DNA of 64,000 bases, taken from assembly GCA_032718475.1 (NCBI GenBank), contig JAUCBJ010006799.1, positions 1 through 64,000 of the forward strand, in the 5' to 3' direction. This DNA is from Nemertoderma westbladi. Taxonomy: Eukaryota > Animalia > Xenacoelomorpha. The position numbers and the translations under genes are program-made. The notes under the pieces were generated by a model. It saw nothing but the letters and a program-made list of their open reading frames with translations, did no database searches and had not been told where the DNA came from. Below are positions 1-64,000 of this stretch, one piece after another. Every line of letters begins with the position of its first letter. Position 1 is the stretch's first letter.

Positions 1-336
1 AAGCCATATCGTTGCGAGTAGTTTAAGTCATAACTCTGTTTATGTAGATAAAGCGCCACGTCCTAAAGGAACTGTTAATATTACCGAAGGTGAATAATAT
101 TGTCAGAGATTATATAATACTGTCAGTCGAATAATACATTAGGCTTACATAGCAATAAAAATTAAACCGTCGAACCCAATCTCCCGGGAATATCCAGCGG
201 GTGAATGGTCGCGCACGGATTGGTTTCGACTAGTGTAGTGAATCAAATACTTGTCATAGACTAAAAAGCAGATTTATTATCTAGAAGACATTCTAATTTG
301 GCGGGTTAAACTGCCAAAGGTCTGAAAGCGCGAACA
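1..336 (+). mobile_element. 3' part of a BEL/Pao-type LTR (3' LTR or solo LTR), related to the LTR at 55222-55870
   Basis: Colinear with ~55531-55870 (shared blocks aagtcataactctgttt, agcgccacgtcctaaaggaactgttaatatt, gtgaataatattgtcagagattatata). Both end ...aaaggtctgaaagcgcgAACA. The two copies are visibly diverged. Confidence 0.8.
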
Positions 337-1627
337 TATTTTTTTGGGAACATAATGTACGGGAACATACATTCCGAAACATACTGTGCTGTTGTCCGAC
401 AGCACAGTGTTTGTTGTTTATTTTTGTGTACATGAAGTAATTACTGTTGTATGTTTGCCTCGTCCGTGGCGTATTTTTTTACTCTATAAGTGAACTACTG
501 TACAACGTTCTTGGATTGGGTTTTCACATATCAGGTAAACAATCAGTAATTTTCAGGCAATTAGTGATAACAAAGTATAAATAAGTACCGTCAACAGGCT
601 GGCTGGTGACTTGGATAGTTTTGAGATAGATATTTTTTATGTATCCCTGTTGTGTTACAGACAGTAATTTTAACATTATACTGTACCAATAGGGTTGGTG
701 CGCGAAAAAATTGTTGGGCTAGAAACAATCGAATAAGGGGTAACAAGGTGCCCTGAATCGAGTGGCGGGTTGTGTTTTTTGTAAAAACACGAGGAAACGG
801 TCGAAATGGCGGGTTTAAGTAAGCGCGCGGGAAGCCAATTTTGAAAATCGGCTGTGATTGACGCAGTGCTCTGATAATTTTTTATTTTGGTTTCTATGGA
901 GAGAGATTTTCGATCGATTTAAATACACATTAAATGTCAATCATTTCACACGTGGATTATATCAAATGAAAGCAGAGAGTCTTGCGCGTCTTTTGACACT
1001 ACAATTAATTAAATTCAGCATAAATACATCAGCATAAACATTCCTAGGGTTTTCCAGCCCCAAAAATTATTCAACTCGCCCCCAGAGGCTGATAACGAAT
1101 ATCAGTCTCTGAAAGTGGAAATTTCCAATGAGATCTAGGTACTAAAGTGACACATAAAAATAGGCCTAATGTTTTCCGGTAACAATAATGGTATTTTTGT
1201 TATCCACCTCAACCTATTGTTAGTTCATATTGATAATATATGTATTTCAATTTCAAATGAAATATCGGGTTAAACTTTTCCACGTATGCCGTACGTATCT
1301 ACGTATGTGCGTACGTATCCACTTATGTGCGTACGTATCCACGTATCTATACGTATGCAGTGTAGATACGATTAGGAATTACTATTCCCGAATAGGTAAT
1401 ATAATCGATATTGTATGAAGTTGCACCCTTATATATTTTCGTGGAGACATACAGACAGATTGATCGTAACCCCTCTAAACTCATAAAATCCTTACCGTTC
1501 CGTGGCGTACTATATAAATTTAGGTGCCCCTAAGCCAGTTAGCGTATCAGATATAGTAAAAACTACATTACACTACTGGTACACTACTGGTACACTACTG
1601 GTACACTACTGCTACTGGTACACGTAC

Positions 1628-2473
1628 GTGGGGACTTGGCGCCGCACGTAAGTCCTGATGAGCGTTAGCGTAGAAGTACAATTAGTGGACCTATTCATTC
1701 GCCCCCCCCCCCCCCCTAGCGGCAGACAGAGGAACTGTAGAAGTCTTCTGTGAGCAGAATTTCTTTATTCAGCAATACCCGTAGCACCGAAGGTCACTCC
1801 TACAAAATTTCAGATGAATATGATGGATGGTTCTATAATATTACAGTACATCTACTTTCACGTTTCTGACAATTCGCCCCCTAGCGGCAGACAGATGATC
1901 TACAAATGTCTTTCTCTGTTAAATTTCTAAAGTTTTGCCAGACTGCACTGCATGTGTGCCATAAGTTTGGTTCCATTTCATCAAAGATTGACCGACACAT
2001 AAATCTATTAGCGTTTGATATATTTCCGGTAATTATCCCCAGGTACAAAATAAGTAAAGTGGGATAAACTTTTAATGCATATTATTAATATAATTTTAAT
2101 CTTTAAATTTAAGTTACAACTGGAAACTGGACATAATGAATAACCATACAATTACAACAGTATATGTTATATATTAACCTTGTCAACCACCACCATTAAA
2201 CGTATCTCTATATTATAATCCCAGCTGAATTATCCCATTGTGGGAAGTGGGATGTAATTTACTTACTTAGAGTTTATTGGTAATGCACACACACAATATT
2301 GATTTACTCTACTACTGTTGTGACCAAATATAAATATAGTATAGCACATAATATACGGATAAAAAATATAGGACGACGACGACAGACGGGTCCACTAATT
2401 ATACTCCTACGCTAAGGCTCACCTGGACTTACGTGACTGAATACTGATTTCTACAAAGGCTTCGCCTACTAGT
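1628..2473. mobile_element. Fragments of a Helentron/DINE-like non-autonomous repeat family
   Basis: gtaagtcctgatgagcgttagcgtagaagtacaattagtgga (~1648-1689) is the reverse-complement homolog of tccactaattatactcctacgctaaggctcacctggacttac (~2391-2432). Motifs are shared with 24077-24362 and 53607-53825. The family assignment is inferred. Confidence 0.35.
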
Positions 2474-3736
2474 TTAGTTTAGTTTTATTTCTTTTAATCA
2501 CATTAAAAACTCAATATACTGTAGTATTACATTGATATGCAGCCCAGCCACCAGCAATTTATTTATCATATCTGCATTTTATTGTCGACAAGTCCGAATT
2601 AAGTTAAATTAATTATTTGTAGTTTCCATAATTAACATAACTTCCTGCAGGTCGTTCGTTATATTTCACCTGGAAACTGCTAGATATTTATAAACAACCT
2701 GTTTAAATATAGGAAATAATAATATAAAAAACTGAGCAGCGATATCTATGCATAGTTTAGACAATAAATGTGTCGAAATGACAATAAATGTGTCGAAATG
2801 ACAATAAATATGTCAATTGTGACGTCATGAGTTTGCTGAGAAATGTTTAAGTAGGCCTAGATCGCAACATTATAAAATCATGCCGCTCTCCACACACAAA
2901 GTCAAAAGTATTGAAATTACAATTTAATATTTGATATTTTATATGATATGAAATATAATATGCTATTAATGTTTTTGTAGTATTAATAATATGTCACATA
3001 TACAAAGAAGTAAACAAAGTAATATGAAAGTAATTATTGTTTGTGTAGTGTTTGATATGTACTAACGTGTACAACGGAATTGTATATTGAAACTAAGGAA
3101 TCGGGTGTTGCAGGACAACCATTAGGCCTACTGAATAGGGTTTGGATTACTTCCAGATTTTATGACACGTTCTTATTTCGTTTACATACTGCGTGGCCTA
3201 CTCCACTCCTGTCCCATCAGATGATAACCTAAGCTAAAAATCAGCAGCTATATACTAAATACATGTTCGTGGGGCCTTCGCGTAGCACGAGGCTCAGTTA
3301 TGAGATACAGGTTAATATTGAGGGATTCTACTGTATCACAAACTCGGTATCTACGAAATTTAACCAAAACCAGTAAATGAAAGAGAGGGACCCCCCCCCC
3401 CCCCCCCCCCTTAACCTCCCTCATAATCTGCACCACCCCAACCCAAAGGCGCACACAGGATTGATGAAAGGCAGAGAGGTATTAACATAAAATATGTGTT
3501 TTAAAAGTAATATGTTATTTTTATTTTTAATATAACACAAAATACAACTGGAAGCGATTCACTAATATACAAACAGCACAAATTTCTAGCAAAAATAATT
3601 AAAGATCGCATATAGAATTATATTCCCTAAATGCCGTGGATTTTCAAAATTTTATTTTATTCGAATTAACTTTGTAAAGATTGCTTTGAGTTCTCATTAG
3701 TATTGGTTCTATCTATTGTGTATCTATCGGTCAAGT

Positions 3737-3821
3737 GGTTCAGTAGCTCAGTTGGTAGAGCGTTGGAAATTATAAGTGTAGTAGGTATCGAGTTCGAATC
3801 CTAGTAAGTGCGAATTATTTT
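3737..3821 (+). ncRNA. tRNA-derived Pol III unit (box A + box B) in LTR U3; identical copy at 20253-20337
   Basis: GGTTCAG-TAGCTCAGTTGGTAGAGC (box A, perfect GCTC/GAGC D-stem) and GAGTTCGAATCC (box B/T-loop) at tRNA-like spacing, followed by TTTT. The acceptor, anticodon and T stems do not pair well, so this is not a canonical tRNA. Confidence 0.7.
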
Positions 3822-4018
3822 GTGCAGAATTTCAACTCATTTAAATTAACCGCTACAAATTAATTGCATTTGTCTGTACCAATAAGGCTGTAGTTATTTG
3901 ATTGTAACCAATGTCGTGCAAGTTATATATTAGCTGGACCAATAAGCTATCTTTAAAACCTTGTTAGAACCCATAGAACAATCGAGAATTTTCTCGATTG
4001 ATTGCAGCACAAATTTAG

Positions 4019-4162
4019 TATATAAAGGTGCGATTCGTTCATTAGTTATCACACTACACTATTCAATCTCTCAATCTTATATCTATACTTCTCAGATTTA
4101 TTCTGTCGTGCTTAGTTTATTCTCAGATTACATTGTATTATAATTGTGTCTTCTGTAATAAA
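4019..4162 (+). promoter_or_regulatory. Putative LTR TATA box (4019-4026), Inr-like TCATT/TTAGTT (~4040-4048) and polyA signal AATAAA (4157-4162)
   Basis: Motif order and spacing are typical of the U3/R boundary of an LTR. This would imply a U5 of about 1.3 kb. Confidence 0.55.
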
Positions 4163-6344
4163 GTCAGAATATTCTCTCAGCTTTTCTGTTTTACTATGGT
4201 TTCACTACGGTGAACAAACTCAGGGACAGGATGGCCGGCTAGAGATCGGGCCGCAGCAATGAACGGGAACATCACGGGAATGTAGACGAGAGACAACTCG
4301 CAATACCATTTAAAGTTATTCGCCCATCGCCTGAAAGGTTAGACAGCGTTCGATCCTTGCTACCTAAGTGTAAGACCAAAAGATCAACAGGTAGACGTAG
4401 TGACACGCTGTAAGCCCAAAATTACATCATAGGGACTGTACTGTCTTGATTCAGGAAAAACCCACAGTAGACCTTCACATTCCTACGGGAGGGAGAGAGA
4501 GCAGATACTAGTACGCAGATAGGACGTAGGCACACCGGTACAAGGCATACACATTGGTTAGGGTGCAGCAAACTGTACGCTTAACTCTTGCTAAGTACAG
4601 GTGTGTGTGCGACTATTTGCCGTACAACGGTGTCCATTACATCAGAACTTGTAGGCTAGGGGGGTTGCTGTGTTTTCACCTGAATGGGGATTGTACCGTT
4701 CAGGCGGTAGGGCAGTTTACGCTAGGCGCAAAATAAATTGAGGCTATCAGGGATATACTAACATCTACCGTGTCCCCGCCAACGCCCTAATAGGAAGTTA
4801 CCTGGACTACCTGGGTGACTAAAATTCTAGATAGGAGCCAGGATAGCTATTAGTACCCGTACGCCTACCGTAGTAAACTAACACATCTCTTCTTAGTATC
4901 AGGGACCTGGTACCTAAAATTGCCGAATTCTGGGCGTAGTATTAACCTTATGCCTGAATTTGAGTCCTGGAAATACGCAAGAGGGGAAGGAACCTTATCA
5001 TTCGTGAGTATTGGACCTACAAGTTATAAAATTAGAATATTCGTAAAATGCACACCGTACCCAGTAATTATATATGTGAAGGAGCAAAACTGCTTTGACC
5101 GTTCAGAATTAACACACGCGCGTTAGAAATTATTTACACCTCGAAATATATAAAATTAACTTTCGTCCTTACTGCACTTTGCTCGCTAGTTAGACATCTC
5201 CAAATCTGCTCTGTACCTAGCTAGCGTCCCTTTGCCCAACCATATAAATCACACCGCGGCAAAGTATACGAGCCTCTTAGTCCGTCAGTGAGTCAGCCTG
5301 ATTTTAGGATTCGCTGCGCGGGATTTTGTTTCATCGAAGTTTGTCTGCTCGTAGACTGTTTTCTGCCTCACCGGTTAAAAGAGATCGATACTGCAATATA
5401 TTCGCTTACTTGGGGTTTACTGTTTTGGTGAGAAGGTCGGATTTATGATTTGATTTACAAACTTTACAGTAGGATATTGCAGGTATTGTTACCGTCTCTT
5501 CCGATAGTAGGAATAGGCGTATCTCTCCAATTTAGTAGGAATATGTTTTACTGAACTACGGTTCGGTAGGACTAAAGTTTTTTGAAAAATTTGTATTTTG
5601 AGGTAAAAATTTGTATTTGATTAGCTAAGTGCTAATTTTTTTGAAATAAAATTTGATTTGAACCGCGTGTAATATTTTGGAATTGAATACCGGTGTTTAA
5701 AAGGGTTTAAATACCATATTGTACCGGTACAAAATTTTCGTAAAAGTAAAACCTAACTCTTTTGTTTTTTCAGGATTCAGAACTCATTTCTAGACTGTAA
5801 CGGGAGCAAGACCGTGTTTAGCAAGTTTGGGAGATAGATAACTCAACAACTTTGGTTGGGAAAATCGCGTTTCGTCCGCAACGTTAAAAACGGAAAGGTT
5901 CACGTTCGGTTTGTATCTGGGAATCTGTTTTTCTGGAGAATTATTGGAGTGGGTGAGTTTGAAAAGTTGCATAAATAAGTTAGGCATTACCGTATTAGTT
6001 AAAATTTATTGTGGGTTCCACTGTCTCAAGTATTTATGCATTCCGTATGATTTCTTTGTTCATTGCTGAATTAGTCCGTATTATTGTATTTAATTTACCT
6101 TTTGATAACGCATATCGTTATCCGATTTATTTGTTGTAAAATTGGCCGCTAGGCTAATTTTATTATATACTTATTCCGTGACATTTATTTGCTGTAAAAT
6201 TGGCCGTTTTAGGCTAATTTTATCCATCTGCTATAAAATCGGCCGGTAGGCTAATTTTATAAGACTGTAATTAGTACCGTTTAGATATAAATACGGTAAA
6301 CTCGATACTTTGACACTCACGTTACTTGACTTACAACTACCGAA

Positions 6345-8170
6345 ATGAGTGACAAACAAGACTATACGAAGAACACACAAACCGACTATGACTCATGTGA
6401 CGCGGATAAGTCAGCAGCGGAAGAACCACAGGGGAAGACTCGCGAGCCTACCGAACCTACACCGTGTGCGTCACCAGTACACCCAACGGGAGTACCGGAT
6501 GCCGTAGTACGAGGCGACGGCAGGACCGAGGACTTTCTAACTGTTCCGCAACCTAGATATAGGGAAACGGAATTGGTAAGTTCAGCAGGAAGCACAGAAA
6601 GTGTGGTTAGAAGCGTCGGTGGATACATGGCGCATATTACCAGGAGTATTGGAGAAGGCCAACGCATATTAGACGGGTTGACCGCTCCGATGTCTCGATT
6701 CGAGTTCTACACCCTCCAGGTTAGAGTACAGAGTAAAGTATATAAGTCCGTAGATAATCTAGTTGGCCTACAAGATCTAGCTAGACAGAGACAGGACATG
6801 GATACTCAACTTAGAATCCTAGAGAAACTAATGATCACTAGAGAGAAACTGATTCAGTTTAAGTCGACGATTAGACAGATACAACAGGAACAAGCGGACC
6901 AGTTGTTAGGTGAGTCAGTTTCGGACGAATTATTACAACCCGAGGAAGAACAGGAACTGTACCGACTGGATGGACAATTAAAACACCTGACGGACCACTT
7001 ACGTATGTGCGGCGAAGACGTCGGAGATTGGGAAACCGTGCCGGAATATACGAAAGAAACTTCACCCGTACGAATTGAATCGGCACCGGGAATACTGGAC
7101 CAATCGTTGGTAAGTATTCGTAGCGAAATCTGCGAGGGAAGTATAGTCACGTCAGAAGTTGCTCGACAACAGCAAGAATTCCACCGACAACGACAAGAAA
7201 TGGAAGAACAAGCTCAACTTCTAGTGATGCAAGCAGCAGTAGAGGAAGAGAAGCTACGCGTTGCGAATATAGCAAGAATCTCTCATCTACAGGAACAAGC
7301 TGAATTAGAAGCAGCTGAAGTGGAAAGATTAGAAGTAGACATTGCCCGACAAGCGGCAGCGGCAGCGGCCGAGGTAGAACGACAAGCGGCAGCGGCAGCG
7401 GCCGAGTCAGAGCGGCAGCGGCAGCGGCCGAGTCAGAGCGACAAGCGGCAGCGGCAGCGGCCGAGTCAGAGCGACAAGCGGCAGCGGCAGCGGCGGAATT
7501 AGAACGAGACAGGTTAGTTTCGGAAGCACGGGCCGAAATGAAAACACGGCAAATAAAAGCTCAATCCGCCATACGACAAGCAGAATTTGAGGCGCAACAA
7601 CGACAAACGGAACAACGAGAGAAGACAGCTAAACTTCATTTCGAACTTGAGAAGAAGGCGAGAGAATTAGCGAACGCTGAGGAAGATCTGGATCAAAAGG
7701 CCCGCGATCGATCGATGAGATCTCGTGACGGACATGATTTGGACCAGTTAGAGGTAAGACATCGCCAAATTCAGGAACGGAAGAAGGAAGGAAGCGTAGG
7801 AGCACCCGGACGGGAACGACAATTAGTAAAAGACGTGTGTCAACGATTCCCACAGGTAACTCATATGTTTGCACCGGTTACGACTAAGGAACCTGTTTCG
7901 ATTGCGGGTAGTAGTGATATTTCTCCTATTCATGGTGCGACGGAACACAGGTTTGTTATTCCAGACGAGTTTGTACCGCCAAGAGCAACGTCGTCGCCCA
8001 TTCCGAAAGTCAAGGTAAGTAACCCACCGATTACGGATCGTAGTAGTTTATTGACCGGACCCGCACTACTGACGACAAAACAGGTGAGTCCACCTTTGAC
8101 ACCTAAACCCGTTACACATTACGCTTATCCAATGACGTTTCGACCTACAAGGCCAGTTACCCAAGGAGGT
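6345..8170 (+). pseudogene. gag: BEL gag N-terminal region (coiled-coil, Ala-rich repeat, Pro-rich), frameshifted
   Basis: ORFs 6345-7502 and 7538-8224 join across a 33-bp tandem repeat (cgacaagcggcagcggcagcggccgagtcagag). One copy near 7413 lacks 7 bp. The architecture matches the gag of the second BEL element. Confidence 0.8.
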
Positions 8171-9317
8171 GAGGTCTCTATAGGGGTGACTGGAACAGGC
8201 GGCGGCGGACTCGTGAGGGTCTAGGGGCACGTTAAATTCCTTGTATAGTGCTAGGGAGTCACTGAAGGCCCTCGTGTCTAACGAACCATGAATTGCCATG
8301 GTGCCGTGGTACCGTCTAGTCGGCCTGTTGCCGTACTGCCAGTCCTGTACACAGTAGGGGTGGCGGCATGGCGTGATTTGTGGTTCATGTGGCGTGGACT
8401 ATGTTTTGTATGTGGGCGATCAGTGGCAGTTTGCTTGGGGCTTGGATGGTTCCATTGACCGTCAGCTGTTCCGTTTTTTTGATACTATATGTTATTGTCT
8501 CCATGTTCAGCTGATTGGTCTTTGGTGGCATTGGAATAAACCGTCGGGCTTTGAGCTTTCTGTTGCTGTGGGTACGTGAGTACACGTGATTGTATGTGTG
8601 GCCACTGCGAGTGGGTATGGGAACCCTTGCCAGTTGGACAAGACGCCGCTGGTATTAGTAGGACCATACTTTACTGCGCCCCAGCATACTTTGTGCACAC
8701 AAAGTTATTTTACCCTGTCGGTAAAATAAAGTACTCTCGATTTGCTGCCGATCGATACAATTTTGTCCCCTCTGATTTTGTCCCTTCCGATTTTGACCCC
8801 GATTTTGTCTTTACCCGATTATGTCCTCTGTGTGTGCATGGTATGTGTCAGATTTTGTGATTACCGTAGTGTACTTGATTTCGTGAACATCTGTTGAGTA
8901 CACGTGTACAGGACGGGTAAGTGGTTACTTGTTCCTAGCTTTCGAGCTAGTCAATATTGTTGAGGAACGGTGTCCCCTCAATATTGCCGGCGAGGCAGGT
9001 GAAAACGTGTCAATATTCCATGTTGGGTAGCGCAAGCCCACATGGGACAAGACCGTCGGTTAGGCCCAAGGGCGACCTTGGTGCTCGATCGCTATCGACT
9101 GGTCCACCTGCCGGTTGACTCTTTGTTATACTTTGAGTTGGCTCAATGTACAGTCAGGCCACAGTAAGTTGACAGTAGCCGCCCATCTGGCTACACGTTC
9201 GACGAGCTGTGCTGGTGTGATCGGGGGACCGAAAACAGAACCCGGGAAGCATCAGGCCACCCTCCGGCCCGGTCTGATAATAACATCTGTCGGACTGGCC
9301 CCAGGGGTGGTGGAAAG

Positions 9318-12300
9318 GTGTCCGCCTCATGGGTGCGCCTCGGAGTCATCAGAGAGGAGCCCAGAAGGACACAAGTGACAGTTCTATTAAAGATAATAGG
9401 ACGACTCCACCATCGACTTCGTCGGGAGTGGAGGAAGGTCGAATACCAGCGAGAGGAGCGAGGAGGATTCCTAAAATTAGAAGATGTGTACCTTTTAATA
9501 TCCAGGGAGGCGGTAGTAGAAACTCGATCTAACTATACCGACCAGCACATCGTGGCAGAAGGGATCACACTGCCATCCTCCAACCGACAAAAACCCCAGA
9601 CAACATCCACAAAGACGGCCACTTACGCCACACCGACGGAATCACGACAATTCTCAGACGGTAATAGAGTATCTGCGCCCATTGGGACGAAACAGACGAG
9701 ACAGCAACTCAGCACCGACTTCAACGGCTGCCAATACTGCGAACATTTAGGTAAGCGGTATATTGGTCACAAGTTACGAGGTTGTCGACAATTTCGCGAG
9801 TTGAACTCAGAAGAACGACGGCTGCAGATACGGCCACTGGACTCTTGTTGGCGGTGTACGCGACACGGACACGTCCGTAAGGATTGCCCAAATACCGACA
9901 CTTGTCCATCCTGTGGACGCAACCACGACGGTCTGCTCCACACAGACAGCCACACGCCGACGAAACGCTTCGCCAGGGAACACCCGGAAGCAGCAGCGAG
10001 ATGTGATGCGGCTTACCGAAAACGAGAATCGAAAACGACTCCGACTTTCGTGACCCATATAGAGGATTGCTTTTCAGAACAATCCGGATCGTCGGACGAA
10101 GAATCAGAAGACGACGAATATTCAAATGGAGACGAACAACCGTCAATCGCGCTCCTGACCACTGACCAACTGAAGGGATTCAGTGTAATCCCGATTAAAG
10201 TTACTGGCACAAAAGGGAGTAAGAGGATTTACGCGATTCTAGACTCAGCCTCATCTCACAGTTACGTAGATGAAAAGATAGCTGACGTCGTAACAGATCT
10301 TAGACAAGGTAAGCACGTCAGTTATACAGTAAGTAGTATGCACGGACAGCGTGCAATACCAGTGACACGAGTTAAGTTGGACTTAGACTCTCTTCTTCCA
10401 AAATCGCAACACAGCGAGAGGGAGAGGTCTTTGTTGCCCTTTAGAGATCTAACCTTTGCGGCCACGAAGGACTTTAGTAACCTACTAGGTCCAGTGCCGG
10501 AACAATCTCTGGAGGACCGTAAGTATTTCAGACACCTTGGTGTACCCGAATGTCCTGTCAATTATAGATCGGTAGCAATGCTGATCGGGACGGACCAATT
10601 CAACCTACACCAGGTGTGGGAAACCAGACCATCGGCAGTTGTAGCAGGAAACGCATACGCCTGCAGAACGCCGATAGGGTGGTATACTCGAGCGCCTGTG
10701 CGCACACTAGACGTAAGTGACGAGGAAGACGATGTACAGAGTACATGTAGTTTATTAACTACAAATTCAATCCATTCCTTTTCACACGACGTGAACCATA
10801 CTACACTACAGTCGACAAAACATGACAGACGTGTAACTAGTATGATAAGTCACAAGGAGCAGCTAACCCACAAGGTGAGTTTAGAACTTGGGGGGAAGAC
10901 GAATCAGCTAGAGATTCCATCGACGACAGATGATAGGCTTGCGAGTCTACCTACCCCAATAACCTCAACAGTGCCCATCGATATCGACGATGACGCGTTG
11001 AAAATTCATCAGTTGGAACAAGCCGCCTTGGACAAAGAATTAACGGAGAAGACTATCAGGTGGTTAGAACAAGATACAGCTGAACCTGGTAGCTACGACC
11101 CTTGTATGTCGGAACAGGAGAAACAATCTCTAAAGATCATGGAGGATACTATCCGACAGACGGAGGACGGACATTACGAGGTGGGTATGTTATGGCGTAG
11201 CCAAAGTCCTAAACTTATAAACAACTATCCACTGGCTTTAAGACGTCTACACTCAATACGGCAACGTCTATTAAAGGACGAGAAAGCCCATCTGCAGTAT
11301 AACACTCAGATGGAGACGTATTTGACGAAGGGATACGCTATCCGAATGACTAACCTGGAGCGAGTGACCGACCAGACATACTACCTGCCACATCACTATG
11401 TGAGACATCCCGATAAACCAGACAAAGTACGTGTAGTCAATGACTGTGCGGCTCTGTTTGAGGGAATGTCCCTCAATAGTGAGTTGATGGATGGACCGAA
11501 CATGAATAATTATCTTATGGGGGTGATTATGCGCTTCCGTCAGCGTCAAGTAGCCTTTACTTGCGACGTTGAAGCGATGTTTCACCAAGTAAAAGCGTTA
11601 GAGCGAGACAGAGACAGTTTGCGGTTTCTCTGGTATCCGGAAGGGGACTTAAGTCTACCACCAGCGACTTACCAAATGCAAGTTCGCGTTTTCGGTGCCA
11701 GAGACAGCCCGAATTGTACGATGTACGCCTTGAAGCAAGCCGCTAGAGATCAGAAACATCTGTATGACCCAGAGATAATTAGAATTGTAGAACGTGACTT
11801 TTACGTTGATGACGGTTTACAAAGTTGCGACACAGTAGAACGTGCTACAACAGTAGCACATCAATTACGGGACTGCTTGGCGAGCGGAGGTTTTAACCTC
11901 ACCAAATTCGCCTCAAACAGTGCCGAATTAGTTGACTCATTCGGAACTACTGAGCGTGGAGGTGGTGACATAGACCTAGAGTTCGAACCACTACCGACGA
12001 CTAAGGTGTTGGGGCTCTTTTGGGACCCAAACACAGACAACTTTCGAGTGAAGGTGAGACTGGACAGTCAAGGAGACACACTGACCAAGAGATCATGCTT
12101 GTCAAAGTTGAGCCGATTGTTCGATCCGTTAGGATTCATCAGTCCAGTAATACTGCAAGCTCGCATTTATATGCGCAGTATATGGAAGGATGGACTAACA
12201 TGGGACGAGCCGATCTCATCAGACCAAGTGGACTTATGGAAGACCTGGGAGGCGGAATTGTCTTCGCTAGAGGATTATTTCATACCCAGGGTTTACTTTC

Positions 12301-15194
12301 CATTACAGAGTACAGTTCCTGACAACTTGGAACTACACTGTTTTTCTGACGCCAGTGACAACGGTTTTGGTGTGGCAGCGTATTTGCGCAGACAAGTAGA
12401 ATCGGACGAGTTCGATGTTTCGCTCATTACTTCCAAGGCTAAGACCATGCCTACTAAGTATATGACAACACCACGAGCCGAGCTACAAGCCGCGACCCTG
12501 TCAACCACCATCGTGAACCTCATACAGACAGAACTACAGTCGAGTTTACAGATATTTTATTGGACTGACGCGACGTTAGTTTTATTTTACATAAACAACG
12601 ACACTCTCGAATTCAAGACATTCGTAGCTAACCGTCGCGCGGAAATTCTAGACCGTTCAATAAAAGGGGATTGGCGACATTGTCCCGGACCACAAAACCC
12701 AGCTGATATTGCGTCGCGAGGAATGATGCCTGAGGAATTCTGTAAACCGGAGAACAAAGAGTTTTGGCAACACGGACCCCAGTTCTTGCAGAAATCGACA
12801 CAAGATTGGCCTCCGTTATACGACAACAAGTCCAACACCATTCCCAAGGACGCCGAAATCAAGAAACCAAAAAAGGGGAAGACAAAGAAAAAGACGACGG
12901 CGGCGAAACTCAAGAAAAAACCGAAGGCGAAATGGAAAGATATAACTTCAAAGGTCAAGAGAGGAAGACTTGCGAGCCTTTCTACACCAGACATATCGCC
13001 AGACGGTCAACCAGACATATCGCCAGACGGTCAACCAGACACGTTACTAGACAGCCAACCAGACATTTTGCCAGACATATCACAAAATGTTCCACCAGAC
13101 GTTAGTAACGCACTGACAAACAGTAAAGCCGCAGTTTCCCTATTGGAGCGGCCTTCTATTGACAAACAACCAGATACGTTACCAGACGTATCGCCAGACA
13201 CACTACTAGACAGTCGACTAGACACTAGTAATGTATTGACTAACAATAAAGCCGCAGTTTCCCTATTGGAGCGGCCTTGTATTGACAAACTACCAATTTT
13301 GACACACTTGAGCAACCATAAGCACGGTGAAACCTCATGTATTACAGATGTGGGTAGTACCTACGCTAATGTAAATACAGGTGTTACTTTGCGCTCAAGA
13401 GACATACCGAACCTACAACCTACGGTGAGACCTGGGATTAATGTCGGCAGGAAAATAAGTTTACCAAAACCTGCTGACCCCATAGAGTTCAAACCACCAT
13501 TAACGATCGACTTACAAAGTACTGACAATCAAGGTAAGAAGACAAAGAAGGACAAATTACTTGTAGACCCGGACGGATCAACAGTCAACAAGGGAATACT
13601 TACCGGCGGACCCGTGGGCCCTTCTAGTAATTCAAAACCTTCCAAGTTCTCCATTGACTTACCTGATGACGTCACAAATACTTATGTCGACCGTATTGTA
13701 AACTTAACAGACTCTTGGTCAAACGCTTGCCGAAAATTAGCGTGGATTGTACGTTTTGTACAATACGTTAAAGGCAAACGTGACTTCACACGTCGACTTA
13801 CATTGGCTGAGATTGACAGGTGTGAGATTAAATTAATTCGCCATTACCAACTGAGATATTTCGCGCGCGAATTCACATCTATAAGTCAAGGTCAACCAAT
13901 CAAGTCGTCACCAATACTGAGTTGGAGTCCGATTATTTATAATGGCTTAATTTGTCATAAATCTCGGCTTCAAAACATTGACTTTAACACAAACTTTAGG
14001 TACCCAATAATAATACCGCAACATCACGAACTACAACGTGCTATGATACTGGACGCACATTTACATCTGAAACACGCTGGAAGACACCACTGTCTTTCCT
14101 ACTTACGTACTAGATTTGTATTAATTAGACCCAGTAAAGCATTAAGTTCCGTGACACGTACGTGTATTATTTGTAAAAAGGTACATTCTAGAATAGGTAC
14201 CCAAGAAATGAGTGAACTACCACAAGCACGACTTCAAGCATTCAGACCACCTTTTACAGAGACTGGAATTGATTGCTTTGGTCCCATACATACGAAACGT
14301 GGACGTATACTAGTAAAACGCTGGGGACTGATTTTCACATGTATGTCCAGTAGGGCAGTTCACATTGAACGTGTGACGGATCTTTCCACCAACGCGTTTA
14401 TTCTAGCACTGCGGCGATTTATCGCTAGACGCGGACTAGTAAAATGCTTGTACTCAGACCAAGGGACAAACTTCGTTGGTGCTCGGAATGAGATTGCTAG
14501 AGCCTTTAAGAAATTAGATCATGATCAAATCTCGAACGAACTGCAACCTCACAAGATTGTTTGGAAGTTTAATCCTCCAGATAGTCCTTGGAGAGGCGGA
14601 GTCTGGGAGAGATTGATTAGATCTATCAAAACGGCCATGGCAAAGGTCATTCCAGTAAACCACATATTAACAGACGACCAACTGACAACATTGTTTGTTG
14701 AAATCGAGGCAATACTAAATACTAGACCAATAGTATTAGTACCCGATGACAAACAATCTCAGTTCGCTTTAACACCAGCACACCTGCTTATGCAGGCACC
14801 GACCACATTGACGCCGATTTCCATGCCAATGGAAAGCGATAGCTACGGGAGAAAAGCGTGGAAAATCACGCAACTACTGGCTAACAAATTCTGGGAAATA
14901 TGGCAAAACCATTATTTGCCCTCTATTTCTGCCAGAACAAACTGGTACAATAACACCCGCGCATTAAAGCCGGGAGATCACGTGCTGTTGGCGGAAGTGA
15001 ATCTAAAAAGACGCTTCTGGATAACAGGTGTCATTTTAGCCACACATCCATCTATGGATGGAGTGACAAGAACTGTGACGGTACGGACAATTGACGGTCG
15101 TACAGTAGACAGACCGACTCAACGTCTCGTACTTCTTGAAGAGACTCGTAACGAGTCTGGAGACTACAAATCTCCACCTAATACTAGTAAATAA
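9318..15194 (+). CDS. pol: BEL gag C-terminus plus Pol (3 Zn knuckles, aspartic protease, RT, RNase H, integrase), open for 1958 codons
   Basis: Knuckles CQYC..H..C, CWRCTRHGHVRKDC and CPSCGRNHDGLLH. Protease ILDSASSHSY. RT KVRVVNDCAA, DVEAMFHQV, FYVDD. RNase H FSDAS, PRAEL, FYWTD, NPADIASRG. Integrase HLHLKH..CIIC, TGIDCFGP, SDQGTNF, GGVWERL. Confidence 0.97.
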   Translation: MSASWVRLGVIREEPRRTQVTVLLKIIGRLHHRLRREWRKVEYQREERGGFLKLEDVYLLISREAVVETRSNYTDQHIVAEGITLPSSNRQKPQTTSTKTATYATPTESRQFSDGNRVSAPIGTKQTRQQLSTDFNGCQYCEHLGKRYIGHKLRGCRQFRELNSEERRLQIRPLDSCWRCTRHGHVRKDCPNTDTCPSCGRNHDGLLHTDSHTPTKRFAREHPEAAARCDAAYRKRESKTTPTFVTHIEDCFSEQSGSSDEESEDDEYSNGDEQPSIALLTTDQLKGFSVIPIKVTGTKGSKRIYAILDSASSHSYVDEKIADVVTDLRQGKHVSYTVSSMHGQRAIPVTRVKLDLDSLLPKSQHSERERSLLPFRDLTFAATKDFSNLLGPVPEQSLEDRKYFRHLGVPECPVNYRSVAMLIGTDQFNLHQVWETRPSAVVAGNAYACRTPIGWYTRAPVRTLDVSDEEDDVQSTCSLLTTNSIHSFSHDVNHTTLQSTKHDRRVTSMISHKEQLTHKVSLELGGKTNQLEIPSTTDDRLASLPTPITSTVPIDIDDDALKIHQLEQAALDKELTEKTIRWLEQDTAEPGSYDPCMSEQEKQSLKIMEDTIRQTEDGHYEVGMLWRSQSPKLINNYPLALRRLHSIRQRLLKDEKAHLQYNTQMETYLTKGYAIRMTNLERVTDQTYYLPHHYVRHPDKPDKVRVVNDCAALFEGMSLNSELMDGPNMNNYLMGVIMRFRQRQVAFTCDVEAMFHQVKALERDRDSLRFLWYPEGDLSLPPATYQMQVRVFGARDSPNCTMYALKQAARDQKHLYDPEIIRIVERDFYVDDGLQSCDTVERATTVAHQLRDCLASGGFNLTKFASNSAELVDSFGTTERGGGDIDLEFEPLPTTKVLGLFWDPNTDNFRVKVRLDSQGDTLTKRSCLSKLSRLFDPLGFISPVILQARIYMRSIWKDGLTWDEPISSDQVDLWKTWEAELSSLEDYFIPRVYFPLQSTVPDNLELHCFSDASDNGFGVAAYLRRQVESDEFDVSLITSKAKTMPTKYMTTPRAELQAATLSTTIVNLIQTELQSSLQIFYWTDATLVLFYINNDTLEFKTFVANRRAEILDRSIKGDWRHCPGPQNPADIASRGMMPEEFCKPENKEFWQHGPQFLQKSTQDWPPLYDNKSNTIPKDAEIKKPKKGKTKKKTTAAKLKKKPKAKWKDITSKVKRGRLASLSTPDISPDGQPDISPDGQPDTLLDSQPDILPDISQNVPPDVSNALTNSKAAVSLLERPSIDKQPDTLPDVSPDTLLDSRLDTSNVLTNNKAAVSLLERPCIDKLPILTHLSNHKHGETSCITDVGSTYANVNTGVTLRSRDIPNLQPTVRPGINVGRKISLPKPADPIEFKPPLTIDLQSTDNQGKKTKKDKLLVDPDGSTVNKGILTGGPVGPSSNSKPSKFSIDLPDDVTNTYVDRIVNLTDSWSNACRKLAWIVRFVQYVKGKRDFTRRLTLAEIDRCEIKLIRHYQLRYFAREFTSISQGQPIKSSPILSWSPIIYNGLICHKSRLQNIDFNTNFRYPIIIPQHHELQRAMILDAHLHLKHAGRHHCLSYLRTRFVLIRPSKALSSVTRTCIICKKVHSRIGTQEMSELPQARLQAFRPPFTETGIDCFGPIHTKRGRILVKRWGLIFTCMSSRAVHIERVTDLSTNAFILALRRFIARRGLVKCLYSDQGTNFVGARNEIARAFKKLDHDQISNELQPHKIVWKFNPPDSPWRGGVWERLIRSIKTAMAKVIPVNHILTDDQLTTLFVEIEAILNTRPIVLVPDDKQSQFALTPAHLLMQAPTTLTPISMPMESDSYGRKAWKITQLLANKFWEIWQNHYLPSISARTNWYNNTRALKPGDHVLLAEVNLKRRFWITGVILATHPSMDGVTRTVTVRTIDGRTVDRPTQRLVLLEETRNESGDYKSPPNTSK

Positions 15195-15790
15195 TTAGGA
15201 GTTTACAAATAGATTTCCACGTACCTGTACACCGTAGTAAGGACAGCGGTAGAATTCCATTGTCTTTATATGTGAACATTGAGGGTAGTACCCTTATGTG
15301 TCACATAGGAGCGGGATTTGTAGGTATAAGAAATGGAATTCTACTTGGAACTCACAATATTGAGACATTTTCGAAATTTTAGACAATCCATTTGGATTTG
15401 AAAAATTTTTAAAATTTTCTCCAGTGAATAGATTTCAGGGTACAGTCGGGTGGAACTTAAAATTAGAGAAACAAGAGAGGAAGACTTGCGAGCCTTTCTT
15501 AAAATTTTAATTAAATTTTACACGGTCTTGTTTCAATAAGTTACGTCAAAATAGACTCCCCTATATTTATTACTAATTCTTGATTGCTTATTTTCTGATA
15601 ATAGTTTGGGATCAAAAAGTGAGTATTTTAGACTCACGGCCAGTTTAGCCCAAATTCGTTTTTACTTCGGCAAAAATTTTAGATAAGAAGCAGCGTGTCA
15701 TTAAAGAAACCCTAGATCTTAGGCTATGGGTAGGAGGTTAGAGCGTTGTCGAGCCCAAAGGGCAGACGAAACTCTCACGTCTCCTCACAA

Positions 15791-15821
15791 CTAACTACAA
15801 ACTCTGTTGTATTCCCTCTAG
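15791..15821 (+). promoter_or_regulatory. Putative branch point and 3' splice acceptor for a subgenomic accessory-ORF mRNA
   Basis: CTAAC (15791-15795), then a pyrimidine-rich tract ctctgttgtattccctc and TAG (15819-15821), 30 nt before the ORF3 ATG. Confidence 0.55.
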
Positions 15822-15851
15822 TAGTAATGATTATGTAACTACACCCTAATT

Positions 15852-17702
15852 ATGGAGAAAGGGATACAAGGAGAGCCGAGATGGGGATATGATATCCAAG
15901 AGGAGGCAGCAGCGCCATTCGAAAGATTTGGAGCCAAGGATTATACTATATTTGGTATAAAAGAATTATCGGAAAGTACAGCGAAACTCGCGAGAACTAA
16001 ATATGACTCGAATGTATTAAAGAGAAGGCAAAACGCATTAAACGAAAGAATCGAAAGTTTGCGCCAAACCTTCAACGAACTTTACCCGTACGATGCTTTG
16101 TGTGATACGGGAGACATTAGCGAAGACCCCGATACTGAAATTAGTCGTTTGTATCATACCATGCAATACCTAAAGGCGCACGAACCTATGCCCGCGGTAC
16201 GCGATGAATTCGATGGAATGCATCTTTACAGACGAACTCGAGGGGACGATAGAGAAACCAAGGAAGCATTTTCAGTTTATAAACTTTATTATCAATGCGG
16301 TTCTTGTATGCGCGAACAACGAAATGCGATTCCGATGCGTTTGAATAAGGAAAATCCCGAACCGATATTGGCGAGGTGTTCGAATCATCAACAACTACGC
16401 TACCAGGAAGGAGGGTACCCTTTATCGAATCCATATCATTCAACGACACTCAATTTCCCTATTAGTATACCAGTCCGACAGGATACGACGTACGAAATAC
16501 CCATCGTGGATCATCCAGAAATCATTTCAAACTTGGAGTTTCTTCCTGCAGTTGTTTTCAGCGATATGAGTAAGATATATGATTTGCGTAGACATATTAC
16601 TCAAAAGGTCGTGAACAACGTTCCACCTCATATCCAAGATTTTAAGGAACTGGATAGAGCTGGTGCCGACATAGCTCCGAGTAATCTGAAAGGATATCTA
16701 ACCAAGACGATTCGTTTATGGATTGGAATCGGAACCTTCGAGTCGGATACGGATATTGCCGCAGATTGGCGAGGTAAGGTTATTCGTTTCGATGAGGATA
16801 AGGATATAGAGAAGATTTGGCAACCTTCGGAAGAATTGTTGGATGAATGGACTAGGACGTTTAGATCGTTTCAGGAAAACGGTTATATGTTTTACGATAA
16901 CGAGGGCGGCAGTCATCAGCAGAGTTTGACTTCTAAGACTATACAGATTAGAGCGGCGGACGGAGTCCTGCACGTTTTCAGTAGACAGAGGAGCGACAAA
17001 CGAATGCCGATACCTCCAGCGAATACAAAGCGACACCATCTTATCACCGATATAGTAAAGAAGATGGACCAAGCTTGTAATATTGACGCTAGAATGTTAC
17101 CGAAGATGGTAAGAAACATGATTTTAGATAAAACTGTTGTAAAGGTTGGATCAGGAGTAAGGGAGGATTTAATTAGCGACTTCGCCGGCATGACGGACAG
17201 CGATGACCGACTACCGACACCATACGTCGACACTCGACCTCTTATTCTGTGGTCTATAGAACAGGGATATTTTCGTGAGTATAATACTCAGAAGACTGGA
17301 ACTGGATACATTTCCTACCTGTTATTCAATTGGGATTATAAGGAAGGTAAAAGAAACAAGTATATTGAAACTTATGGAGAAGGTGATACTCCAGATATGA
17401 GTGAGTTTGAATCACAGCTTAAATGGAGAGGATGCGTGTATTGGGCTATTACGTCACCTCCAAGAGCGGTCTTACAATATTATTTAGCGATAGAGTCGTC
17501 AGTGAATGTTTGCCTAATCGCCGACATTGTGTCTCGGACTCTCAAAAGACATCCACTTTGTCTCGGAGAAGATCATACGTTCTACATGGAAGGGAGAATT
17601 CGTACCGACGTGTTTAGACGATTCCTTGAACCCTTCTACAACTCCGACGCTCAGTGTAATGCCTTTACTCGAGCAGGATTTAGCATATGTAGCATATGTT
17701 AG
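15852..17702 (+). CDS. Accessory ORF3: DEDDy/DnaQ-like (WRN/EXD2/RNase D-type) 3'-5' exonuclease-like protein with an N-terminal CxxC..CxxH motif
   Basis: WRGKVIRF strand. ExoI YMFYDNEG (D349, E351), then TIQIRAADGVLHVF. ExoII LPKMVRNMILDKTVVKVGSGVREDL (D439), then YVDTRPL. ExoIII-like W..SPPRAVLQYYLAIE (Y544, with E548 in place of D). Confidence 0.75.
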   Translation: MEKGIQGEPRWGYDIQEEAAAPFERFGAKDYTIFGIKELSESTAKLARTKYDSNVLKRRQNALNERIESLRQTFNELYPYDALCDTGDISEDPDTEISRLYHTMQYLKAHEPMPAVRDEFDGMHLYRRTRGDDRETKEAFSVYKLYYQCGSCMREQRNAIPMRLNKENPEPILARCSNHQQLRYQEGGYPLSNPYHSTTLNFPISIPVRQDTTYEIPIVDHPEIISNLEFLPAVVFSDMSKIYDLRRHITQKVVNNVPPHIQDFKELDRAGADIAPSNLKGYLTKTIRLWIGIGTFESDTDIAADWRGKVIRFDEDKDIEKIWQPSEELLDEWTRTFRSFQENGYMFYDNEGGSHQQSLTSKTIQIRAADGVLHVFSRQRSDKRMPIPPANTKRHHLITDIVKKMDQACNIDARMLPKMVRNMILDKTVVKVGSGVREDLISDFAGMTDSDDRLPTPYVDTRPLILWSIEQGYFREYNTQKTGTGYISYLLFNWDYKEGKRNKYIETYGEGDTPDMSEFESQLKWRGCVYWAITSPPRAVLQYYLAIESSVNVCLIADIVSRTLKRHPLCLGEDHTFYMEGRIRTDVFRRFLEPFYNSDAQCNAFTRAGFSICSIC

Positions 17703-19222
17703 CATATGTGTATCTTCGCTGTGCGGGATCTCTTATCGAAAGACCATCTATGTTTACATTGTTACCCTATGAAGGAGAACGTATTGTGGAAATTACGGAT
17801 GAATCACGGCAGACGCGCGCGCCTATCGGTCACCTCGGTGATGATTTCAACGTAACTACTACGATCGCCGACGATCCTTTAGAGGAACTTCTTGAGATAG
17901 AAAGGAACCTCCCGAAGAAATCTCAGACGGAGATTCGACAACTTGAAGCAACAGATGCTATAGTTTGCATACAACCTTCAGAAACCTACCAACCCATAGA
18001 CCCAGATGATTACGATTATAGTGTGGGAGGAAGCGCTCGACCGATTGGAGATCTTATATACGAACGAGTGTGGTACCCTGCTAATACGATGTGTAGTAAA
18101 TGTGGCGTCGCTGGACATCATATGGCAAAGTGCAGTGGAAAGCACATTACTACGACTCAGCTAATCTGTGGATGGTGTGGGGATCAAGGGTCTCATACCT
18201 TTTATACTTGCTGGAGATTTATGGCTCAGTGTACTTACTGCAATATAAAGGGACATCGAGCATCTGAATGCCAACTAAGGGACATACCTTATGAACACGA
18301 ATCTGTAAAACTCGTGAGGAAGTTATTTGATGAGTGGGAAGATTTAGCCGACGAACATGTATCAGCACAAAGAAGACGGTTTCCGATGAGAGCGCATCTT
18401 GGATTTTGGGCGGTGAATCCTCAAACGATGATGTCGGAAGGATACATCTCCGCTATGCCCCAATATGACGAACTTATCGAGGTTGTCGATATTTTGCCCC
18501 ACGACAGCGGATTTCGAGTGGTGCGCGAGTATCTGTTACAGATTCACCCAGATAACAAAAACACGTGGAATTTTCAGAAAGTCGTAAATCGTATCACGTA
18601 TGGTGAATTTGATCGTTTCCGAACCGAAAAGCGGAATAAAGGAGCTTGGTTAACCGTCGCATGGGCGTACCGAGCCGCGTTTTACCATAAACGTATACGA
18701 GCGAGCGTATTCGAGGAAGAAGAGGTCCTAGAGGCGACGAATATACCAGCCACTCCGGTTGCGCCGTCTGCACGTCACCCTCGGGAGGACGGGCAGGGTA
18801 GGATCATACGGGTCCAGAAGGTGGGCCAACAATTGAAGAAAATTATTAATGTAGAAGAACGCAAGGGAGTTGAGCCGACTATTCGAGTTACTCGGGATAC
18901 GGTATCACTTCCAAGAGAACCGGTAGGAGGATCGGGACATACACCAGCTGATCAACAGGGGGCGCAAGCTACTCTCGGGTCTGCGTCGTCCGCTTCTCAC
19001 GCGTTCCCAGACGTTCTACCAACTGTAGCGACAACTGATCGGTCACGAGGAATTGGTCGAGGTTTTGGGATGCCAAATAGACGAATTTGCGAGGAAATAG
19101 TCGCACCGTCTCTCAACGTCCCAAATAAACCAGTGACTCGCCCCATTAGTCCCATATCGCGAGCAAAGTCACCTGTGCGCAGTTTTCGAGGACGCGGCAG
19201 GGCTCGATCTATTAAGCGATAA
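17696..19222 (+). CDS. Accessory ORF4: three clustered CCHC zinc knuckles and a disordered RG-rich C-terminus
   Basis: CSKCGVAGHHMAKC (from aa133), CGWCGDQGSHTFYTC (aa158), CTYCNIKGHRASEC (aa179). C-terminal RSRGIGRG and RSFRGRGRAR. Confidence 0.8.
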   Translation: MLAYVYLRCAGSLIERPSMFTLLPYEGERIVEITDESRQTRAPIGHLGDDFNVTTTIADDPLEELLEIERNLPKKSQTEIRQLEATDAIVCIQPSETYQPIDPDDYDYSVGGSARPIGDLIYERVWYPANTMCSKCGVAGHHMAKCSGKHITTTQLICGWCGDQGSHTFYTCWRFMAQCTYCNIKGHRASECQLRDIPYEHESVKLVRKLFDEWEDLADEHVSAQRRRFPMRAHLGFWAVNPQTMMSEGYISAMPQYDELIEVVDILPHDSGFRVVREYLLQIHPDNKNTWNFQKVVNRITYGEFDRFRTEKRNKGAWLTVAWAYRAAFYHKRIRASVFEEEEVLEATNIPATPVAPSARHPREDGQGRIIRVQKVGQQLKKIINVEERKGVEPTIRVTRDTVSLPREPVGGSGHTPADQQGAQATLGSASSASHAFPDVLPTVATTDRSRGIGRGFGMPNRRICEEIVAPSLNVPNKPVTRPISPISRAKSPVRSFRGRGRARSIKR

Positions 19223-19259
19223 AAGGGAGGGCAAGGGTGGACGGAAGACTCGTGAGCCT

Positions 19260-20100
19260 TTCTTATGATTTGTGATTTATTTGAATTATATGTTTTATAT
19301 TTAGAAAGTTTTGTATTCTGAAAGGGACTCATATTTAGTAAAAACTTATATTTTATATTTGTGCTTATTCCAAACTTATGCAATTTGTATTGTTCCGAAT
19401 TTATGAAATTTAGAAAGTTTAGAAGGAACTTATATTTGAAAGATTTATGTTTCATATTTGAGATGCAAAGGTTTATATTATTCTAAACTTATGCAGTTTA
19501 TATCTATATTTAGTAAGACTACCCAAAGAGAGTTTATATTTGTAAGAATTTATATTTATATTTGTAATTATTCCGAACTTATACAATTTATATTATTCCA
19601 AACTTATGCAATTTGTATTGTTCCGAATATTATGCAATTTATATTTTATAAGCAGTATTTGTACCTAAAGAGAAAGTTTTATAGACAGAAAATTTTGTGC
19701 TCAGAAAGACTCATATTTGTAATTATTCCAAACTTATGCAATCTACATTTAGGTACGAAAGTATTTGTAATTACTTGAATTTATGCAATATTTGAGATGC
19801 AATAGTAGATGGAAGACTCGCGAGCCTTTCTTATTGTTTTCATTTATTTGTATTTGTAATTGTTTGAATTTATGCAATATCTGAGATGCAATAGATTTAT
19901 ATTGGTGAATTTAATTTAGATTTATATTGTACTTACTTAGTAAAGCCTTAAATACGTAAAGTTTAAATTTGTAATTATTTTGTATCGAATCATTACGTAG
20001 AAAGGAAGTATTGTTTGAAACTTAATTGTAAATATGTAAGTACGCCCTAAGTATTCTATAGTTTGATTGATTATTGGTGAAAACCGTATATTTTATGCAC
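19260..20100 (+). repeat. AT-rich 3' UTR with dispersed TATTCC(A/G)AA(C/T)TTATGCAAT repeats
   Basis: The motif recurs at about 19366, 19477, 19569, 19594, 19723, 19775 and 19863. Confidence 0.7.
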
Positions 20101-20126
20101 GATAATATCCTGTTTTCATGGAGCGG

Positions 20127-22050
20127 TATAGAATTATATTCCCTAAATGCCGTGGATTTTCAAAATTTTATTTTATTCGAATTAACTTTGTAAAGATTGC
20201 TTTGAGTTCTCATTAGTATTGGTTCTATCTATTGTGTATCTATCGGTCAAGTGGTTCAGTAGCTCAGTTGGTAGAGCGTTGGAAATTATAAGTGTAGTAG
20301 GTATCGAGTTCGAATCCTAGTAAGTGCGAATTATTTTGTGCAGAATTTCAACTCATTTTAATTAACCGCTACAAATTAATTGCATTTGTCTGTACCAATA
20401 AGGCTGTAGTTATTTGATTGTAACCAATGTCGTGCAAGTTATATATTAGCTGGACCAATAAGCTATCTTTAAAACCTTGTTAGAACCCATAGAACAATCG
20501 AGAATTTTCTCGATTGATTGCAGCACAAATTTAGTATATAAAGGTGCGATTCGTTCATTAGTTATCACACTACACTATTCAATCTCTCAATCTTATATCT
20601 ATACTTCTCAGATTTATTCTGTCGTGCTTAGTTTATTCTCAGATTACATTGTATTATAATTGTGTCTTCTGTAATAAAGTCAGAATATTCTCTCAGCTTT
20701 TCTGTTTTACTATGGTTTCACTACGGTGAACAAACTCAGGGACAGGATGGCCGGCTAGAGATCGGGCCGCAGCAATGAACGGGAACATCACGGGAATGTA
20801 GACGAGAGACAACTCACAATACCATTTAAAGTTATTCGCCCATCGCCTGAAAGGTTAGACAGCGTTCGATCCTTGCTACCTAAGTGTAAGACCAAAAGAT
20901 CAACAGGTAGACGTAGTGACACGCTGTAAGCCCAAAATTACATCATAGGGACTGTACTGTCTTGATTCAGGAAAAACCCACAGTAGACCTTCACATTCCT
21001 ACGGGAGGGAGAGAGAGCAGATACTAGTACGCAGATAGGACGTAGGCACACCGGTACAAGGCATACACATTGGTTAGGGTGCAGCAAACTGTACGCTTAA
21101 CTCTTGCTAAGTACAGGTGTGTGTGCGACTATTTGCCGTACAACGGTGTCCATTACATCAGAACTTGTAGGCTAGGGGGGTTGCTGTGTTTTCACCTGAA
21201 TGGGGATTGTACCGTTCAGGCGGTAGGGCAGTTTACGCTAGGCGCAAAATAAATTGAGGCTATCAGGGATATACTAACATCTACCGTGTCCCCGCCAACG
21301 CCCTAATAGGAAGTTACCTGGACTACCTGGGTGACTAAAATTCTAGATAGGAGCCAGGATAGCTATTAGTACCCGTACGCCTACCGTAGTAAACTAACAC
21401 ATCTCTTCTTAGTATCAGGGACCTGGTACCTAAAATTGCCGAATTCTGGGCGTAGTATTAACCTTATGCCTGAATTTGAGTCCTGGAAATACGCAAGAGG
21501 GGAAGGAACCTTATCATTCGTGAGTATTGGACCTACAAGTTATAAAATTAGAATATTCGTAAAATGCACACCGTACCCAGTAATTATATATGTGAAGGAG
21601 CAAAACTGCTTTGACCGTTCAGAATTAACACACGCGCGTTAGAAATTATTTACACCTCGAAATATATAAAATTAACTTTCGTCCTTACTGCACTTTGCTC
21701 GCTAGTTAGACATCTCCAAATCTGCTCTGTACCTAGCTAGCGTCCCTTTGCCCAACCATATAAATCACACCGCGGCAAAGTATACGAGCCTCTTAGTCCG
21801 TCAGTGAGTCAGCCTGATTTTAGGATTCGCTGCGCGGGATTTTGTTTCATCGAAGTTTGTCTGCTCGTAGACTGTTTTCTGCCTCACCGGTTAAAAGAGA
21901 TCGATACTGCAATATATTCGCTTACTTGGGGTTTACTGTTTTGGTGAGAAGGTCGGATTTATGATTTGATTTACAAACTTTACAGTAGGATATTGCAGGT
22001 ATTGTTACCGTCTCTTCCGATAGTAGGAATAGGCGTATCTCTCCAATTTA
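20127..22050 (+). repeat. 3' LTR (1,924 bp)
   Basis: Copy of 3611-5534, preceded by the PPT-like catggagcgg and followed by the TSD tcgca. Confidence 0.97.
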
Positions 22051-22602
22051 TCGCATATTATTTAATTTACTTAACCAAGAATGAAATCTATAAACCTTGT
22101 AACATGTTAAACTCATAAAGTAATATATTAAATATTTTAAGCGTGGAGGCGATCCATTTTGTAAGAAATATAAAACTTACCTTATGCCGAGTATTGATAC
22201 TGGGATATTTATTTATCATGTCAACGCCTCAACGCAATCATTTAGCTAATTATTCTGAAGAATCATGATTAAGTACTCGGCCAATCATTTTGTAAGCTAA
22301 ACACAATAACCAAGCTGGCTTATTAGTCTGGCTCATTACAATGCTGCCTTTGAGTGGAGGTGAGGTGTGGTGTGGTTGGACTGGTTCCCCTTCCAAGCTA
22401 GGCTAGGCGTGCCAACGAAGGAGGGAGCTATAGCTGGAGACGGGGCATTTTAATAAGTTAATTACGTTTAGATCAATTAAAAACACATTTCTTAAAGCAA
22501 ATCTCTTGAACTATAATGGAATGTTGTATGTGGATTACAGCTGTATAACTTTTAAGTATAATTATTTAAATCTTATACTAGAAAATAATTAATATCCTTT
22601 AA

Positions 22603-24008
22603 CCCTATTACCACTGGGGGGGGGGGGGGGGGGGGGCGAATCGGCCCCTTCCTAGTTTTTAGTTGCTGTAACTATGCAACCCCATTACGTACCGGCCCAA
22701 TTTTTTGTGAGAATTAGCCAAATTTAATGCCGCATCTTTTGCAAAATACGCCGTTGCAATTGGATTTCTACTTTTCGATGTGGATGCCACCTCAAAATTT
22801 GGCCCAGCACCAAATTTTTAGAAATTTTCGAATTTTACAAAGTCATTCGTGATTTAGTAATTATTTACGTTTGGGCTATTTTTATTTATTTTTATTGGTT
22901 TGGATCACTCTAATGCTCTATACAAGTATGTAAGTGTAGTGGTACGTCATTTTTGGAGCACCAAATTTAGGGCGTGGCACTTTAAAATTTCAAAATTACT
23001 TTATTCGGAAAATTTACTAAAGTTCTGATTTCGAAGCATTTTTATTGGTTTTCTGGAGCGCTGAATCGATTAAAAGTAGTATAGAAGCCTGAAGACTTAG
23101 TGGTTCGCCATTTTTGATGCACCAAAATTAGGGCGTGGCACTTCAAATTTTGAAAAATACGAGATTCTGAAAATACACTAAAGTTTTGATTTGCAAAGCA
23201 TTTTTATAGGTTTTCTGGAGCGCTGAATCGATTGAAAGTAATATAGAAGCCTGAAGACTTAGTGGTTCGCCATTTTTGGTGCACCAAAATTAGGGCGTGG
23301 CACTTCAAATTTTGAAAAATACGAGATTCGGAAAATTCACTAAAGTGTTGATTTCAAATTAATTTTATAGGTTTTCTGGAGCGCTGAATCGATTGAAAGT
23401 AATATAGAAGCCTCAAATCCTTTCAATTTTGGTTTATTTTCCGAATCTCGTATTTTTCAAAATTTGAAGAGCCACGCCCTAATTTTGGTGCACCAAAAAT
23501 GGCGAACCACTCAGTCTTCAGGCTTCTATATTACTTTCAATCGATTCAGCGGCCCAGAAAACCCATAAAGATGCGTTGAAATAAAAAAAATTAGGGGCAT
23601 TTTCTGAATATTTAATTTTTCAAAATTTGAAGTGCCACGCCCACTTCTTATGTGCACGAAAAATAGCATCCACTTCAATTTTTCGAAGTGGAATATAATC
23701 ACATTCGATTCAGCGTCTTGAAAAACCTACTAAATCTAGCCAACACTGCCACACTATTAGTTTTTAGAAAACGAAAATTTTTGTAATTTTGTCCTGGGAC
23801 TACTTCTATTTTTCATCAAAATTATGAGTCCCTGCTTATGAAATTTTAACTTTTTAAGGTTTGGTAGTGTTCATCTATAGTTGTTTCACCAACAGCCCAA
23901 ATTTTGTAGGATTTCATTGGACGACTACGAAAATATAGTGGGTGGGCCGAATCGGCCCCCCCCCCCCCCAGTGGTGCTAATGGTCAAAACACCCCAGTGG
24001 TAATAGGG
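22603..24008. mobile_element. Non-autonomous piggyBac-like DNA transposon
   Basis: TTAA on both sides (22599-22602, 24009-24012). TIR CCCTATTACCACTGGGG. Subterminal cgaatcggccc repeats. Internal ~133-bp direct repeats and an inverted copy of them. No transposase ORF. Confidence 0.85.
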
Positions 24009-24076
24009 TTAAGAAGCAGGTTGACAATGATGTTTTCACCCTAATCAACTAATTAACTGCTATTATCTTAGCTTCT

Positions 24077-24362
24077 CGAAGACCACACGGAAATTCAACT
24101 TGGAAAATTTCTAAACTTTTGCCAGACTACATGTGTACCAGGTTTGGATAGATTTCATTAACATTTGGAGTTTTAACGTTTAAAATTGAACACAACAGAA
24201 CAACAGAACAACAGAACGACAGACACACCGATTGAGTTAGTGGTAACCGTATGCTAAGCTCTCTTACTTTCGTGGCTCACCCCACAACAGAACAACAGAC
24301 ACACCGATTGAGTTAGTGGTACCCGTATGCTAAGCTCTCTTACTTTCGTGGCTCGCCCCACA
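24077..24362 (-). mobile_element. Helentron-associated (DINE/HINE-like) non-autonomous element with a duplicated 5' end
   Basis: Reverse complement is homologous to 53607-53825: tgtggggcgagccacgaa terminus, (ctgtt/ctgtc)n microsatellite and an aaacttggtacacatg-like block. Confidence 0.5.
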
Positions 24363-25159
24363 ATGACTAAAGAGAGGGAGTGTGAAATGCTTATGATATT
24401 ACCTTTTTAGTTAATTCATTACAAATAGATTCTATTAATATTATAGTAAATGTTAATAGAAATAATATAATTAAATATTACATTAATGCTTTTGATAAAC
24501 GTTATTTGATTTTTGATTTCCAGTGATTTTGGGATTTTGTACTAGCTGTTTGTTGCGCCTACCTACAGTAAAATACGGCATCTGAATAATGTTTAAAAAT
24601 TCATTCACAAATTGCCAACACAATTATTAAAATAAACAAAATATATATTTAATTTTTTTCGTAATTTAATTAAATATTTTTTGTATATATATAAGATACT
24701 GTATAATTTCATTAATCACAATCTTGGTTTGATTTCAGATACCCGACAGTTTTTATCGGTCAGTAGGATCGCATAATTTCTAGGCCAGCAGTTTTAAACC
24801 CACTGGTTATGAAATTACCTCGGGATCAAAATTCCAAATTATTTGATCCCACAGTATGAAAATCATTTAGTATGTGAAATCAGATGGGTAAAAACACCGC
24901 GGGATGAAAGGAATGAAAATACACCTGTATTTGTACATTGCAATGTTAAAGCTTACAACCACGAGCGATGTTAATAACAATCATTGTTGCGTTCTTATGC
25001 GTATTATGTTCATATTTATGGAGAGTTTAATAGGGCAGAGACATTAATACATTCCCGTGTTCAACAGTTAGTCTCTTCAGTTATATTCAGTGCTTCTGAT
25101 TGGGTGGCTGGTTGATCAGTCATTCTTAAAATGCCTCAGATTAGTGGTTGATTGAACAA

Positions 25160-28100
25160 CTACGTTCTTCTGAAGTTCTTCTGATTCGGTGGCTGGCTAA
25201 CTTCAATTTTTGCGATCGGGTTACTGATTGGACAATTACGCGCTTCTGTTTGGGTTACTAATTGCGCAGCTGACTTCAAATCTTGTGATTGGATTACTGA
25301 TTGGATAGCTACCATAGAGGTTTCTGATTTGGTGACTGATTCAGCGATAGTTACTCTAAGTTCTTCTGATTGGGTGGCTTGTCTAACATTCCACATTGGC
25401 ACGTTGTCTGGTATTCGCATGAACCTGCCAGGGAATACAATTATTTAGCCATTACTGTATGTGGATGTCTGTCCAAAACAAACGTCACTTAAAACAGTTT
25501 TTTTTGTTGGGGAGTTGGGGACTCATGCCGTATCCAGATCTCAAGGTCTGGTTAGCCATACAATTTCCTATGTCATCCCTGTTCTCAAGTTCAGTGTCCC
25601 TGAGTAGGCATCAACTACTACTACTAGGATCGGCATGCTGCATTGCAGCTGCATTGTTAAGAATGCTGTGCCGGCTTGTCAACAAAATTGCACCGCCACA
25701 ACTCCCTATCACTCATGACATTTGCTAGATCATCCGCATCTTTAAGGCCAGTGTCCTTTAAGATGCGTCTCAAGAAAGTCATGGGCTGTCCACCATGCTT
25801 ATTCACTCCATGAGGCTGCCAAAGTACAAGATTATGCACTGGCTGGTCCTCACGGCGAAAGCAATGTCCTGCAAAGCGGAGGCGATTTTGTTCTAGTGTC
25901 AAGCTTGGGGGAACCAATGAGACACCTCCAATGTTATATAGTGTCTGGTTGGAGATGTGTGCATTGTACTTGACACAATGTACCCGGCGTAGCATTCTTG
26001 TGAATGTGCCATCCAGAGATTTGGTGTCCTCAGCAGTTAGAGCCCAGCATGGACTCCCGTAGAGGAGTACTGGAACTACTGCTGCTCTAAATAATCGGAC
26101 CTTAAGTTTCCGATTAATTCTAGGTGACTTCCAAATCCTGGAAAGCCTATTCAAGGCTGCCCATGCCTTTCCCTTACGTATTCGAAGGTCCTCACCTGAC
26201 TTCCGGATCCATGATCCCAGGTAACAGAAGTCGTCCACATGCTCAAGCATACCATCCTTTGAGCTTATGCTCATCCGATCAGAGACTTGCTGAGGACTTT
26301 CAAAGTTAACTGTCAGAATTTTGGTCTTTTTGGAGTTAATAAAAAGACCAACACTAGAAGCAGCATGTTCTAATGAGCTGAGGAGCCGCTGGGCTCCCTC
26401 TAATGATTCTGAGAGTACTCCTAAGTCATCAGCAAAGTCTAGATCAGTTAGGTACTTGGCAGGATTTCCTCGACTTCTGGAGCCAGTAGGTGGAGTTATC
26501 ATCACCCCATCATCATTATGATGATCTAAGGACATGCGTAGAACATAGTCAACCACAATAATGAACAAGAATGGTGCAAGTGTGTCTCCTTGGAGGACGC
26601 CCCATAACACTTCAAATGGTTCTGTGTCACCGTTCTCAAGTTCAGTGTCCCTGAGTAGGCATCAAGGTAAATCATTGGCGGCCCAGATTGCAAATTCTGA
26701 GATAGCAGAAGTCATTCACATACTTACCAATCCATCCATTCAATCATGTTATCGCGATCCATGTTTACTGTCAGAATTTTGGGTTACTAAATTATTATTG
26801 TGATATTCACAAAAAGGAGAACACTGGATGGAGCCCCCTTGTGTGCCCCCTCCAATGTTTCTGCGAGAAAACCAAGATCGGTTAGATGTTGGAGATTCAC
26901 GACTGCCGCATCCTGTGACATTTCCACACCATCAGCATGTCGATTATAGATTGTTGCCGTAATTGTTATATTTATTAATAAATGTGAATAACCTGTATAC
27001 TCGTTTTACGTTCCCCCTTTCCCGTGCCAATATCCCGGTCTTGTAATAGTGGCGAAGCGCCCGACTCAGTTTCTCGTAAGTCATACCGCTCTTCCGCTTC
27101 TGCGCTCCCCACAAGTCTGCTAGTCCACTGGAGTTAACGATCGCGAAGATCATTTTTGTTCTATCCAGCCATTTAATTAGGTGAGAATTAGACGATTCGT
27201 GGAGAAGTTTATAAAGGAAGGGGAGAAGTCGAGTTCGCTCTAAAAGGTATAGACACAATCAGCCATTGATTTAGTTTAACATAAATCTTAAAACTATAAC
27301 TTTACCTCTGGAATAATGTAAACTTCGTTTATTCAGTAGGCCTGCCTAGTTTAATTTATTACCAAAATACAGAGAAATAATTTTAATGGGTACACAGTCT
27401 TTACCATTCTTGTCTAGACGGATTTTTTTGATCGGCGATAATTTACCGGATTGTTACCGGGCTGACTATACAAAATATGTTGACGTCTGCAATTGCAATC
27501 AAATTGTTAAATAAATTGTTATTCATTCTTCGTTGTGAGTTACCGCTGGAACTAAACTTGAGAGACGGGGTAAAATCCCTGTTAAAAATAGGGCATTTTT
27601 TTTTGTAAAATTGGGGAAATTGTTAAAAATAGGGAAATAGTAGCAGGCTATACGTATATATATAAAGCCCCCTACCTCATCAACATAAACGAATTACAAA
27701 AACATACTCAGAAGCATTATGATAATGCTCTCCATAGTGAAAAAATATCAACCGCCCCTATTGGGGCTCGAACTCGGTACCTAGGTTTCAAACTTCCGGT
27801 TATCATTATCATAATGTACTATAACATTTATATAATTCGCCGTCACCCTCCCCACAACAATTCATTTATACTCAGAAGCACATAAATTACATTAAATTTA
27901 ATAAATTACAGAAAATACATTTTTGAAGTGGGCTAATCAGTTATATCGGTACTACTGTAGTTATTACAATGTCTAAGTTCTGGAACAAGTCAAATTCGTC
28001 GCACTGTTTCATTTCTACTGGGGGTTGTGTTTCGTTCGTGAAATTTAACCATTAATCAGTAAACACATGATGCGAAGTGACGATTTAGAGACCGGGTGGG

Positions 28101-31100
28101 ATTCCTTATCATTATAGTTTCACCGTTATTCAGTTGATTCTCACCGACAGCACCGACTTCAAGAATTGGGTTGGATAGTTGTAAAGACCCATTAACAGAT
28201 AAACTGATATTTTCTGTTGTAGCATTACTAACTCGTCCACAATGCGGACTAAATAAGTCGGGAACTCTTTTAGTTGGGTGCCGTACCAATTCCAATTGCG
28301 GCGTACAAAGTACTGTGTCTGTGTGAAAAATTATATCCTAAACGTTGCTTGCCAGAAATAGTATGCAAGCAAACATTCGAAAAAAGGGACAATGATAGTG
28401 GGGGAACTTGATTCCTTGGATGATTCCATATAGGAATTGCAGATAGGGGGGGGGGGGGGGGGGGGGGGCTGATTACTCTCAAAAATAAAACTGTAACCTG
28501 TTCTATTGTGTTTAGTTTATTGTTTTGGTTAAAATAACGTGCCACTGTAACCTGCTCCTACTGCACCCTCAACAAATATTCCATGAGACCAATGAGTTTG
28601 ATAAAAGTGTCGATTATATTTAGACAAAAAGTTGAACATTCGAGGATAAAATTCACAATGGAAATAAATTATCTTCATTGATTATTGACATACAGTTAAA
28701 TTTCTCACTAAATGTGAGTACTGACAGCATCTACCGTAATAACTGTAGCTTATGCTTTAAGGTCTGTAACCTACACCTTTCATTACCAGCAAGCGTTATT
28801 TGTAAAACATCATACAGGGTAAATAAATGATGAAATAAATGATATCTATTCGAATAAAGAAATTCGAATAGAGGAATAGTAAGATGGCTACTACAGTAAT
28901 ACGTGTATAATGGTTATACTAAGGAAAATATCCAAATAAACAAATAAACCAATAATATTGCCCTAAATTCCCTTGTTGCTAGGTAACTGTTTACGTTACT
29001 CATGACTGACCAATGACAAAACCTCTTATTAAGAGTTCCATATTTTTAACAATGTCCCTATTTTTAACAAATTCTGCCCTATTTTTAACAGAGATTTTAC
29101 CTCTACTGATACTTGAAGGGCAACATCTTTTTTACGCGATCAGTAAATCTTAACTTTAGAATGTGGTGAATGTTTTGATAAATTATATTTCATTCACATT
29201 AATCTCTATACAATTACGACAGGTTGGCGAGTGCCAACGAAACAGTTCAACGCGCGCTCCCTAGTTTAATTAAAAGTTTCAAATATTACCATTAAAATAT
29301 TTTTATACTGTTTATTTAGTAAAAGTTCACCTACCAGTGGATTTCTTGATGGCCTCCTTATTTTGTATCATCATAATTTCCTTTCGTCGACTCGAACTTC
29401 TGGCATTGTTCGGTATAAAAATATGTTGATTATCATTATTTAGATGGGAGTGTCTTTCAGGCGAGTTCATATGAAGAAGTCGTTTGTAGGAGTTTTGCTC
29501 AGATGAACAATCGATTTCTTGGTATTGTCGAACTTTGGTACAGTCATCTGGAAGGGGAGTCATGTTATTGGTACTTGAATATGACGGTAACTCTCCTAGG
29601 GATGATGTTCTTTGTTTATCATTCTTGCTACACTCTCTTCCATTCTTTATTACGGAGTAGTTTGGAAGAGATAGTGCGTTGTACTTCGAGGCTGAAGGAC
29701 CTTCCTCTTTAATATTATCTTCGGTAACACCAGTGGCATGTAAATCACGTGCATTATTGTCAAAGGGACATGGTGGCAAGAATTTCATCTCTAGATTTTT
29801 GTTAATCAAAACTGATTGGTGGAAGCCGTTGTGTAGAGTGTCTGACTCTCCCGTGGTTACTATTGGAGGTGGTATAGCGTCCCATTTAAATTCCGGTAAT
29901 GAATAACAGTTTCGTAACAAAAGGCCTACGTGTTGTGGAGAGCCTTGATGTTGTGCAGCCTTTGTTAGTGGTGGTGTTGGTTCAGGTGATAATGTGGAAG
30001 TAAGCATCAATGGTAGATTCACTATGGGCGGTGGGACTACATTCTCATTGGCTGTAAAATTATATAAATTTAATGAGGCAAAGTATCTGGTATGAGTGCT
30101 CGACAAATACAGTTCAGAACAGAAAGTTACTTCAGAATGTAGAAAATTGAATGTAATTCTTAAAATTACCTATCTACAGTAATTAGCTCATTACGAATTT
30201 ATACTTAACGATACGTTAAAAGCGAAGCAGATATGTAAAGGTAAACATTATATTATAACAAATTAAATTCTCAGCGTGATATAAAGCACAATTTTTCTTC
30301 CATGAAATTAAAAGTTATTTAGTAAGTTTTTAGTACCGAAATCTTCTCTTACCTGCAAACAAATTAACTTACCCTTACTGATTATTCGAACTAGTATATG
30401 ATGGAGAAGGTCACCACATGAACCAGCTCTAGTCAGGAAGCCTTCCCTATCCAACAGACACAGACCTTTTCCGTTCATTGCGAAGTTTTCGCAAACAGAT
30501 TCAGGTAGATTTAACGAGAATTCATTCTTGCACCATCGCATCCACAACATGACGTCATCCCTTGTCCACAGGAACGGATGACCTGATAATTACAATAGAG
30601 TAAAAATATAATAGAATTAAAAAATACAATTAATTAACACTCGCAATAATAGTTGTATCTTTTTTAACGTCTTTTTCATAATGAAATAATTGATGCGATA
30701 AAATATTATTCTAACTCTAGGCCTACGTTATGATCACCATTGATATCTGAGGTATATTTTGCAACACAGGTACAGTAAGGACCTCGATATGTTATTTATA
30801 TTGACTGGCTCAGACTATTACAACACTGGTGTAAGCAATCCCCATGGGGCGATATCACTGCCATGTCTCGCTTTGAAAAATATCACAAATACGCTAATGA
30901 TATTTCAACAGAGTATTTTTCGCCCAAAGCTTCAAAATCTTCTTTTTTAGAAAAGTCATTTTTAATATTCATAATTTTGCTTGCTGATAATATCCCCATA
31001 TACAAGTGCTTATATACAGTATGGCATAGAATTCATCAACACATATTGTAACAAAATGTGGAGTTTGGTAAATTTAATATAACAAATTTACATTCAAAAT

Positions 31101-31730
31101 TAAACATTATTCATTTTTTAAAACACCTTGAAAGACATGTGGCCTGTACGGATGAAAGAGAGTGAATTTACTGCGTATAATATAAAGCAGTTTATGGGGT
31201 AAATCTTATACATTGCTGTCGTTCGGAGGGGCAAATCTTATACCATTGCTGTCGTTCGGAGGGGCAAATCTTATACCATTGCTGTCGTTCGGAGGGGCAA
31301 ATCTTATACCATTGCTGTCGTTCGGAGGGGCAAATCTTATACCATTGCTGTCGTTCGGAGGGGCAAATCTTATACCATTGCTGTCGTTCGGAGGGGCAAA
31401 TCTTATACCATTGCTGTCGTTTGGAATTTTAAAAACAACCGAGATTTTTTCCAGCGTTTCCTAAATTTGTCATTTTGTTGCAGAATTTTTACTAATATAG
31501 AGATAGGGCCTAAAGATATAAACTACAGTAGTCGTCAAAAAATGGTCCATATTATAAAACATTTATGTTTTGCACTAAAGTGCGGCACTTTTATGAAATT
31601 GGCTTTTGGGGCATTTAAAAAATGATGTTTGGTATTTGGTGTCACCGATATTTGGTGTAAACATTAATAACTTACGTAATGGTGTCAGATGGAATGATGT
31701 ATTGTCAATCCCTAATAAAGATTCATCCAT
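25160..31730 (-). CDS. Tel/ETV6/Yan-like PNT(SAM)+ETS transcription factor; predicted exons 31730-31676, 30582-30373, 30129-29335, 27239-26993, 25424-25160
   Basis: PNT domain: LR|HPFLWTRDDVMLWMRWCKNEFSL...FAMNGKGLCLLDREGFLTRAGSCGDLLHHIL. ETS domain: LIKWLDRTKMIFAIVNSSGLADLWGAQKRKSGMTYEKLSRALRHYYKTGIL...VYR|FMRIPD (ETV6 has RFMKTPD). All four GT-AG introns are phase-compatible (1,1,1,2). The start codon is tentative. Confidence 0.85.
25615..26631 (-). mobile_element. 5'-truncated RTE-clade LINE (RT C-terminal half) in the last ETS intron, with a 34-bp TSD
   Basis: GVLQGDTLAPFLF, LDFADD, FCYLGS and RLRFAGHC in an uninterrupted ORF (25657-26610). Short 3' UTR and (TAG)n tail. gttctcaagttcagtgtccctgagtaggcatcaa is duplicated at 25581-25614 and 26632-26665. 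Confidence 0.9.
31200..31422. repeat. 33-bp minisatellite, ~6.7 copies (intronic)
   Basis: Unit gcaaatcttataccattgctgtcgttcggaggg, with near-identical copies and no spacers. Confidence 0.95.
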
Positions 31731-32320
31731 TACCGATCCCCCAAAATATCACTCAATTCCACAGGTGATGTAGCATGTTGGGTGGTGTGCCTGTAGAATG
31801 GACCAAGGTTAATACTGAGTACGGTAAGACTTAAAAAAACTAATTGATATTAAAGAATTAAAGAAAATTCACAGAATAATTAAAGTGAAGTTTAAGGACA
31901 TAGTTATAATGTTTGGTAAAGGCCTGTGGATTACTTGTGTAACTTCCTTGATTCAACATTTATTTAATCATCATACGAGAACCCGATTCGCTTGTTACGT
32001 TCAACTATTTAATTAATACTGTTCGTACAATGTAGTGTACACTGTAGTTATTTGGCCAGTAAAAAGGCTTGTTTGTTCACTACCATAACTACTATTGTAG
32101 CCAAGTGCCTACAGAGGGGTTGGGCTAATCAAACAGGCCAGGGTGAAAATGGCTGAGGCGATTTACTTTCTATTAGTGATAAATATGTCCTTTGAATATT
32201 ATGTCCAATGATTTACGACTATTTTCAGATAATCACCCATCTCTCTACTACAACAACTGATGATGGACACCTCAACATCGTCCTCTTCAGAGACACCCTC
32301 AGTGTTCCAGCTATATTGTG

Positions 32321-33237
32321 CCGGTGTCACAAGGAAATCAGCCCCCCCTAGAATATGCCCCCCGGGGCATTATTTCCTAGGATATTATGTCCCCCCGGGC
32401 AATTTTTCCTAGGAAATTTAGCCCGGGGGGGCATTTTCTCCTTAGGAAATAATGCCTCCCCTCAGGAAAATTAGCCCCCCTCAAAAGTCTGAAAACTGGT
32501 ACGATACCGGTCTGCTGGTAGCCACTTTTAATCTACCAACTGCAGAACTTGTAATAGTTGGAAGAATAGTACGGTACCGGTCTGCCGGTAGGTAAGCAGG
32601 TAAGGCAGTAAGGGATGTAGAACAGCATACTGAAGTATCTAAGTCAGTAGGCTACTGTAGTAAGTACTGGTATAACAGCAGTGCGAGTGTGTGGTGTTGT
32701 GTGGGCGCCGAGCAGCTCCAAGCTTTTTTAAGTCTGTAACCTGCTCCTTTCCCTGATTTGGTAAAGTGATTGTTTATTGTTTTGGTTAGAAAATCCCGCC
32801 TCTGTAACCTGCTCCTTTCTCTCAATTGGTAATGTTATCGTTTATTGTTTTGGTTAGAAAATCCCGTCTCTGTAACCTGCTCCTTTCCCTGATTTGCTAA
32901 AGTGACTGTTTATTGTTTTGGTTAGAAAATCCCGCCTCTGTAACCTGCTCCTTTCCCTCAATTAGTTAAATGATCGTTTATTGTTTTGGTTAGAAAGGCC
33001 TGCCTCTGTAACCTGCTCCTTTCCTTCATTTGGTAAAGTGACTGTTTATTGTTTTGTATAATTTTTGTAAGTTTTAGTAGTAATAAGTTTTGTTTATTGT
33101 ATAATTCAGGGGGGGCATAATTTCCTAAGGGGGGGCATTTTTTCCTAGGGAAATTTGCCCGGGGGGGCATTTTTTCCTAGGAAAATATGCCCCCCCGGGC
33201 ACATTTCCCGGGGGGGCATATTTTCCTGTTACACCGG
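32321..33237. mobile_element. MITE-like element with TIRs and an internal ~69-bp tandem array
   Basis: Ends ccggtgtcacaaggaaa / tttcctgttacaccgg. Subterminal ggaaa..gccccc repeats at both ends. About five copies of ctgtaacctgctcctttc...tttattgttttggttagaaaa at 32733-33056. Confidence 0.65.
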
Positions 33238-34795
33238 AATACGTGGCGTGTGTAGCGAGGAGGTCATTGGACAAGCAACTCCACCCCACCCGACCCCCCC
33301 CCCCCCCCCCCCCCCACCATACTCCTGAAAATGACAAAAAATTAAATTGAAGGTTAAATTATTTACAAAGTTTAAAATTCGTGATGTAAATATTTTCGAT
33401 TCACTCCCATTAATCTGTAGGTTGTGAGTAATTAGGCCTACCACAAATTAATTTGGGTTTATTTGATTAATTCCTGGGACATCCCTGGGAAGCAAATAGA
33501 CCTGTAAAACTACCAATAAGTCGAAACATTACGGAATTATAAACTTCATTATGAAAACAATGGAAGCTTTGGATGTGTTTAGATTTTGAGATGTTTATAA
33601 CCATTTATTATTATTCACTGCAGGAAGTCAATGTTCATCCACAATATGGTTGTCACGGTTGGGTTTCTGCGATAAACTAATTAGTGTTAACACAACCAGA
33701 CGTAATGGCACTCAATAAAGTAGTTGGTGAACTATAATTGGGTGTCTTCGAGTGTGCAATTCAGCGTAAAGGTATGCGTGGAATCCCTTGCAAAGGCCAA
33801 AGCCCGGAAGTTGTATGCTAAGAAGTTGGCAATATAATTATGACGTAGTAATATAATATAATATAACTTTATTATTATTATTGCACCTTTTTATGGGATC
33901 ATATTTTATGAATAGCACTAATCCGGGCCCCGTTCATCCTCTTTTGGTTTTCCGTACATATAATCGTTGCTTAAAGATGGACCAAGGAGCCTATTCTGGC
34001 ACTTAGAAGGATAATCGAAGAGTTAACAATATCATCATTACATTACTTTTCATGATTATGATTTGTAACGCCCCTATGTTTGAGTTACATCGGTTTTTTG
34101 GTGATCGCAATTCGATGGAATGCATATAAAATGTGGTGGAAATGGCAAACTTTTTTTTCGGCGAGTGCCAAATTTTGGTGCTAGCACAAAAATTTTAATA
34201 TATAGAATAGAAAATATGGATAGTATCATATTGTTTCTTGCGTTATCTTTGTTTATGAGGGTCCTGAATCCCATGGAATAAATAAAAACAGCACTGAACA
34301 TAATATACTTTGTACTTTTGGGAAGTGGGTTTGAAATTTGGTGCTAGCACTAAAATTGCCATCTTACGCAGAAAAATAAGAGTTGCAATGATCTAGAGCA
34401 TTGGAAATGTATTCCATTCGAATCAGCGCTCCAGAAAACCTAACAGAAGTGAATTTATAGCACAGTACCATTTGAGTTGATTTAAAGTTTTGTGTTTAAA
34501 CTGAAAAGTGCTGATTAGTTTTTTTTTCATTTTTTGCCTACTTGAGGACTAAAACTACCATTTATAGTAATCAGATCATTTTTAAATACTTTCCAATGGA
34601 TTCAGCGCCCCAGAAAACCTGTATTGAAATATGGATTGCTGAAAATTGTTACTTTCAAATATTTTGAAAATCTGATTCATATGAATCAGTAATCGGATTC
34701 AGACTACTGAGATCTACGTACAAACAAAAAATCAGACGTTTTCGTAAAAATTTGTAAATTTTAGAAGCGGTGCAATATGACCCCACCCCCCAGGA

Positions 34796-35030
34796 CCCCC
34801 CTGGTACAAAAATAAGACCCCCCCCCTGGTACAAAAGTAAGACCCCCCCTGGTACAAAAGTAAGACCCCATCTGGTACAAAAAAGTAAGACCCCATCTGG
34901 TACAAAAAAGTAAGACCCCCCCTGGTACAAAAGTAAGACCCCCCTGGTACAAAAGTAAGACCCCCATGGTACAAAAGTAACACCCCCCCCCCCCCGGTAC
35001 AAAAGTAAGACCCCCCCCCCCCCCTGGTAC
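34796..35030. repeat. Tandem repeat (C)n-TGGTACAAAAGTAAGA, ~9 copies
   Basis: Directly visible; the C-run length varies between copies. Confidence 0.9.
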
Positions 35031-36096
35031 TATGGCATCATATCTGGCTCAAAATTCAATATTTTAAGTGGGGTTGCAATATTTAAAAAAATTACAAAAT
35101 ATTGACACAGTTCAGTTTAAATATTGACACAGTACAATATAATATTGACACAGTACAATATAATATTGACACAGTACAATATAATATTGACACAGTACAA
35201 TATAATATTGACACAGTACAATATAATATTGACAAAGTAGAATATTGACACAGTACAGTTTAAATATTGACACAGTTCAGTTTAAATATTGACACAGTAC
35301 AGTTTAAATATTGACACAGTACAGTTTAAATATTGACACAGTTCAGTTTAAATATTGACACAGTACAGTTTAAATATTGACACAGTACAGTTTATATTGA
35401 CACAGTTCAGTTTAAATATTGACACAGTACAGTTTAAATATTGACACAGTACAGTTTAAATATTGACACAGTTCAGTTCAAATATTGACACAGTACAGTT
35501 TAAATATTGACACAGTACATTATGAAATGACAATTCAAATTTCCCTCTCCACACATACATACTATGTGATTGGAGTTAATCCAATGTGTACCTCACCAGT
35601 ACACAGATGTCAGTGCCCTACACCATTCCTTATCCTTACTGCCTTAATATAGCAGTAGGCCTATAGTACTGTAGTAAGGCATTACTGTGGAGTACAGTGA
35701 TTTAGTTACAGCAATACTGCTGTACAAGTACAATTCCACTTTATATCCAATCAAATGGAATGTGTGTGGGTAGAGGGAATTTGAATTGACATTTCATATT
35801 GTACTGCGTCAATATTATACTGTACTGTGTCAATATTTAAACTGTACTGTGTTAATATTATACTGTACTGTGTCAATATTTAAACTGTACTGCGTCAATA
35901 TTATACTGTACTGTGTCAATATAATACTGTACTGTATCAATATTATATTGTACTGTGTCAATATTATATTCTACTGTGTCAATATTATAATGTGCTGTGT
36001 CAATATTTAAACTGAACTGTGTCAATATTTTGCAGTATTTTTAAATATTGCAACCCCACTTCAAATATTGAATTTTGAGCCAGATATGATGCCATA
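35031..36096. mobile_element. Foldback (Galileo/P-like) non-autonomous element
   Basis: Long TIR tatggcatcatatctggctcaaaattcaatattt. Inverted arrays of a ~23-bp unit (aatattgacacagtacagtttaa) in both arms. 7-bp direct repeat CTGGTAC on both flanks. Confidence 0.7.
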
Positions 36097-36102
36097 CTGG
36101 TA

Positions 36103-39100
36103 CTATGTGTGATGGTTCCACCACATTTTTGTCTACTGCTGATGGTGACACAGATGGGAGTCTTTAAGGGTGACACATTGGCACAATTCTTATTCGTAAT
36201 TGTGGTTAATTATGTTCTATGTCCTTAAACCATCTAAATAAAGATCCAATAAGAAATAAAGAAGATATATATTATATATATATTGTTTTAATTCCTGTAC
36301 ATAGATAAAATGTAAATGGGAATAGTAAAACCAAATGCATCATTAAAACATGCTAAATAAGTAAGTAATAAGTATAAAGTCTTTGACAAATTAAGTAAAA
36401 TTACATTAAGTATAGATGATATAAGAAATTAAATAATAAACATTGGACATTAACTCAGTCGAAAAATAACGGCATCTCATTACTAATAAGGTATCGTATG
36501 GCCATAGGTGCAAATGAGTTCTGAAATAATTTCGTACGAACGTTTGGCATTGTGTATTTGCTGCAAGTTGAGGTGGAAGTTGACTTGGAGGCCATGATAA
36601 AATCATGTAAGGGGTGTCGGGGTGTGGCCACAATCTTGTTAACCATGTTGACAAATTGACTGGAGAATGCGTCAGTAATATATTTTCAGTACACATGTTT
36701 ATCTATCTTAGAGTGCCTTGCGTACAGTGATATTGGTTTACGCAGCTTCTTTCTTAGACTGGAAGGTGTAAGAGGGACCCAAGCCACAGAACAGTGCAAA
36801 TAGTGTGGTGCAATGTACGTTCGGAATATAAATATTTTAGTCTTTTTACTCGCAAACCGAATGAAAAAGCTGAACTGGCGGACTATGTAGTTAACTTTTT
36901 AAATTAAGTTAGAGACATGGATTTTCCATGACATATTATCTGATATCCACACTCCCAGATGTTTCACCACAGCTGGTCGTGGTACGACATTGCCCCCAAT
37001 TGTAATCCTTTCCTCTGCAATATCTAAGATTTTAGAGTCTTTGAAGTTTATTGGAATGAAGCACAGTTCCTCAGACTTATTTGTGTTCAGCTTCAAGTTT
37101 TTCTTTAATGACAAATCTACAGTTTTCTTGATACTTAGCTCATATTTATCATTATCTGTTGAGCAACTAATAGAGTACAAGCAACGAGAATCGTTGGAAT
37201 ACTTGGCAAGGGAACCATCTTCTTCTCTAATTTCATCTGTATCTTTTGTAAACTATGGACCGCTCAGAGGACCACCTTGAGGAAATCCAACTTTTAGAGT
37301 TATTGTAGGAGATATAATTCTACCAGATTTAACGCATTGAGAGAAGTTACTCATAGTAACCAAGTCACCAACCAGCGCATATCTGTAGGCAGTTTGTCTA
37401 ACAGTTTGTTCAAGAATCTGTTCTGCAGTACAGTATTAAAAGCAGAGGAGTAATCTATGAATAGGCATTTTACGATTGTGTGCCTTTTGTCTAGTGCTCC
37501 CGGAATTTGGTGTAATAAATAAAGCACTGCATCCGCTTTTGTACGCAAATTGGAAGATGTCATCGCTATCTACTGTTGCAGTACGGAAAATTCCTAGTAC
37601 AATCCTGTCGAGGATCCTTGAGCTTAGTGGAGTAACACATACAGGCCTGAAACTCGTTTTACCTGAGATAGATGAGTTGTGTCTTTTGGGTAAAGCAGAT
37701 GTTAGCGCACAGTTCCAACTTTGAGGATATTTTTGGAGTTGAAAGCTGCCATTAAACAGGGTGGCATATGGTATTGAAAGTTCCTTAGCGAATGTTTTAT
37801 AGCAAGTCGATGATATAATGCTACTTCCTTGGGCAGTATTTGATTTCAATTTACGGATTTGATATTCAACTTCAAGAGGCTCAATGACTTTCAGGTTATT
37901 CTCATAGCTAACTCCTTTGTACGTTGGTTCATCTTTGTCCACGTCTTCATTAAACCTAGTAAAGAACTCATTTAAACTCGCAACTTTTTTCGCATCAAAT
38001 GTATGAATTTTATGTTTGTTCTTGAGGCAGTTGCTTGATAGCTTATATAGTTGATCTTTTGACATACTGCTAAAATCTGATTGACGTTTGTTAAATATTA
38101 ATTTATTAATCTTTCTCTGGCACTCATTTCGCGTGGCATTATCTCTATTCACAATAGCAAGCCCTTTTTCTTCCATTAGTTCCCTAGTATCCTTGATCGG
38201 CTGCCGCATATTAAACTTCCTGGTTTTAAACTTTGTCAAGGGTAAGTGTCGATCAATTACATACTTTATGTAGCTTTCAGTTGCTTCTACATTTTCATCT
38301 AGACTCTGGGTTTCATCATAGAAAATATTCCAGTCTGTCTCTTGAAACACTTGTTGCACTTCAGCAACTTTGTCCGAACTAAATACCTGAACTCTTTTGT
38401 AACATGATTTTGGTTTATAGATATTCCTACAGTCAATTTTAGGCTTAAGTAGAATAGTCTTATGGCCATGGTCTGAGTTACCAATAGGAACAATTATTAA
38501 ACATTTGTAAGGGCATGCTGCAGTGACGTAAGCGACATCCAACTGAGATTCTGACCGAGTGAAAGTGGGTTCATCAATCATATTCACTAGATTAAGGGAG
38601 TCTAAGTAGTTCAATTTCGGCTGGTTGACATCTCCAATCACAATTAAAATGATAACCATATAAAGATGGCTATAAAAAATGGTAACACCCCCTACTGGCA
38701 CAAGAAATAGAGGAATTTCAGCAAAAAGTACCTTACTGATCTGGATTTTGCTGATGACTTAGGGGTTCTGTCAGAATCACTAGAGGGAGTCCAAAGGATT
38801 ATTTGTTCATTGGAACAGGTTGCTTCTAATGTTGGTCATTTTGTAAACTTTAAGATAGTAAACCTTGACAGCCCCCGAGAAATGCCTGATCGTAAGGGCA
38901 TAAGCTCTAGGGAGCACGTGGATGATTTGTTCTACTTGGGATCATGGATCCGGAGGTCAAGTGAAGATCTTCGGATACGTAAGTGGAAGGCATGGGCAGC
39001 ATTTAATAGTCAGTCCAGGAATTGGAAGTCCCTTAGAATAAAACGGAATCTCAAGGTTCGATTATTCAGTGGAACCAGTACTCCTCTATGGGAGTCCATG

Positions 39101-39535
39101 CTGGGCTCTAACTGCAGAGGACACCAAATCTCTGCATGGCACTTTCACAAGAATGCTGCGCCGGGTTAACTGTGCCAATGAACACATCTCTAATCGACTC
39201 TATACAATATTGGAGGTGTTTCCTTTGTGATACTTGAACAGAACCGCCTCCGCTTTGCAGGATATTGCTTTCGCCGCGAGGACCAGCCAGTGCATAGTCT
39301 TGTGCTTTGGCAGCCTCATGGACTGAATAAGCATGGTGGACAGCCTATGACTTCCTTGAGACGGATATTAAAGGACACCGACACCAGCCTTGAAGATGCG
39401 GATGATCTAGCAAATGTCATGGCTGATAGGGAGTTGTGGAGTTTGTGCAATTTTGTCGTCAGGCCGGCAAGGTATTCTTAATATATGTAATATATATAAT
39501 GCAGCTGCAATGCAGCATGCCGATAGTAGTAGTAA
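36103..39535 (+). mobile_element. Decayed RTE LINE (same family as 25615-26631), split by a nested LINE; pieces ~36103-36234 and ~38665-39535
   Basis: The first piece matches the GDTLAPFLFIIVVDYVL region. The second resumes at TPPTG..KYLTDLDFADDLG and runs to the stop, with the same 3' UTR (gcagctgcaatgcagcatgccga) and TAG-repeat tail. Several frameshifts. Confidence 0.85.
36240..38660 (-). mobile_element. 5'-truncated Rex1/Babar-like (CR1 group) LINE: APE endonuclease C-terminus plus RT, frameshifted
   Basis: GDVN...PTFTR..QLDV..GNSDH (APE). FRPVCVT, QFAYK, CLFIDYSSAFNTV, GFPQGG, KHLGVWISDNMSW, RTKLFQNSF. AT-rich 3' tail. Confidence 0.85.
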
Positions 39536-39813
39536 GGATTAGACTATAATGCCACAAGATATACCTCGCTACGATCTGGAAAACAAATCACGGTTATGAT
39601 ATGATACTACAAGAATATATGATATTATTTCCATTAATAATATAGCGATGCTGTTAGCGAAATTAAACTGCACATAAGTTTAGGCCTATAGTAAAGCGTA
39701 AAGCAAACAGTTTGCTTTTTATAAGGGCTAATGTTATTTAGTGTTATATAACTTTAAATTTCAATAATAATGAATATATTTATAACGATACTCATTTGAA
39801 TTGTACATCATAG

Positions 39814-40102
39814 ATAGTGTTTAAACGGGTTCAGACTTTTCGTTTTTCGGGATAGGGATTTGTATTACATTTCCTTAAAGTTAGAAGTATTGTGGCGTGT
39901 TTTGGGTACCGGTATACGATAAAGTTATTATTTTGCAATTGATTACTGGGTGTTTTACTGACATTTAAATTCTGCTGCAACTATTTATCAGATATCCAAT
40001 AAATTTACTTCATTATTTATACTTCGGGATCCTGCTCCAAAAAATTCGGGATCGGCACCAGGATGCCGGTTTTTCGGGATCGGGATCCCGTTTAAACACT
40101 AT
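39814..40102. mobile_element. Small MITE
   Basis: TIR atagtgtttaaacggg / cccgtttaaacactat. Its ttcgggat motifs are shared with ~41787-41885 and ~43030-43090. Confidence 0.55.
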
Positions 40103-40331
40103 TTTAATGCGTTATATAAGATAATACTGTAGAACCATTAATTTACATCGACGGTATTAAGGTAATGTATAGTAATTAATAAATATTAATTGTGTAATTC
40201 TAAATTAATAATACAACTGAAAAACTTATGAAACAGCCACATATTAGTATATAGATCAAATCGGGGAGTGCATGGGGGAAATAAATAGAAATGAACAAAA
40301 GGGATAAATAACCTTTTGGATAGCCTTAAAA

Positions 40332-41319
40332 CACGTTAGCTGCGGCTCCGAAACCACTGGTTCTTTGTTAATGCGGATTGTGCGCCGGTGAACAACCATC
40401 TGCTGTTCCATGACTGCGGCAGGATTCGAGGCTTGGCGTTTAGTTTGTGCGGATTGTGCACCGGTGAACAACCATGTGCTGTTCCTAAACTGCGGATTGT
40501 GCACCGGTGCTCAACAACGTACTTTTTGTTAATTACATTTTGCGGGAATGCCTTTGGGCACAGGTGCTCAAATTCACTATCATTGTATTTATAAAACAAT
40601 GGAGAACCACCATAGAAAAAACCGCATACCTCCTTCCAGGCCAGAGATAGTGGTTTGAATTTCATCGAAATTGTATATATTATTTCACGGGGTAACACCA
40701 TAGTAGATATGTCTGCAGCTAAACGACGCCCCCCCCCCCCCCCCCCCCTCACCATCAATTACTTGGGTTTTAAAAACATTTATAAAGTATAATAATATAA
40801 AATATCATTGTTATTGTTACTACAGCACATTTGCTCATGCAATATAAATTAACACATGAAGAGCATGTTATGAAAGCATGAAATACATGTTATTGCTTAA
40901 CTAACGATGAACTAAATCAAATAGGCCTAATAGCAGAATAGCTAATGCTACAGTGGAGCATTTTAAAAATCCCGCCATATTTATATAAGTGGAAATATTG
41001 AGCACCGGCGCTCAATCAGCACTGGCACTTGTGTAGTTTCGGATTGTGCACCGGTGCACAAACCTAAAAAAATATATATGAGTCATACAAAGGTCACAGA
41101 TACCGAATATGACAACAGCTGATGTATTTGAGAACCGGTGCTCAACTTATAGCCTCCGCACTAAAGGCTGGCCACGCCAAAATAGCTCCGCACTATAAGG
41201 TTGCACAGGTCATGTTCACCGGTGCTCAATCCGCAGTAAGAAGTTGAGAGGGAGTAAAACCTGCCGCAGTAAAGTCAAAACACGAATTGTGCACCGGTGC
41301 TCAATCCGCAGCTAACGTG
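40332..41319. mobile_element. Non-autonomous piggyBac-like element
   Basis: TIR CACGTTAGCTGCGG / CCGCAGCTAACGTG. TTAA at the right flank, imperfect at the left. Many internal gcggattgtgcaccggtgctcaa repeats. Confidence 0.7.
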
Positions 41320-43551
41320 TTAAAAAATATCAAAAAAGTATAATATCCCGATTCAATTGTTTTTATAAATCTCATGTATCTTTACTTTTGAGAATGTACT
41401 CTATTTAATAAATACAAATATTCGTAGTAAAAGTGGCTTCCATTACCGAATATTCTAGCGTGTAAACCACTATATTATAGGACTACTGTCTTCGCCCCGT
41501 TAGAAAATGTAATGATAATGGAATCCGATAAAGTGACACAGAAAGAGTAAATAAATGCGAAACGTGGTAAATAATATTTGTTCATTAAATATTATTATTG
41601 AGTTGTTTATATGCTACAATCAAAGAACAAGTAAACACAGACCATATAGAACATTATATAGAACGATTTACAATACTTCCCAGCTTAGATGTCACCTGGA
41701 AATATACAAAAATCTAATATTGCTTCATGTAGTAATAGAAAATAAAATATTGCATTTTGATGTAACAATCGAACATACTGTCCATACTAGTGTTGCAATG
41801 GGATCTGGATCCACAATTTTCGGGATTGCAACTGTCGGGATCCCGATTTTCGGGATCGGGATTTTAAATTTTATTGCGCCCCTACTCATCCAAAACTTTA
41901 AACAGCCATCTGCCCTGCCCTCTTTATAGGAGTAAAAAAAAACTTTCGAGAAATCTCATTTACTATAAAATGCCTGGATATGGAAAAATGTCCACTGTCT
42001 TTTTTTTAAATGCTTCAGACGTAGTTTATTTTCCACATACGTATTTCCTTTCAAATACGTTCTTAATATAATTTCTGCAAAATTTTTTATATACTGCAGT
42101 CTACCTTAATAGCTGCTACATAAAAAATTTATCATATTCAATAAAAACTATTATTTATAATATAGACATTCATGTATATATATATATTTAATGAATGAAT
42201 TTCAGATATAAATTCAGATTCCGAAATCATTCCTTCATCAATCATTAGGGATGTGAGTTTTCCGGAAATATGTTATTTTAAGGAAATTTCCGAAAAGTAT
42301 ACGTCATCCGTAGTTACGACCAGAAGAGCCAAGACAACGAACAACCTCAACACAGGAAATCACTTGCTTCCAGTGTTTACTATATACTTGTGTTTTCTTA
42401 CCCATATTTACTAGAATCAACGCCCCCTTTACTATCAAATGAGCAACTTAAACGCCCCCCTCGAATAAACGCCACCCCAATTGGCAATTTATAAACTTAA
42501 ACGCCCAGGCTCTTATTCGAGTAAATACGGTGTGTTTTCAGATTCAGAATGTGTATAAACTGAAAAAATAGCAGGAGGTAAAATTGTGAAAGATTTAAAA
42601 TTGAAAATGTATTAATTTCCGAAAATTCGTTCAATATAAAACATCTAGTTAATATGGTAATGAAATTGACAAAACGCAACACTTTTTTAAGTTCAAATCG
42701 TAGTATTACTATATTAATAATTAAATATATATGATATATATGATATGAATATAATATAAATATTATATTAATAAATATGTACTATTAAAAGTAAACTTTA
42801 TATAATACATTTATAAAATAGGAAATTTCCGGAAAAATGTCTAGGAAATTTCCTTACATTTCCTGATTCACATTCCTATCTATCATCTTATCAATTTTCC
42901 AATGAAAATCCTCCAAAATTTTTGTTTTAGACAAAAATGTTTGTTTATGTTATTGGTAAAAATTTTACATTTTTATACAATTTTACAAATTTTAAGCTCC
43001 ACGGCATATAAATTCAGATATAGCAAATCTCGATATTTTCCATCGGGATTTTCCATGGGATTCCGATTTTCGGGATCGGAATCCCATACTGGACTGTGTC
43101 CATATGTACGTTGTACAATGGTGAATTTATATATCGCCTTGGCGAATTAACAATAATGTTAATTATAAAATTATTAAGGGAAAGGAGCAGGTTACAGCGG
43201 GTTCCAATAATAATAAGTGCAACACACCTACCTAATTTTTGTCTCCACGTTTAAGGGGTTGGGATGGGGGGGGGGGGGGGGGGGGGTCTCTAATTGCTAG
43301 AGATTTTCACCCCCCTATTTGGGTTGGAAAAATATTAAGAATAACTTTTTACATATATAATTAACACAATTTATGCAATAATTTGTTAAAGTTCAAAGGT
43401 TTTTCTTAGATGGAAACCCAAAATTTCATAATTTGTGTGCAAAGGGTTTATGAAACAACTGTATGACAAGAATTTTGATTAATGTTTTAAAATAATTAAA
43501 AAAAACAATTTTTTTCCACATTTTACCTAAATTTGACAGAAGTGACTACTG

Positions 43552-43992
43552 ACCGGTGTACATGGCTGAGATAACTTCCTTTTGAACTCCCCAATCATCT
43601 CAGCCTAGGTTGAGAACACTCCCCTTTTATCTCAGCCTAAGCTGAGAACACTCCCCAGCCTCGGCTGGAACACGGCTGGGCTCAGCCTAGGCTGAGAATA
43701 TTCCCCAGTTATCTCAGCCTAGGCTGAGAACACTCCCTTAGGCTGAGATGACTCCCCTATTTGAGTTATAATTCATATCCGTACCTGTGTTATTTTCGAA
43801 TATTGCAAAAATAAAACTGTAACCTATGTAATTGAGATATCGTTTATTGTTTTGGTTAGAAAAGCCCGCTACTGTAACCTGGTCCTTTCCATTAATAAGA
43901 TATCTAGGGAGAAATCTGGGGAGTGTTCTCAGCCTAGACTGAGAAGACTGGGGAGTCATATTTGGTGGGGAGATATCTCAGCCTGTTACACA
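43552..43992. mobile_element. MITE-like element with palindromic ctcagcctaggctgag repeats
   Basis: Imperfect TIR tgtacatggctgagata / tatctcagcctgttaca. Shares the tttattgttttggttagaaaa/ctgtaacct motif with 32321-33237. Confidence 0.5.
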
Positions 43993-45607
43993 TGACCCTC
44001 TAAATGCCGTACCGTATTGAAGCTTTATATATTTGATTTATATTTTACTTGTGTATTATTGACCGGACCCTTATTACCTCAACTTTGTGACCGGACCCTC
44101 TAAATACCGTATTTAAGCTTTATATTTTATTGATATTTTACTTGTGTATTATTGACCGGACCCTCATTACCACAATTAAGTAATATGCATAATCTTGTAA
44201 CATGTGTTAACTTTCGTTTATTGTTTTGGTTCCCCCAACACGCATCTGTAGCCGGCTCCTTTACTAACCTGCTCCTTTAAATGGCATTGGGTCCGGTCAA
44301 TTGAGCAATGGGTCCGATCAGTAGCCTTTGCCAACGTTGACACGTTGTGACATAAATTTAAGATAAAACAAATAAAGTTTTACCCCAACCAGCTAACATT
44401 TTCTTTGGAAACGGTATTTCTATTTGATCAGCTTCTCGTCGATAGTCTTCCTGGTCGATGCCAGTTTTCTCTTTTGACAGCGTCATGTCTGCCTGCAATC
44501 TATCCGTGATAATATAACCGACAGCCGGACATACAGTTCACACAGACACAAAGTAAGGTTCACATTATCGACATTGCTCTAGAAGAAATACGAAAAAAAA
44601 ATTTTGAACGCTAATTATTAGAACTCAAAAAACTCATTTCTATACACGTGTTTAATGTTCCCATAAACACATTAAGATTTGATGACATACACAACTTACA
44701 GCACCAATAATACCGAAATCACTGACAAAGATATATTGACCTAAACTGAACTAGCCATATTAAATAAATAAATACAACAATTCAATGCCCCATAAAAACT
44801 TTGTTATCAAGCCATGATTGAGTTTTAGTTATAGAGAAATAGGGGTGAAAAAATAAAGAGACCGTTGTCAATAAATACTCCCTAACCCTCTAATACTATC
44901 TCGAATATGAAGTTAGATTCAGTTTCACATCACCTAACTAAACACTGAAACTAATAAACATGGATTTCAATAAATTGCATACGATGAAATTATTGAACTG
45001 AACAACGATATTATGAAACAGTTGATTGTTTAACGTGTAACATTTGGGGTAAAAACGATCCCACTGTTGTTAAGTACGAAGAACTAGGTTTATATAATTC
45101 ATAAAAAACCTGAGCCAAAATAAGCGAAAACCGTGCAAAAATTATAGTCAAGGGGGGATAGATTGGTTAGAAACCATAACAACTCGCACCATTAGCTCGC
45201 ACCAACTGCTGAACACCGTGAATAACATAACGCTAATAACCAAATCCAAAAGTAATATATAAAGATTATAAACACGAAAAATAATATTCCTTTGTTACAA
45301 AATGGATGATGATGAATTTTATTAACTTTAGTAAACGAAAATAATTCGCTATATATTGAATATAATATAAAGGCTGGTATATAATTGCTTAAAAAAACGT
45401 TCCCAAGGCATTTGTATATGATTGCTTAAAGTTGCATTATATAAATGGATATATTATTATAAAGCTAATCGAATATATTTCGCGTTCGGCGGGTAGCTAC
45501 AAAGCAGGGTGGGGCCTAATTTTGACTAACGTACAGCTTGCAGCACTTTATATCTAATAATCTTTAGAACTGTATATATTATTCACATTGTTAATAAAAC
45601 TGTTGTG

Positions 45608-46822
45608 TTACTTACATATATCGTGATTCATTAAATGGTTCATTTCCCTGTGTATCATGTACAAGTCCCTAGGGTAAACGTTATGCACTGTATAGACATT
45701 CTTATAAACACAATACTTATAGCCGATATATGTGTTGTGGAATCCGGGGACATTAACAACTTCTGCGCCGATCTGCTTCACGCAGAGGCCAATGTAAACG
45801 TCTTCCAGCTTAATCGGTTTAATATCTAAGGAGGTTTTATAAATCTGAGGAATTAAGTTATAGGAAAGCAAGTAACTCGGCCCAAAGCAAAAAGGTGGGA
45901 ATTTAGTGTCGGGATATTCGGCTTCGCTGATATAATACTTACTGCTTAGCATCCGATGGGGCAGCCCAGTGGCCACACACTTACCGGCGTACAAGGTCGG
46001 TTTCTGCCAGTTCTCCAACAGATACAGGATGTTAACGATGTTAACAAACATGTCGTCGTCGACCTTGAGAACGTAACGAGTCCGGGGGCAGTATGAAGAC
46101 GCCCATTTGAAACTCATAATCGTTTTAAGCGATAAGTTCCTATAAACATCGATGAAATCCTCTTGGATGAGGTCGTTGTAGAAGTCGTTCTCGGCTTCTA
46201 CGAAGGTCTGGAGTTCCTCGTCCTCGATGGCCCCGAGGAGGAACACAGTTTGTACGAGATGGCCTCGAACTGACCCGTTACCACCCCAAGTAGAGCGAAT
46301 TGCTTTGCGTCGTTCGAAGTTTGCGTGAACAGTCGGGACCATTATAAGTAAATATATATCCTTGTAGGTATTATCCGCGTCGCGGCAAATATCCTCGTTT
46401 TGTAGGATATAATTAAAGTTATGGGTCCCGGCGCGATGGTCGTTGAGCGATTCCGGATTGCTGTCCGGTGAGTCGCCGTTGTTCGGCGGAAGGTTGATAT
46501 CGAGTTGGGCATCCGGCTGCCTTTTACTGACGCCGGACATCCCGAACAACGGGTTGAGTAGGAGGAAGGAACGTTCCGATCGGGCGCGGTTCCCTTCCAT
46601 AGAGAGTATGGAACGAGTCTGCGGGGAGTCGGATTTGTTCCAGTAGATGATAGTTACGGTGAGTTGGAACGTTACGAACACAAAGACTATAAGTGCGATT
46701 AGACAACGGCGGCGAACGACGCAGCATGAGTTAGCGCGAGTCGATTGCGTGAAGTTTAAAGATATATGAGAAGGTTCTATTTTATAGGAGTATAAATTCG
46801 AATGATTGCTATATATTGCCAT
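45608..46822 (-). CDS. Beta-1,3-galactosyltransferase (GT31, B3GALT1-like), type II membrane protein, single coding exon
   Basis: N-terminal TM segment (CLIALIVFVFVTFQLTVTIIYW). GT31 motifs RRKAIRSTWG, FIDVYRNLSLKT, LKVDDDMFVN (DxD), FPPFCFGPSY, EDVYIGLC. Intact 404-aa ORF. Confidence 0.95.
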   Translation of the reverse strand: MAIYSNHSNLYSYKIEPSHISLNFTQSTRANSCCVVRRRCLIALIVFVFVTFQLTVTIIYWNKSDSPQTRSILSMEGNRARSERSFLLLNPLFGMSGVSKRQPDAQLDINLPPNNGDSPDSNPESLNDHRAGTHNFNYILQNEDICRDADNTYKDIYLLIMVPTVHANFERRKAIRSTWGGNGSVRGHLVQTVFLLGAIEDEELQTFVEAENDFYNDLIQEDFIDVYRNLSLKTIMSFKWASSYCPRTRYVLKVDDDMFVNIVNILYLLENWQKPTLYAGKCVATGLPHRMLSSKYYISEAEYPDTKFPPFCFGPSYLLSYNLIPQIYKTSLDIKPIKLEDVYIGLCVKQIGAEVVNVPGFHNTYIGYKYCVYKNVYTVHNVYPRDLYMIHREMNHLMNHDICK

Positions 46823-49153
46823 TGAATTAAATTATCACATGATACATTAAACTTGGAACTACAGAACTATGAAGCTGGATCTGGAAGGAGGGAAGACAGG
46901 AAGAAGAACCTTCTAAAAACTAAACTACCGACGGCTGGACGGTACGGATACGGAGTAACCCTGTCTGCCTGTAACCATATAAGACTGTAAGAGTACAGGA
47001 GTAGGCCTATCAGCCTATACCAGATGCCAGACAGCCACATACTGACATATGCATGCTAGGTGCTAGGCCTATTGCTGTACTGGTATTGTTATTACTAAAA
47101 CTGTTGCTAATGTTATTACAGCAGTACAGTGAACTGAACACGGACGTAGAAACCAGAAACGTAGGACGGAGAAACTGAGAAACCTGCTGCCAGGGCTGTA
47201 GGTGGTAGGGGCTGGTACTAACACTAAGCAGCAACCAATCACGTTAATCCTGTTTAACACAACAGACAGAGTCAATGAGAATGGAATATTGCTACAGTGC
47301 TAACATGAAAAAGTTCAGGTTACCTTTATTCCATATCTCAGTACAGCAGTATCTGTATTCACTAGGCCTATTATCACCCTACCCTTGCCAGCTTGCAGCC
47401 TTGCAGCCTTGTCTGTTTCATTAGGCCTATACAAGTTATATCGAAAGGAAAGCAGTCAGGCGTCAGGCAGAACAGTACAGCAGTAGGTACAGCAAATCAA
47501 ATTATTAAGAATTGAAGCAACAGTAATTATAGCCAAAGCCAATACAGGTACATACTGACATAATACTACTACTGTAATAGCAGGTTTTGTTAATTCAATA
47601 CTTTAAGCCTTAAAGTGGCCTTATTCTTTCTCATGGTACATAGTTACATGGGAGCAGTAATGCGACGATTAAAAAAGTAGTGGAATGTAATTTATGCGAG
47701 AAGAAGTACACAACCTGACAACAACCTCTGCATTATCGAGACACAAACAAAAAATTGATAAAGAAGTGAAGATTTTATTTATTCCACATTGGATAAAATT
47801 TGTACATACATGAAGGAGAACCGACAGCGAGACTAAACCATTTCCACGCTGTCCAGCCTGCCAGTGCCAGCACTGTTCTTTTTGCTACTCGCGTGTCGGG
47901 AATGCTACACAGACAACAGACAGACCTTGCTGCATGTAAACCAAATGAATGGATAGGATGTAGCGTTTGCATCCAATGGTGTAAAACACAACCGGCAACC
48001 ACTGCCGACAACAGCAAATATGAAAATGTAACCTGAGTTCGTAACTCTCGTTTATTGTTTTGGTTAGACTAACCTTCCACTGTAACCTCCCAGCAAAGTC
48101 ATAGCATGATAAGTCGCTGATAAATTGCTACTAATTTCGCCGGCTAATACCCTGCTAATTTCGCCGGATAAAAGCCGGCTTTTTGGTTCCAATGTTCTTA
48201 AAGGTTTCGAAGGGTGGATTTCGAAGAGAAATATCCATCGTTTAGTAGACTATTAGCCTTCGATTAGTAGTTTACGAAGCATATTCGAAGGATAATTCGA
48301 AGACAAAAATGCTTCGTTTAGTAGACTATTCGCCTGCGATTAGAAGTTTATTTAGCATTTTTCGAAGGATGATTTCGAAGATAAAAATGCTTCGTTTAGT
48401 AGACTATTAGCCTTCAATTAGAAGTTTACGAAGCATTTTCGAAGGATAATTTCATACATTATTAGAAGCATTTTCGAAGCATAAAAAATACTATTTTTCG
48501 AAGAAAAAAAATGTAACTGAAACAATCACTGGACCTGCCTGTGGATGCTTTGGTGAAGAGGGAGGGGGTATTAGCCTATACCTACTGTAGTAGCCTACCG
48601 TATCCTACCCTACACCCTACTTCCCTATCCTACAATACGTTATACACTTATTAATGGAAGCGGCTGAGTATATAGAGAAATATATAATCAATATATATTT
48701 GAGGGTATCTATGGAAACTTTAGGTGATAATCGAAAAATTTGAATTTGTTAGTTGAAATTTAAATAATTTCCCATATTGTCAGCCATATTAGATTATTCG
48801 TGTTGATGGATCTATGAAAATTAATTAAATTTAGATGCATTTAATTAATAATTATGCTTCTCTGATGACGAAAATATGCATTATTTGCCTGATAATTTAT
48901 CTTCGTTTTCGAAGACAATTATCAGCCATATATAAAGAATTGATAATATTTTACATAGTAATGGACCAAGCGGCTCGGCTGGTAAGGAAATGACCATATG
49001 CTGCGAATGCTCATCAGATTTACAAATCTGAAATTCCGGTTTCAAATTTCAGTTCCCAGTTACAGTACGAATTTAAATTCCCAGATACGAATTGTTCACA
49101 GTAGTAATAAGTCTTTCTTCTGGAAAGTGAATCTGAACCCTCAGTTACGTTCT

Positions 49154-49684
49154 AGGGCGGGCGTTCATAAAGTATGTCACGCAAATTTTCCCGATTTTTG
49201 ACCACCCCCCCCCCCCCCCACCCCGCTCTGTTTCAAAATGTCACGCAAGCTCGAGCCCCACCTCTCGCCCCTCTGTCTCATTGGTAAATTTGTAATACCC
49301 CCAAACAATACCCCGTCCCCCAAACAAGAAATATTTTATATCAATAATACACAATGTTTGTTATACCAAAATACAATATAAATTCAAGCACTATCTACAT
49401 TTCCCTTCCCCACTGACAAGTGAAGTGGCCATCTATAGGTTTCTATGTCCTCCTCAATTTATCGATTATACTCAATATTATTGAGTGTATTGTTGTCCTT
49501 AAAGTTACCCACTCATCTACACATATGTTTTAAGTCAAAGTCAAGCTAACATTAAAGCCTAGAACATCGCCGTAACCGTCACAAAAGTCCACACCCCCCC
49601 CCCCCCCCCCTGTCACAAAATGTCACGCAAGCTCGACCCCCCCCCCCCCCCCTAGTGCGTGACATACTTTATCGAACACCCCCT
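49154..49684. mobile_element. MITE (possibly PIF/Harbinger-like)
   Basis: Imperfect TIR aggg..gttcataaagtatgtcacgca / tgcgtgacatactttatcgaacaccccct. agttacgtt is present on both flanks. Confidence 0.6.
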
Positions 49685-51689
49685 AGTTACGTTTTTACAT
49701 CATGTTCTAGAACATGGTTTATTTATTAAATATAAAAATAGCCTTGCGCCGTGAAAAAACATTCAACATTCGAAAGCCCATATCTCAGCAACTGTATTTT
49801 CTAAATTTAAATTTTTTACATATTTGGAATCGTTGCATGGTCAGCTTTCCATCAGAACCAACAAATTAATATAAGGTTGAATAACTGAGATGGGACTGGT
49901 GATGATATCGCCGCCGGTGAAACTTTTTTCAAACGCTTGTTGCTAAAGAATAAAAAGCAAAAATACAAATTCTGTCTCAGTTACTACGGATGAGGGAGGT
50001 GAAACTACTGTAACTCTGTTTCATATCATGCTATTCATTTAAATTTGTATAAAAGTTAGGGAAGGGGGGGGGGGGGGGGGTGGGGGGGTATCATGTTTTT
50101 GAATTACGACACTAAATTACAACATTAAATTTAAAAGCATTCAATAATTATTTAATTCATTTTCTTAATCAAAGAGACCTTGGTGTAGTGGTTGCATTGA
50201 ATTCACATCTCTTGGAGGTCGTGGGTTCAGTGTTCAGTCTGAGATCTGACAGTGTGCTGCAGTATATGTATTCCAACGAAAAAATACGGTACGGGTCAGC
50301 AGGTACGGAACTTCCAACTGCGCTGCGATATGTTGTACTGTTAGTTACATGTGTACATGTGCTGATGTGCGACGTGCTGATTGTACAGGCTGACCGGGGT
50401 GCATGATAGCAAGAAAATATCTGAATATTAAAATGTTAAATACTGTATTAAAACTTGTATATTAAAAAAAAGATTAAAAATAATTATTAATTAAGAATAA
50501 ATTTTATACAGTATAGAGCAGTAGAGTAAATAGTTTCTGTATCGTTATACTGTAGTATAAAAGGTATATTTTTTAAAACTTTCAGTTTCGGATATAGTAC
50601 ACGTATTAATACTGAAAAAATATGTGCTTTGTTTGTCCCCAGGATTTCCCTGACTGCCTGAAAGACATACTGTAGTCAGATACTGTAGTCTCGTTTTTAC
50701 AGGTGTCTGGCATTCTGACAGTAACATACTGTAGGGCAGTATGGACCTATGGTTCCTTTCCCTCAATTAATAAATAACATTAATCTGTTAATTAGCTTTA
50801 ATAATGGTTGTCCAGTTGTCGGCGTTGGTTGTCGGCGTTACGGGGTAGCATCTCACCCCCTATGGAATACTGACAAAAAGCGCGCCACACGCGTTCTGGT
50901 TAAACGAAAATCGCGCCAGCCATCCTGCCATCATATCCAATGCGCGCCAAGCCAACAACAACAATTGACTAGGCCTATGCAATTTTGCAGTAATTGCTGA
51001 ATTGTAATAATTTATCAGTTTATGATGCTGTAGCCCTACAGTATTCTATTCTAACATTAAAATGCGAGCGTAGGGAGCAAGGAAATTTACCAATTATGTT
51101 AACATAAATACAGTCTGACAGTAATAGTCCAGATAGTACTGTAGTAGTAGTAGTAGGTCAACGTCAACTGATTGTTTTTAAATGTAGATGTGATCAAGAT
51201 GCGAGCGTAGCGAGCACGAAAATTTTAACATTTCAGCATTTAGAGTAGGCAAACCGACTGTTTTCAAATGCAGATGTCATTAAATTGCGAGCTGGCGAGC
51301 GTAGCGAGCACGGAAATTCTGCTGAATCATGCAGGATGTCATGGTTTTATTGGTTTGAAGAATCTGATCTGACAATTGAAAAACCTTTGAAACAAGAAGT
51401 CATGTCTTTCAGTCTTTAATGGTCATGCTCAATCTGTCCGTTTCCATTTGTCTTTGTCCACAGCCAGACAGTGCTAAGAGTAGGTTTACAGTATAAACGC
51501 GAGCGGACAACAATCTTTTTAAACCTATGGAAGAATTTCAAATAGACAGTGGAGTGGGATGTGTTGCCAGTGCACTGCTACGCTACCTCCTAACCTAACC
51601 CTACATCCATATTCGCGCCAGGACCGCCAGGATCCTCAATGCGCGCCACACGCCCCTGTCACTACGCGCCAGGATTCTTAATTTGTCAG

Positions 51690-53400
51690 GTCAGGTATTC
51701 TAGGTCATTGATCAAGAAAACTTGCCACCTCCATGCAGCATAAAGGAGGTGCCACCTGTAGCTGCATAGACCCTCTTACTAGGGCAAATCTGGTCCAGTA
51801 ACTAGGACCCCCTTCGTTCTGGGATAAGGACGCCCTTGGTCCTGGATTAAGGACCCATATACTTGGCTGCAGGGGTATATGGCCTGACCAGGCAGATGGT
51901 GATCTACCAATGGCTGGTCAGGAGTATAATGTTCTCATGTCCACTCTGAGAGCACTTCACTGCGACCTGCATCTGGCAGCAAGGGAACAGGGCATGACCC
52001 AGCAGATGAGCTGCAACAGCCAATGGTGGGTCATGTACGCCAGAGTAGATATGGGTGATGGGCCTCATATCTGACTCCATTGCGACACCCACCCTGTGGA
52101 ATGGCAAACCAGGGTGTGGTATTTGCCCCGAGAGCTGACTCGGCAAAAAAGCACCCCCCAACCCCCACTATGGATTACATTAGCAATGTGGAGGTCCGGC
52201 CACTAGAGGCCAGTGGAATTACTGGACACAATCGGCCTCACAGGCGTCAGTTAACTCCTGACCGGCTGCCTGTCTCACCCCCTACTGGAGAGAGAGCAGC
52301 CAACAATTCTTTGAGTCCCTTTCCTGATGACCATTCTGGCCCAAACCCTGGGTCACCAGGGAGGCCAGATTGTGATGGGGAGAGGGAATCTGGAGTTGGA
52401 GGCTACTCTCATGTTCCACCCCGACCAACAAAGCCATTGGTGAATCTGAGGCAAGTCACTAGACTAGCCTCAGTAAACACCCTAACACTCGGGTCCCCAA
52501 TGCGACAGCAGATAAGCTTTCTCTTAGCGCAGTGGGTGTTCAAGAGCACCGAATGCAGACTGGACAGACTGATGAGGTTCTGATTAAGGACATGGGGGGC
52601 AGTTGGCGACTCGCCCTCGCGTCAGCAGATGAAAGTGGCAATGGTGGAATTGGTCTATTGATGAATCCAACTGCACATGCAGCATTGGACAAAATAGAAC
52701 AAATCTCTAACCGCATCATCCGTTGCCACTTCTCATGTTCTGGAAGACTGGCTAAGAAGTTTCCTAAGGTGGTTCTGATTGTGTGCTACTCTCCAACTAG
52801 TGTTGCCCCTGTAGAGGAGGTGGAAAATTTCTACCACAATCTACAAGCAGCTACTGATGGAGTGGATCAGCATGCATTCTTAACATTCCTGGGAGACTTT
52901 AATGCAAGTCTGCATCAATCACCTACATCGCCCTGGTTCTATAGCAAGAGTGTTAACCGAAATTCTGTCCATCTTCAGGATTTTATCTCTGGAAATGGAT
53001 TGTTTTCGGCTGGAACCCAGTTCAAGAAGCGAACTGGAAAGCTATGGCAGTTAAGGATGCATCTAGTTTCCTGAACAGGCAGTACTCTGTTAATCTACAG
53101 GAGCTAATAAACCAACAGGTTGATGCCATCAATGATGCTGACGACAGCAGGCAATCATCCCAGGCATGGAAATCGATCAATTTGCTTACTGGGCGGAAAA
53201 GCCAACCAACCACCAAGGTTAAGGCTGAATCACCAGCTGATCGCATCAATGGTCGGAAAGCCCACTTTGAAAAGCTCCTCAATAATGACAGGGTATTGCC
53301 TGATAACTTTATAGAAGTAAAAGTGTCTGAGTCTGTACTCCCAGATATTCCCATTGGCGATATCTCCTTTGCAGATGATCCGATGACGAAATCTGTCAGC
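51690..53400 (+). mobile_element. 5' portion of an RTE-clade LINE (5' UTR plus APE endonuclease), internally deleted
   Basis: LASVNTLTL, GVQEHR, GNGGIGLLM, ISNRIIRC, VCYSPT, LGDFNA, then QAWKSIN..GRK..HFEKLLN, as is typical of the RTE ORF. Frameshifts are present. Confidence 0.8.
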
Positions 53401-53606
53401 TGATTTACTGTACACGTCGAGCCTCTCTTTGTTCAGAAGTTTCAGACTTTAGCCCAACATTAGACAGCTTTGATTATAAGAACGTAAATCTATTACCAAA
53501 CCAACCTGGTCACACATCTGACCTGGAACATTGCTGTATAATAAAACTGCAACTGCGGTACCGACATACTGACTTTCACCGCATTATTTTACTTCTGTTT
53601 ACTGTC

Positions 53607-53825
53607 TGTGGGGCGAGCCACGAAGTGAGTGAGCCTTAGCGTAGGGGTACCATTAATCAACCTGTCGTTCTGTCGTTCTGTCGCGTTTTTTTTCAGTATT
53701 TTATTTTAAACGTTAATAACTCGGCCAATCCTTGATGAAATCTATCCAAACTTGGTACACATGTTGTTTGGCAAAAGTTTGAAAATTTTCCAAGTAGAAT
53801 TTGCGTGGGGCCTTCGTGCAGCATC
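53607..53825 (+). mobile_element. Helentron-associated (DINE/HINE-like) non-autonomous element
   Basis: tgtggggcgagccacgaag terminus, ctgtcgttctgtc microsatellite and aaacttggtacacatg block. Homologous to 24077-24362. Related hairpin ends occur at ~3255-3320 and ~55160-55217. Confidence 0.5.
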
Positions 53826-54483
53826 AGTGTAACTGTTATTGCAGTTATAATAAATTTATTTATCCAAATTTAAAATGCGTTAAATTATTATTACTGTAGG
53901 ATAAATCAGCTGGGTTTCTGACAAATTTTGCAATACATTTGGGGCTGTCTGCATGTACCATGTGTACCGGTACTGTCAGGCTGTACTCAATCCCTGAATC
54001 GAGAATCCTGCAATCAGTCAATACTGCAATACTGGTCAGCCGGTACCATACACTGCAGACATGCCATATCATGTAATCTAATTAAACATGGCCCTGGCAA
54101 CCCTTGCGGTGATTATAGTTTAGGCCTAATAGCCCAGTACCGGCACCGGTCTGCCGGTAATAATAATATAATAGTTTAGATAGTTACCACTAATCATTCA
54201 GTCATTGGCACGGTACACCGTATTGCTGTACTGCCGTTGTAGTGCGCACCGTAGGTACCACCCTACTACCGGTACCGGCTGACCAGTGGCAACTAGCACT
54301 TCAGCACACTTGCACAGCACTACCGGCGATACACAGGTTGGAATTTATGTAGAGTTTGCTCAACAGTACAGATATAAAATAGTTATCTAAATTATATATA
54401 TTACTATTGACAAGTATTGAAATATATACCGTTATTCGTGTTATCAGTATTTGCAACATCTGACATTGAAGAGGTGAGAGAAG

Positions 54484-54830
54484 ATGAATACCGGCACTCA
54501 ACAAAACCAACGCTTATTACAGGTCAGTATGATTACCTCGAAACCGGCGCGACTGTCCACTCGAATACAACTCCAAAACACAAACGCCAACAATAAACTG
54601 AAAGCGAATCGAACGTCTTCAGAAGAATCTGTCATTGGGACGAAGAAAAGGGAGCCGAAACCACGGGAATGGACCACAGCTAAGATTGAATGCTCCCATT
54701 GTCAGAGTTCCTGGACCGAAATTGAAACACCAATTGCCGATGGGCTTGATATCTCAAACCAAAACTTCCTCTGCGGGGTTTGCGTGGCAGTAAAGATTGA
54801 AAGTCTGGAAGCTGGCATCCCTAGGTATTA
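54484..54830 (+). pseudogene. Possible LINE ORF1 zinc-finger fragment
   Basis: IECSHCQSSW...FLCGVC..KIESLE resembles the CxxC..CxxC plus leucine-zipper region of CR1/L2 ORF1 proteins. No linked RT was seen. Confidence 0.35.
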
Positions 54831-55221
54831 TTATTATAAAGAGCGTCAGCCTGCGTTTAATAAATATATTTTAATACAAAACAGGTCGAACGCAAAGAGG
54901 CTTATAATGAAGACGAGTACTGCATTGATTATATTCCTATAAACCACCTGGCTTTGCATATTGAATGTGCGTTTGGAAATAAGTTTGTGCTACCCTTCCG
55001 TGGGTGGTAGATGTTGCGGTTATGTATTGGGAGGAGGGAGGGGGGGGGGGGGGGGGTGCAGATTAAAAGGGGTGAACATGTACTGTCCCCCTTTCTTTGA
55101 TTAATTGGTGGTGTGGGTTAATCTCTCATAACCTGATTTTGTGATACATTCGCACAATTTTAATTTGTATCTCATAACTGGGCCTCGTGCTGCGCGAAGG
55201 CCCCACGAACGTGTTAGTAAT

Positions 55222-55870
55222 TGTTATATGTTGATGGATATGTTGTTATATTTGGAGAATACCGATAAATAATCATAAAACCCCCAATCTTCTTGATTAC
55301 TAAAGGTAAGAGGGACCGGTTACTGGTAGCAATTGCGACTTACATTATAGTGGTTTTAGTGTGAATTAAATGCTATTTCATAATCCCTACATGTGTCAGT
55401 TGCTATCCTCCTTATATATGGTCAAATTCAGTGACGGTCGGCAGATCAGTGTGCAGCAGTGTAAAGTCGTATGCAGCAGTGTGACAGATAATAAAGCATC
55501 TCCTAAAGAATGCGCTATTTACGAAAATCAGTAGCCACCCCGTTGTGTTTAGTATAAGTCATAACTCTGTTTTTATACTTAGAGCGCCACGTCCTAAAGG
55601 AACTGTTAATATTTCCCCGAAAGTGAATAATATTGTCAGAGATTATATAGTAACGATCAATCGAATAATATCGTAGGTCTGCACCGCAATCCCTTCAAAG
55701 CATCCGAATCCAGTCTCCCTTAACAGTGGGTGAATGATCGCGCATAGACTGGCTTCGGCTAATGTTACATCATGTGCACTAAATACTTGTTATAAGCTAA
55801 AGTCGATTTATAAACAAGAGGACACCTAAAATTGGCAGGTTAAACTGCTAAAGGTCTGAAAGCGCGAACA
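55222..55870 (+). repeat. LTR (649 bp, TGTT...AACA) at the start of the second BEL element
   Basis: Canonical TGTT/AACA ends, with TATA-like and AATAAA motifs inside. Homologous to 1-336. The left boundary is slightly uncertain because several TGTT motifs lie nearby. Confidence 0.75.
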
Positions 55871-57837
55871 GTAATAGATTTTCAAACTTTAGAAACAAAA
55901 ATATTTTGTCTACTGTTCTGGTAAGAACAGTAATAGATTTTAGTTTCTGATTGCACGTAGGCAATAAATTCAAATGTACCGGTCGGACGGTAACCTGTAG
56001 GCCTAACTACCTAACCATCCGAACAGGTACTTACCGGTACCAGTATTATTTCGATTGTGATATTGTATATTGATAGGCTGTTTAAGAGATTAGGGACTGT
56101 ACACCCCTTGTTTCTTTTAGAGCTTATTTATTTCTGTCAGTTTTATTTATCTGTAAGTGTAATATTAAGCAGAAGGCGTGTAAGCCTGCTCAGATTGTAC
56201 AAATAATTTGTAGGCTGGATTGTTGTCTGACTGTTGTTGAGTCTGAAGCGATTGCAGTGTATGTAGAGTGTATGTCCGATAAAGTACTAGTTAGGAAAGT
56301 GGGGGCATCCAGTGCTGTAAGGTAAATCCCCCCGAAAGAATAAGTCGTACTACTCAGTTAGAACGCATACTAACTAACCATTTCAGAGTCTGCATATACT
56401 GTAGTTTATTTAGGCTTGATAGTAGTCTGCCAGCGTTTGGTCTGTATTTTGTTTGTGTAGTCTGCACGACGGGTAGCGTATTTATTTATTATTCAGAGTC
56501 TATGCGAGTATTCGCAACCTACATACCCTAAGTTTATTCCTACAGTAATTGTGCTTGTTATACATACCGTTATAGTTAAATTAACCCCGGTACTACATCA
56601 GGGCTGCTTGGCGTAGGTAAAGACTGGTGATTTTATGCTCTAGTCACTCCAGCAGATACCATGGTTCTTTTGGCTGTACAAGTATATTTAACTGCTGGTT
56701 ATTTGTTGTATAAGTAATTGTACCTAATTTAGGGTTTAGTGTACAGTGCTTTCCGTAAGTAATTAGTGTATAGGCAGTATATTTGTGTTGTAAAGTGGTT
56801 AATAGGCACATTAGCTCTGGTTGGCTGCAGTAATTAACTTCTAGGTAAGGACACTCCGGGTACATAACGTAGTACTTATAGAGCTGTAGAGCTAAAGACT
56901 ATAAGTCGTCAGACGGTGGTATTTTCTTATCTAGACAACGCAATTTATTTACTACTGCTTAATTATTTTCAAATACCGTAGTATCCTGTCCGTTTGTAAT
57001 AACCAGAAATTCTAACCCCTTGTTAGGCTGGTTTGTAGATTTCCTGTAAAATTACCCTAAAATTTCTACGTGTAACTTTTGGTGTTTATTTAGAAATTGT
57101 AATCCTACACAGTAATTGTACGTAATTTGTAGTAATAAGTAACTTAGTAAAGTATAATTATTCGTTTTAGTATCCAACAAGTAGCACTTCACTGAGAGCG
57201 TTCAGCTTCTGTGCAGTGGCTCCTTACCCAGAAATAATAACATTTATTTCAAATATTGTCAAAACCCATTATACGGGTATATATATATTATAAATCAACT
57301 CAAATCGATTTATAAAATAGTAGGTCTGTCATACATCAATTAGGTCTTAATATCAGTTGAACTACTGCTTGATAACAGTAATAAAGTAAAGGAAAGTAAT
57401 CCTAAAATTCAGAAATTTAGGCATCGTAAAATAATTGACATTACCGGTATTTCCGATAGGCTTATTCTATTTATTTCTATAAATTAAGCTGAAATTATAT
57501 ACCGGTATTCTGTAATTAATTCTAGTCTATAATCATACTTATATATACTATAAGTGTATGCTGTATACCGGTATTTACGGTAGGCTTATTATATATATTT
57601 CTATATATTTATGCTTAAATTATATACCGGTATTCTGTGACTAATCAGTCCTAGTCTGTAATAATACTTATATATATTATAAGTGTATACCGGTATCCTA
57701 ATATATTATATATATATATCGCGTTACATTGAGTAACGATATCGGTAATTAATTACTAGGCTTGCAGTTGATACTGAATTACTAGACTTGCTTTAACTGT
57801 CGTTTATAGTAGTAGGCATTCAACTGTACAATCAAAC

Positions 57838-60800
57838 ATGGCTGACACAAAGCAAACTCTGTCAGATAGTCTCCTAGAAAGAACAGTCTGCGACTCCGAC
57901 AGGAGTGCCGAACATTTGAGACCAAAGTCCAAGTCCCCTCCTACTGTAAGAAAAGCCATCCCTCCAGTAGTAGTATCAGATCCTAGGCTAGTAAAGCACC
58001 GTAGGTCTATCATAGGCACTCTGGCTCAAGTCAAGCGGGACCAATAGGCATCTGTTAAACAGCAGCAACACCCAAACCGAGAACTTATTTCTCAGCGGCC
58101 CGATAGCTCCAGTAGTTCAGATACTGTAGAGTTGACACCCGAGCGCGGAGCAAAGATGGCAGAAGCAGTTTATTCAGATCCACTTCTCATTCTTCCTGAA
58201 GCCGTACTCACTAGGGTATTGATTGCGGTGGAGGAACATCAAATCGATTGGGCGAGAAGTAAACGATCGACCAAGGACAGTTATGCGGGATACACGAAGG
58301 AGGAAGTGAAGTCTATTGTCGAGACGCAATGGAACTTCCCCGGACCCGGACTCCCGTTTAACTTATCGGAAGCTGCCTGGGAGGACTTATACAGGATGGG
58401 AGTGGTAGAGGACACTAGAGATCCAGCTGTGTGGAAGAGGTCAGCAGCAGGATATGTACAGGGATTATTCCGCTCTTTGGAACGATTAGAGGAACAACTG
58501 TTTCAACAACCCGAAGGACCTCAAGAGCAGGGAGAGCTGCTTTATCAAGTTCGAGAACGAATCCTAAGAATCAGACTAATCCTTTCAGCCTTTGAGGAAG
58601 CTTCGAAGTGAAGCCAAGACACGTCGTTGCAAGTCGCCGTAAAGACTTGGTTCCAACGGGTGAGTCTTAAAGTCCAAGGAACAACCCAATGGAAAATTCA
58701 GCTAACTGAGCGCGCGATCCATGGAGAATCAACAGACACTACCTTTTCTCAGGTGGAAAGCGACGTTACATCAGAGAAACCTCAGAAGAAGGACGCTATT
58801 GACATCTATCTGTCGGACTATCATCGATTTATAGGTGACAAAGAGTTGAGGAGACGGCTAGCTGGACTTCACCCTACTAGTGAGGGAGCCAAGTTTGTGT
58901 TGGACTCATTAGATGCGGAAATGTTAGCTGCGGACCAGGCTAAATTTGATGAAAGCATCCGCATCGCTAGGGTCCAAGAAGAACAGTTAAAGAAAAAACG
59001 TATAGAAGACCGAAAGGCAGCAGCAGCGGCAGCGGCAGAAGTTAAAAGAAAAGCGGCAGCGGCAGCGGCAGAAGCGGAAAGAAAAGAGACAGAAGCTGAA
59101 GGAAAAGCTGCAGTGGCAGAGGCTGAAGGAAAAGCTGCAGTGGCAGAGGCAGAAAGAAAAGCGGCAGTGGCAGTGGCAGAAAGAAAAGCGGCAGTGGCAG
59201 AAGCAGAAAGAAAAGCGGCAGCGCAGAAGTGGAAAGAAAAGCGGCAGCGGCAGAAGCGGAAAGAAAAGCGGCAGAGGCAGTGGTAGAAGCAGAACGGAAA
59301 GCCTCTGAAGAGACAACCCAACTAGAGTTGGAAAATCTTCAAGAGAAGCAAGACTACTTCAATAAACAGAGAACAGCTAGTCAGTGGCAGATGATAAGTC
59401 GATCCACTCCCAAGAGACAGGGATTTACATCATCCGATGAAGGCGATACAACAGATCCTGAAGGCGGAGGAAATAGATCTCGTTCCAGCAGACGTAGAAG
59501 AATGCCCCACCGTCAGAAATTGCCTAATTTGCCCCCAGCTGTGAGAAGGCAACTAGCTAGTGTAGACTTAGGTAGTACAGAACCCACAGACCAAATTATT
59601 AGATTTGAAAGACTCCCTACTATAGTAGATGAGTCTGAAATAATTGGGCCTGTTCTCGAAGCCACCCCTTCTGTGATAGAGACCCCTGTACCTCCAGAAC
59701 CTAACTCTAAATTCCCTTTGCACAGTACTAAACTACCTGTGCCCAGTAGAATAGTCCCTGAATTCCCCCCGGTCCTGGACGCCGAGCAAGACATCAACGA
59801 TTTGTCGCCCGTCTGCCCGCTACTATGTTGGCGGCTCCCGCTTCGGCGGTAGAGTGGGTGGATGAGCGACGGCGGGGGATGGATCTCCTGCTTGGACAAA
59901 TGGAGGAACATCGGGCACGTTCCTCCCAACAGGTCCGGGAGTTGGAAGGGACTGTTCAGCAGTTAAAGGGAACAGTAAGAGAGGGTAGGTTAGAACTGCA
60001 AGAACTGCAGCAGAGTATCGCGTTAGAACGCGATAAATTAGTAAATATACAAAGGGGTATACCACCACCCCCTGTAACAATGTGTCAACCTGTTAGGTCT
60101 GAAGTATTTCATGCGCAAGGTGTGGAGCCTATACGCATCTATACTGCTAGTGAAGTAGAAACTCCTATAGTAAACCCTATCAAGGATAATTATAAACCTG
60201 TTGATAATGATATTCCATATAGACCTGATCATAATCCGAGAAATTTATATACCGATAACTCGATATTAAATAATACGATGGCCCAAGAAAGTTTTACGCG
60301 TCAAATGGCTAGAACCGAAGCCCGTCAAGCGGTAAAGGTGGGAGAGATCATCAAGTTCAATGGAGATGAGATGAAATGGTTACCTTTTAATGAATATTAC
60401 AAAGATAACATACAGAACTCTGTACTATCTAACGGAGAGAAACTTAGATTCCTCATCGAGTGCTTGGAAGGACCTCCCAAGTTAATGGCATTAAAGTTTA
60501 TTGGACATCCAGATGGATTAAGACAAGTTTAGGATACACTAAACATCAGGTATGGTAATAGGACTAACATAGCTAGGTATTTGTATGCGAAATTAGTAGC
60601 GCCCCGAAAGTTCCTTAGCAGCGGGATTATAGAGTTTTCCGATGAGATTCAGGAGATCTGTAGACAACTAGATTGGTTAGGTAAGTCTCATGAATATCAG
60701 AGTTCCATGGTTATTGGAGCTGTAGCATCTACTTTGCCAAAGGGTGGAGTAGGTACTCGTTGGGACAAAAGAGTTCTCTATATGATGGACCAGCAACAAA

Positions 60801-63800
60801 GAGACCCTACCATGGCTGATCTCATGTCATTCTTAAATGGAGAGGTAAGATTACAGCTCCTAAAACAGTCCCGAGAGAAGACACCGGAAAATAAGGTAAT
60901 TGAAAAACCCGTTTCTAGGAGAAAGGTCACCCCAGTGTGTTATACAGATGACGGCGAAAGCCAAACCTCTCAAGAGGAGAACAGCGCGAAAGACACCGAA
61001 AGATCTTACTATGTCAACAAAGCACCTAAAGACGTAAGTAAATTTAAGTCTCGAACCAGTGACAGGAGAGAACAGGTAACAAAAACTCCTCCTATGTCTC
61101 CTAAGAGAATTCATGGAAGAAAGCCCGAGGAAAGAACGAGTGTGTACAACACTACCCAAGGTAAAGTAAGTAACATCAAACCAAAATGTGCATTGTGCGA
61201 CAGGCCCCATCGTTTAAGTGTGTGTGATGAATTCTTAAAGAAATCCTTAAAGGATAGACGCGAAGTCATGTGGGATAAGCGGTTGTGTTATAATTGTCTC
61301 AGACAAGGACACCAATGGCGAACCTGTTACTCCGACGCGAGGTGTGCTAAGTGCGGCGCGAAACATCATATCTTGCTGCACACCGAATTTGAAAGAAACA
61401 GCCCGAGACAGGTAAGTGAGTCCGAACTACATGTCCAATTCAGTGATGTGAACGACACTGACCACAGCTCTGAGATGGAAGGATTTTATACGGACAAATT
61501 CTCCGACGAAAACGAATCCTGTTATATGATAAACACCGCGGTGTATCGAGCGCTTACGTATGAGACTGAAACTGATAACGAAGTGCACCCGGTTATTCCT
61601 GACCAACAACCATCTTGGAAAGCGCCAACTTCCAACGTCGGAATCTGGGAATTCCCCGTAGTTCAGCTAAGAGTCCATGGATCAGGTAAGAGTTTTATAG
61701 TCAATGCCCTCCTGGACTCCGGCAGCACAGGAACATTCATCGACAAATAACTAGCCGAAGTCATCTTTGCAGGACAACCCAAGTTCCGAACTAAGTTGAA
61801 CCTTTCAGGAATTATGCAGGTTTGGAAATCTACAGTAGCTACAGACTACTATGTAGGCGCGTTGTCCACCCCCCAGGATGAACTAGGAGAACATAGCATA
61901 AGGTCAGTAAAAATGGTGGCAATAAAGAACTTTGCTACCAGTCAAGTAGAACCTTATAACTGGGATGAAGACGATTTTACCCAGCAACATAATATCCCTA
62001 GATTCAACACCGACTATCCAGGGGTGCAAATATTGATCGGCCAAAATGCGCATGAGGCGCTTGAGACATTAGAGAAACGGCCTGCTCGACCGCAACCATT
62101 GCAAACCTATGCGGGAAGAACTAGAGTAGGTTGGTACTTCACTGGACCTTCCCGTAGAACACTCATGGAAAGATTACCTACCGAACAAATACATCAGGTG
62201 AGTGAATGGGAAGAAGAAATCAGTGAGGGAGAGATCACACCTGAGGGAACACCATACTCCTCAGATAACGACGATATTACCCAATTATTTGACGAGGAAA
62301 CTACAATTGACCTCCTCACCGAAAGTGAAGCTTGGAGAAACCAAGTGCACCTGTGCCATCTCATCAATCATGGCGGACAATTAGACTACAATGACGAGCT
62401 AAATTAGGTGATGGATCGACACAACGCTAAGATTCGCGATGAACACGCCGTACGATTCTTTAGTCAAGAAGCTGTAGAGCCTAATTCCTACGACAAAGCA
62501 CTATCAGTCGAGGAGGAAAGAGCCAAGCTGATCCAGGAAACGACTACACCTTTTCTTAAAGATCAAGGTAGGTATGAGATTGGTCTGCCATTCCGACGGC
62601 GAGAACCTAACTTTATAAATAATCGAGAGAATCGCTCAACTACATCAGCGCCTTACGGCAAATGCTTCAGCTAAAGAGATGTATAAGATCCAGCTGAAGA
62701 AATTCATCGATAAGGGATACGCGGAGCGAGTACCGGAAGAAACACCCATAACTGAGAGAACGTATTATCTAACACATCATTACATTCCCAAACCCGGTAA
62801 ACCCAATGAAGTTCGGGTAGTATTTGACGGCTCCGCCCTTTACATGGGCCAATCCCTTAAGGGGGGGGGTACACCATTTTCGGACAACTCTTCGATTTAT
62901 CACTCTCAGCGTTTCAAAATTGTTTGGTTTTGGCTACAATTTGGCATATAAGAGCCTAAGATGCTATTCTACATGACAGGTCTGAAAAAAAAAATTTTCC
63001 GCTATTTAATATTAGTTAATACTAGTTAACAATAAAAAAAACTTGGTTGCGCTTAAAACCTTAAGGCTTTTACAGTTTTGAACCTAATCACATGAAAGTT
63101 TTTTTATATGATAGATCAAAGATGGGGCAACATAACTATCAGGCGAAATTTTGTGAAAATAATTCTGCACCGCTAGGTAGCGCTGCAAATTTATGCTAAT
63201 TTTTAGGTTTTTTATAAATAGTATTAAATTTTATTAACAAAAAATTTAGAAAAGTTGCCTGATACTTTTATGCAGGGTGGCTATCTAGACACCCACAGGA
63301 AGTTTCAGACTAATTACTCAAAAATTGTAGAAGTAGTAGGGTTTTGAAGTTGACAATTTCATGAAAAAAATATTTGGAGATAATTGACCTTTCATTATAC
63401 ATACATGTAGTAATTTCAAAAGGATTCCCTAAATGGAAATTTACATAACTTATAAACTAAAAGAGCTATTAAATAGCGGTTTTCAGATTTGGAAACACCA
63501 TTCAATGGTGCATTATAATAGACCATAAAAAAAATTTCGACATATTTTGGACCAAAATGGTGTACCCCCCCCCCCCCCCCTTAACTCTGAGTTGTTGCCG
63601 GGACCCAACTTACTCCAATCCTTGTTGGGAATACTCTTAAGATTACGGCAATATTCGATCGCCTTCGCCTCGGATATAGAAGGCATGTTCTTACAAGTTA
63701 AGGCGCTGGATAGGGATCAAGACAGCCTACGATTTCTGTGGTGGCCTGAAGGAGACCTCAACCAAAAACTGGTGGAGTACTGGATGACCATCCAGGCTTT

Positions 63801-64000
63801 CGGGATCATCTCGAGCCCCTCGAACGCTTGTTCAGTAGTGCGTACCACTGCTGATGACAACCGAGACGCCTTCTCTAAAGCGGTTATAGACAACATCAAA
63901 CGGGATATATATATGGACGACAATTTAAAGTCCCACCCATCGGTGGAAGAAGCCATTGATGTTGTCAAGGGAACGGTAGAGTGCTTGAAACGCGGTGGGT
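57838..64000 (+). pseudogene. Decayed BEL/Pao gag-pol running off the window end
   Basis: DUF1759-type KFNGDEMKWLPF..EKLRFLIECLEG. Knuckles CALC..H..C, CYNCLRQGH...C, CAKCGAKHHILLH. Protease ALLDSGSTGTFI. RT VRVVFDGSA, DIEGMFLQV, IYMDD. Multiple in-frame stops (58045, 58609, 60530, 61748, 62405) and frameshifts. Confidence 0.93.
62861..63580. mobile_element. Non-autonomous TTAA-targeting DNA transposon (Kolobok-like) inserted in the BEL RT
   Basis: TTAA at 62857-62860 and 63581-63584. TIR (G)n-TACACCATTTT. Removing it restores GQSLNSELLPGPNL. Confidence 0.85.

Follow-up and report, generated by a model that had tools for sequence, protein, structure and literature searches.

A dispersed 20-nt dyad in a BEL/Pao retrotransposon of Nemertoderma westbladi, tentatively read as an RNA docking and pairing site

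An LTR retrotransposon of the BEL/Pao type in Nemertoderma westbladi contains one short motif in seven places: a 20-nt dyad with the half-site GRWAGRCTYG, present as six strong copies and one degenerate copy. All positions given here refer to the stretch of 64,000 nucleotides that was analysed (the window). The copy number of the motif, its dyad symmetry, its independence of the reading frame, and its placement in permissive linkers and untranslated regions (UTRs) are direct observations. The motif is a nucleotide-level element and, judging from the letters of its copies, is probably under selection. With a probability of roughly 0.4, we read its copies as RNA sites at which the element's own knuckle protein, Gag or ORF4, docks and which pair with one another.

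The host element was delimited by its LTR pair, its Peptidase_A17, DUF5641 and integrase zinc domains, and its target duplication of 5 bp (3606-3610 and 22051-22055), and its parts are as follows.

3611-22050, + strand: the host element, a BEL/Pao LTR retrotransposon of 18.4 kb
3611-5534, + strand: 5' LTR, 1924 bp, without a motif copy
5953-15821, + strand: intron-like skip with GT..AG borders, by which one contig of run X1 links the leader to ORF3
6330-8224, + strand: gag N-terminal region, two frames within tandem repeats, with a stop at 8224
9168-15194, + strand: open frame that encodes three zinc knuckles of gag together with protease, RT, RNase H, and integrase
15831-17702, + strand: ORF3, with a coiled-coil-like and Cys/His N-terminal part and a DEDDy-like (WRN/DNA_pol_A_exo1-like) C-terminal domain (Atlas search)
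17693-19222, + strand: ORF4, with three CCHC zinc knuckles and an Arg-rich C-terminus
20127-22050, + strand: 3' LTR, identified from the LTR pair, without a motif copy

The two LTRs are each 1924 bp long and differ from one another at two positions, and the element is young. Its pol is of the Pao type, with Peptidase_A17, DUF5641, and the domain order protease-RT-RNase H-integrase. The best pol homologues have 42-44% identity over RT-RNase H; the pol relatives found have only 34-44% identity and come without DNA context, and the viral contigs searched contain no relatives at a useful distance. LTR retrotransposons normally have TG..CA ends and a tRNA primer site beginning with TGG. In this case, the ends are TA..TA, and the 5' LTR is not followed by TGG. 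No match to the DUF1759 gag domain was found in the three frames scanned, and when 120 homologues were compared by tblastn, none of 92 pieces mapped to 6300-9269. A tRNA scan was blank, and a bacterial scan, which is of little relevance here, found no terminator-like sites.

The sequence-only reading of this stretch had described a repeat of ~21 nt. The repeat is real, its unit being the 20-nt dyad, and the TTCT tail included in that description is missing from the 6433 copy. The copies, together with one additional piece from a public run, are listed below.

6433-6452, + strand: copy 1, 88 nt past the initial ATG of gag, in codon phase 1 and with centre CGCG
10932-10951, - strand: copy 2, seemingly in reverse orientation, within the pol linker between protease and RT, which is lengthened; + strand centre TGCG
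12963-12982, + strand: copy 3, codon phase 0, centre TGCG
15479-15498, + strand: copy 4, non-coding, between pol and ORF3
16442-16443, + strand: 366 extra bases in ORF3 of one contig of public run X1, with a 20-letter piece that fits 6433-6452
17808-17827, + strand: copy 5, the degenerate one, in the N-terminal region of ORF4
19243-19262, + strand: copy 6, 3' UTR just past the ORF4 stop, centre CGTG
19811-19830, + strand: copy 7, 3' UTR, centre CGCG

The five copies that had been proposed as plain repeats (6433, 12963, 15479, 19243, and 19811) all match a 17-nt pattern exactly. A sixth variant had been placed at 10934-10949; its presence and its YGYG centre hold, but the copy spans 10932-10951 and apparently fits best when inverted. 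Here, 10935-10951 matches the 17-nt pattern on the minus strand with two mismatches, and 17 of the 20 letters match the 6433 and 19811 copies, against 12-15 of 20 when copy 2 is compared directly with the other six. This copy therefore reads best, from its letters, as inverted. To these we add the seventh, degenerate copy at 17808-17827, which has three mismatches to the two half-sites. The 20-letter piece in the extra bases of ORF3 is a probable eighth copy in other members of the family. The copies span 13.4 kb, mostly outside the leader, at spacings of 0.6-4.5 kb; six of the seven lie in one orientation, and the 5' LTR and leader (3611-6432) have none. It should be mentioned that the count of copies leaves out a partial match of 10 nt (8208) and isolated half-sites at 11659, 19704, 49117, 57455, and 57579.

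Such a set of matches greatly exceeds what chance would give. For the 17-nt pattern, 0.03 chance matches are expected, and none of 100 shuffles reached six. With the half-site pattern, six copies were found within one mismatch (null 0) and seven within three (null 0.017; 60 shuffles). The 12 half-sites of the six strong copies follow one pattern, 11 exactly and one with a single mismatch, and both halves of copy 2 fit the alphabet of the other five strong copies. The motif is also the source of the sole dispersed family of 11- and 12-mers in the element (four and two overlapping k-mers, all from the motif; null means 0.2 and 0.0). The expectation that it should be scarce in unrelated DNA was borne out: 596 billion bases of prokaryote genomes yielded five single matches against 4.3 expected, and the remaining 45 kb of the window, including the windowed part of a distant BEL neighbour, has no motif. 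Six single matches in metagenome contigs all lie in unrelated contigs, and these, like the prokaryote matches, are taken as chance. Rfam covariance models gave no match in 3000-23000 at E up to 5. Among the 40 of 1318 variant rows listed, none falls inside a copy (about 0.3 expected, too few to be informative).

The motif had been said to occur in both ORFs and UTRs, and the copies indeed occupy two reading frames and non-coding DNA (four of seven coding, three non-coding), the frame of the gag and ORF4 copies differing from that of the pol copies. The two pol copies lie in linker insertions specific to the family. The spacing from RNase H to integrase is 523 aa, against a median of 270 and a maximum of 306 (78 homologues, out of 120, in which it was measurable), and copy 3 opens a family-specific insertion of ~250 aa there; from protease to RT, the spacing is 522 against a median of 416 (15 of 120 homologues measured). 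Both pol copies encode the same five residues, one in each of these linkers, and several of the differences between them are synonymous, as would suit a repeat kept for its peptide, namely a protease cleavage site between pol domains. This explanation is very improbable: identical letters in an identical frame yield that peptide anyway, the likeness of the two linkers is not above that of shuffles (P 0.36), and five of the seven copies, in another frame or non-coding, cannot be accounted for in this way.

The flanks of the copies bear on how the motif spread and whether it was kept. Copies 3 and 4 share 28 identical nucleotides (12956-12983 and 15472-15499), as had been noted from the sequence, and the flanks of copies 2 and 3 show a weak resemblance when read in direct orientation (Z 2.7 and 2.5). 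Most pairs of copies have no flank in common. In the 3'-UTR pair (copies 6 and 7), 19 of 20 letters are kept within the motif, against 44 of 61 aligned columns in the homologous flanks (P ~0.008 at 70% identity and 0.024 at 75%). We consider it unlikely that these are functionless copies of a pairing-prone palindrome, spread by template switching of RT, homogenised by short conversions, and surviving only where insertions are harmless. The permissive places in which the copies sit, the resemblance of the 28-nt block and the inverted copy to short-patch copying, and the abundance of local duplications in the 3' UTR and the pol linker would all agree with such an origin, and quasi-palindrome correction could produce symmetric changes. 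On the contrary, no other sequence is dispersed in the element, the 3'-UTR pair has outlasted its flanks, most pairs lack any common flank, and the short patches would have had to stop at the borders of the motif repeatedly. Because the copies occupy two frames and non-coding sites, are placed in linkers, and have outlasted their flanks in the 3' UTR, we regard the motif as a nucleotide-level element that is probably selected. The earlier suggestion of a multi-copy cis element is supported on the grounds of frames, linkers, conservation relative to flanks, and rarity elsewhere; the evidence leans only a little towards its acting as RNA.

The hairpin that had been proposed for the motif stands on weaker ground than had been suggested. 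In the four isolated 21-mers tested, the noted fold is the minimum-energy fold (-2.1 to -3.2 kcal/mol), but it is weak and no more stable than shuffles (z -0.16 to +0.34), and in context (75-150 nt of flank, + strand) the hairpin is predicted for only one of seven copies, that at 15479. The hairpins of the six strong copies range from -0.4 to -4.2 kcal/mol. No stem extension was found on either strand (P 0.14-1.0). Within the element, two of eight pairs show changes on both sides, a level reached by 251 of 500 shuffles; in copy 5 the innermost pair has changed from T-A to G-C, which speaks slightly for RNA. An A.C mismatch is retained in six of seven copies, and the stem letters are nearly invariant. 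The A.C mismatch is unfavourable for simple pairing and counts against an RNA reading, as do the near-fixed stem letters, which resemble a DNA site read by sequence; the weak hairpins, the absent stem extension, the shuffle-level covariation, and the inverted copy count against a stand-alone hairpin.

The sequence-only reading had overlooked that the dyad would also suit a binding site in double-stranded DNA, which is almost as likely as an RNA site. A dimeric protein, either encoded by the element (the N-terminal Cys/His part of ORF3) or supplied by the host, would bind the 20-bp dyad in the manner of VANC targets; sites distributed through the element's body would serve to hold chromatin open or to oppose silencing, and the hairpin look would be a by-product of symmetry. 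This explanation accommodates the single pattern of the 12 half-sites, the inverted fit of copy 2, the combination of hardly varying stem letters with a weak hairpin, and the CG-rich centre, which in two copies has the core of the CGCG element. VANC proteins are described as binding short family-specific motifs inside their own transposons (PMC5735166). However, those motifs are 8-9 nt long, tandem, and non-coding, whereas four of seven copies here are coding. Neither LTR has a copy, six of seven copies keep one orientation, the centre shows no G-to-A change on the + strand, and a DNA site does not need the both-sided change of one pair. Domain searches of ORF3 and ORF4 found no DNA-binding domain and none that is VANC-like, the ORFs of the element have no CpG depletion (observed/expected 1.06-1.34), and the weak likeness of the flanks of copies 2 and 3 is in direct orientation.

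The centre of the motif bears on the RNA docking and pairing site that we prefer. A YGYG centre is present in all seven copies (TGCG, or UGCG in RNA, in three), and at loop positions 2 and 4 the + strand has G (G10 and G12) in every copy. All four loop differences are C-to-T on the RNA (+) strand, a bias that amounts to two or three independent events (P 0.125-0.25), and these changes retain G.U pairing between copies on the + strand only. A GNRA-loop reading, Y-GYGA-G, fits the six strong copies and misfits the 17808 copy. The self-complementary core that had been noted in two copies is present at 6433 and 19811. The six strong copies are computed to pair mutually at -17 to -30 kcal/mol, with the extended duplex more stable than the hairpin, while degenerate copy 5 pairs poorly with five of the six (-10 to -12); since any palindrome pairs with its own copies, these energies are no independent evidence. 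Against the LTR or leader, the motif was computed to pair at -17.5 kcal/mol, which 14 of 20 shuffles surpassed.

We suppose that the copies act on the ~17-kb RNA of the element, where a zinc-knuckle protein, Gag or ORF4, probably reads them. Each copy is predicted to fold into a marginal hairpin that leaves two G's exposed, and any pair of copies to form a far stronger duplex, in the manner of a retroviral dimer-initiation pseudopalindrome. Knuckle binding every 0.6-4.5 kb, together with pairing between copies, would mark the RNA as self and prepare it for particle assembly by compaction or dimerisation, which an oversize genome would need all the more. New copies could arise by short-patch duplication, as in the 28-nt block, and be retained where the protein tolerates them. 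An exonuclease block, also proposed earlier, has no support here. A role in reverse transcription, in which purine-rich left arms and pausing hairpins provide extra points of plus-strand priming or strand transfer, is improbable. Purine-rich letters do stand upstream of five copies, the tract before the 3' LTR is short, and the element is oversize, RT processivity having been named as a size limit (PMC6431247). Nevertheless, the motif is not a copy of that tract, its single-stranded DNA folds reach just 0 to -1.7 kcal/mol, and its symmetry and inverted copy would be left unexplained.

Both extra ORFs look like RNA binders in their predicted domains. In an Atlas search, residues 270-570 of ORF3 scored 0.93, with PF01612 in 30 of 30 matches, and the whole of ORF3 gave weak leads only (0.75-0.76); its single-sequence structure prediction has a pLDDT of 29.6. 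Compared with the usual consensus, the first exonuclease motif of ORF3 seems to be without its acidic residues. Sequence homologue searches found none for ORF3, and a homologue search found none for ORF4. The best PDB match of the ORF4 knuckles is the nucleocapsid chain 2ihx, which we take to be the RSV NC-packaging-signal complex, at a non-significant E of 0.18. The intron-like skip in run X1, which was not found in runs X2, X4, and X5, removes copies 1-4 and retains copies 5-7. Among the public runs listed as containing the element, none is an RNA run. Because the spliced form retains three copies, the motif alone would not separate genomic from spliced RNA. It is conceivable, if doubtful, that ORF3 and ORF4, made from spliced RNA and combining a probably nuclease-dead DEDDy domain with three zinc knuckles, bind this private 20-nt pseudopalindrome, which the element would have spread over its own length, and either keep the DNA open or escort the oversize RNA in export, in shielding from small-RNA silencing, or in germline delivery. 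If true, this self-contained means of self-recognition would give an animal BEL/Pao element its own equivalent of both Rev/RRE and VANC, the cognate site being legible directly from the sequence.

These observations touch on two questions, namely how BEL/Pao elements recognize their own RNA and what DEDDy-type extra ORFs do in LTR retrotransposons. Because one element holds a candidate cis site and two candidate readers, the question is directly testable with a 20-mer and two small domains. If the site acts as DNA, sequence-specific anti-silencing, described for DNA transposons of plants, would also occur in retroelements of animals. Should it act as RNA, a retrotransposon would have a dispersed code for packaging or dimer linkage, with a hint as to how such elements exceed the usual size limit.

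We found nothing like the repeated motif in the published BEL/Pao literature, and the nearest likenesses lie in other systems. The dispersed packaging signals of RNA viruses and of hepatitis B pregenomic RNA have a common loop motif (PMC6281560) and are likewise several short stem-loop-like sites distributed over an RNA of genome length, also within its coding regions. They are numerous and differ from one another around a small recognition motif, whereas the present motif, known from sequence alone, has seven or eight copies, in which 17-20 letters hardly vary and the dyad symmetry is complete. Retroviral dimer-initiation (DIS) pseudopalindromes can switch from hairpin to extended duplex (PMC7599994), and HIV-1 DIS, MoMuLV DIS-1, DIS-2, SL-C, and SL-D, and RSV SL-C share with our motif a weak hairpin, a self- or wobble-complementary loop, and a possible extended duplex. 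The UGCG loop of RSV SL-C occurs in three of seven copies here, in an element that also encodes zinc-knuckle proteins; a zinc finger of RSV NC binds this tetraloop, although in one assay Gag specificity did not require the loop (PMC5035970). DIS sites form one cluster of differing sequences in the 5' leader; here, one sequence recurs across 13.4 kb, for the most part away from the leader, and splicing leaves some copies in place.

On the DNA side, the palindromic CGCG core of the 6433 and 19811 copies is shared with the CGCG element of BANP (PMC10206803), but the full core with TC neighbours is confined to two of seven copies, four carry a central T, the neighbours differ in one, and the 20-nt extent and wobble asymmetry are foreign to that element. 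The DNA-binding VANC proteins of Arabidopsis VANDAL transposons (PMC5735166) offer a transposon with extra ORFs and many internal copies of a short family-specific motif; VANDAL is a DNA transposon, whereas here single dispersed 20-nt dyads lie in an LTR retroelement, four of seven in coding sequence. Egalitarian, which with BicD binds localisation stem-loops including the ILS of the I factor (PMC13186709), has an exonuclease-homology domain that helps bind a retrotransposon RNA stem-loop with its catalytic residues dispensable; it is a host protein, and its stem-loops are longer, bent, and bulged, with a single signal in the I factor. Finally, the bdelloid rotifer elements Juno and Vesta carry, downstream of pol, an extra ORF with a DEDDy-like domain, typically expressed from spliced messages, and activity of such ORFs is yet to be shown (PMC5408684). 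The available part of that account describes no repeated cis motif, whereas here the motif is found in a BEL/Pao carrier that has, beside its DEDDy-like ORF3, an ORF with three zinc knuckles.

The feature concerned is a 20-nt dyad repeated within one 18.4-kb retrotransposon of the Nemertoderma westbladi contig:

3611..22050 (+), BEL/Pao LTR retrotransposon
6433, 12963, 15479, 19243 and 19811, strong motif copies
10932..10951, sixth strong copy, apparently inverted
17808..17827, degenerate copy
15831..17702 (+), ORF3, downstream of pol
17693..19222 (+), ORF4, downstream of pol

The sequence-only reading had placed five exact copies and a sixth variant along the element, and all of them lie where it put them, against 0.03 matches expected by chance. 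A scan with the half-site pattern GRWAGRCTYG returned six sites with at most one mismatch (null 0, which is flattering because the pattern was derived from the copies themselves) and a seventh, at 17808, with at most three (null mean 0.017, 60 shuffles). An unbiased k-mer test concurs, since the sole dispersed 11- and 12-mers of the element come from the motif. In one contig of the public sequencing run X1, ORF3 is 366 bases longer and includes a 20-letter piece fitting the 6433 copy, a probable eighth copy known from this single record. Outside the element the motif occurs at chance level: 596 billion bases of prokaryote genomes gave 5 single matches (4.3 expected), and metagenome contigs gave six single matches, in contigs unlike the element. 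The motif is a real feature and probably a functional one.

The element is assigned by its sequence to BEL/Pao because its pol has Peptidase_A17, DUF5641 and integrase zinc domains; among the matches listed, its nearest relatives are 42–44% identical, and the named ones belong to molluscs, sea urchins, cnidarians, a barnacle and a fish, which points to a probable animal host. The LTRs (3611-5534 and 20127-22050) show 2 differences in 1924 bases and are flanked by a 5-bp target duplication. The LTR ends (3611-3616, 22045-22050) read TA..TA, and a TGG primer site is absent from 5535-5570, after the 5' LTR. Inside each LTR lies a tRNA-like stretch in which sequences resembling an A box and a B box occur (3736-3812, 20252-20328), and for which ARAGORN and Rfam gave no call; its 5' part can pair with the sequence directly following the 5' LTR at -16.9 kcal/mol, within the range of chance pairings, and it is a possible candidate for a self-made primer. 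TATAAA at 4021 and AATAAA at 4157 (within 4021-4162) point to a short R region followed by a U5 that would be very long, at about 1.35 kb. Within gag, the AT skew reverses sign over 8201-9200 (-0.06 to -0.45, versus 0 to +0.4 around it), stops occur in all plus-strand frames up to 9167, and neither strand shows gag homology. This stretch, which has the look of an insert, either inverted or foreign, is also covered by the four public runs, and donor-like sites are found a short way upstream, around 8015, 8084 and 8169.

Elsewhere in the window, a second, distant BEL/Pao element (58048-64000, truncated by the window end; 31–43% identity in tblastx pieces) has a gag with similar Ala-rich repeats and, in the portion inside the window, no motif copy. 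An open frame at 45608-46831 (-) looks like a putative intronless beta-1,3-galactosyltransferase, and long inverted-repeat and minisatellite elements at 35031-36096, 22868-23674 and 32342-33215 are probably foldback or miniature transposons.

The motif is a nucleotide-level element. That a peptide constraint maintains it is barely credible: the pol copies do share codon phase 0, but the gag copy is in phase 1 and three copies are non-coding. Both pol copies sit in stretches absent from homologues, and the spacings in pol are long, at 523 aa from RNase H to integrase (homologue median 270, maximum 306; 78/120 measurable) and 522 aa from protease to RT (median 416; 15/120 measurable, with one outlier of 887). 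It is very unlikely that the copies are reverse-transcription signals. Copies 19243 and 19811 stem from an old duplication, and copies 12963 and 15479 have a 28-nt block in common. Most copy pairs share no flanks, and in the 19243/19811 pair the motif is 19/20 identical versus 44/61 aligned flank columns (P 0.008 at 70% identity, 0.024 at 75%). We infer short-patch copying followed by retention; functionless copying is unlikely.

Folded in isolation, the 21-mers do take the hairpin proposed from sequence as their best structure, but it is weak, at -2.1 to -3.2 kcal/mol with z near 0. With 75–150 nt of context, the plus-strand hairpin is predicted for the 15479 copy only (0.96; other copies at most 0.17), and the flanks extend the stem on neither strand. 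Across the six distinct copies, 83% of cells are paired; two of eight pairs have changed on both sides, a count equalled in 251 of 500 shuffles. The sixth copy, when inverted, matches two other copies at 17 of 20 letters (12–15 in direct orientation), and neither of its halves departs from the half-site alphabet that the other five define; read directly, though, its flanks bear a weak resemblance to the flanks of the 12963 copy (Z 2.7 and 2.5, 27 pairs tested). The weak hairpin, the lack of stem extension, the unremarkable covariation and the inverted copy suit a dyad read in duplex DNA, and a DNA site for an element-encoded or host protein is a serious possibility.

On the other hand, a near-perfect hairpin is still a hairpin after inversion and still pairs well with other copies, and the inverted copy is therefore compatible with an RNA reading. 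One orientation is common to six of seven copies. In the plus-strand YGYG loop both G's are fixed in 7/7 copies and all four differences are C-to-T, representing just 2–3 independent events; the element shows no CpG loss, and therefore methyl-C decay is unnecessary to account for them. In the 17808 copy the innermost pair is swapped on both sides. The six strong copies are computed to form duplexes with one another worth -17 to -30 kcal/mol; on the plus strand G.U wobbles keep the whole centre paired, but on the minus strand mismatches interrupt it for the T-bearing copies. The ORF3 and ORF4 products look like RNA binders. The evidence for RNA and for DNA is close to balanced. Our tentative preference, with a probability of roughly 0.4, is that the motif serves as a docking and pairing site on RNA and is recognised by the knuckle protein that the element itself encodes; copy number, symmetry, frame independence and placement are observed, and the weak hairpin and strong copy-to-copy duplex are computed. 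The knuckle protein would bind the copies on the element RNA, the copies would dimerise or compact that RNA, and this role would relate to genome size.

A candidate reader is ORF4, one of two additional ORFs downstream of pol, with three CCHC knuckles; homologue searches with ORF4 and sequence searches with ORF3 found none. Residues 270–570 of ORF3 resemble WRN-like exonucleases (score 0.93, 30/30 Atlas hits). In this DEDDy-like domain (16710-16750, 17130-17170, 17470-17500) the first motif, judged against the consensus, seems to be without its acidic residues, and the domain is possibly nuclease-dead, as PMC5408684 describes for Maelstrom and EXD1. ORF3 and ORF4 may be one broken frame, because their overlap (17682-17710) falls at three tandem 9–10-nt units. 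One X1 contig joins 5952 to 15822 across a GT..AG skip, which looks like a spliced RNA for ORF3/ORF4; the joint was not seen in X2, X4 or X5, whose contigs show presence, not absence. X1 depth over 3000-22600 climbs towards 20657 and drops past the LTR AATAAA, and X2 and X4 are flatter; X1 was automatically guessed to be DNA but may be an RNA library, a point that contig depths do not decide. Contigs of X1, X2 and X4 omit most of ORF3 (skips 15991-17658 and 16011-17781) and are deletion derivatives retaining the 3' motif copies. The spliced form retains three copies, which counts against packaging as a complete account. An element-encoded self-recognition system built on the motif is conceivable, though doubtful.

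The motif matches no Rfam family, and in the freely available literature searched neither this sequence nor any palindrome dispersed along a BEL/Pao element was found described, the sole literal match being a paper on zebra finch behaviour. With the BANP element (PMC10206803) it has the core alone in common. The DNA model is provided by VANC motifs (PMC5735166), whose tandem arrangement, non-coding location and known protein the motif lacks. Possible RNA models are dispersed packaging signals (PMC6281560), DIS pseudopalindromes (PMC7599994), whose defining position the motif does not share, and the zinc-finger-bound UGCG loop of RSV (PMC5035970), which in one assay described there had no importance for Gag specificity. 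DEDDy ORF3s occur in rotifer LTR elements (PMC5408684), and the exonuclease-homology domain of Egalitarian touches a retrotransposon stem-loop (PMC13186709).

Follow-up and report, generated by a model that had tools for sequence, protein, structure and literature searches.

A BEL/Pao retrotransposon of Nemertoderma westbladi with a likely WRN/EXD2-class exonuclease gene and a predicted zinc-knuckle gene in the env position

The stretch of Nemertoderma westbladi DNA analyzed here (64,000 nucleotides, hereafter the window) includes a long terminal repeat (LTR) retrotransposon with two long open reading frames in the place of env. The first-pass annotation assigned these frames to a DEDDy-type 3′-5′ exonuclease and a zinc-knuckle protein, which raises the question of what they encode and how the element might use them. 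The element occupies positions 3611-22050 and is flanked by a 5-bp target-site duplication (3606..3610 and 22051..22055, + strand). Its integrated DNA comprises 18,440 bp, so that the 18-kb size previously given for the genome is correct for the DNA, while the RNA is expected to be shorter. The two 1,924-bp LTRs (3611..5534 and 20127..22050, + strand) are 99.9% identical, differing at 2 of 1,924 positions (mismatches at 3843 and 4300); the insertion is recent, as had been proposed.

The 5′ LTR contains a TATA-like box at 4019 and AATAAA at 4157. The LTR termini are TA..TA, as opposed to the usual TG..CA, and a TGG primer site is missing from the position just past the 5′ LTR, where the bases after 5534 start with GTAGG. 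Such TG..CA ends and a TGG primer site are typical of LTR elements but do not define BEL/Pao. A TGG site is present within the LTR, at 4197. Self-priming from the LTR was ruled out, the longest complement (8 nt) being at chance level. A genuine tRNA gene within the LTR was likewise ruled out, with 0 genes in ARAGORN and 0 matches in Rfam (a relaxed ARAGORN run gave 252 calls and was uninformative).

The pol gene is an open frame of 2,008 codons (9168..15194, + strand) that encodes gag knuckles, followed by the protease, reverse transcriptase (YVDD), RNase H, and integrase; the order of these four enzymes is confirmed by motifs at 10239, 11802, 12342, and 14271-14598. Its Pfam matches include Peptidase_A17 (PF05380, E 6.5e-42), DUF5641 (PF18701, E 1.2e-20), and Integrase_H2C2 (E 1.2e-4). 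The closest pol relatives are 43% identical; among the 120 relatives listed, PF05380 is found in all and PF01612 in none. In a tree of 37 of these 120 sequences, which included no outgroup and no references for the named subclades (BEL, Pao, Tas, Suzu, Sinbad, Dan, and Flow), the element sits on a long branch without support. By its pol domain order, BEL-specific domains, LTRs, and target-site duplication, the element is a member of BEL/Pao (Belpaoviridae). The N-terminal part of gag (6345..8224, + strand) lies partly in one frame (6345-7502) and partly in another (7319-8224), the split falling in an Ala-rich repeat; a BEL gag homolog profile matches it weakly at 7158-7628 (E 2.7e-4). The segment that comes next (8208..9142, no strand assigned) interrupts gag; its AT skew is reversed, all six frames contain stops, and neither strand matches gag. 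The absence of a match on the minus strand ruled out a simple inversion of the gene here. This copy is young yet not intact because its gag is split across frames and in part unrecognizable. Gag would have to be supplied by another copy.

Downstream of pol, and upstream of the 3′ LTR, ORF3 (616 amino acids [aa], 15852..17702) and ORF4 (508 aa, 17696..19222) are both open on the + strand, as first described. The chance of such long frames at the local base composition is ∼1e-18 for ORF3 and ∼1e-12 for ORF4. An env identity was ruled out because neither product has a membrane segment (the best 19-residue hydropathy values are 1.38 and 0.78, respectively), and neither matches a glycoprotein or fusion protein in Pfam; the earlier reading of an env position without env features is thereby borne out. 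ORF3 resembles pol and gag in codon use (correlations of 0.50 and 0.53, respectively) but shows no such correlation with the only host gene in the window (−0.28).

In ORF3, an N-terminal region of ∼300 aa without assignment precedes a DEDDy-type exonuclease-like domain at approximately aa 330-565 (16839..17546, + strand), placed by ESM Atlas features, an ordered-block test, and codon positions. The motifs follow each other in the order originally claimed: FYDNEG from aa 347 (D349 and E351), IQI from aa 364, ILDKTVVKVGSGVREDL from aa 424 (D439), VDTRPL from aa 459, and YLAIE from aa 544 (Y544 and E548). The respective codons of the presumed catalytic residues are at 16896 (D349), 16902 (E351), 17166 (D439), 17481 (Y544), and 17493 (E548), all on the + strand. 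The ExoI pair D349/E351 and the ExoII residue D439 are canonical, and in an unsupervised MAFFT alignment with WRN-like exonucleases the former two fall on invariant columns, along with Q365, the lysine and glycine of KVG, and D439. ExoII (the D after KVGxG) is the best block in ORF3, with 18.7 bits versus 5.9 for the next one. ExoIII has two candidates. The YLAIE motif is indeed present, and Y544/E548 lies in a helix-like region after CxxW and was picked by the ordered-block test, with E instead of the canonical D; its rival, Y508/D512, was picked by MAFFT and has the canonical letters in a Gly/Pro-rich context. The AlphaFold model does not discriminate between the two. Of the two, Y544/E548 is the more probable ExoIII, with D replaced by E.

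The assignment of this domain to the WRN/EXD2/mut-7 kind of DEDDy nucleases agrees with the ESM Atlas comparison, in which aa 330-565 scored 0.93; shuffled proteins get to 0.9 in 4 to 10 of 100 cases. This fragment shared 171 of 256 features, and all 30 matches belonged to the PF01612 set, the second being a “Werner syndrome-like exonuclease.” A longer query (aa 300-616) scored 0.83 with clusters of the same kind; the two results count as a single source. The ordered seven-block score of 46.4 was reached by none of 1000 shuffles (maximum 35.6) and none of 240 pieces of BEL pol (maximum 36.8), with blocks and spacings picked after the candidate alignment had been seen; the chain took aa 309, which is not a DxE, as ExoI. 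A bacterial WRN-like exonuclease profile, whose own best matches in the PDB are WRN, mut-7, and EXD2, has its best local match on ExoII.

Profile searches gave a mixed outcome. Among the 18,950 NCBIfam models, the sole match was to a DnaQ family, over ExoI (aa 345-408), at a weak E of 0.024 to 0.095. The plain tests with the WRN-like profile were weak: HMMER scored 1.9 bits, which 4 of 1000 shuffles attained as well; hhalign returned a probability of 2%; and a glocal test gave a z of 2.2, equalled by 10 of 300 shuffles as well as by 11 of 100 BEL pieces. An RNase D-like profile (29 short proteins, from 40 loci) did not match ORF3. No relatives of ORF3 were found by a word-index protein search (0 at E≤0.001 among 7,233 candidates) or by HMMER (0 among 1.84 billion representatives), and there were no matches in Pfam, PHROGs, PDB sequences, or metagenome contigs. 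Searches with tblastn of phages and plasmids returned 0 and 3 records, respectively, the 3 being at chance level. Fourteen longer WRN-like proteins are bacterial fusions, judged by domains and names, and none of the 14 contains retroelement domains.

A DnaQ-like fold is predicted for ORF3 by an AlphaFold model that was guided by the WRN-like alignment and is of low confidence (pLDDT 61, pTM 0.54); the single-sequence model has a pLDDT of 30.5. In the guided model, the ExoI D-x-E lies on a strand and the best structural match is EXD2 (Foldseek E 3.9e-3; VIA Z 7.6, rmsd 6.2, 108 residues aligned). By title, all 50 VIA rows listed are nucleases of the DnaQ-like type or proteins that include a domain of this type. 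Taken with the motifs, these comparisons suggest that ORF3 likely encodes a 3′-5′ exonuclease of the WRN/EXD2 class.

The ATG of ORF4 lies inside ORF3, the two frames sharing 7 nt; the ORF4 product combines an acidic N terminus with three CCHC knuckles (aa 133-192) and a basic low-complexity tail. The knuckles, which had been noted before, are located at aa 133, 158, and 179 and match Pfam zf-CCHC at E 0.003, short of the curated cut-off. The tail had been described as RG-rich; in fact, aa 440-508 are basic (23% K+R), with just 4 RG dipeptides. In the PDB, the best matches are to retroviral nucleocapsid knuckles, each at a weak E (0.016 to 0.86), and no relatives were found in metagenome contigs. 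An origin of ORF4 as a copy of the element's own gag knuckles was ruled out, there being no match to the frame that starts at 9168. From its motifs, ORF4 is predicted to be a knuckle protein that binds RNA.

All four public sequencing runs show depth in every bin across ORF3 and ORF4. Of the 31 records listed, 5 are ORF3 or ORF4 pieces at ∼85 to 88% identity, short and unlinked to pol; 4 of these 5 are gap-free, and one diverged ORF3 piece covers ExoII. A diverged 701-nt piece of the LTR likewise has 1 gap only. Joints that remove most of ORF3 were seen in runs X1, X2, and X3. ORF3 and ORF4 thus belong to a diverse multicopy family that spans both frames, which is not the appearance of a one-off capture, the alternative raised in the first-pass annotation. 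As to their expression, one contig of run X1, the type of which is a guess (DNA), joins 5951 to 15821 with GT..AG ends, at a depth of 210.9 and with a shorter side of 29 letters. The donor (5951..5957, + strand) lies in the 5′ leader in a G/GTGAGT context, and the acceptor (15806..15821, + strand), a pyrimidine tract with AG, ends ∼31 nt upstream of the ORF3 ATG. This joint is not listed for runs X2, X3, and X5 (1 of 4 runs positive). A leader-to-ORF3 splice, in the manner of env mRNAs, is accordingly supported by one contig.

We tentatively favor, at a little under even probability, a reading in which the place of env is taken by two accessory genes, expressed from spliced RNA, for a WRN/EXD2-class exonuclease and a knuckle protein that together attack RNA 3′ ends. 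ORF3 and ORF4 would likely be made from a spliced subgenomic RNA, ORF4 being translated by ribosomes that restart at the 7-nt overlap. ORF3 may be active with glutamate in place of aspartate as its fourth acid, with RNA as the presumed substrate. ORF4 could provide RNA binding by analogy with the trypanosome RNase D TbRND, the zinc-finger domain of which is reported to strongly boost RNA binding and cleavage (PMC7797062). Together, the two proteins might trim or destroy RNA 3′ ends to the advantage of the element, the most likely targets being either small silencing RNAs of the host or tagged RNA of the element. Arenaviral ExoN, described as tied to immune suppression, is a precedent in favor (PMC7968707); against this reading, the rotifer DEDDy ORFs are described as showing no clear relation to copy number (PMC5408684). 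A bolder version appears rather unlikely: that env was swapped for a bicistronic spliced message encoding an active DEDE exonuclease and an adaptor aimed at piRNA or siRNA 3′ ends, acquired independently of the rotifer elements.

Alternatively, ORF3 might have the exonuclease fold but serve chiefly to bind RNA, as an adaptor comparable to Egalitarian or EXD1, and together with ORF4 export, localize, or package unspliced element RNA, a reading that we likewise regard as fairly improbable. The likely noncanonical ExoIII would fit it, and an element that splices must export its unspliced RNA too; Cer1 is described as doing so with a protein made from a spliced mRNA (PMC10309623). Egalitarian is reported to retain all five catalytic residues, which are dispensable for its RNA binding and function, and to bind a signal of the I-factor retrotransposon (bioRxiv 10.1101/2025.08.03.668247). 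Egalitarian and EXD1 are also among the top structural rows; however, these rows are tied and come from the alignment-guided model. The RNA signal might be a 17-mer that occurs 5 times (with up to 1 mismatch) inside the element and nowhere else in the window, but it forms no single consistent hairpin (folding z from +0.94 to −2.09). The retention of D349, E351, and D439 also speaks against this reading.

WRN-class enzymes act on DNA, and ORF3 might instead work within the particle, proofreading or trimming cDNA or primer ends of a long genome. This is less probable still. The length of 18,440 bp, the TA..TA ends, and the lack of a TGG site directly past the 5′ LTR would be in keeping with such a role, as would nidoviral ExoN, which accompanies large genomes (PMC7968707), and the DEDDy domains of Dada transposons, proposed to process 3′ ends (PMC3706591). 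However, ORF3 is a separate gene outside Gag-Pol and would therefore need its own route into the particle, and no such domain figures in the descriptions of larger LTR elements such as Burro and Ogre (PMC6431247). Least probable, and quite doubtful, is that the two frames are a captured host or foreign passenger without benefit, or that the likeness to exonucleases is a chance run of short motifs. Weak HMM scores, the absence of sequence relatives of ORF3 in the searches above, and the copies that lack most of it would suit this explanation; against it, frames of 616 and 508 codons remain open, pieces diverged by ∼14% are mostly without gaps, a dedicated splice acceptor precedes ORF3, its codon use resembles that of the element, and the Atlas, NCBIfam, MAFFT, and block tests agree on the superfamily and the residues.

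With regard to the preferred reading, attack on RNA 3′ ends, the pair, should it act on small RNAs, would be an enzyme with which a transposon of an animal counters silencing; if the bolder version of this reading held, LTR elements of different superfamilies would have repeatedly reached the same anti-silencing weapon. Should ORF3 act on cDNA, reverse transcription would gain a means of proofreading. The family is present in high copy number, with diverged subfamilies and copies without ORF3, so selection, expression, and substrate are directly testable.

Among known systems, BEL/Pao elements with env, such as roo and the mosquito elements with chuvirus-like glycoproteins, similarly have a further gene downstream of pol and upstream of the 3′ LTR; in contrast to theirs, as described, ORF3 and ORF4 show neither a membrane segment nor a glycoprotein match (PMC13524379). 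TbRND likewise joins a DEDD exonuclease to zinc-binding modules, but it is described as a single cellular polypeptide that acts on guide RNAs, whereas here the putative partners are encoded by separate ORFs in a mobile element (PMC7797062). No exonuclease ORF in BEL/Pao was found in the literature covered, beyond which a prior report may exist; the word “exonuclease” has 0 occurrences in the BEL/Pao survey PMC3118150. By language-model features, the clusters nearest to ORF3 are those of the WRN-like group. WRN, EXD2, mut-7/Nibbler, and the plant Werner-like proteins (PF01612) share with it, in order, the ExoI DxE, the IQ strand, the KVGxG..D of ExoII, CxxW, and the ExoIII helix. ORF3 differs in having YLAIE where this group has YAAxD and no detected Pfam HMM match, and it is just 14 to 25% identical to the bacterial WRN-like members, with two insertions of ∼30 aa. 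Rrp6 with Air1/2 is another case of a DEDDy nuclease beside a CCHC knuckle protein. The comparison with this pair, drawn in the first-pass annotation, was not supported: ORF3 looks WRN-like and matched no HRDC domain in Pfam, and ORF4 is weakly nearest to retroviral nucleocapsid knuckles.

The closest parallel is in bdelloid rotifers, where DEDDy ORF3s, noted in the first-pass annotation for LTR elements, have been published for the LTR retrotransposons Juno1-2, Vesta2, and Vesta5 and for the Athena/Terminon retroelements (PMC5408684, PMC6431247). The novelty of the present case is reduced because such ORFs after pol were already known, and what exonuclease ORFs do in retrotransposons has been a question ever since that description, in which activity was not shown (PMC5408684). 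As described, the rotifer ORF3s also follow pol in place of env, lack a membrane segment, and have an altered acidic tetrad, reported as DEED (PMC5408684), as opposed to the likely fourth-acid change (DEDE) seen here. No rotifer ORF3 sequence was among the results of the searches for ORF3 relatives. The rotifer LTR elements are Gypsy-like and belong to another superfamily, and the ORF3 described here stands apart by its 616-aa length and long N terminus without assignment. Only in the BEL/Pao element does a further ORF, encoding three CCHC knuckles, overlap the nuclease ORF. This element extends the exonuclease-ORF arrangement to a second LTR superfamily and adds to it a gene for a knuckle protein and a leader-to-ORF3 splice with mapped ends.

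Self-comparison of the window placed the terminal repeats of the BEL/Pao element at 3611-5534 and 20127-22050; each is 1,924 bp long, they differ at just 2 positions, and they are flanked by a 5-bp target duplication (3606-3610 and 22051-22055), for a total insertion length of 18,440 bp. Given the near identity of the repeats and the duplication, the element must have inserted recently, as the first-pass annotation had proposed. Their termini are TA..TA instead of TG..CA, and the 5' repeat is not followed by a TGG primer site. Inside the LTR at 3611-5534, a TATA-like box (4019), AATAAA (4157), and a TGG site (4197) look as if an ordinary LTR of 0.6 kb ended there; the very long terminal repeat and the target duplication extend 1.3 kb past these signals. 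The LTR also contains a tRNA-like stretch (3736-3815 and 20252-20331) with A-box- and B-box-like sequences read by eye; neither ARAGORN nor Rfam made a call at 3736-3815.

With the RT-RNase H part of pol as the query, 679 proteins were matched among 4,521 candidates. The 120 matches listed all contain PF05380 and are at most 43% identical to the window's sequence; those with a named source are mostly from marine invertebrates. The window sequence fell on a long branch without support in a tree that included 37 of these 120. Because of these low identities and this branch, the element is placed, by sequence comparison, in an isolated BEL/Pao lineage. Its gag is broken in the window copy, being split across two frames near 7320-7500 and ending with a stop at 8224, and no frame matched positions 192-338 of the 735-position gag profile at a meaningful score. 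In the segment 8208-9142 the AT skew is reversed, and neither strand matches gag; contigs from two public sequencing runs, X1 and X5, diverge upstream of 9378, and the interrupting segment (8208-9377) has depth in all runs.

A second, diverged BEL/Pao element (58048-64000), with several stops and frame breaks, exits the window before its 3' part and has an Ala-rich gag repeat in common with the 18,440-bp element. Non-LTR retrotransposon fragments lie at 25657-26661 (minus strand), 38679-39534, 37436-38758 (minus strand), and 52463-53074, recognized by an RVT_1 match (E 1.1e-10), an inverted 77% copy, and a weak endonuclease match, with 37436-38758 assigned by eye only. Foldback-like arrays (35031-36096 and 22868-23674) consist of long inverted repeats built from tandem units, some of 21-22 bp and others of about 162 bp. 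A host galactosyltransferase-family gene occupies a single open frame at 45608-46831 on the minus strand (PF01762, E 2.6e-49).

Between pol and the 3' LTR, ORF3 (15852-17702, 616 aa) and ORF4 (17696-19222, 508 aa) are open frames with a 7-nt overlap, and the motifs previously claimed in them were all found in place. Neither contains a membrane segment, so neither is env. ORF4 has three CCHC knuckles (aa 133, 158, and 179) that score weakly in Pfam (E 0.003); its best matches among PDB sequences are nucleocapsid knuckles (E 0.016-0.86), and it does not resemble the gag-pol frame of this element. Its tail, described earlier as RG-rich, proved to be basic, with four RG dipeptides. Possible zinc sites in ORF3 include C149/C152/C176 within the first 300 residues (15852-16750), a part with no assigned domain, and C602/C613/C616 at the C-terminal end (17655-17699).

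Sequence searches with ORF3 recovered no relatives among 7,233 candidates or 1.84 billion representatives, and nothing above chance level in Pfam, PHROGs, or PDB sequences. The sole NCBIfam match is to a DnaQ family (aa 345-408, E 0.024-0.095). By ESM Atlas features, aa 300-616 score 0.83 and, against named clusters, aa 330-565 score 0.93 (171 of 256 features shared), a level of 0.9 being reached by 4-10 of 100 shuffled proteins, a rate not calibrated for protein parts as queried here; all 30 matches of aa 330-565 fall in the PF01612 set, Werner-like exonucleases included. A comparison profile was built from 50 bacterial WRN-like exonucleases, a 25-member subset of which has WRN, mut-7, and EXD2 as its best PDB matches. 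MAFFT placed D349, E351, Q365, the KVG motif, and D439 of ORF3 on invariant columns of this profile. HMMER aligned only the ExoII stretch (1.9 bits, equaled by 4 of 1000 shuffles), hhalign returned a probability of 2%, and the score of a glocal alignment (z 2.2) was reached in 10 of 300 shuffles and in 11 of 100 pieces of BEL pol. An ordered seven-block test scored 46.4, reached by none of 1000 shuffles or 240 BEL pieces; since the blocks were picked after the alignment was known, this result is supporting rather than independent.

An AlphaFold model of aa 322-575, computed from bacterial rows truncated ahead of ExoIII, reached a pLDDT of 61 and a pTM of 0.54. Foldseek ranked EXD2 and Egalitarian best, at E values no better than 3.9e-3 (none <0.001). 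All 50 VIA matches listed were DnaQ-like, judged by their titles (best Z 7.6, rmsd 6.2, 108 residues). As the model was guided by the WRN-like alignment, these matches show compatibility only. For ExoIII there are two candidates: Y544/E548 follows CxxW in a helix-like stretch but has E in place of D, and Y508/D512, chosen by MAFFT, has the right letters in Gly/Pro-rich surroundings. The four weaker lines (NCBIfam, ESM Atlas, WRN-like profile and alignment, and AlphaFold model) converge, and the ORF3 domain very probably belongs to the WRN/EXD2 class.

The stretch was present in five of the nine public runs listed, four of which (X1, X2, X3, and X5) were compared along the element. ORF3 and ORF4 had depth in every bin in all four, the runs themselves having been picked by these ORFs. 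In X3 and X2, 9,535 and 22,751 contigs aligned to the element, many at 85-95% identity, run depth being no measure of copy number. Among 31 records listed (of >33,000), five came from ORF3/ORF4, with identities of about 85-88%; all but one of these pieces were gap-free, and one spans aa 424-477. Four diverged non-coding pieces had 6, 10, 4, and 1 gaps (the last in 701 nt), six diverged pol pieces had 0, 0, 2, 4, 0, and 0, and none of the 12 best-supported indels, out of 108, falls within the long ORFs. This gap pattern, which is not a dN/dS value and comes from short pieces with diverged ORF3 not linked to pol, suggests coding constraint across subfamilies. Codon use of ORF3 is nearer to that of pol and gag than to that of the window's single host gene. 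In an X1 contig, 366 extra bases that keep the reading frame separate 16442 from 16443 (ORF3 codon 198), upstream of the nuclease domain, and six X2 contigs have loose ends there; the last 20 of these bases resemble the motif region near 6452. The joints 15991->17658 (X1, X2) and 16011->17781 (X3), which drop most of ORF3 and keep most of ORF4, are natural deletion derivatives.

One X1 contig, at a depth of 210.9, contains a joint 5951->15821 with GT..AG ends, its shorter arm being 29 letters; the joint is not listed for X2, X3, or X5. The donor sequence is G|GTGAGT; the acceptor, preceded by a pyrimidine tract, lies 31 nt upstream of the ORF3 ATG. X1 is a DNA run by guess only; whether the contig represents a transcript or a spliced copy that was retroposed, splicing is implied. 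Env is usually expressed by leader-to-ORF splicing of this kind. The same route is stated for ORF3s in general (PMC5408684). ORF4 could be made by reinitiation on the same RNA, as its start overlaps the ORF3 stop.

ORF3 and ORF4 are tentatively read as an accessory module acting on RNA, with somewhat less than an even chance of being so. This reading is favored because the predicted nuclease would be produced separately from Gag-Pol and would be paired with the ORF4 knuckles, by analogy with trypanosome RNase D, whose RNA binding and cleavage are raised by a zinc-finger domain (PMC7797062), and because viral ExoN offers a precedent in immune suppression (PMC7968707). Action of ORF3 on cDNA or primers inside the particle is unlikely, and it is distinctly improbable that the two ORFs are passengers or that the exonuclease resemblance arose by chance.

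The main rival, itself rather doubtful, is that ORF3 binds without catalysis, for export or localization of unspliced RNA. Egalitarian is a precedent for such a role (bioRxiv 10.1101/2025.08.03.668247), and CERV serves the unspliced RNA of Cer1 in like manner (PMC10309623). A target for such binding by ORF3 could be a near-palindromic 17-nt motif that occurs five times, with at most one mismatch, in coding and non-coding parts of the element (6433, 12963, 15479, 19243, and 19811) and has no copies in the remaining 45.6 kb of the window; however, the motif has no consistent fold. A two-mismatch copy lies at 10951 on the minus strand. The motif could serve as a site for protein binding, either in DNA or in RNA.

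Literature outside Repbase, subscription journals, and supplements yielded no exonuclease ORF and no nuclease-plus-knuckle pair in BEL/Pao, in agreement with the first-pass annotation, which knew of no such pair; searching the BEL/Pao survey PMC3118150 by word turned up no exonuclease ORF either. The extra ORFs of BEL/Pao elements named in PMC13524379 are glycoproteins. DEDDy domains are present in Dada DNA transposons (PMC3706591). DEDDy ORF3s after pol, mentioned by the first-pass annotation for bdelloid LTR elements, are indeed described for the bdelloid Juno and Vesta elements and for Terminons (PMC5408684; PMC6431247). The two-ORF feature is real, and an exonuclease ORF after pol as such is already known from these elements.
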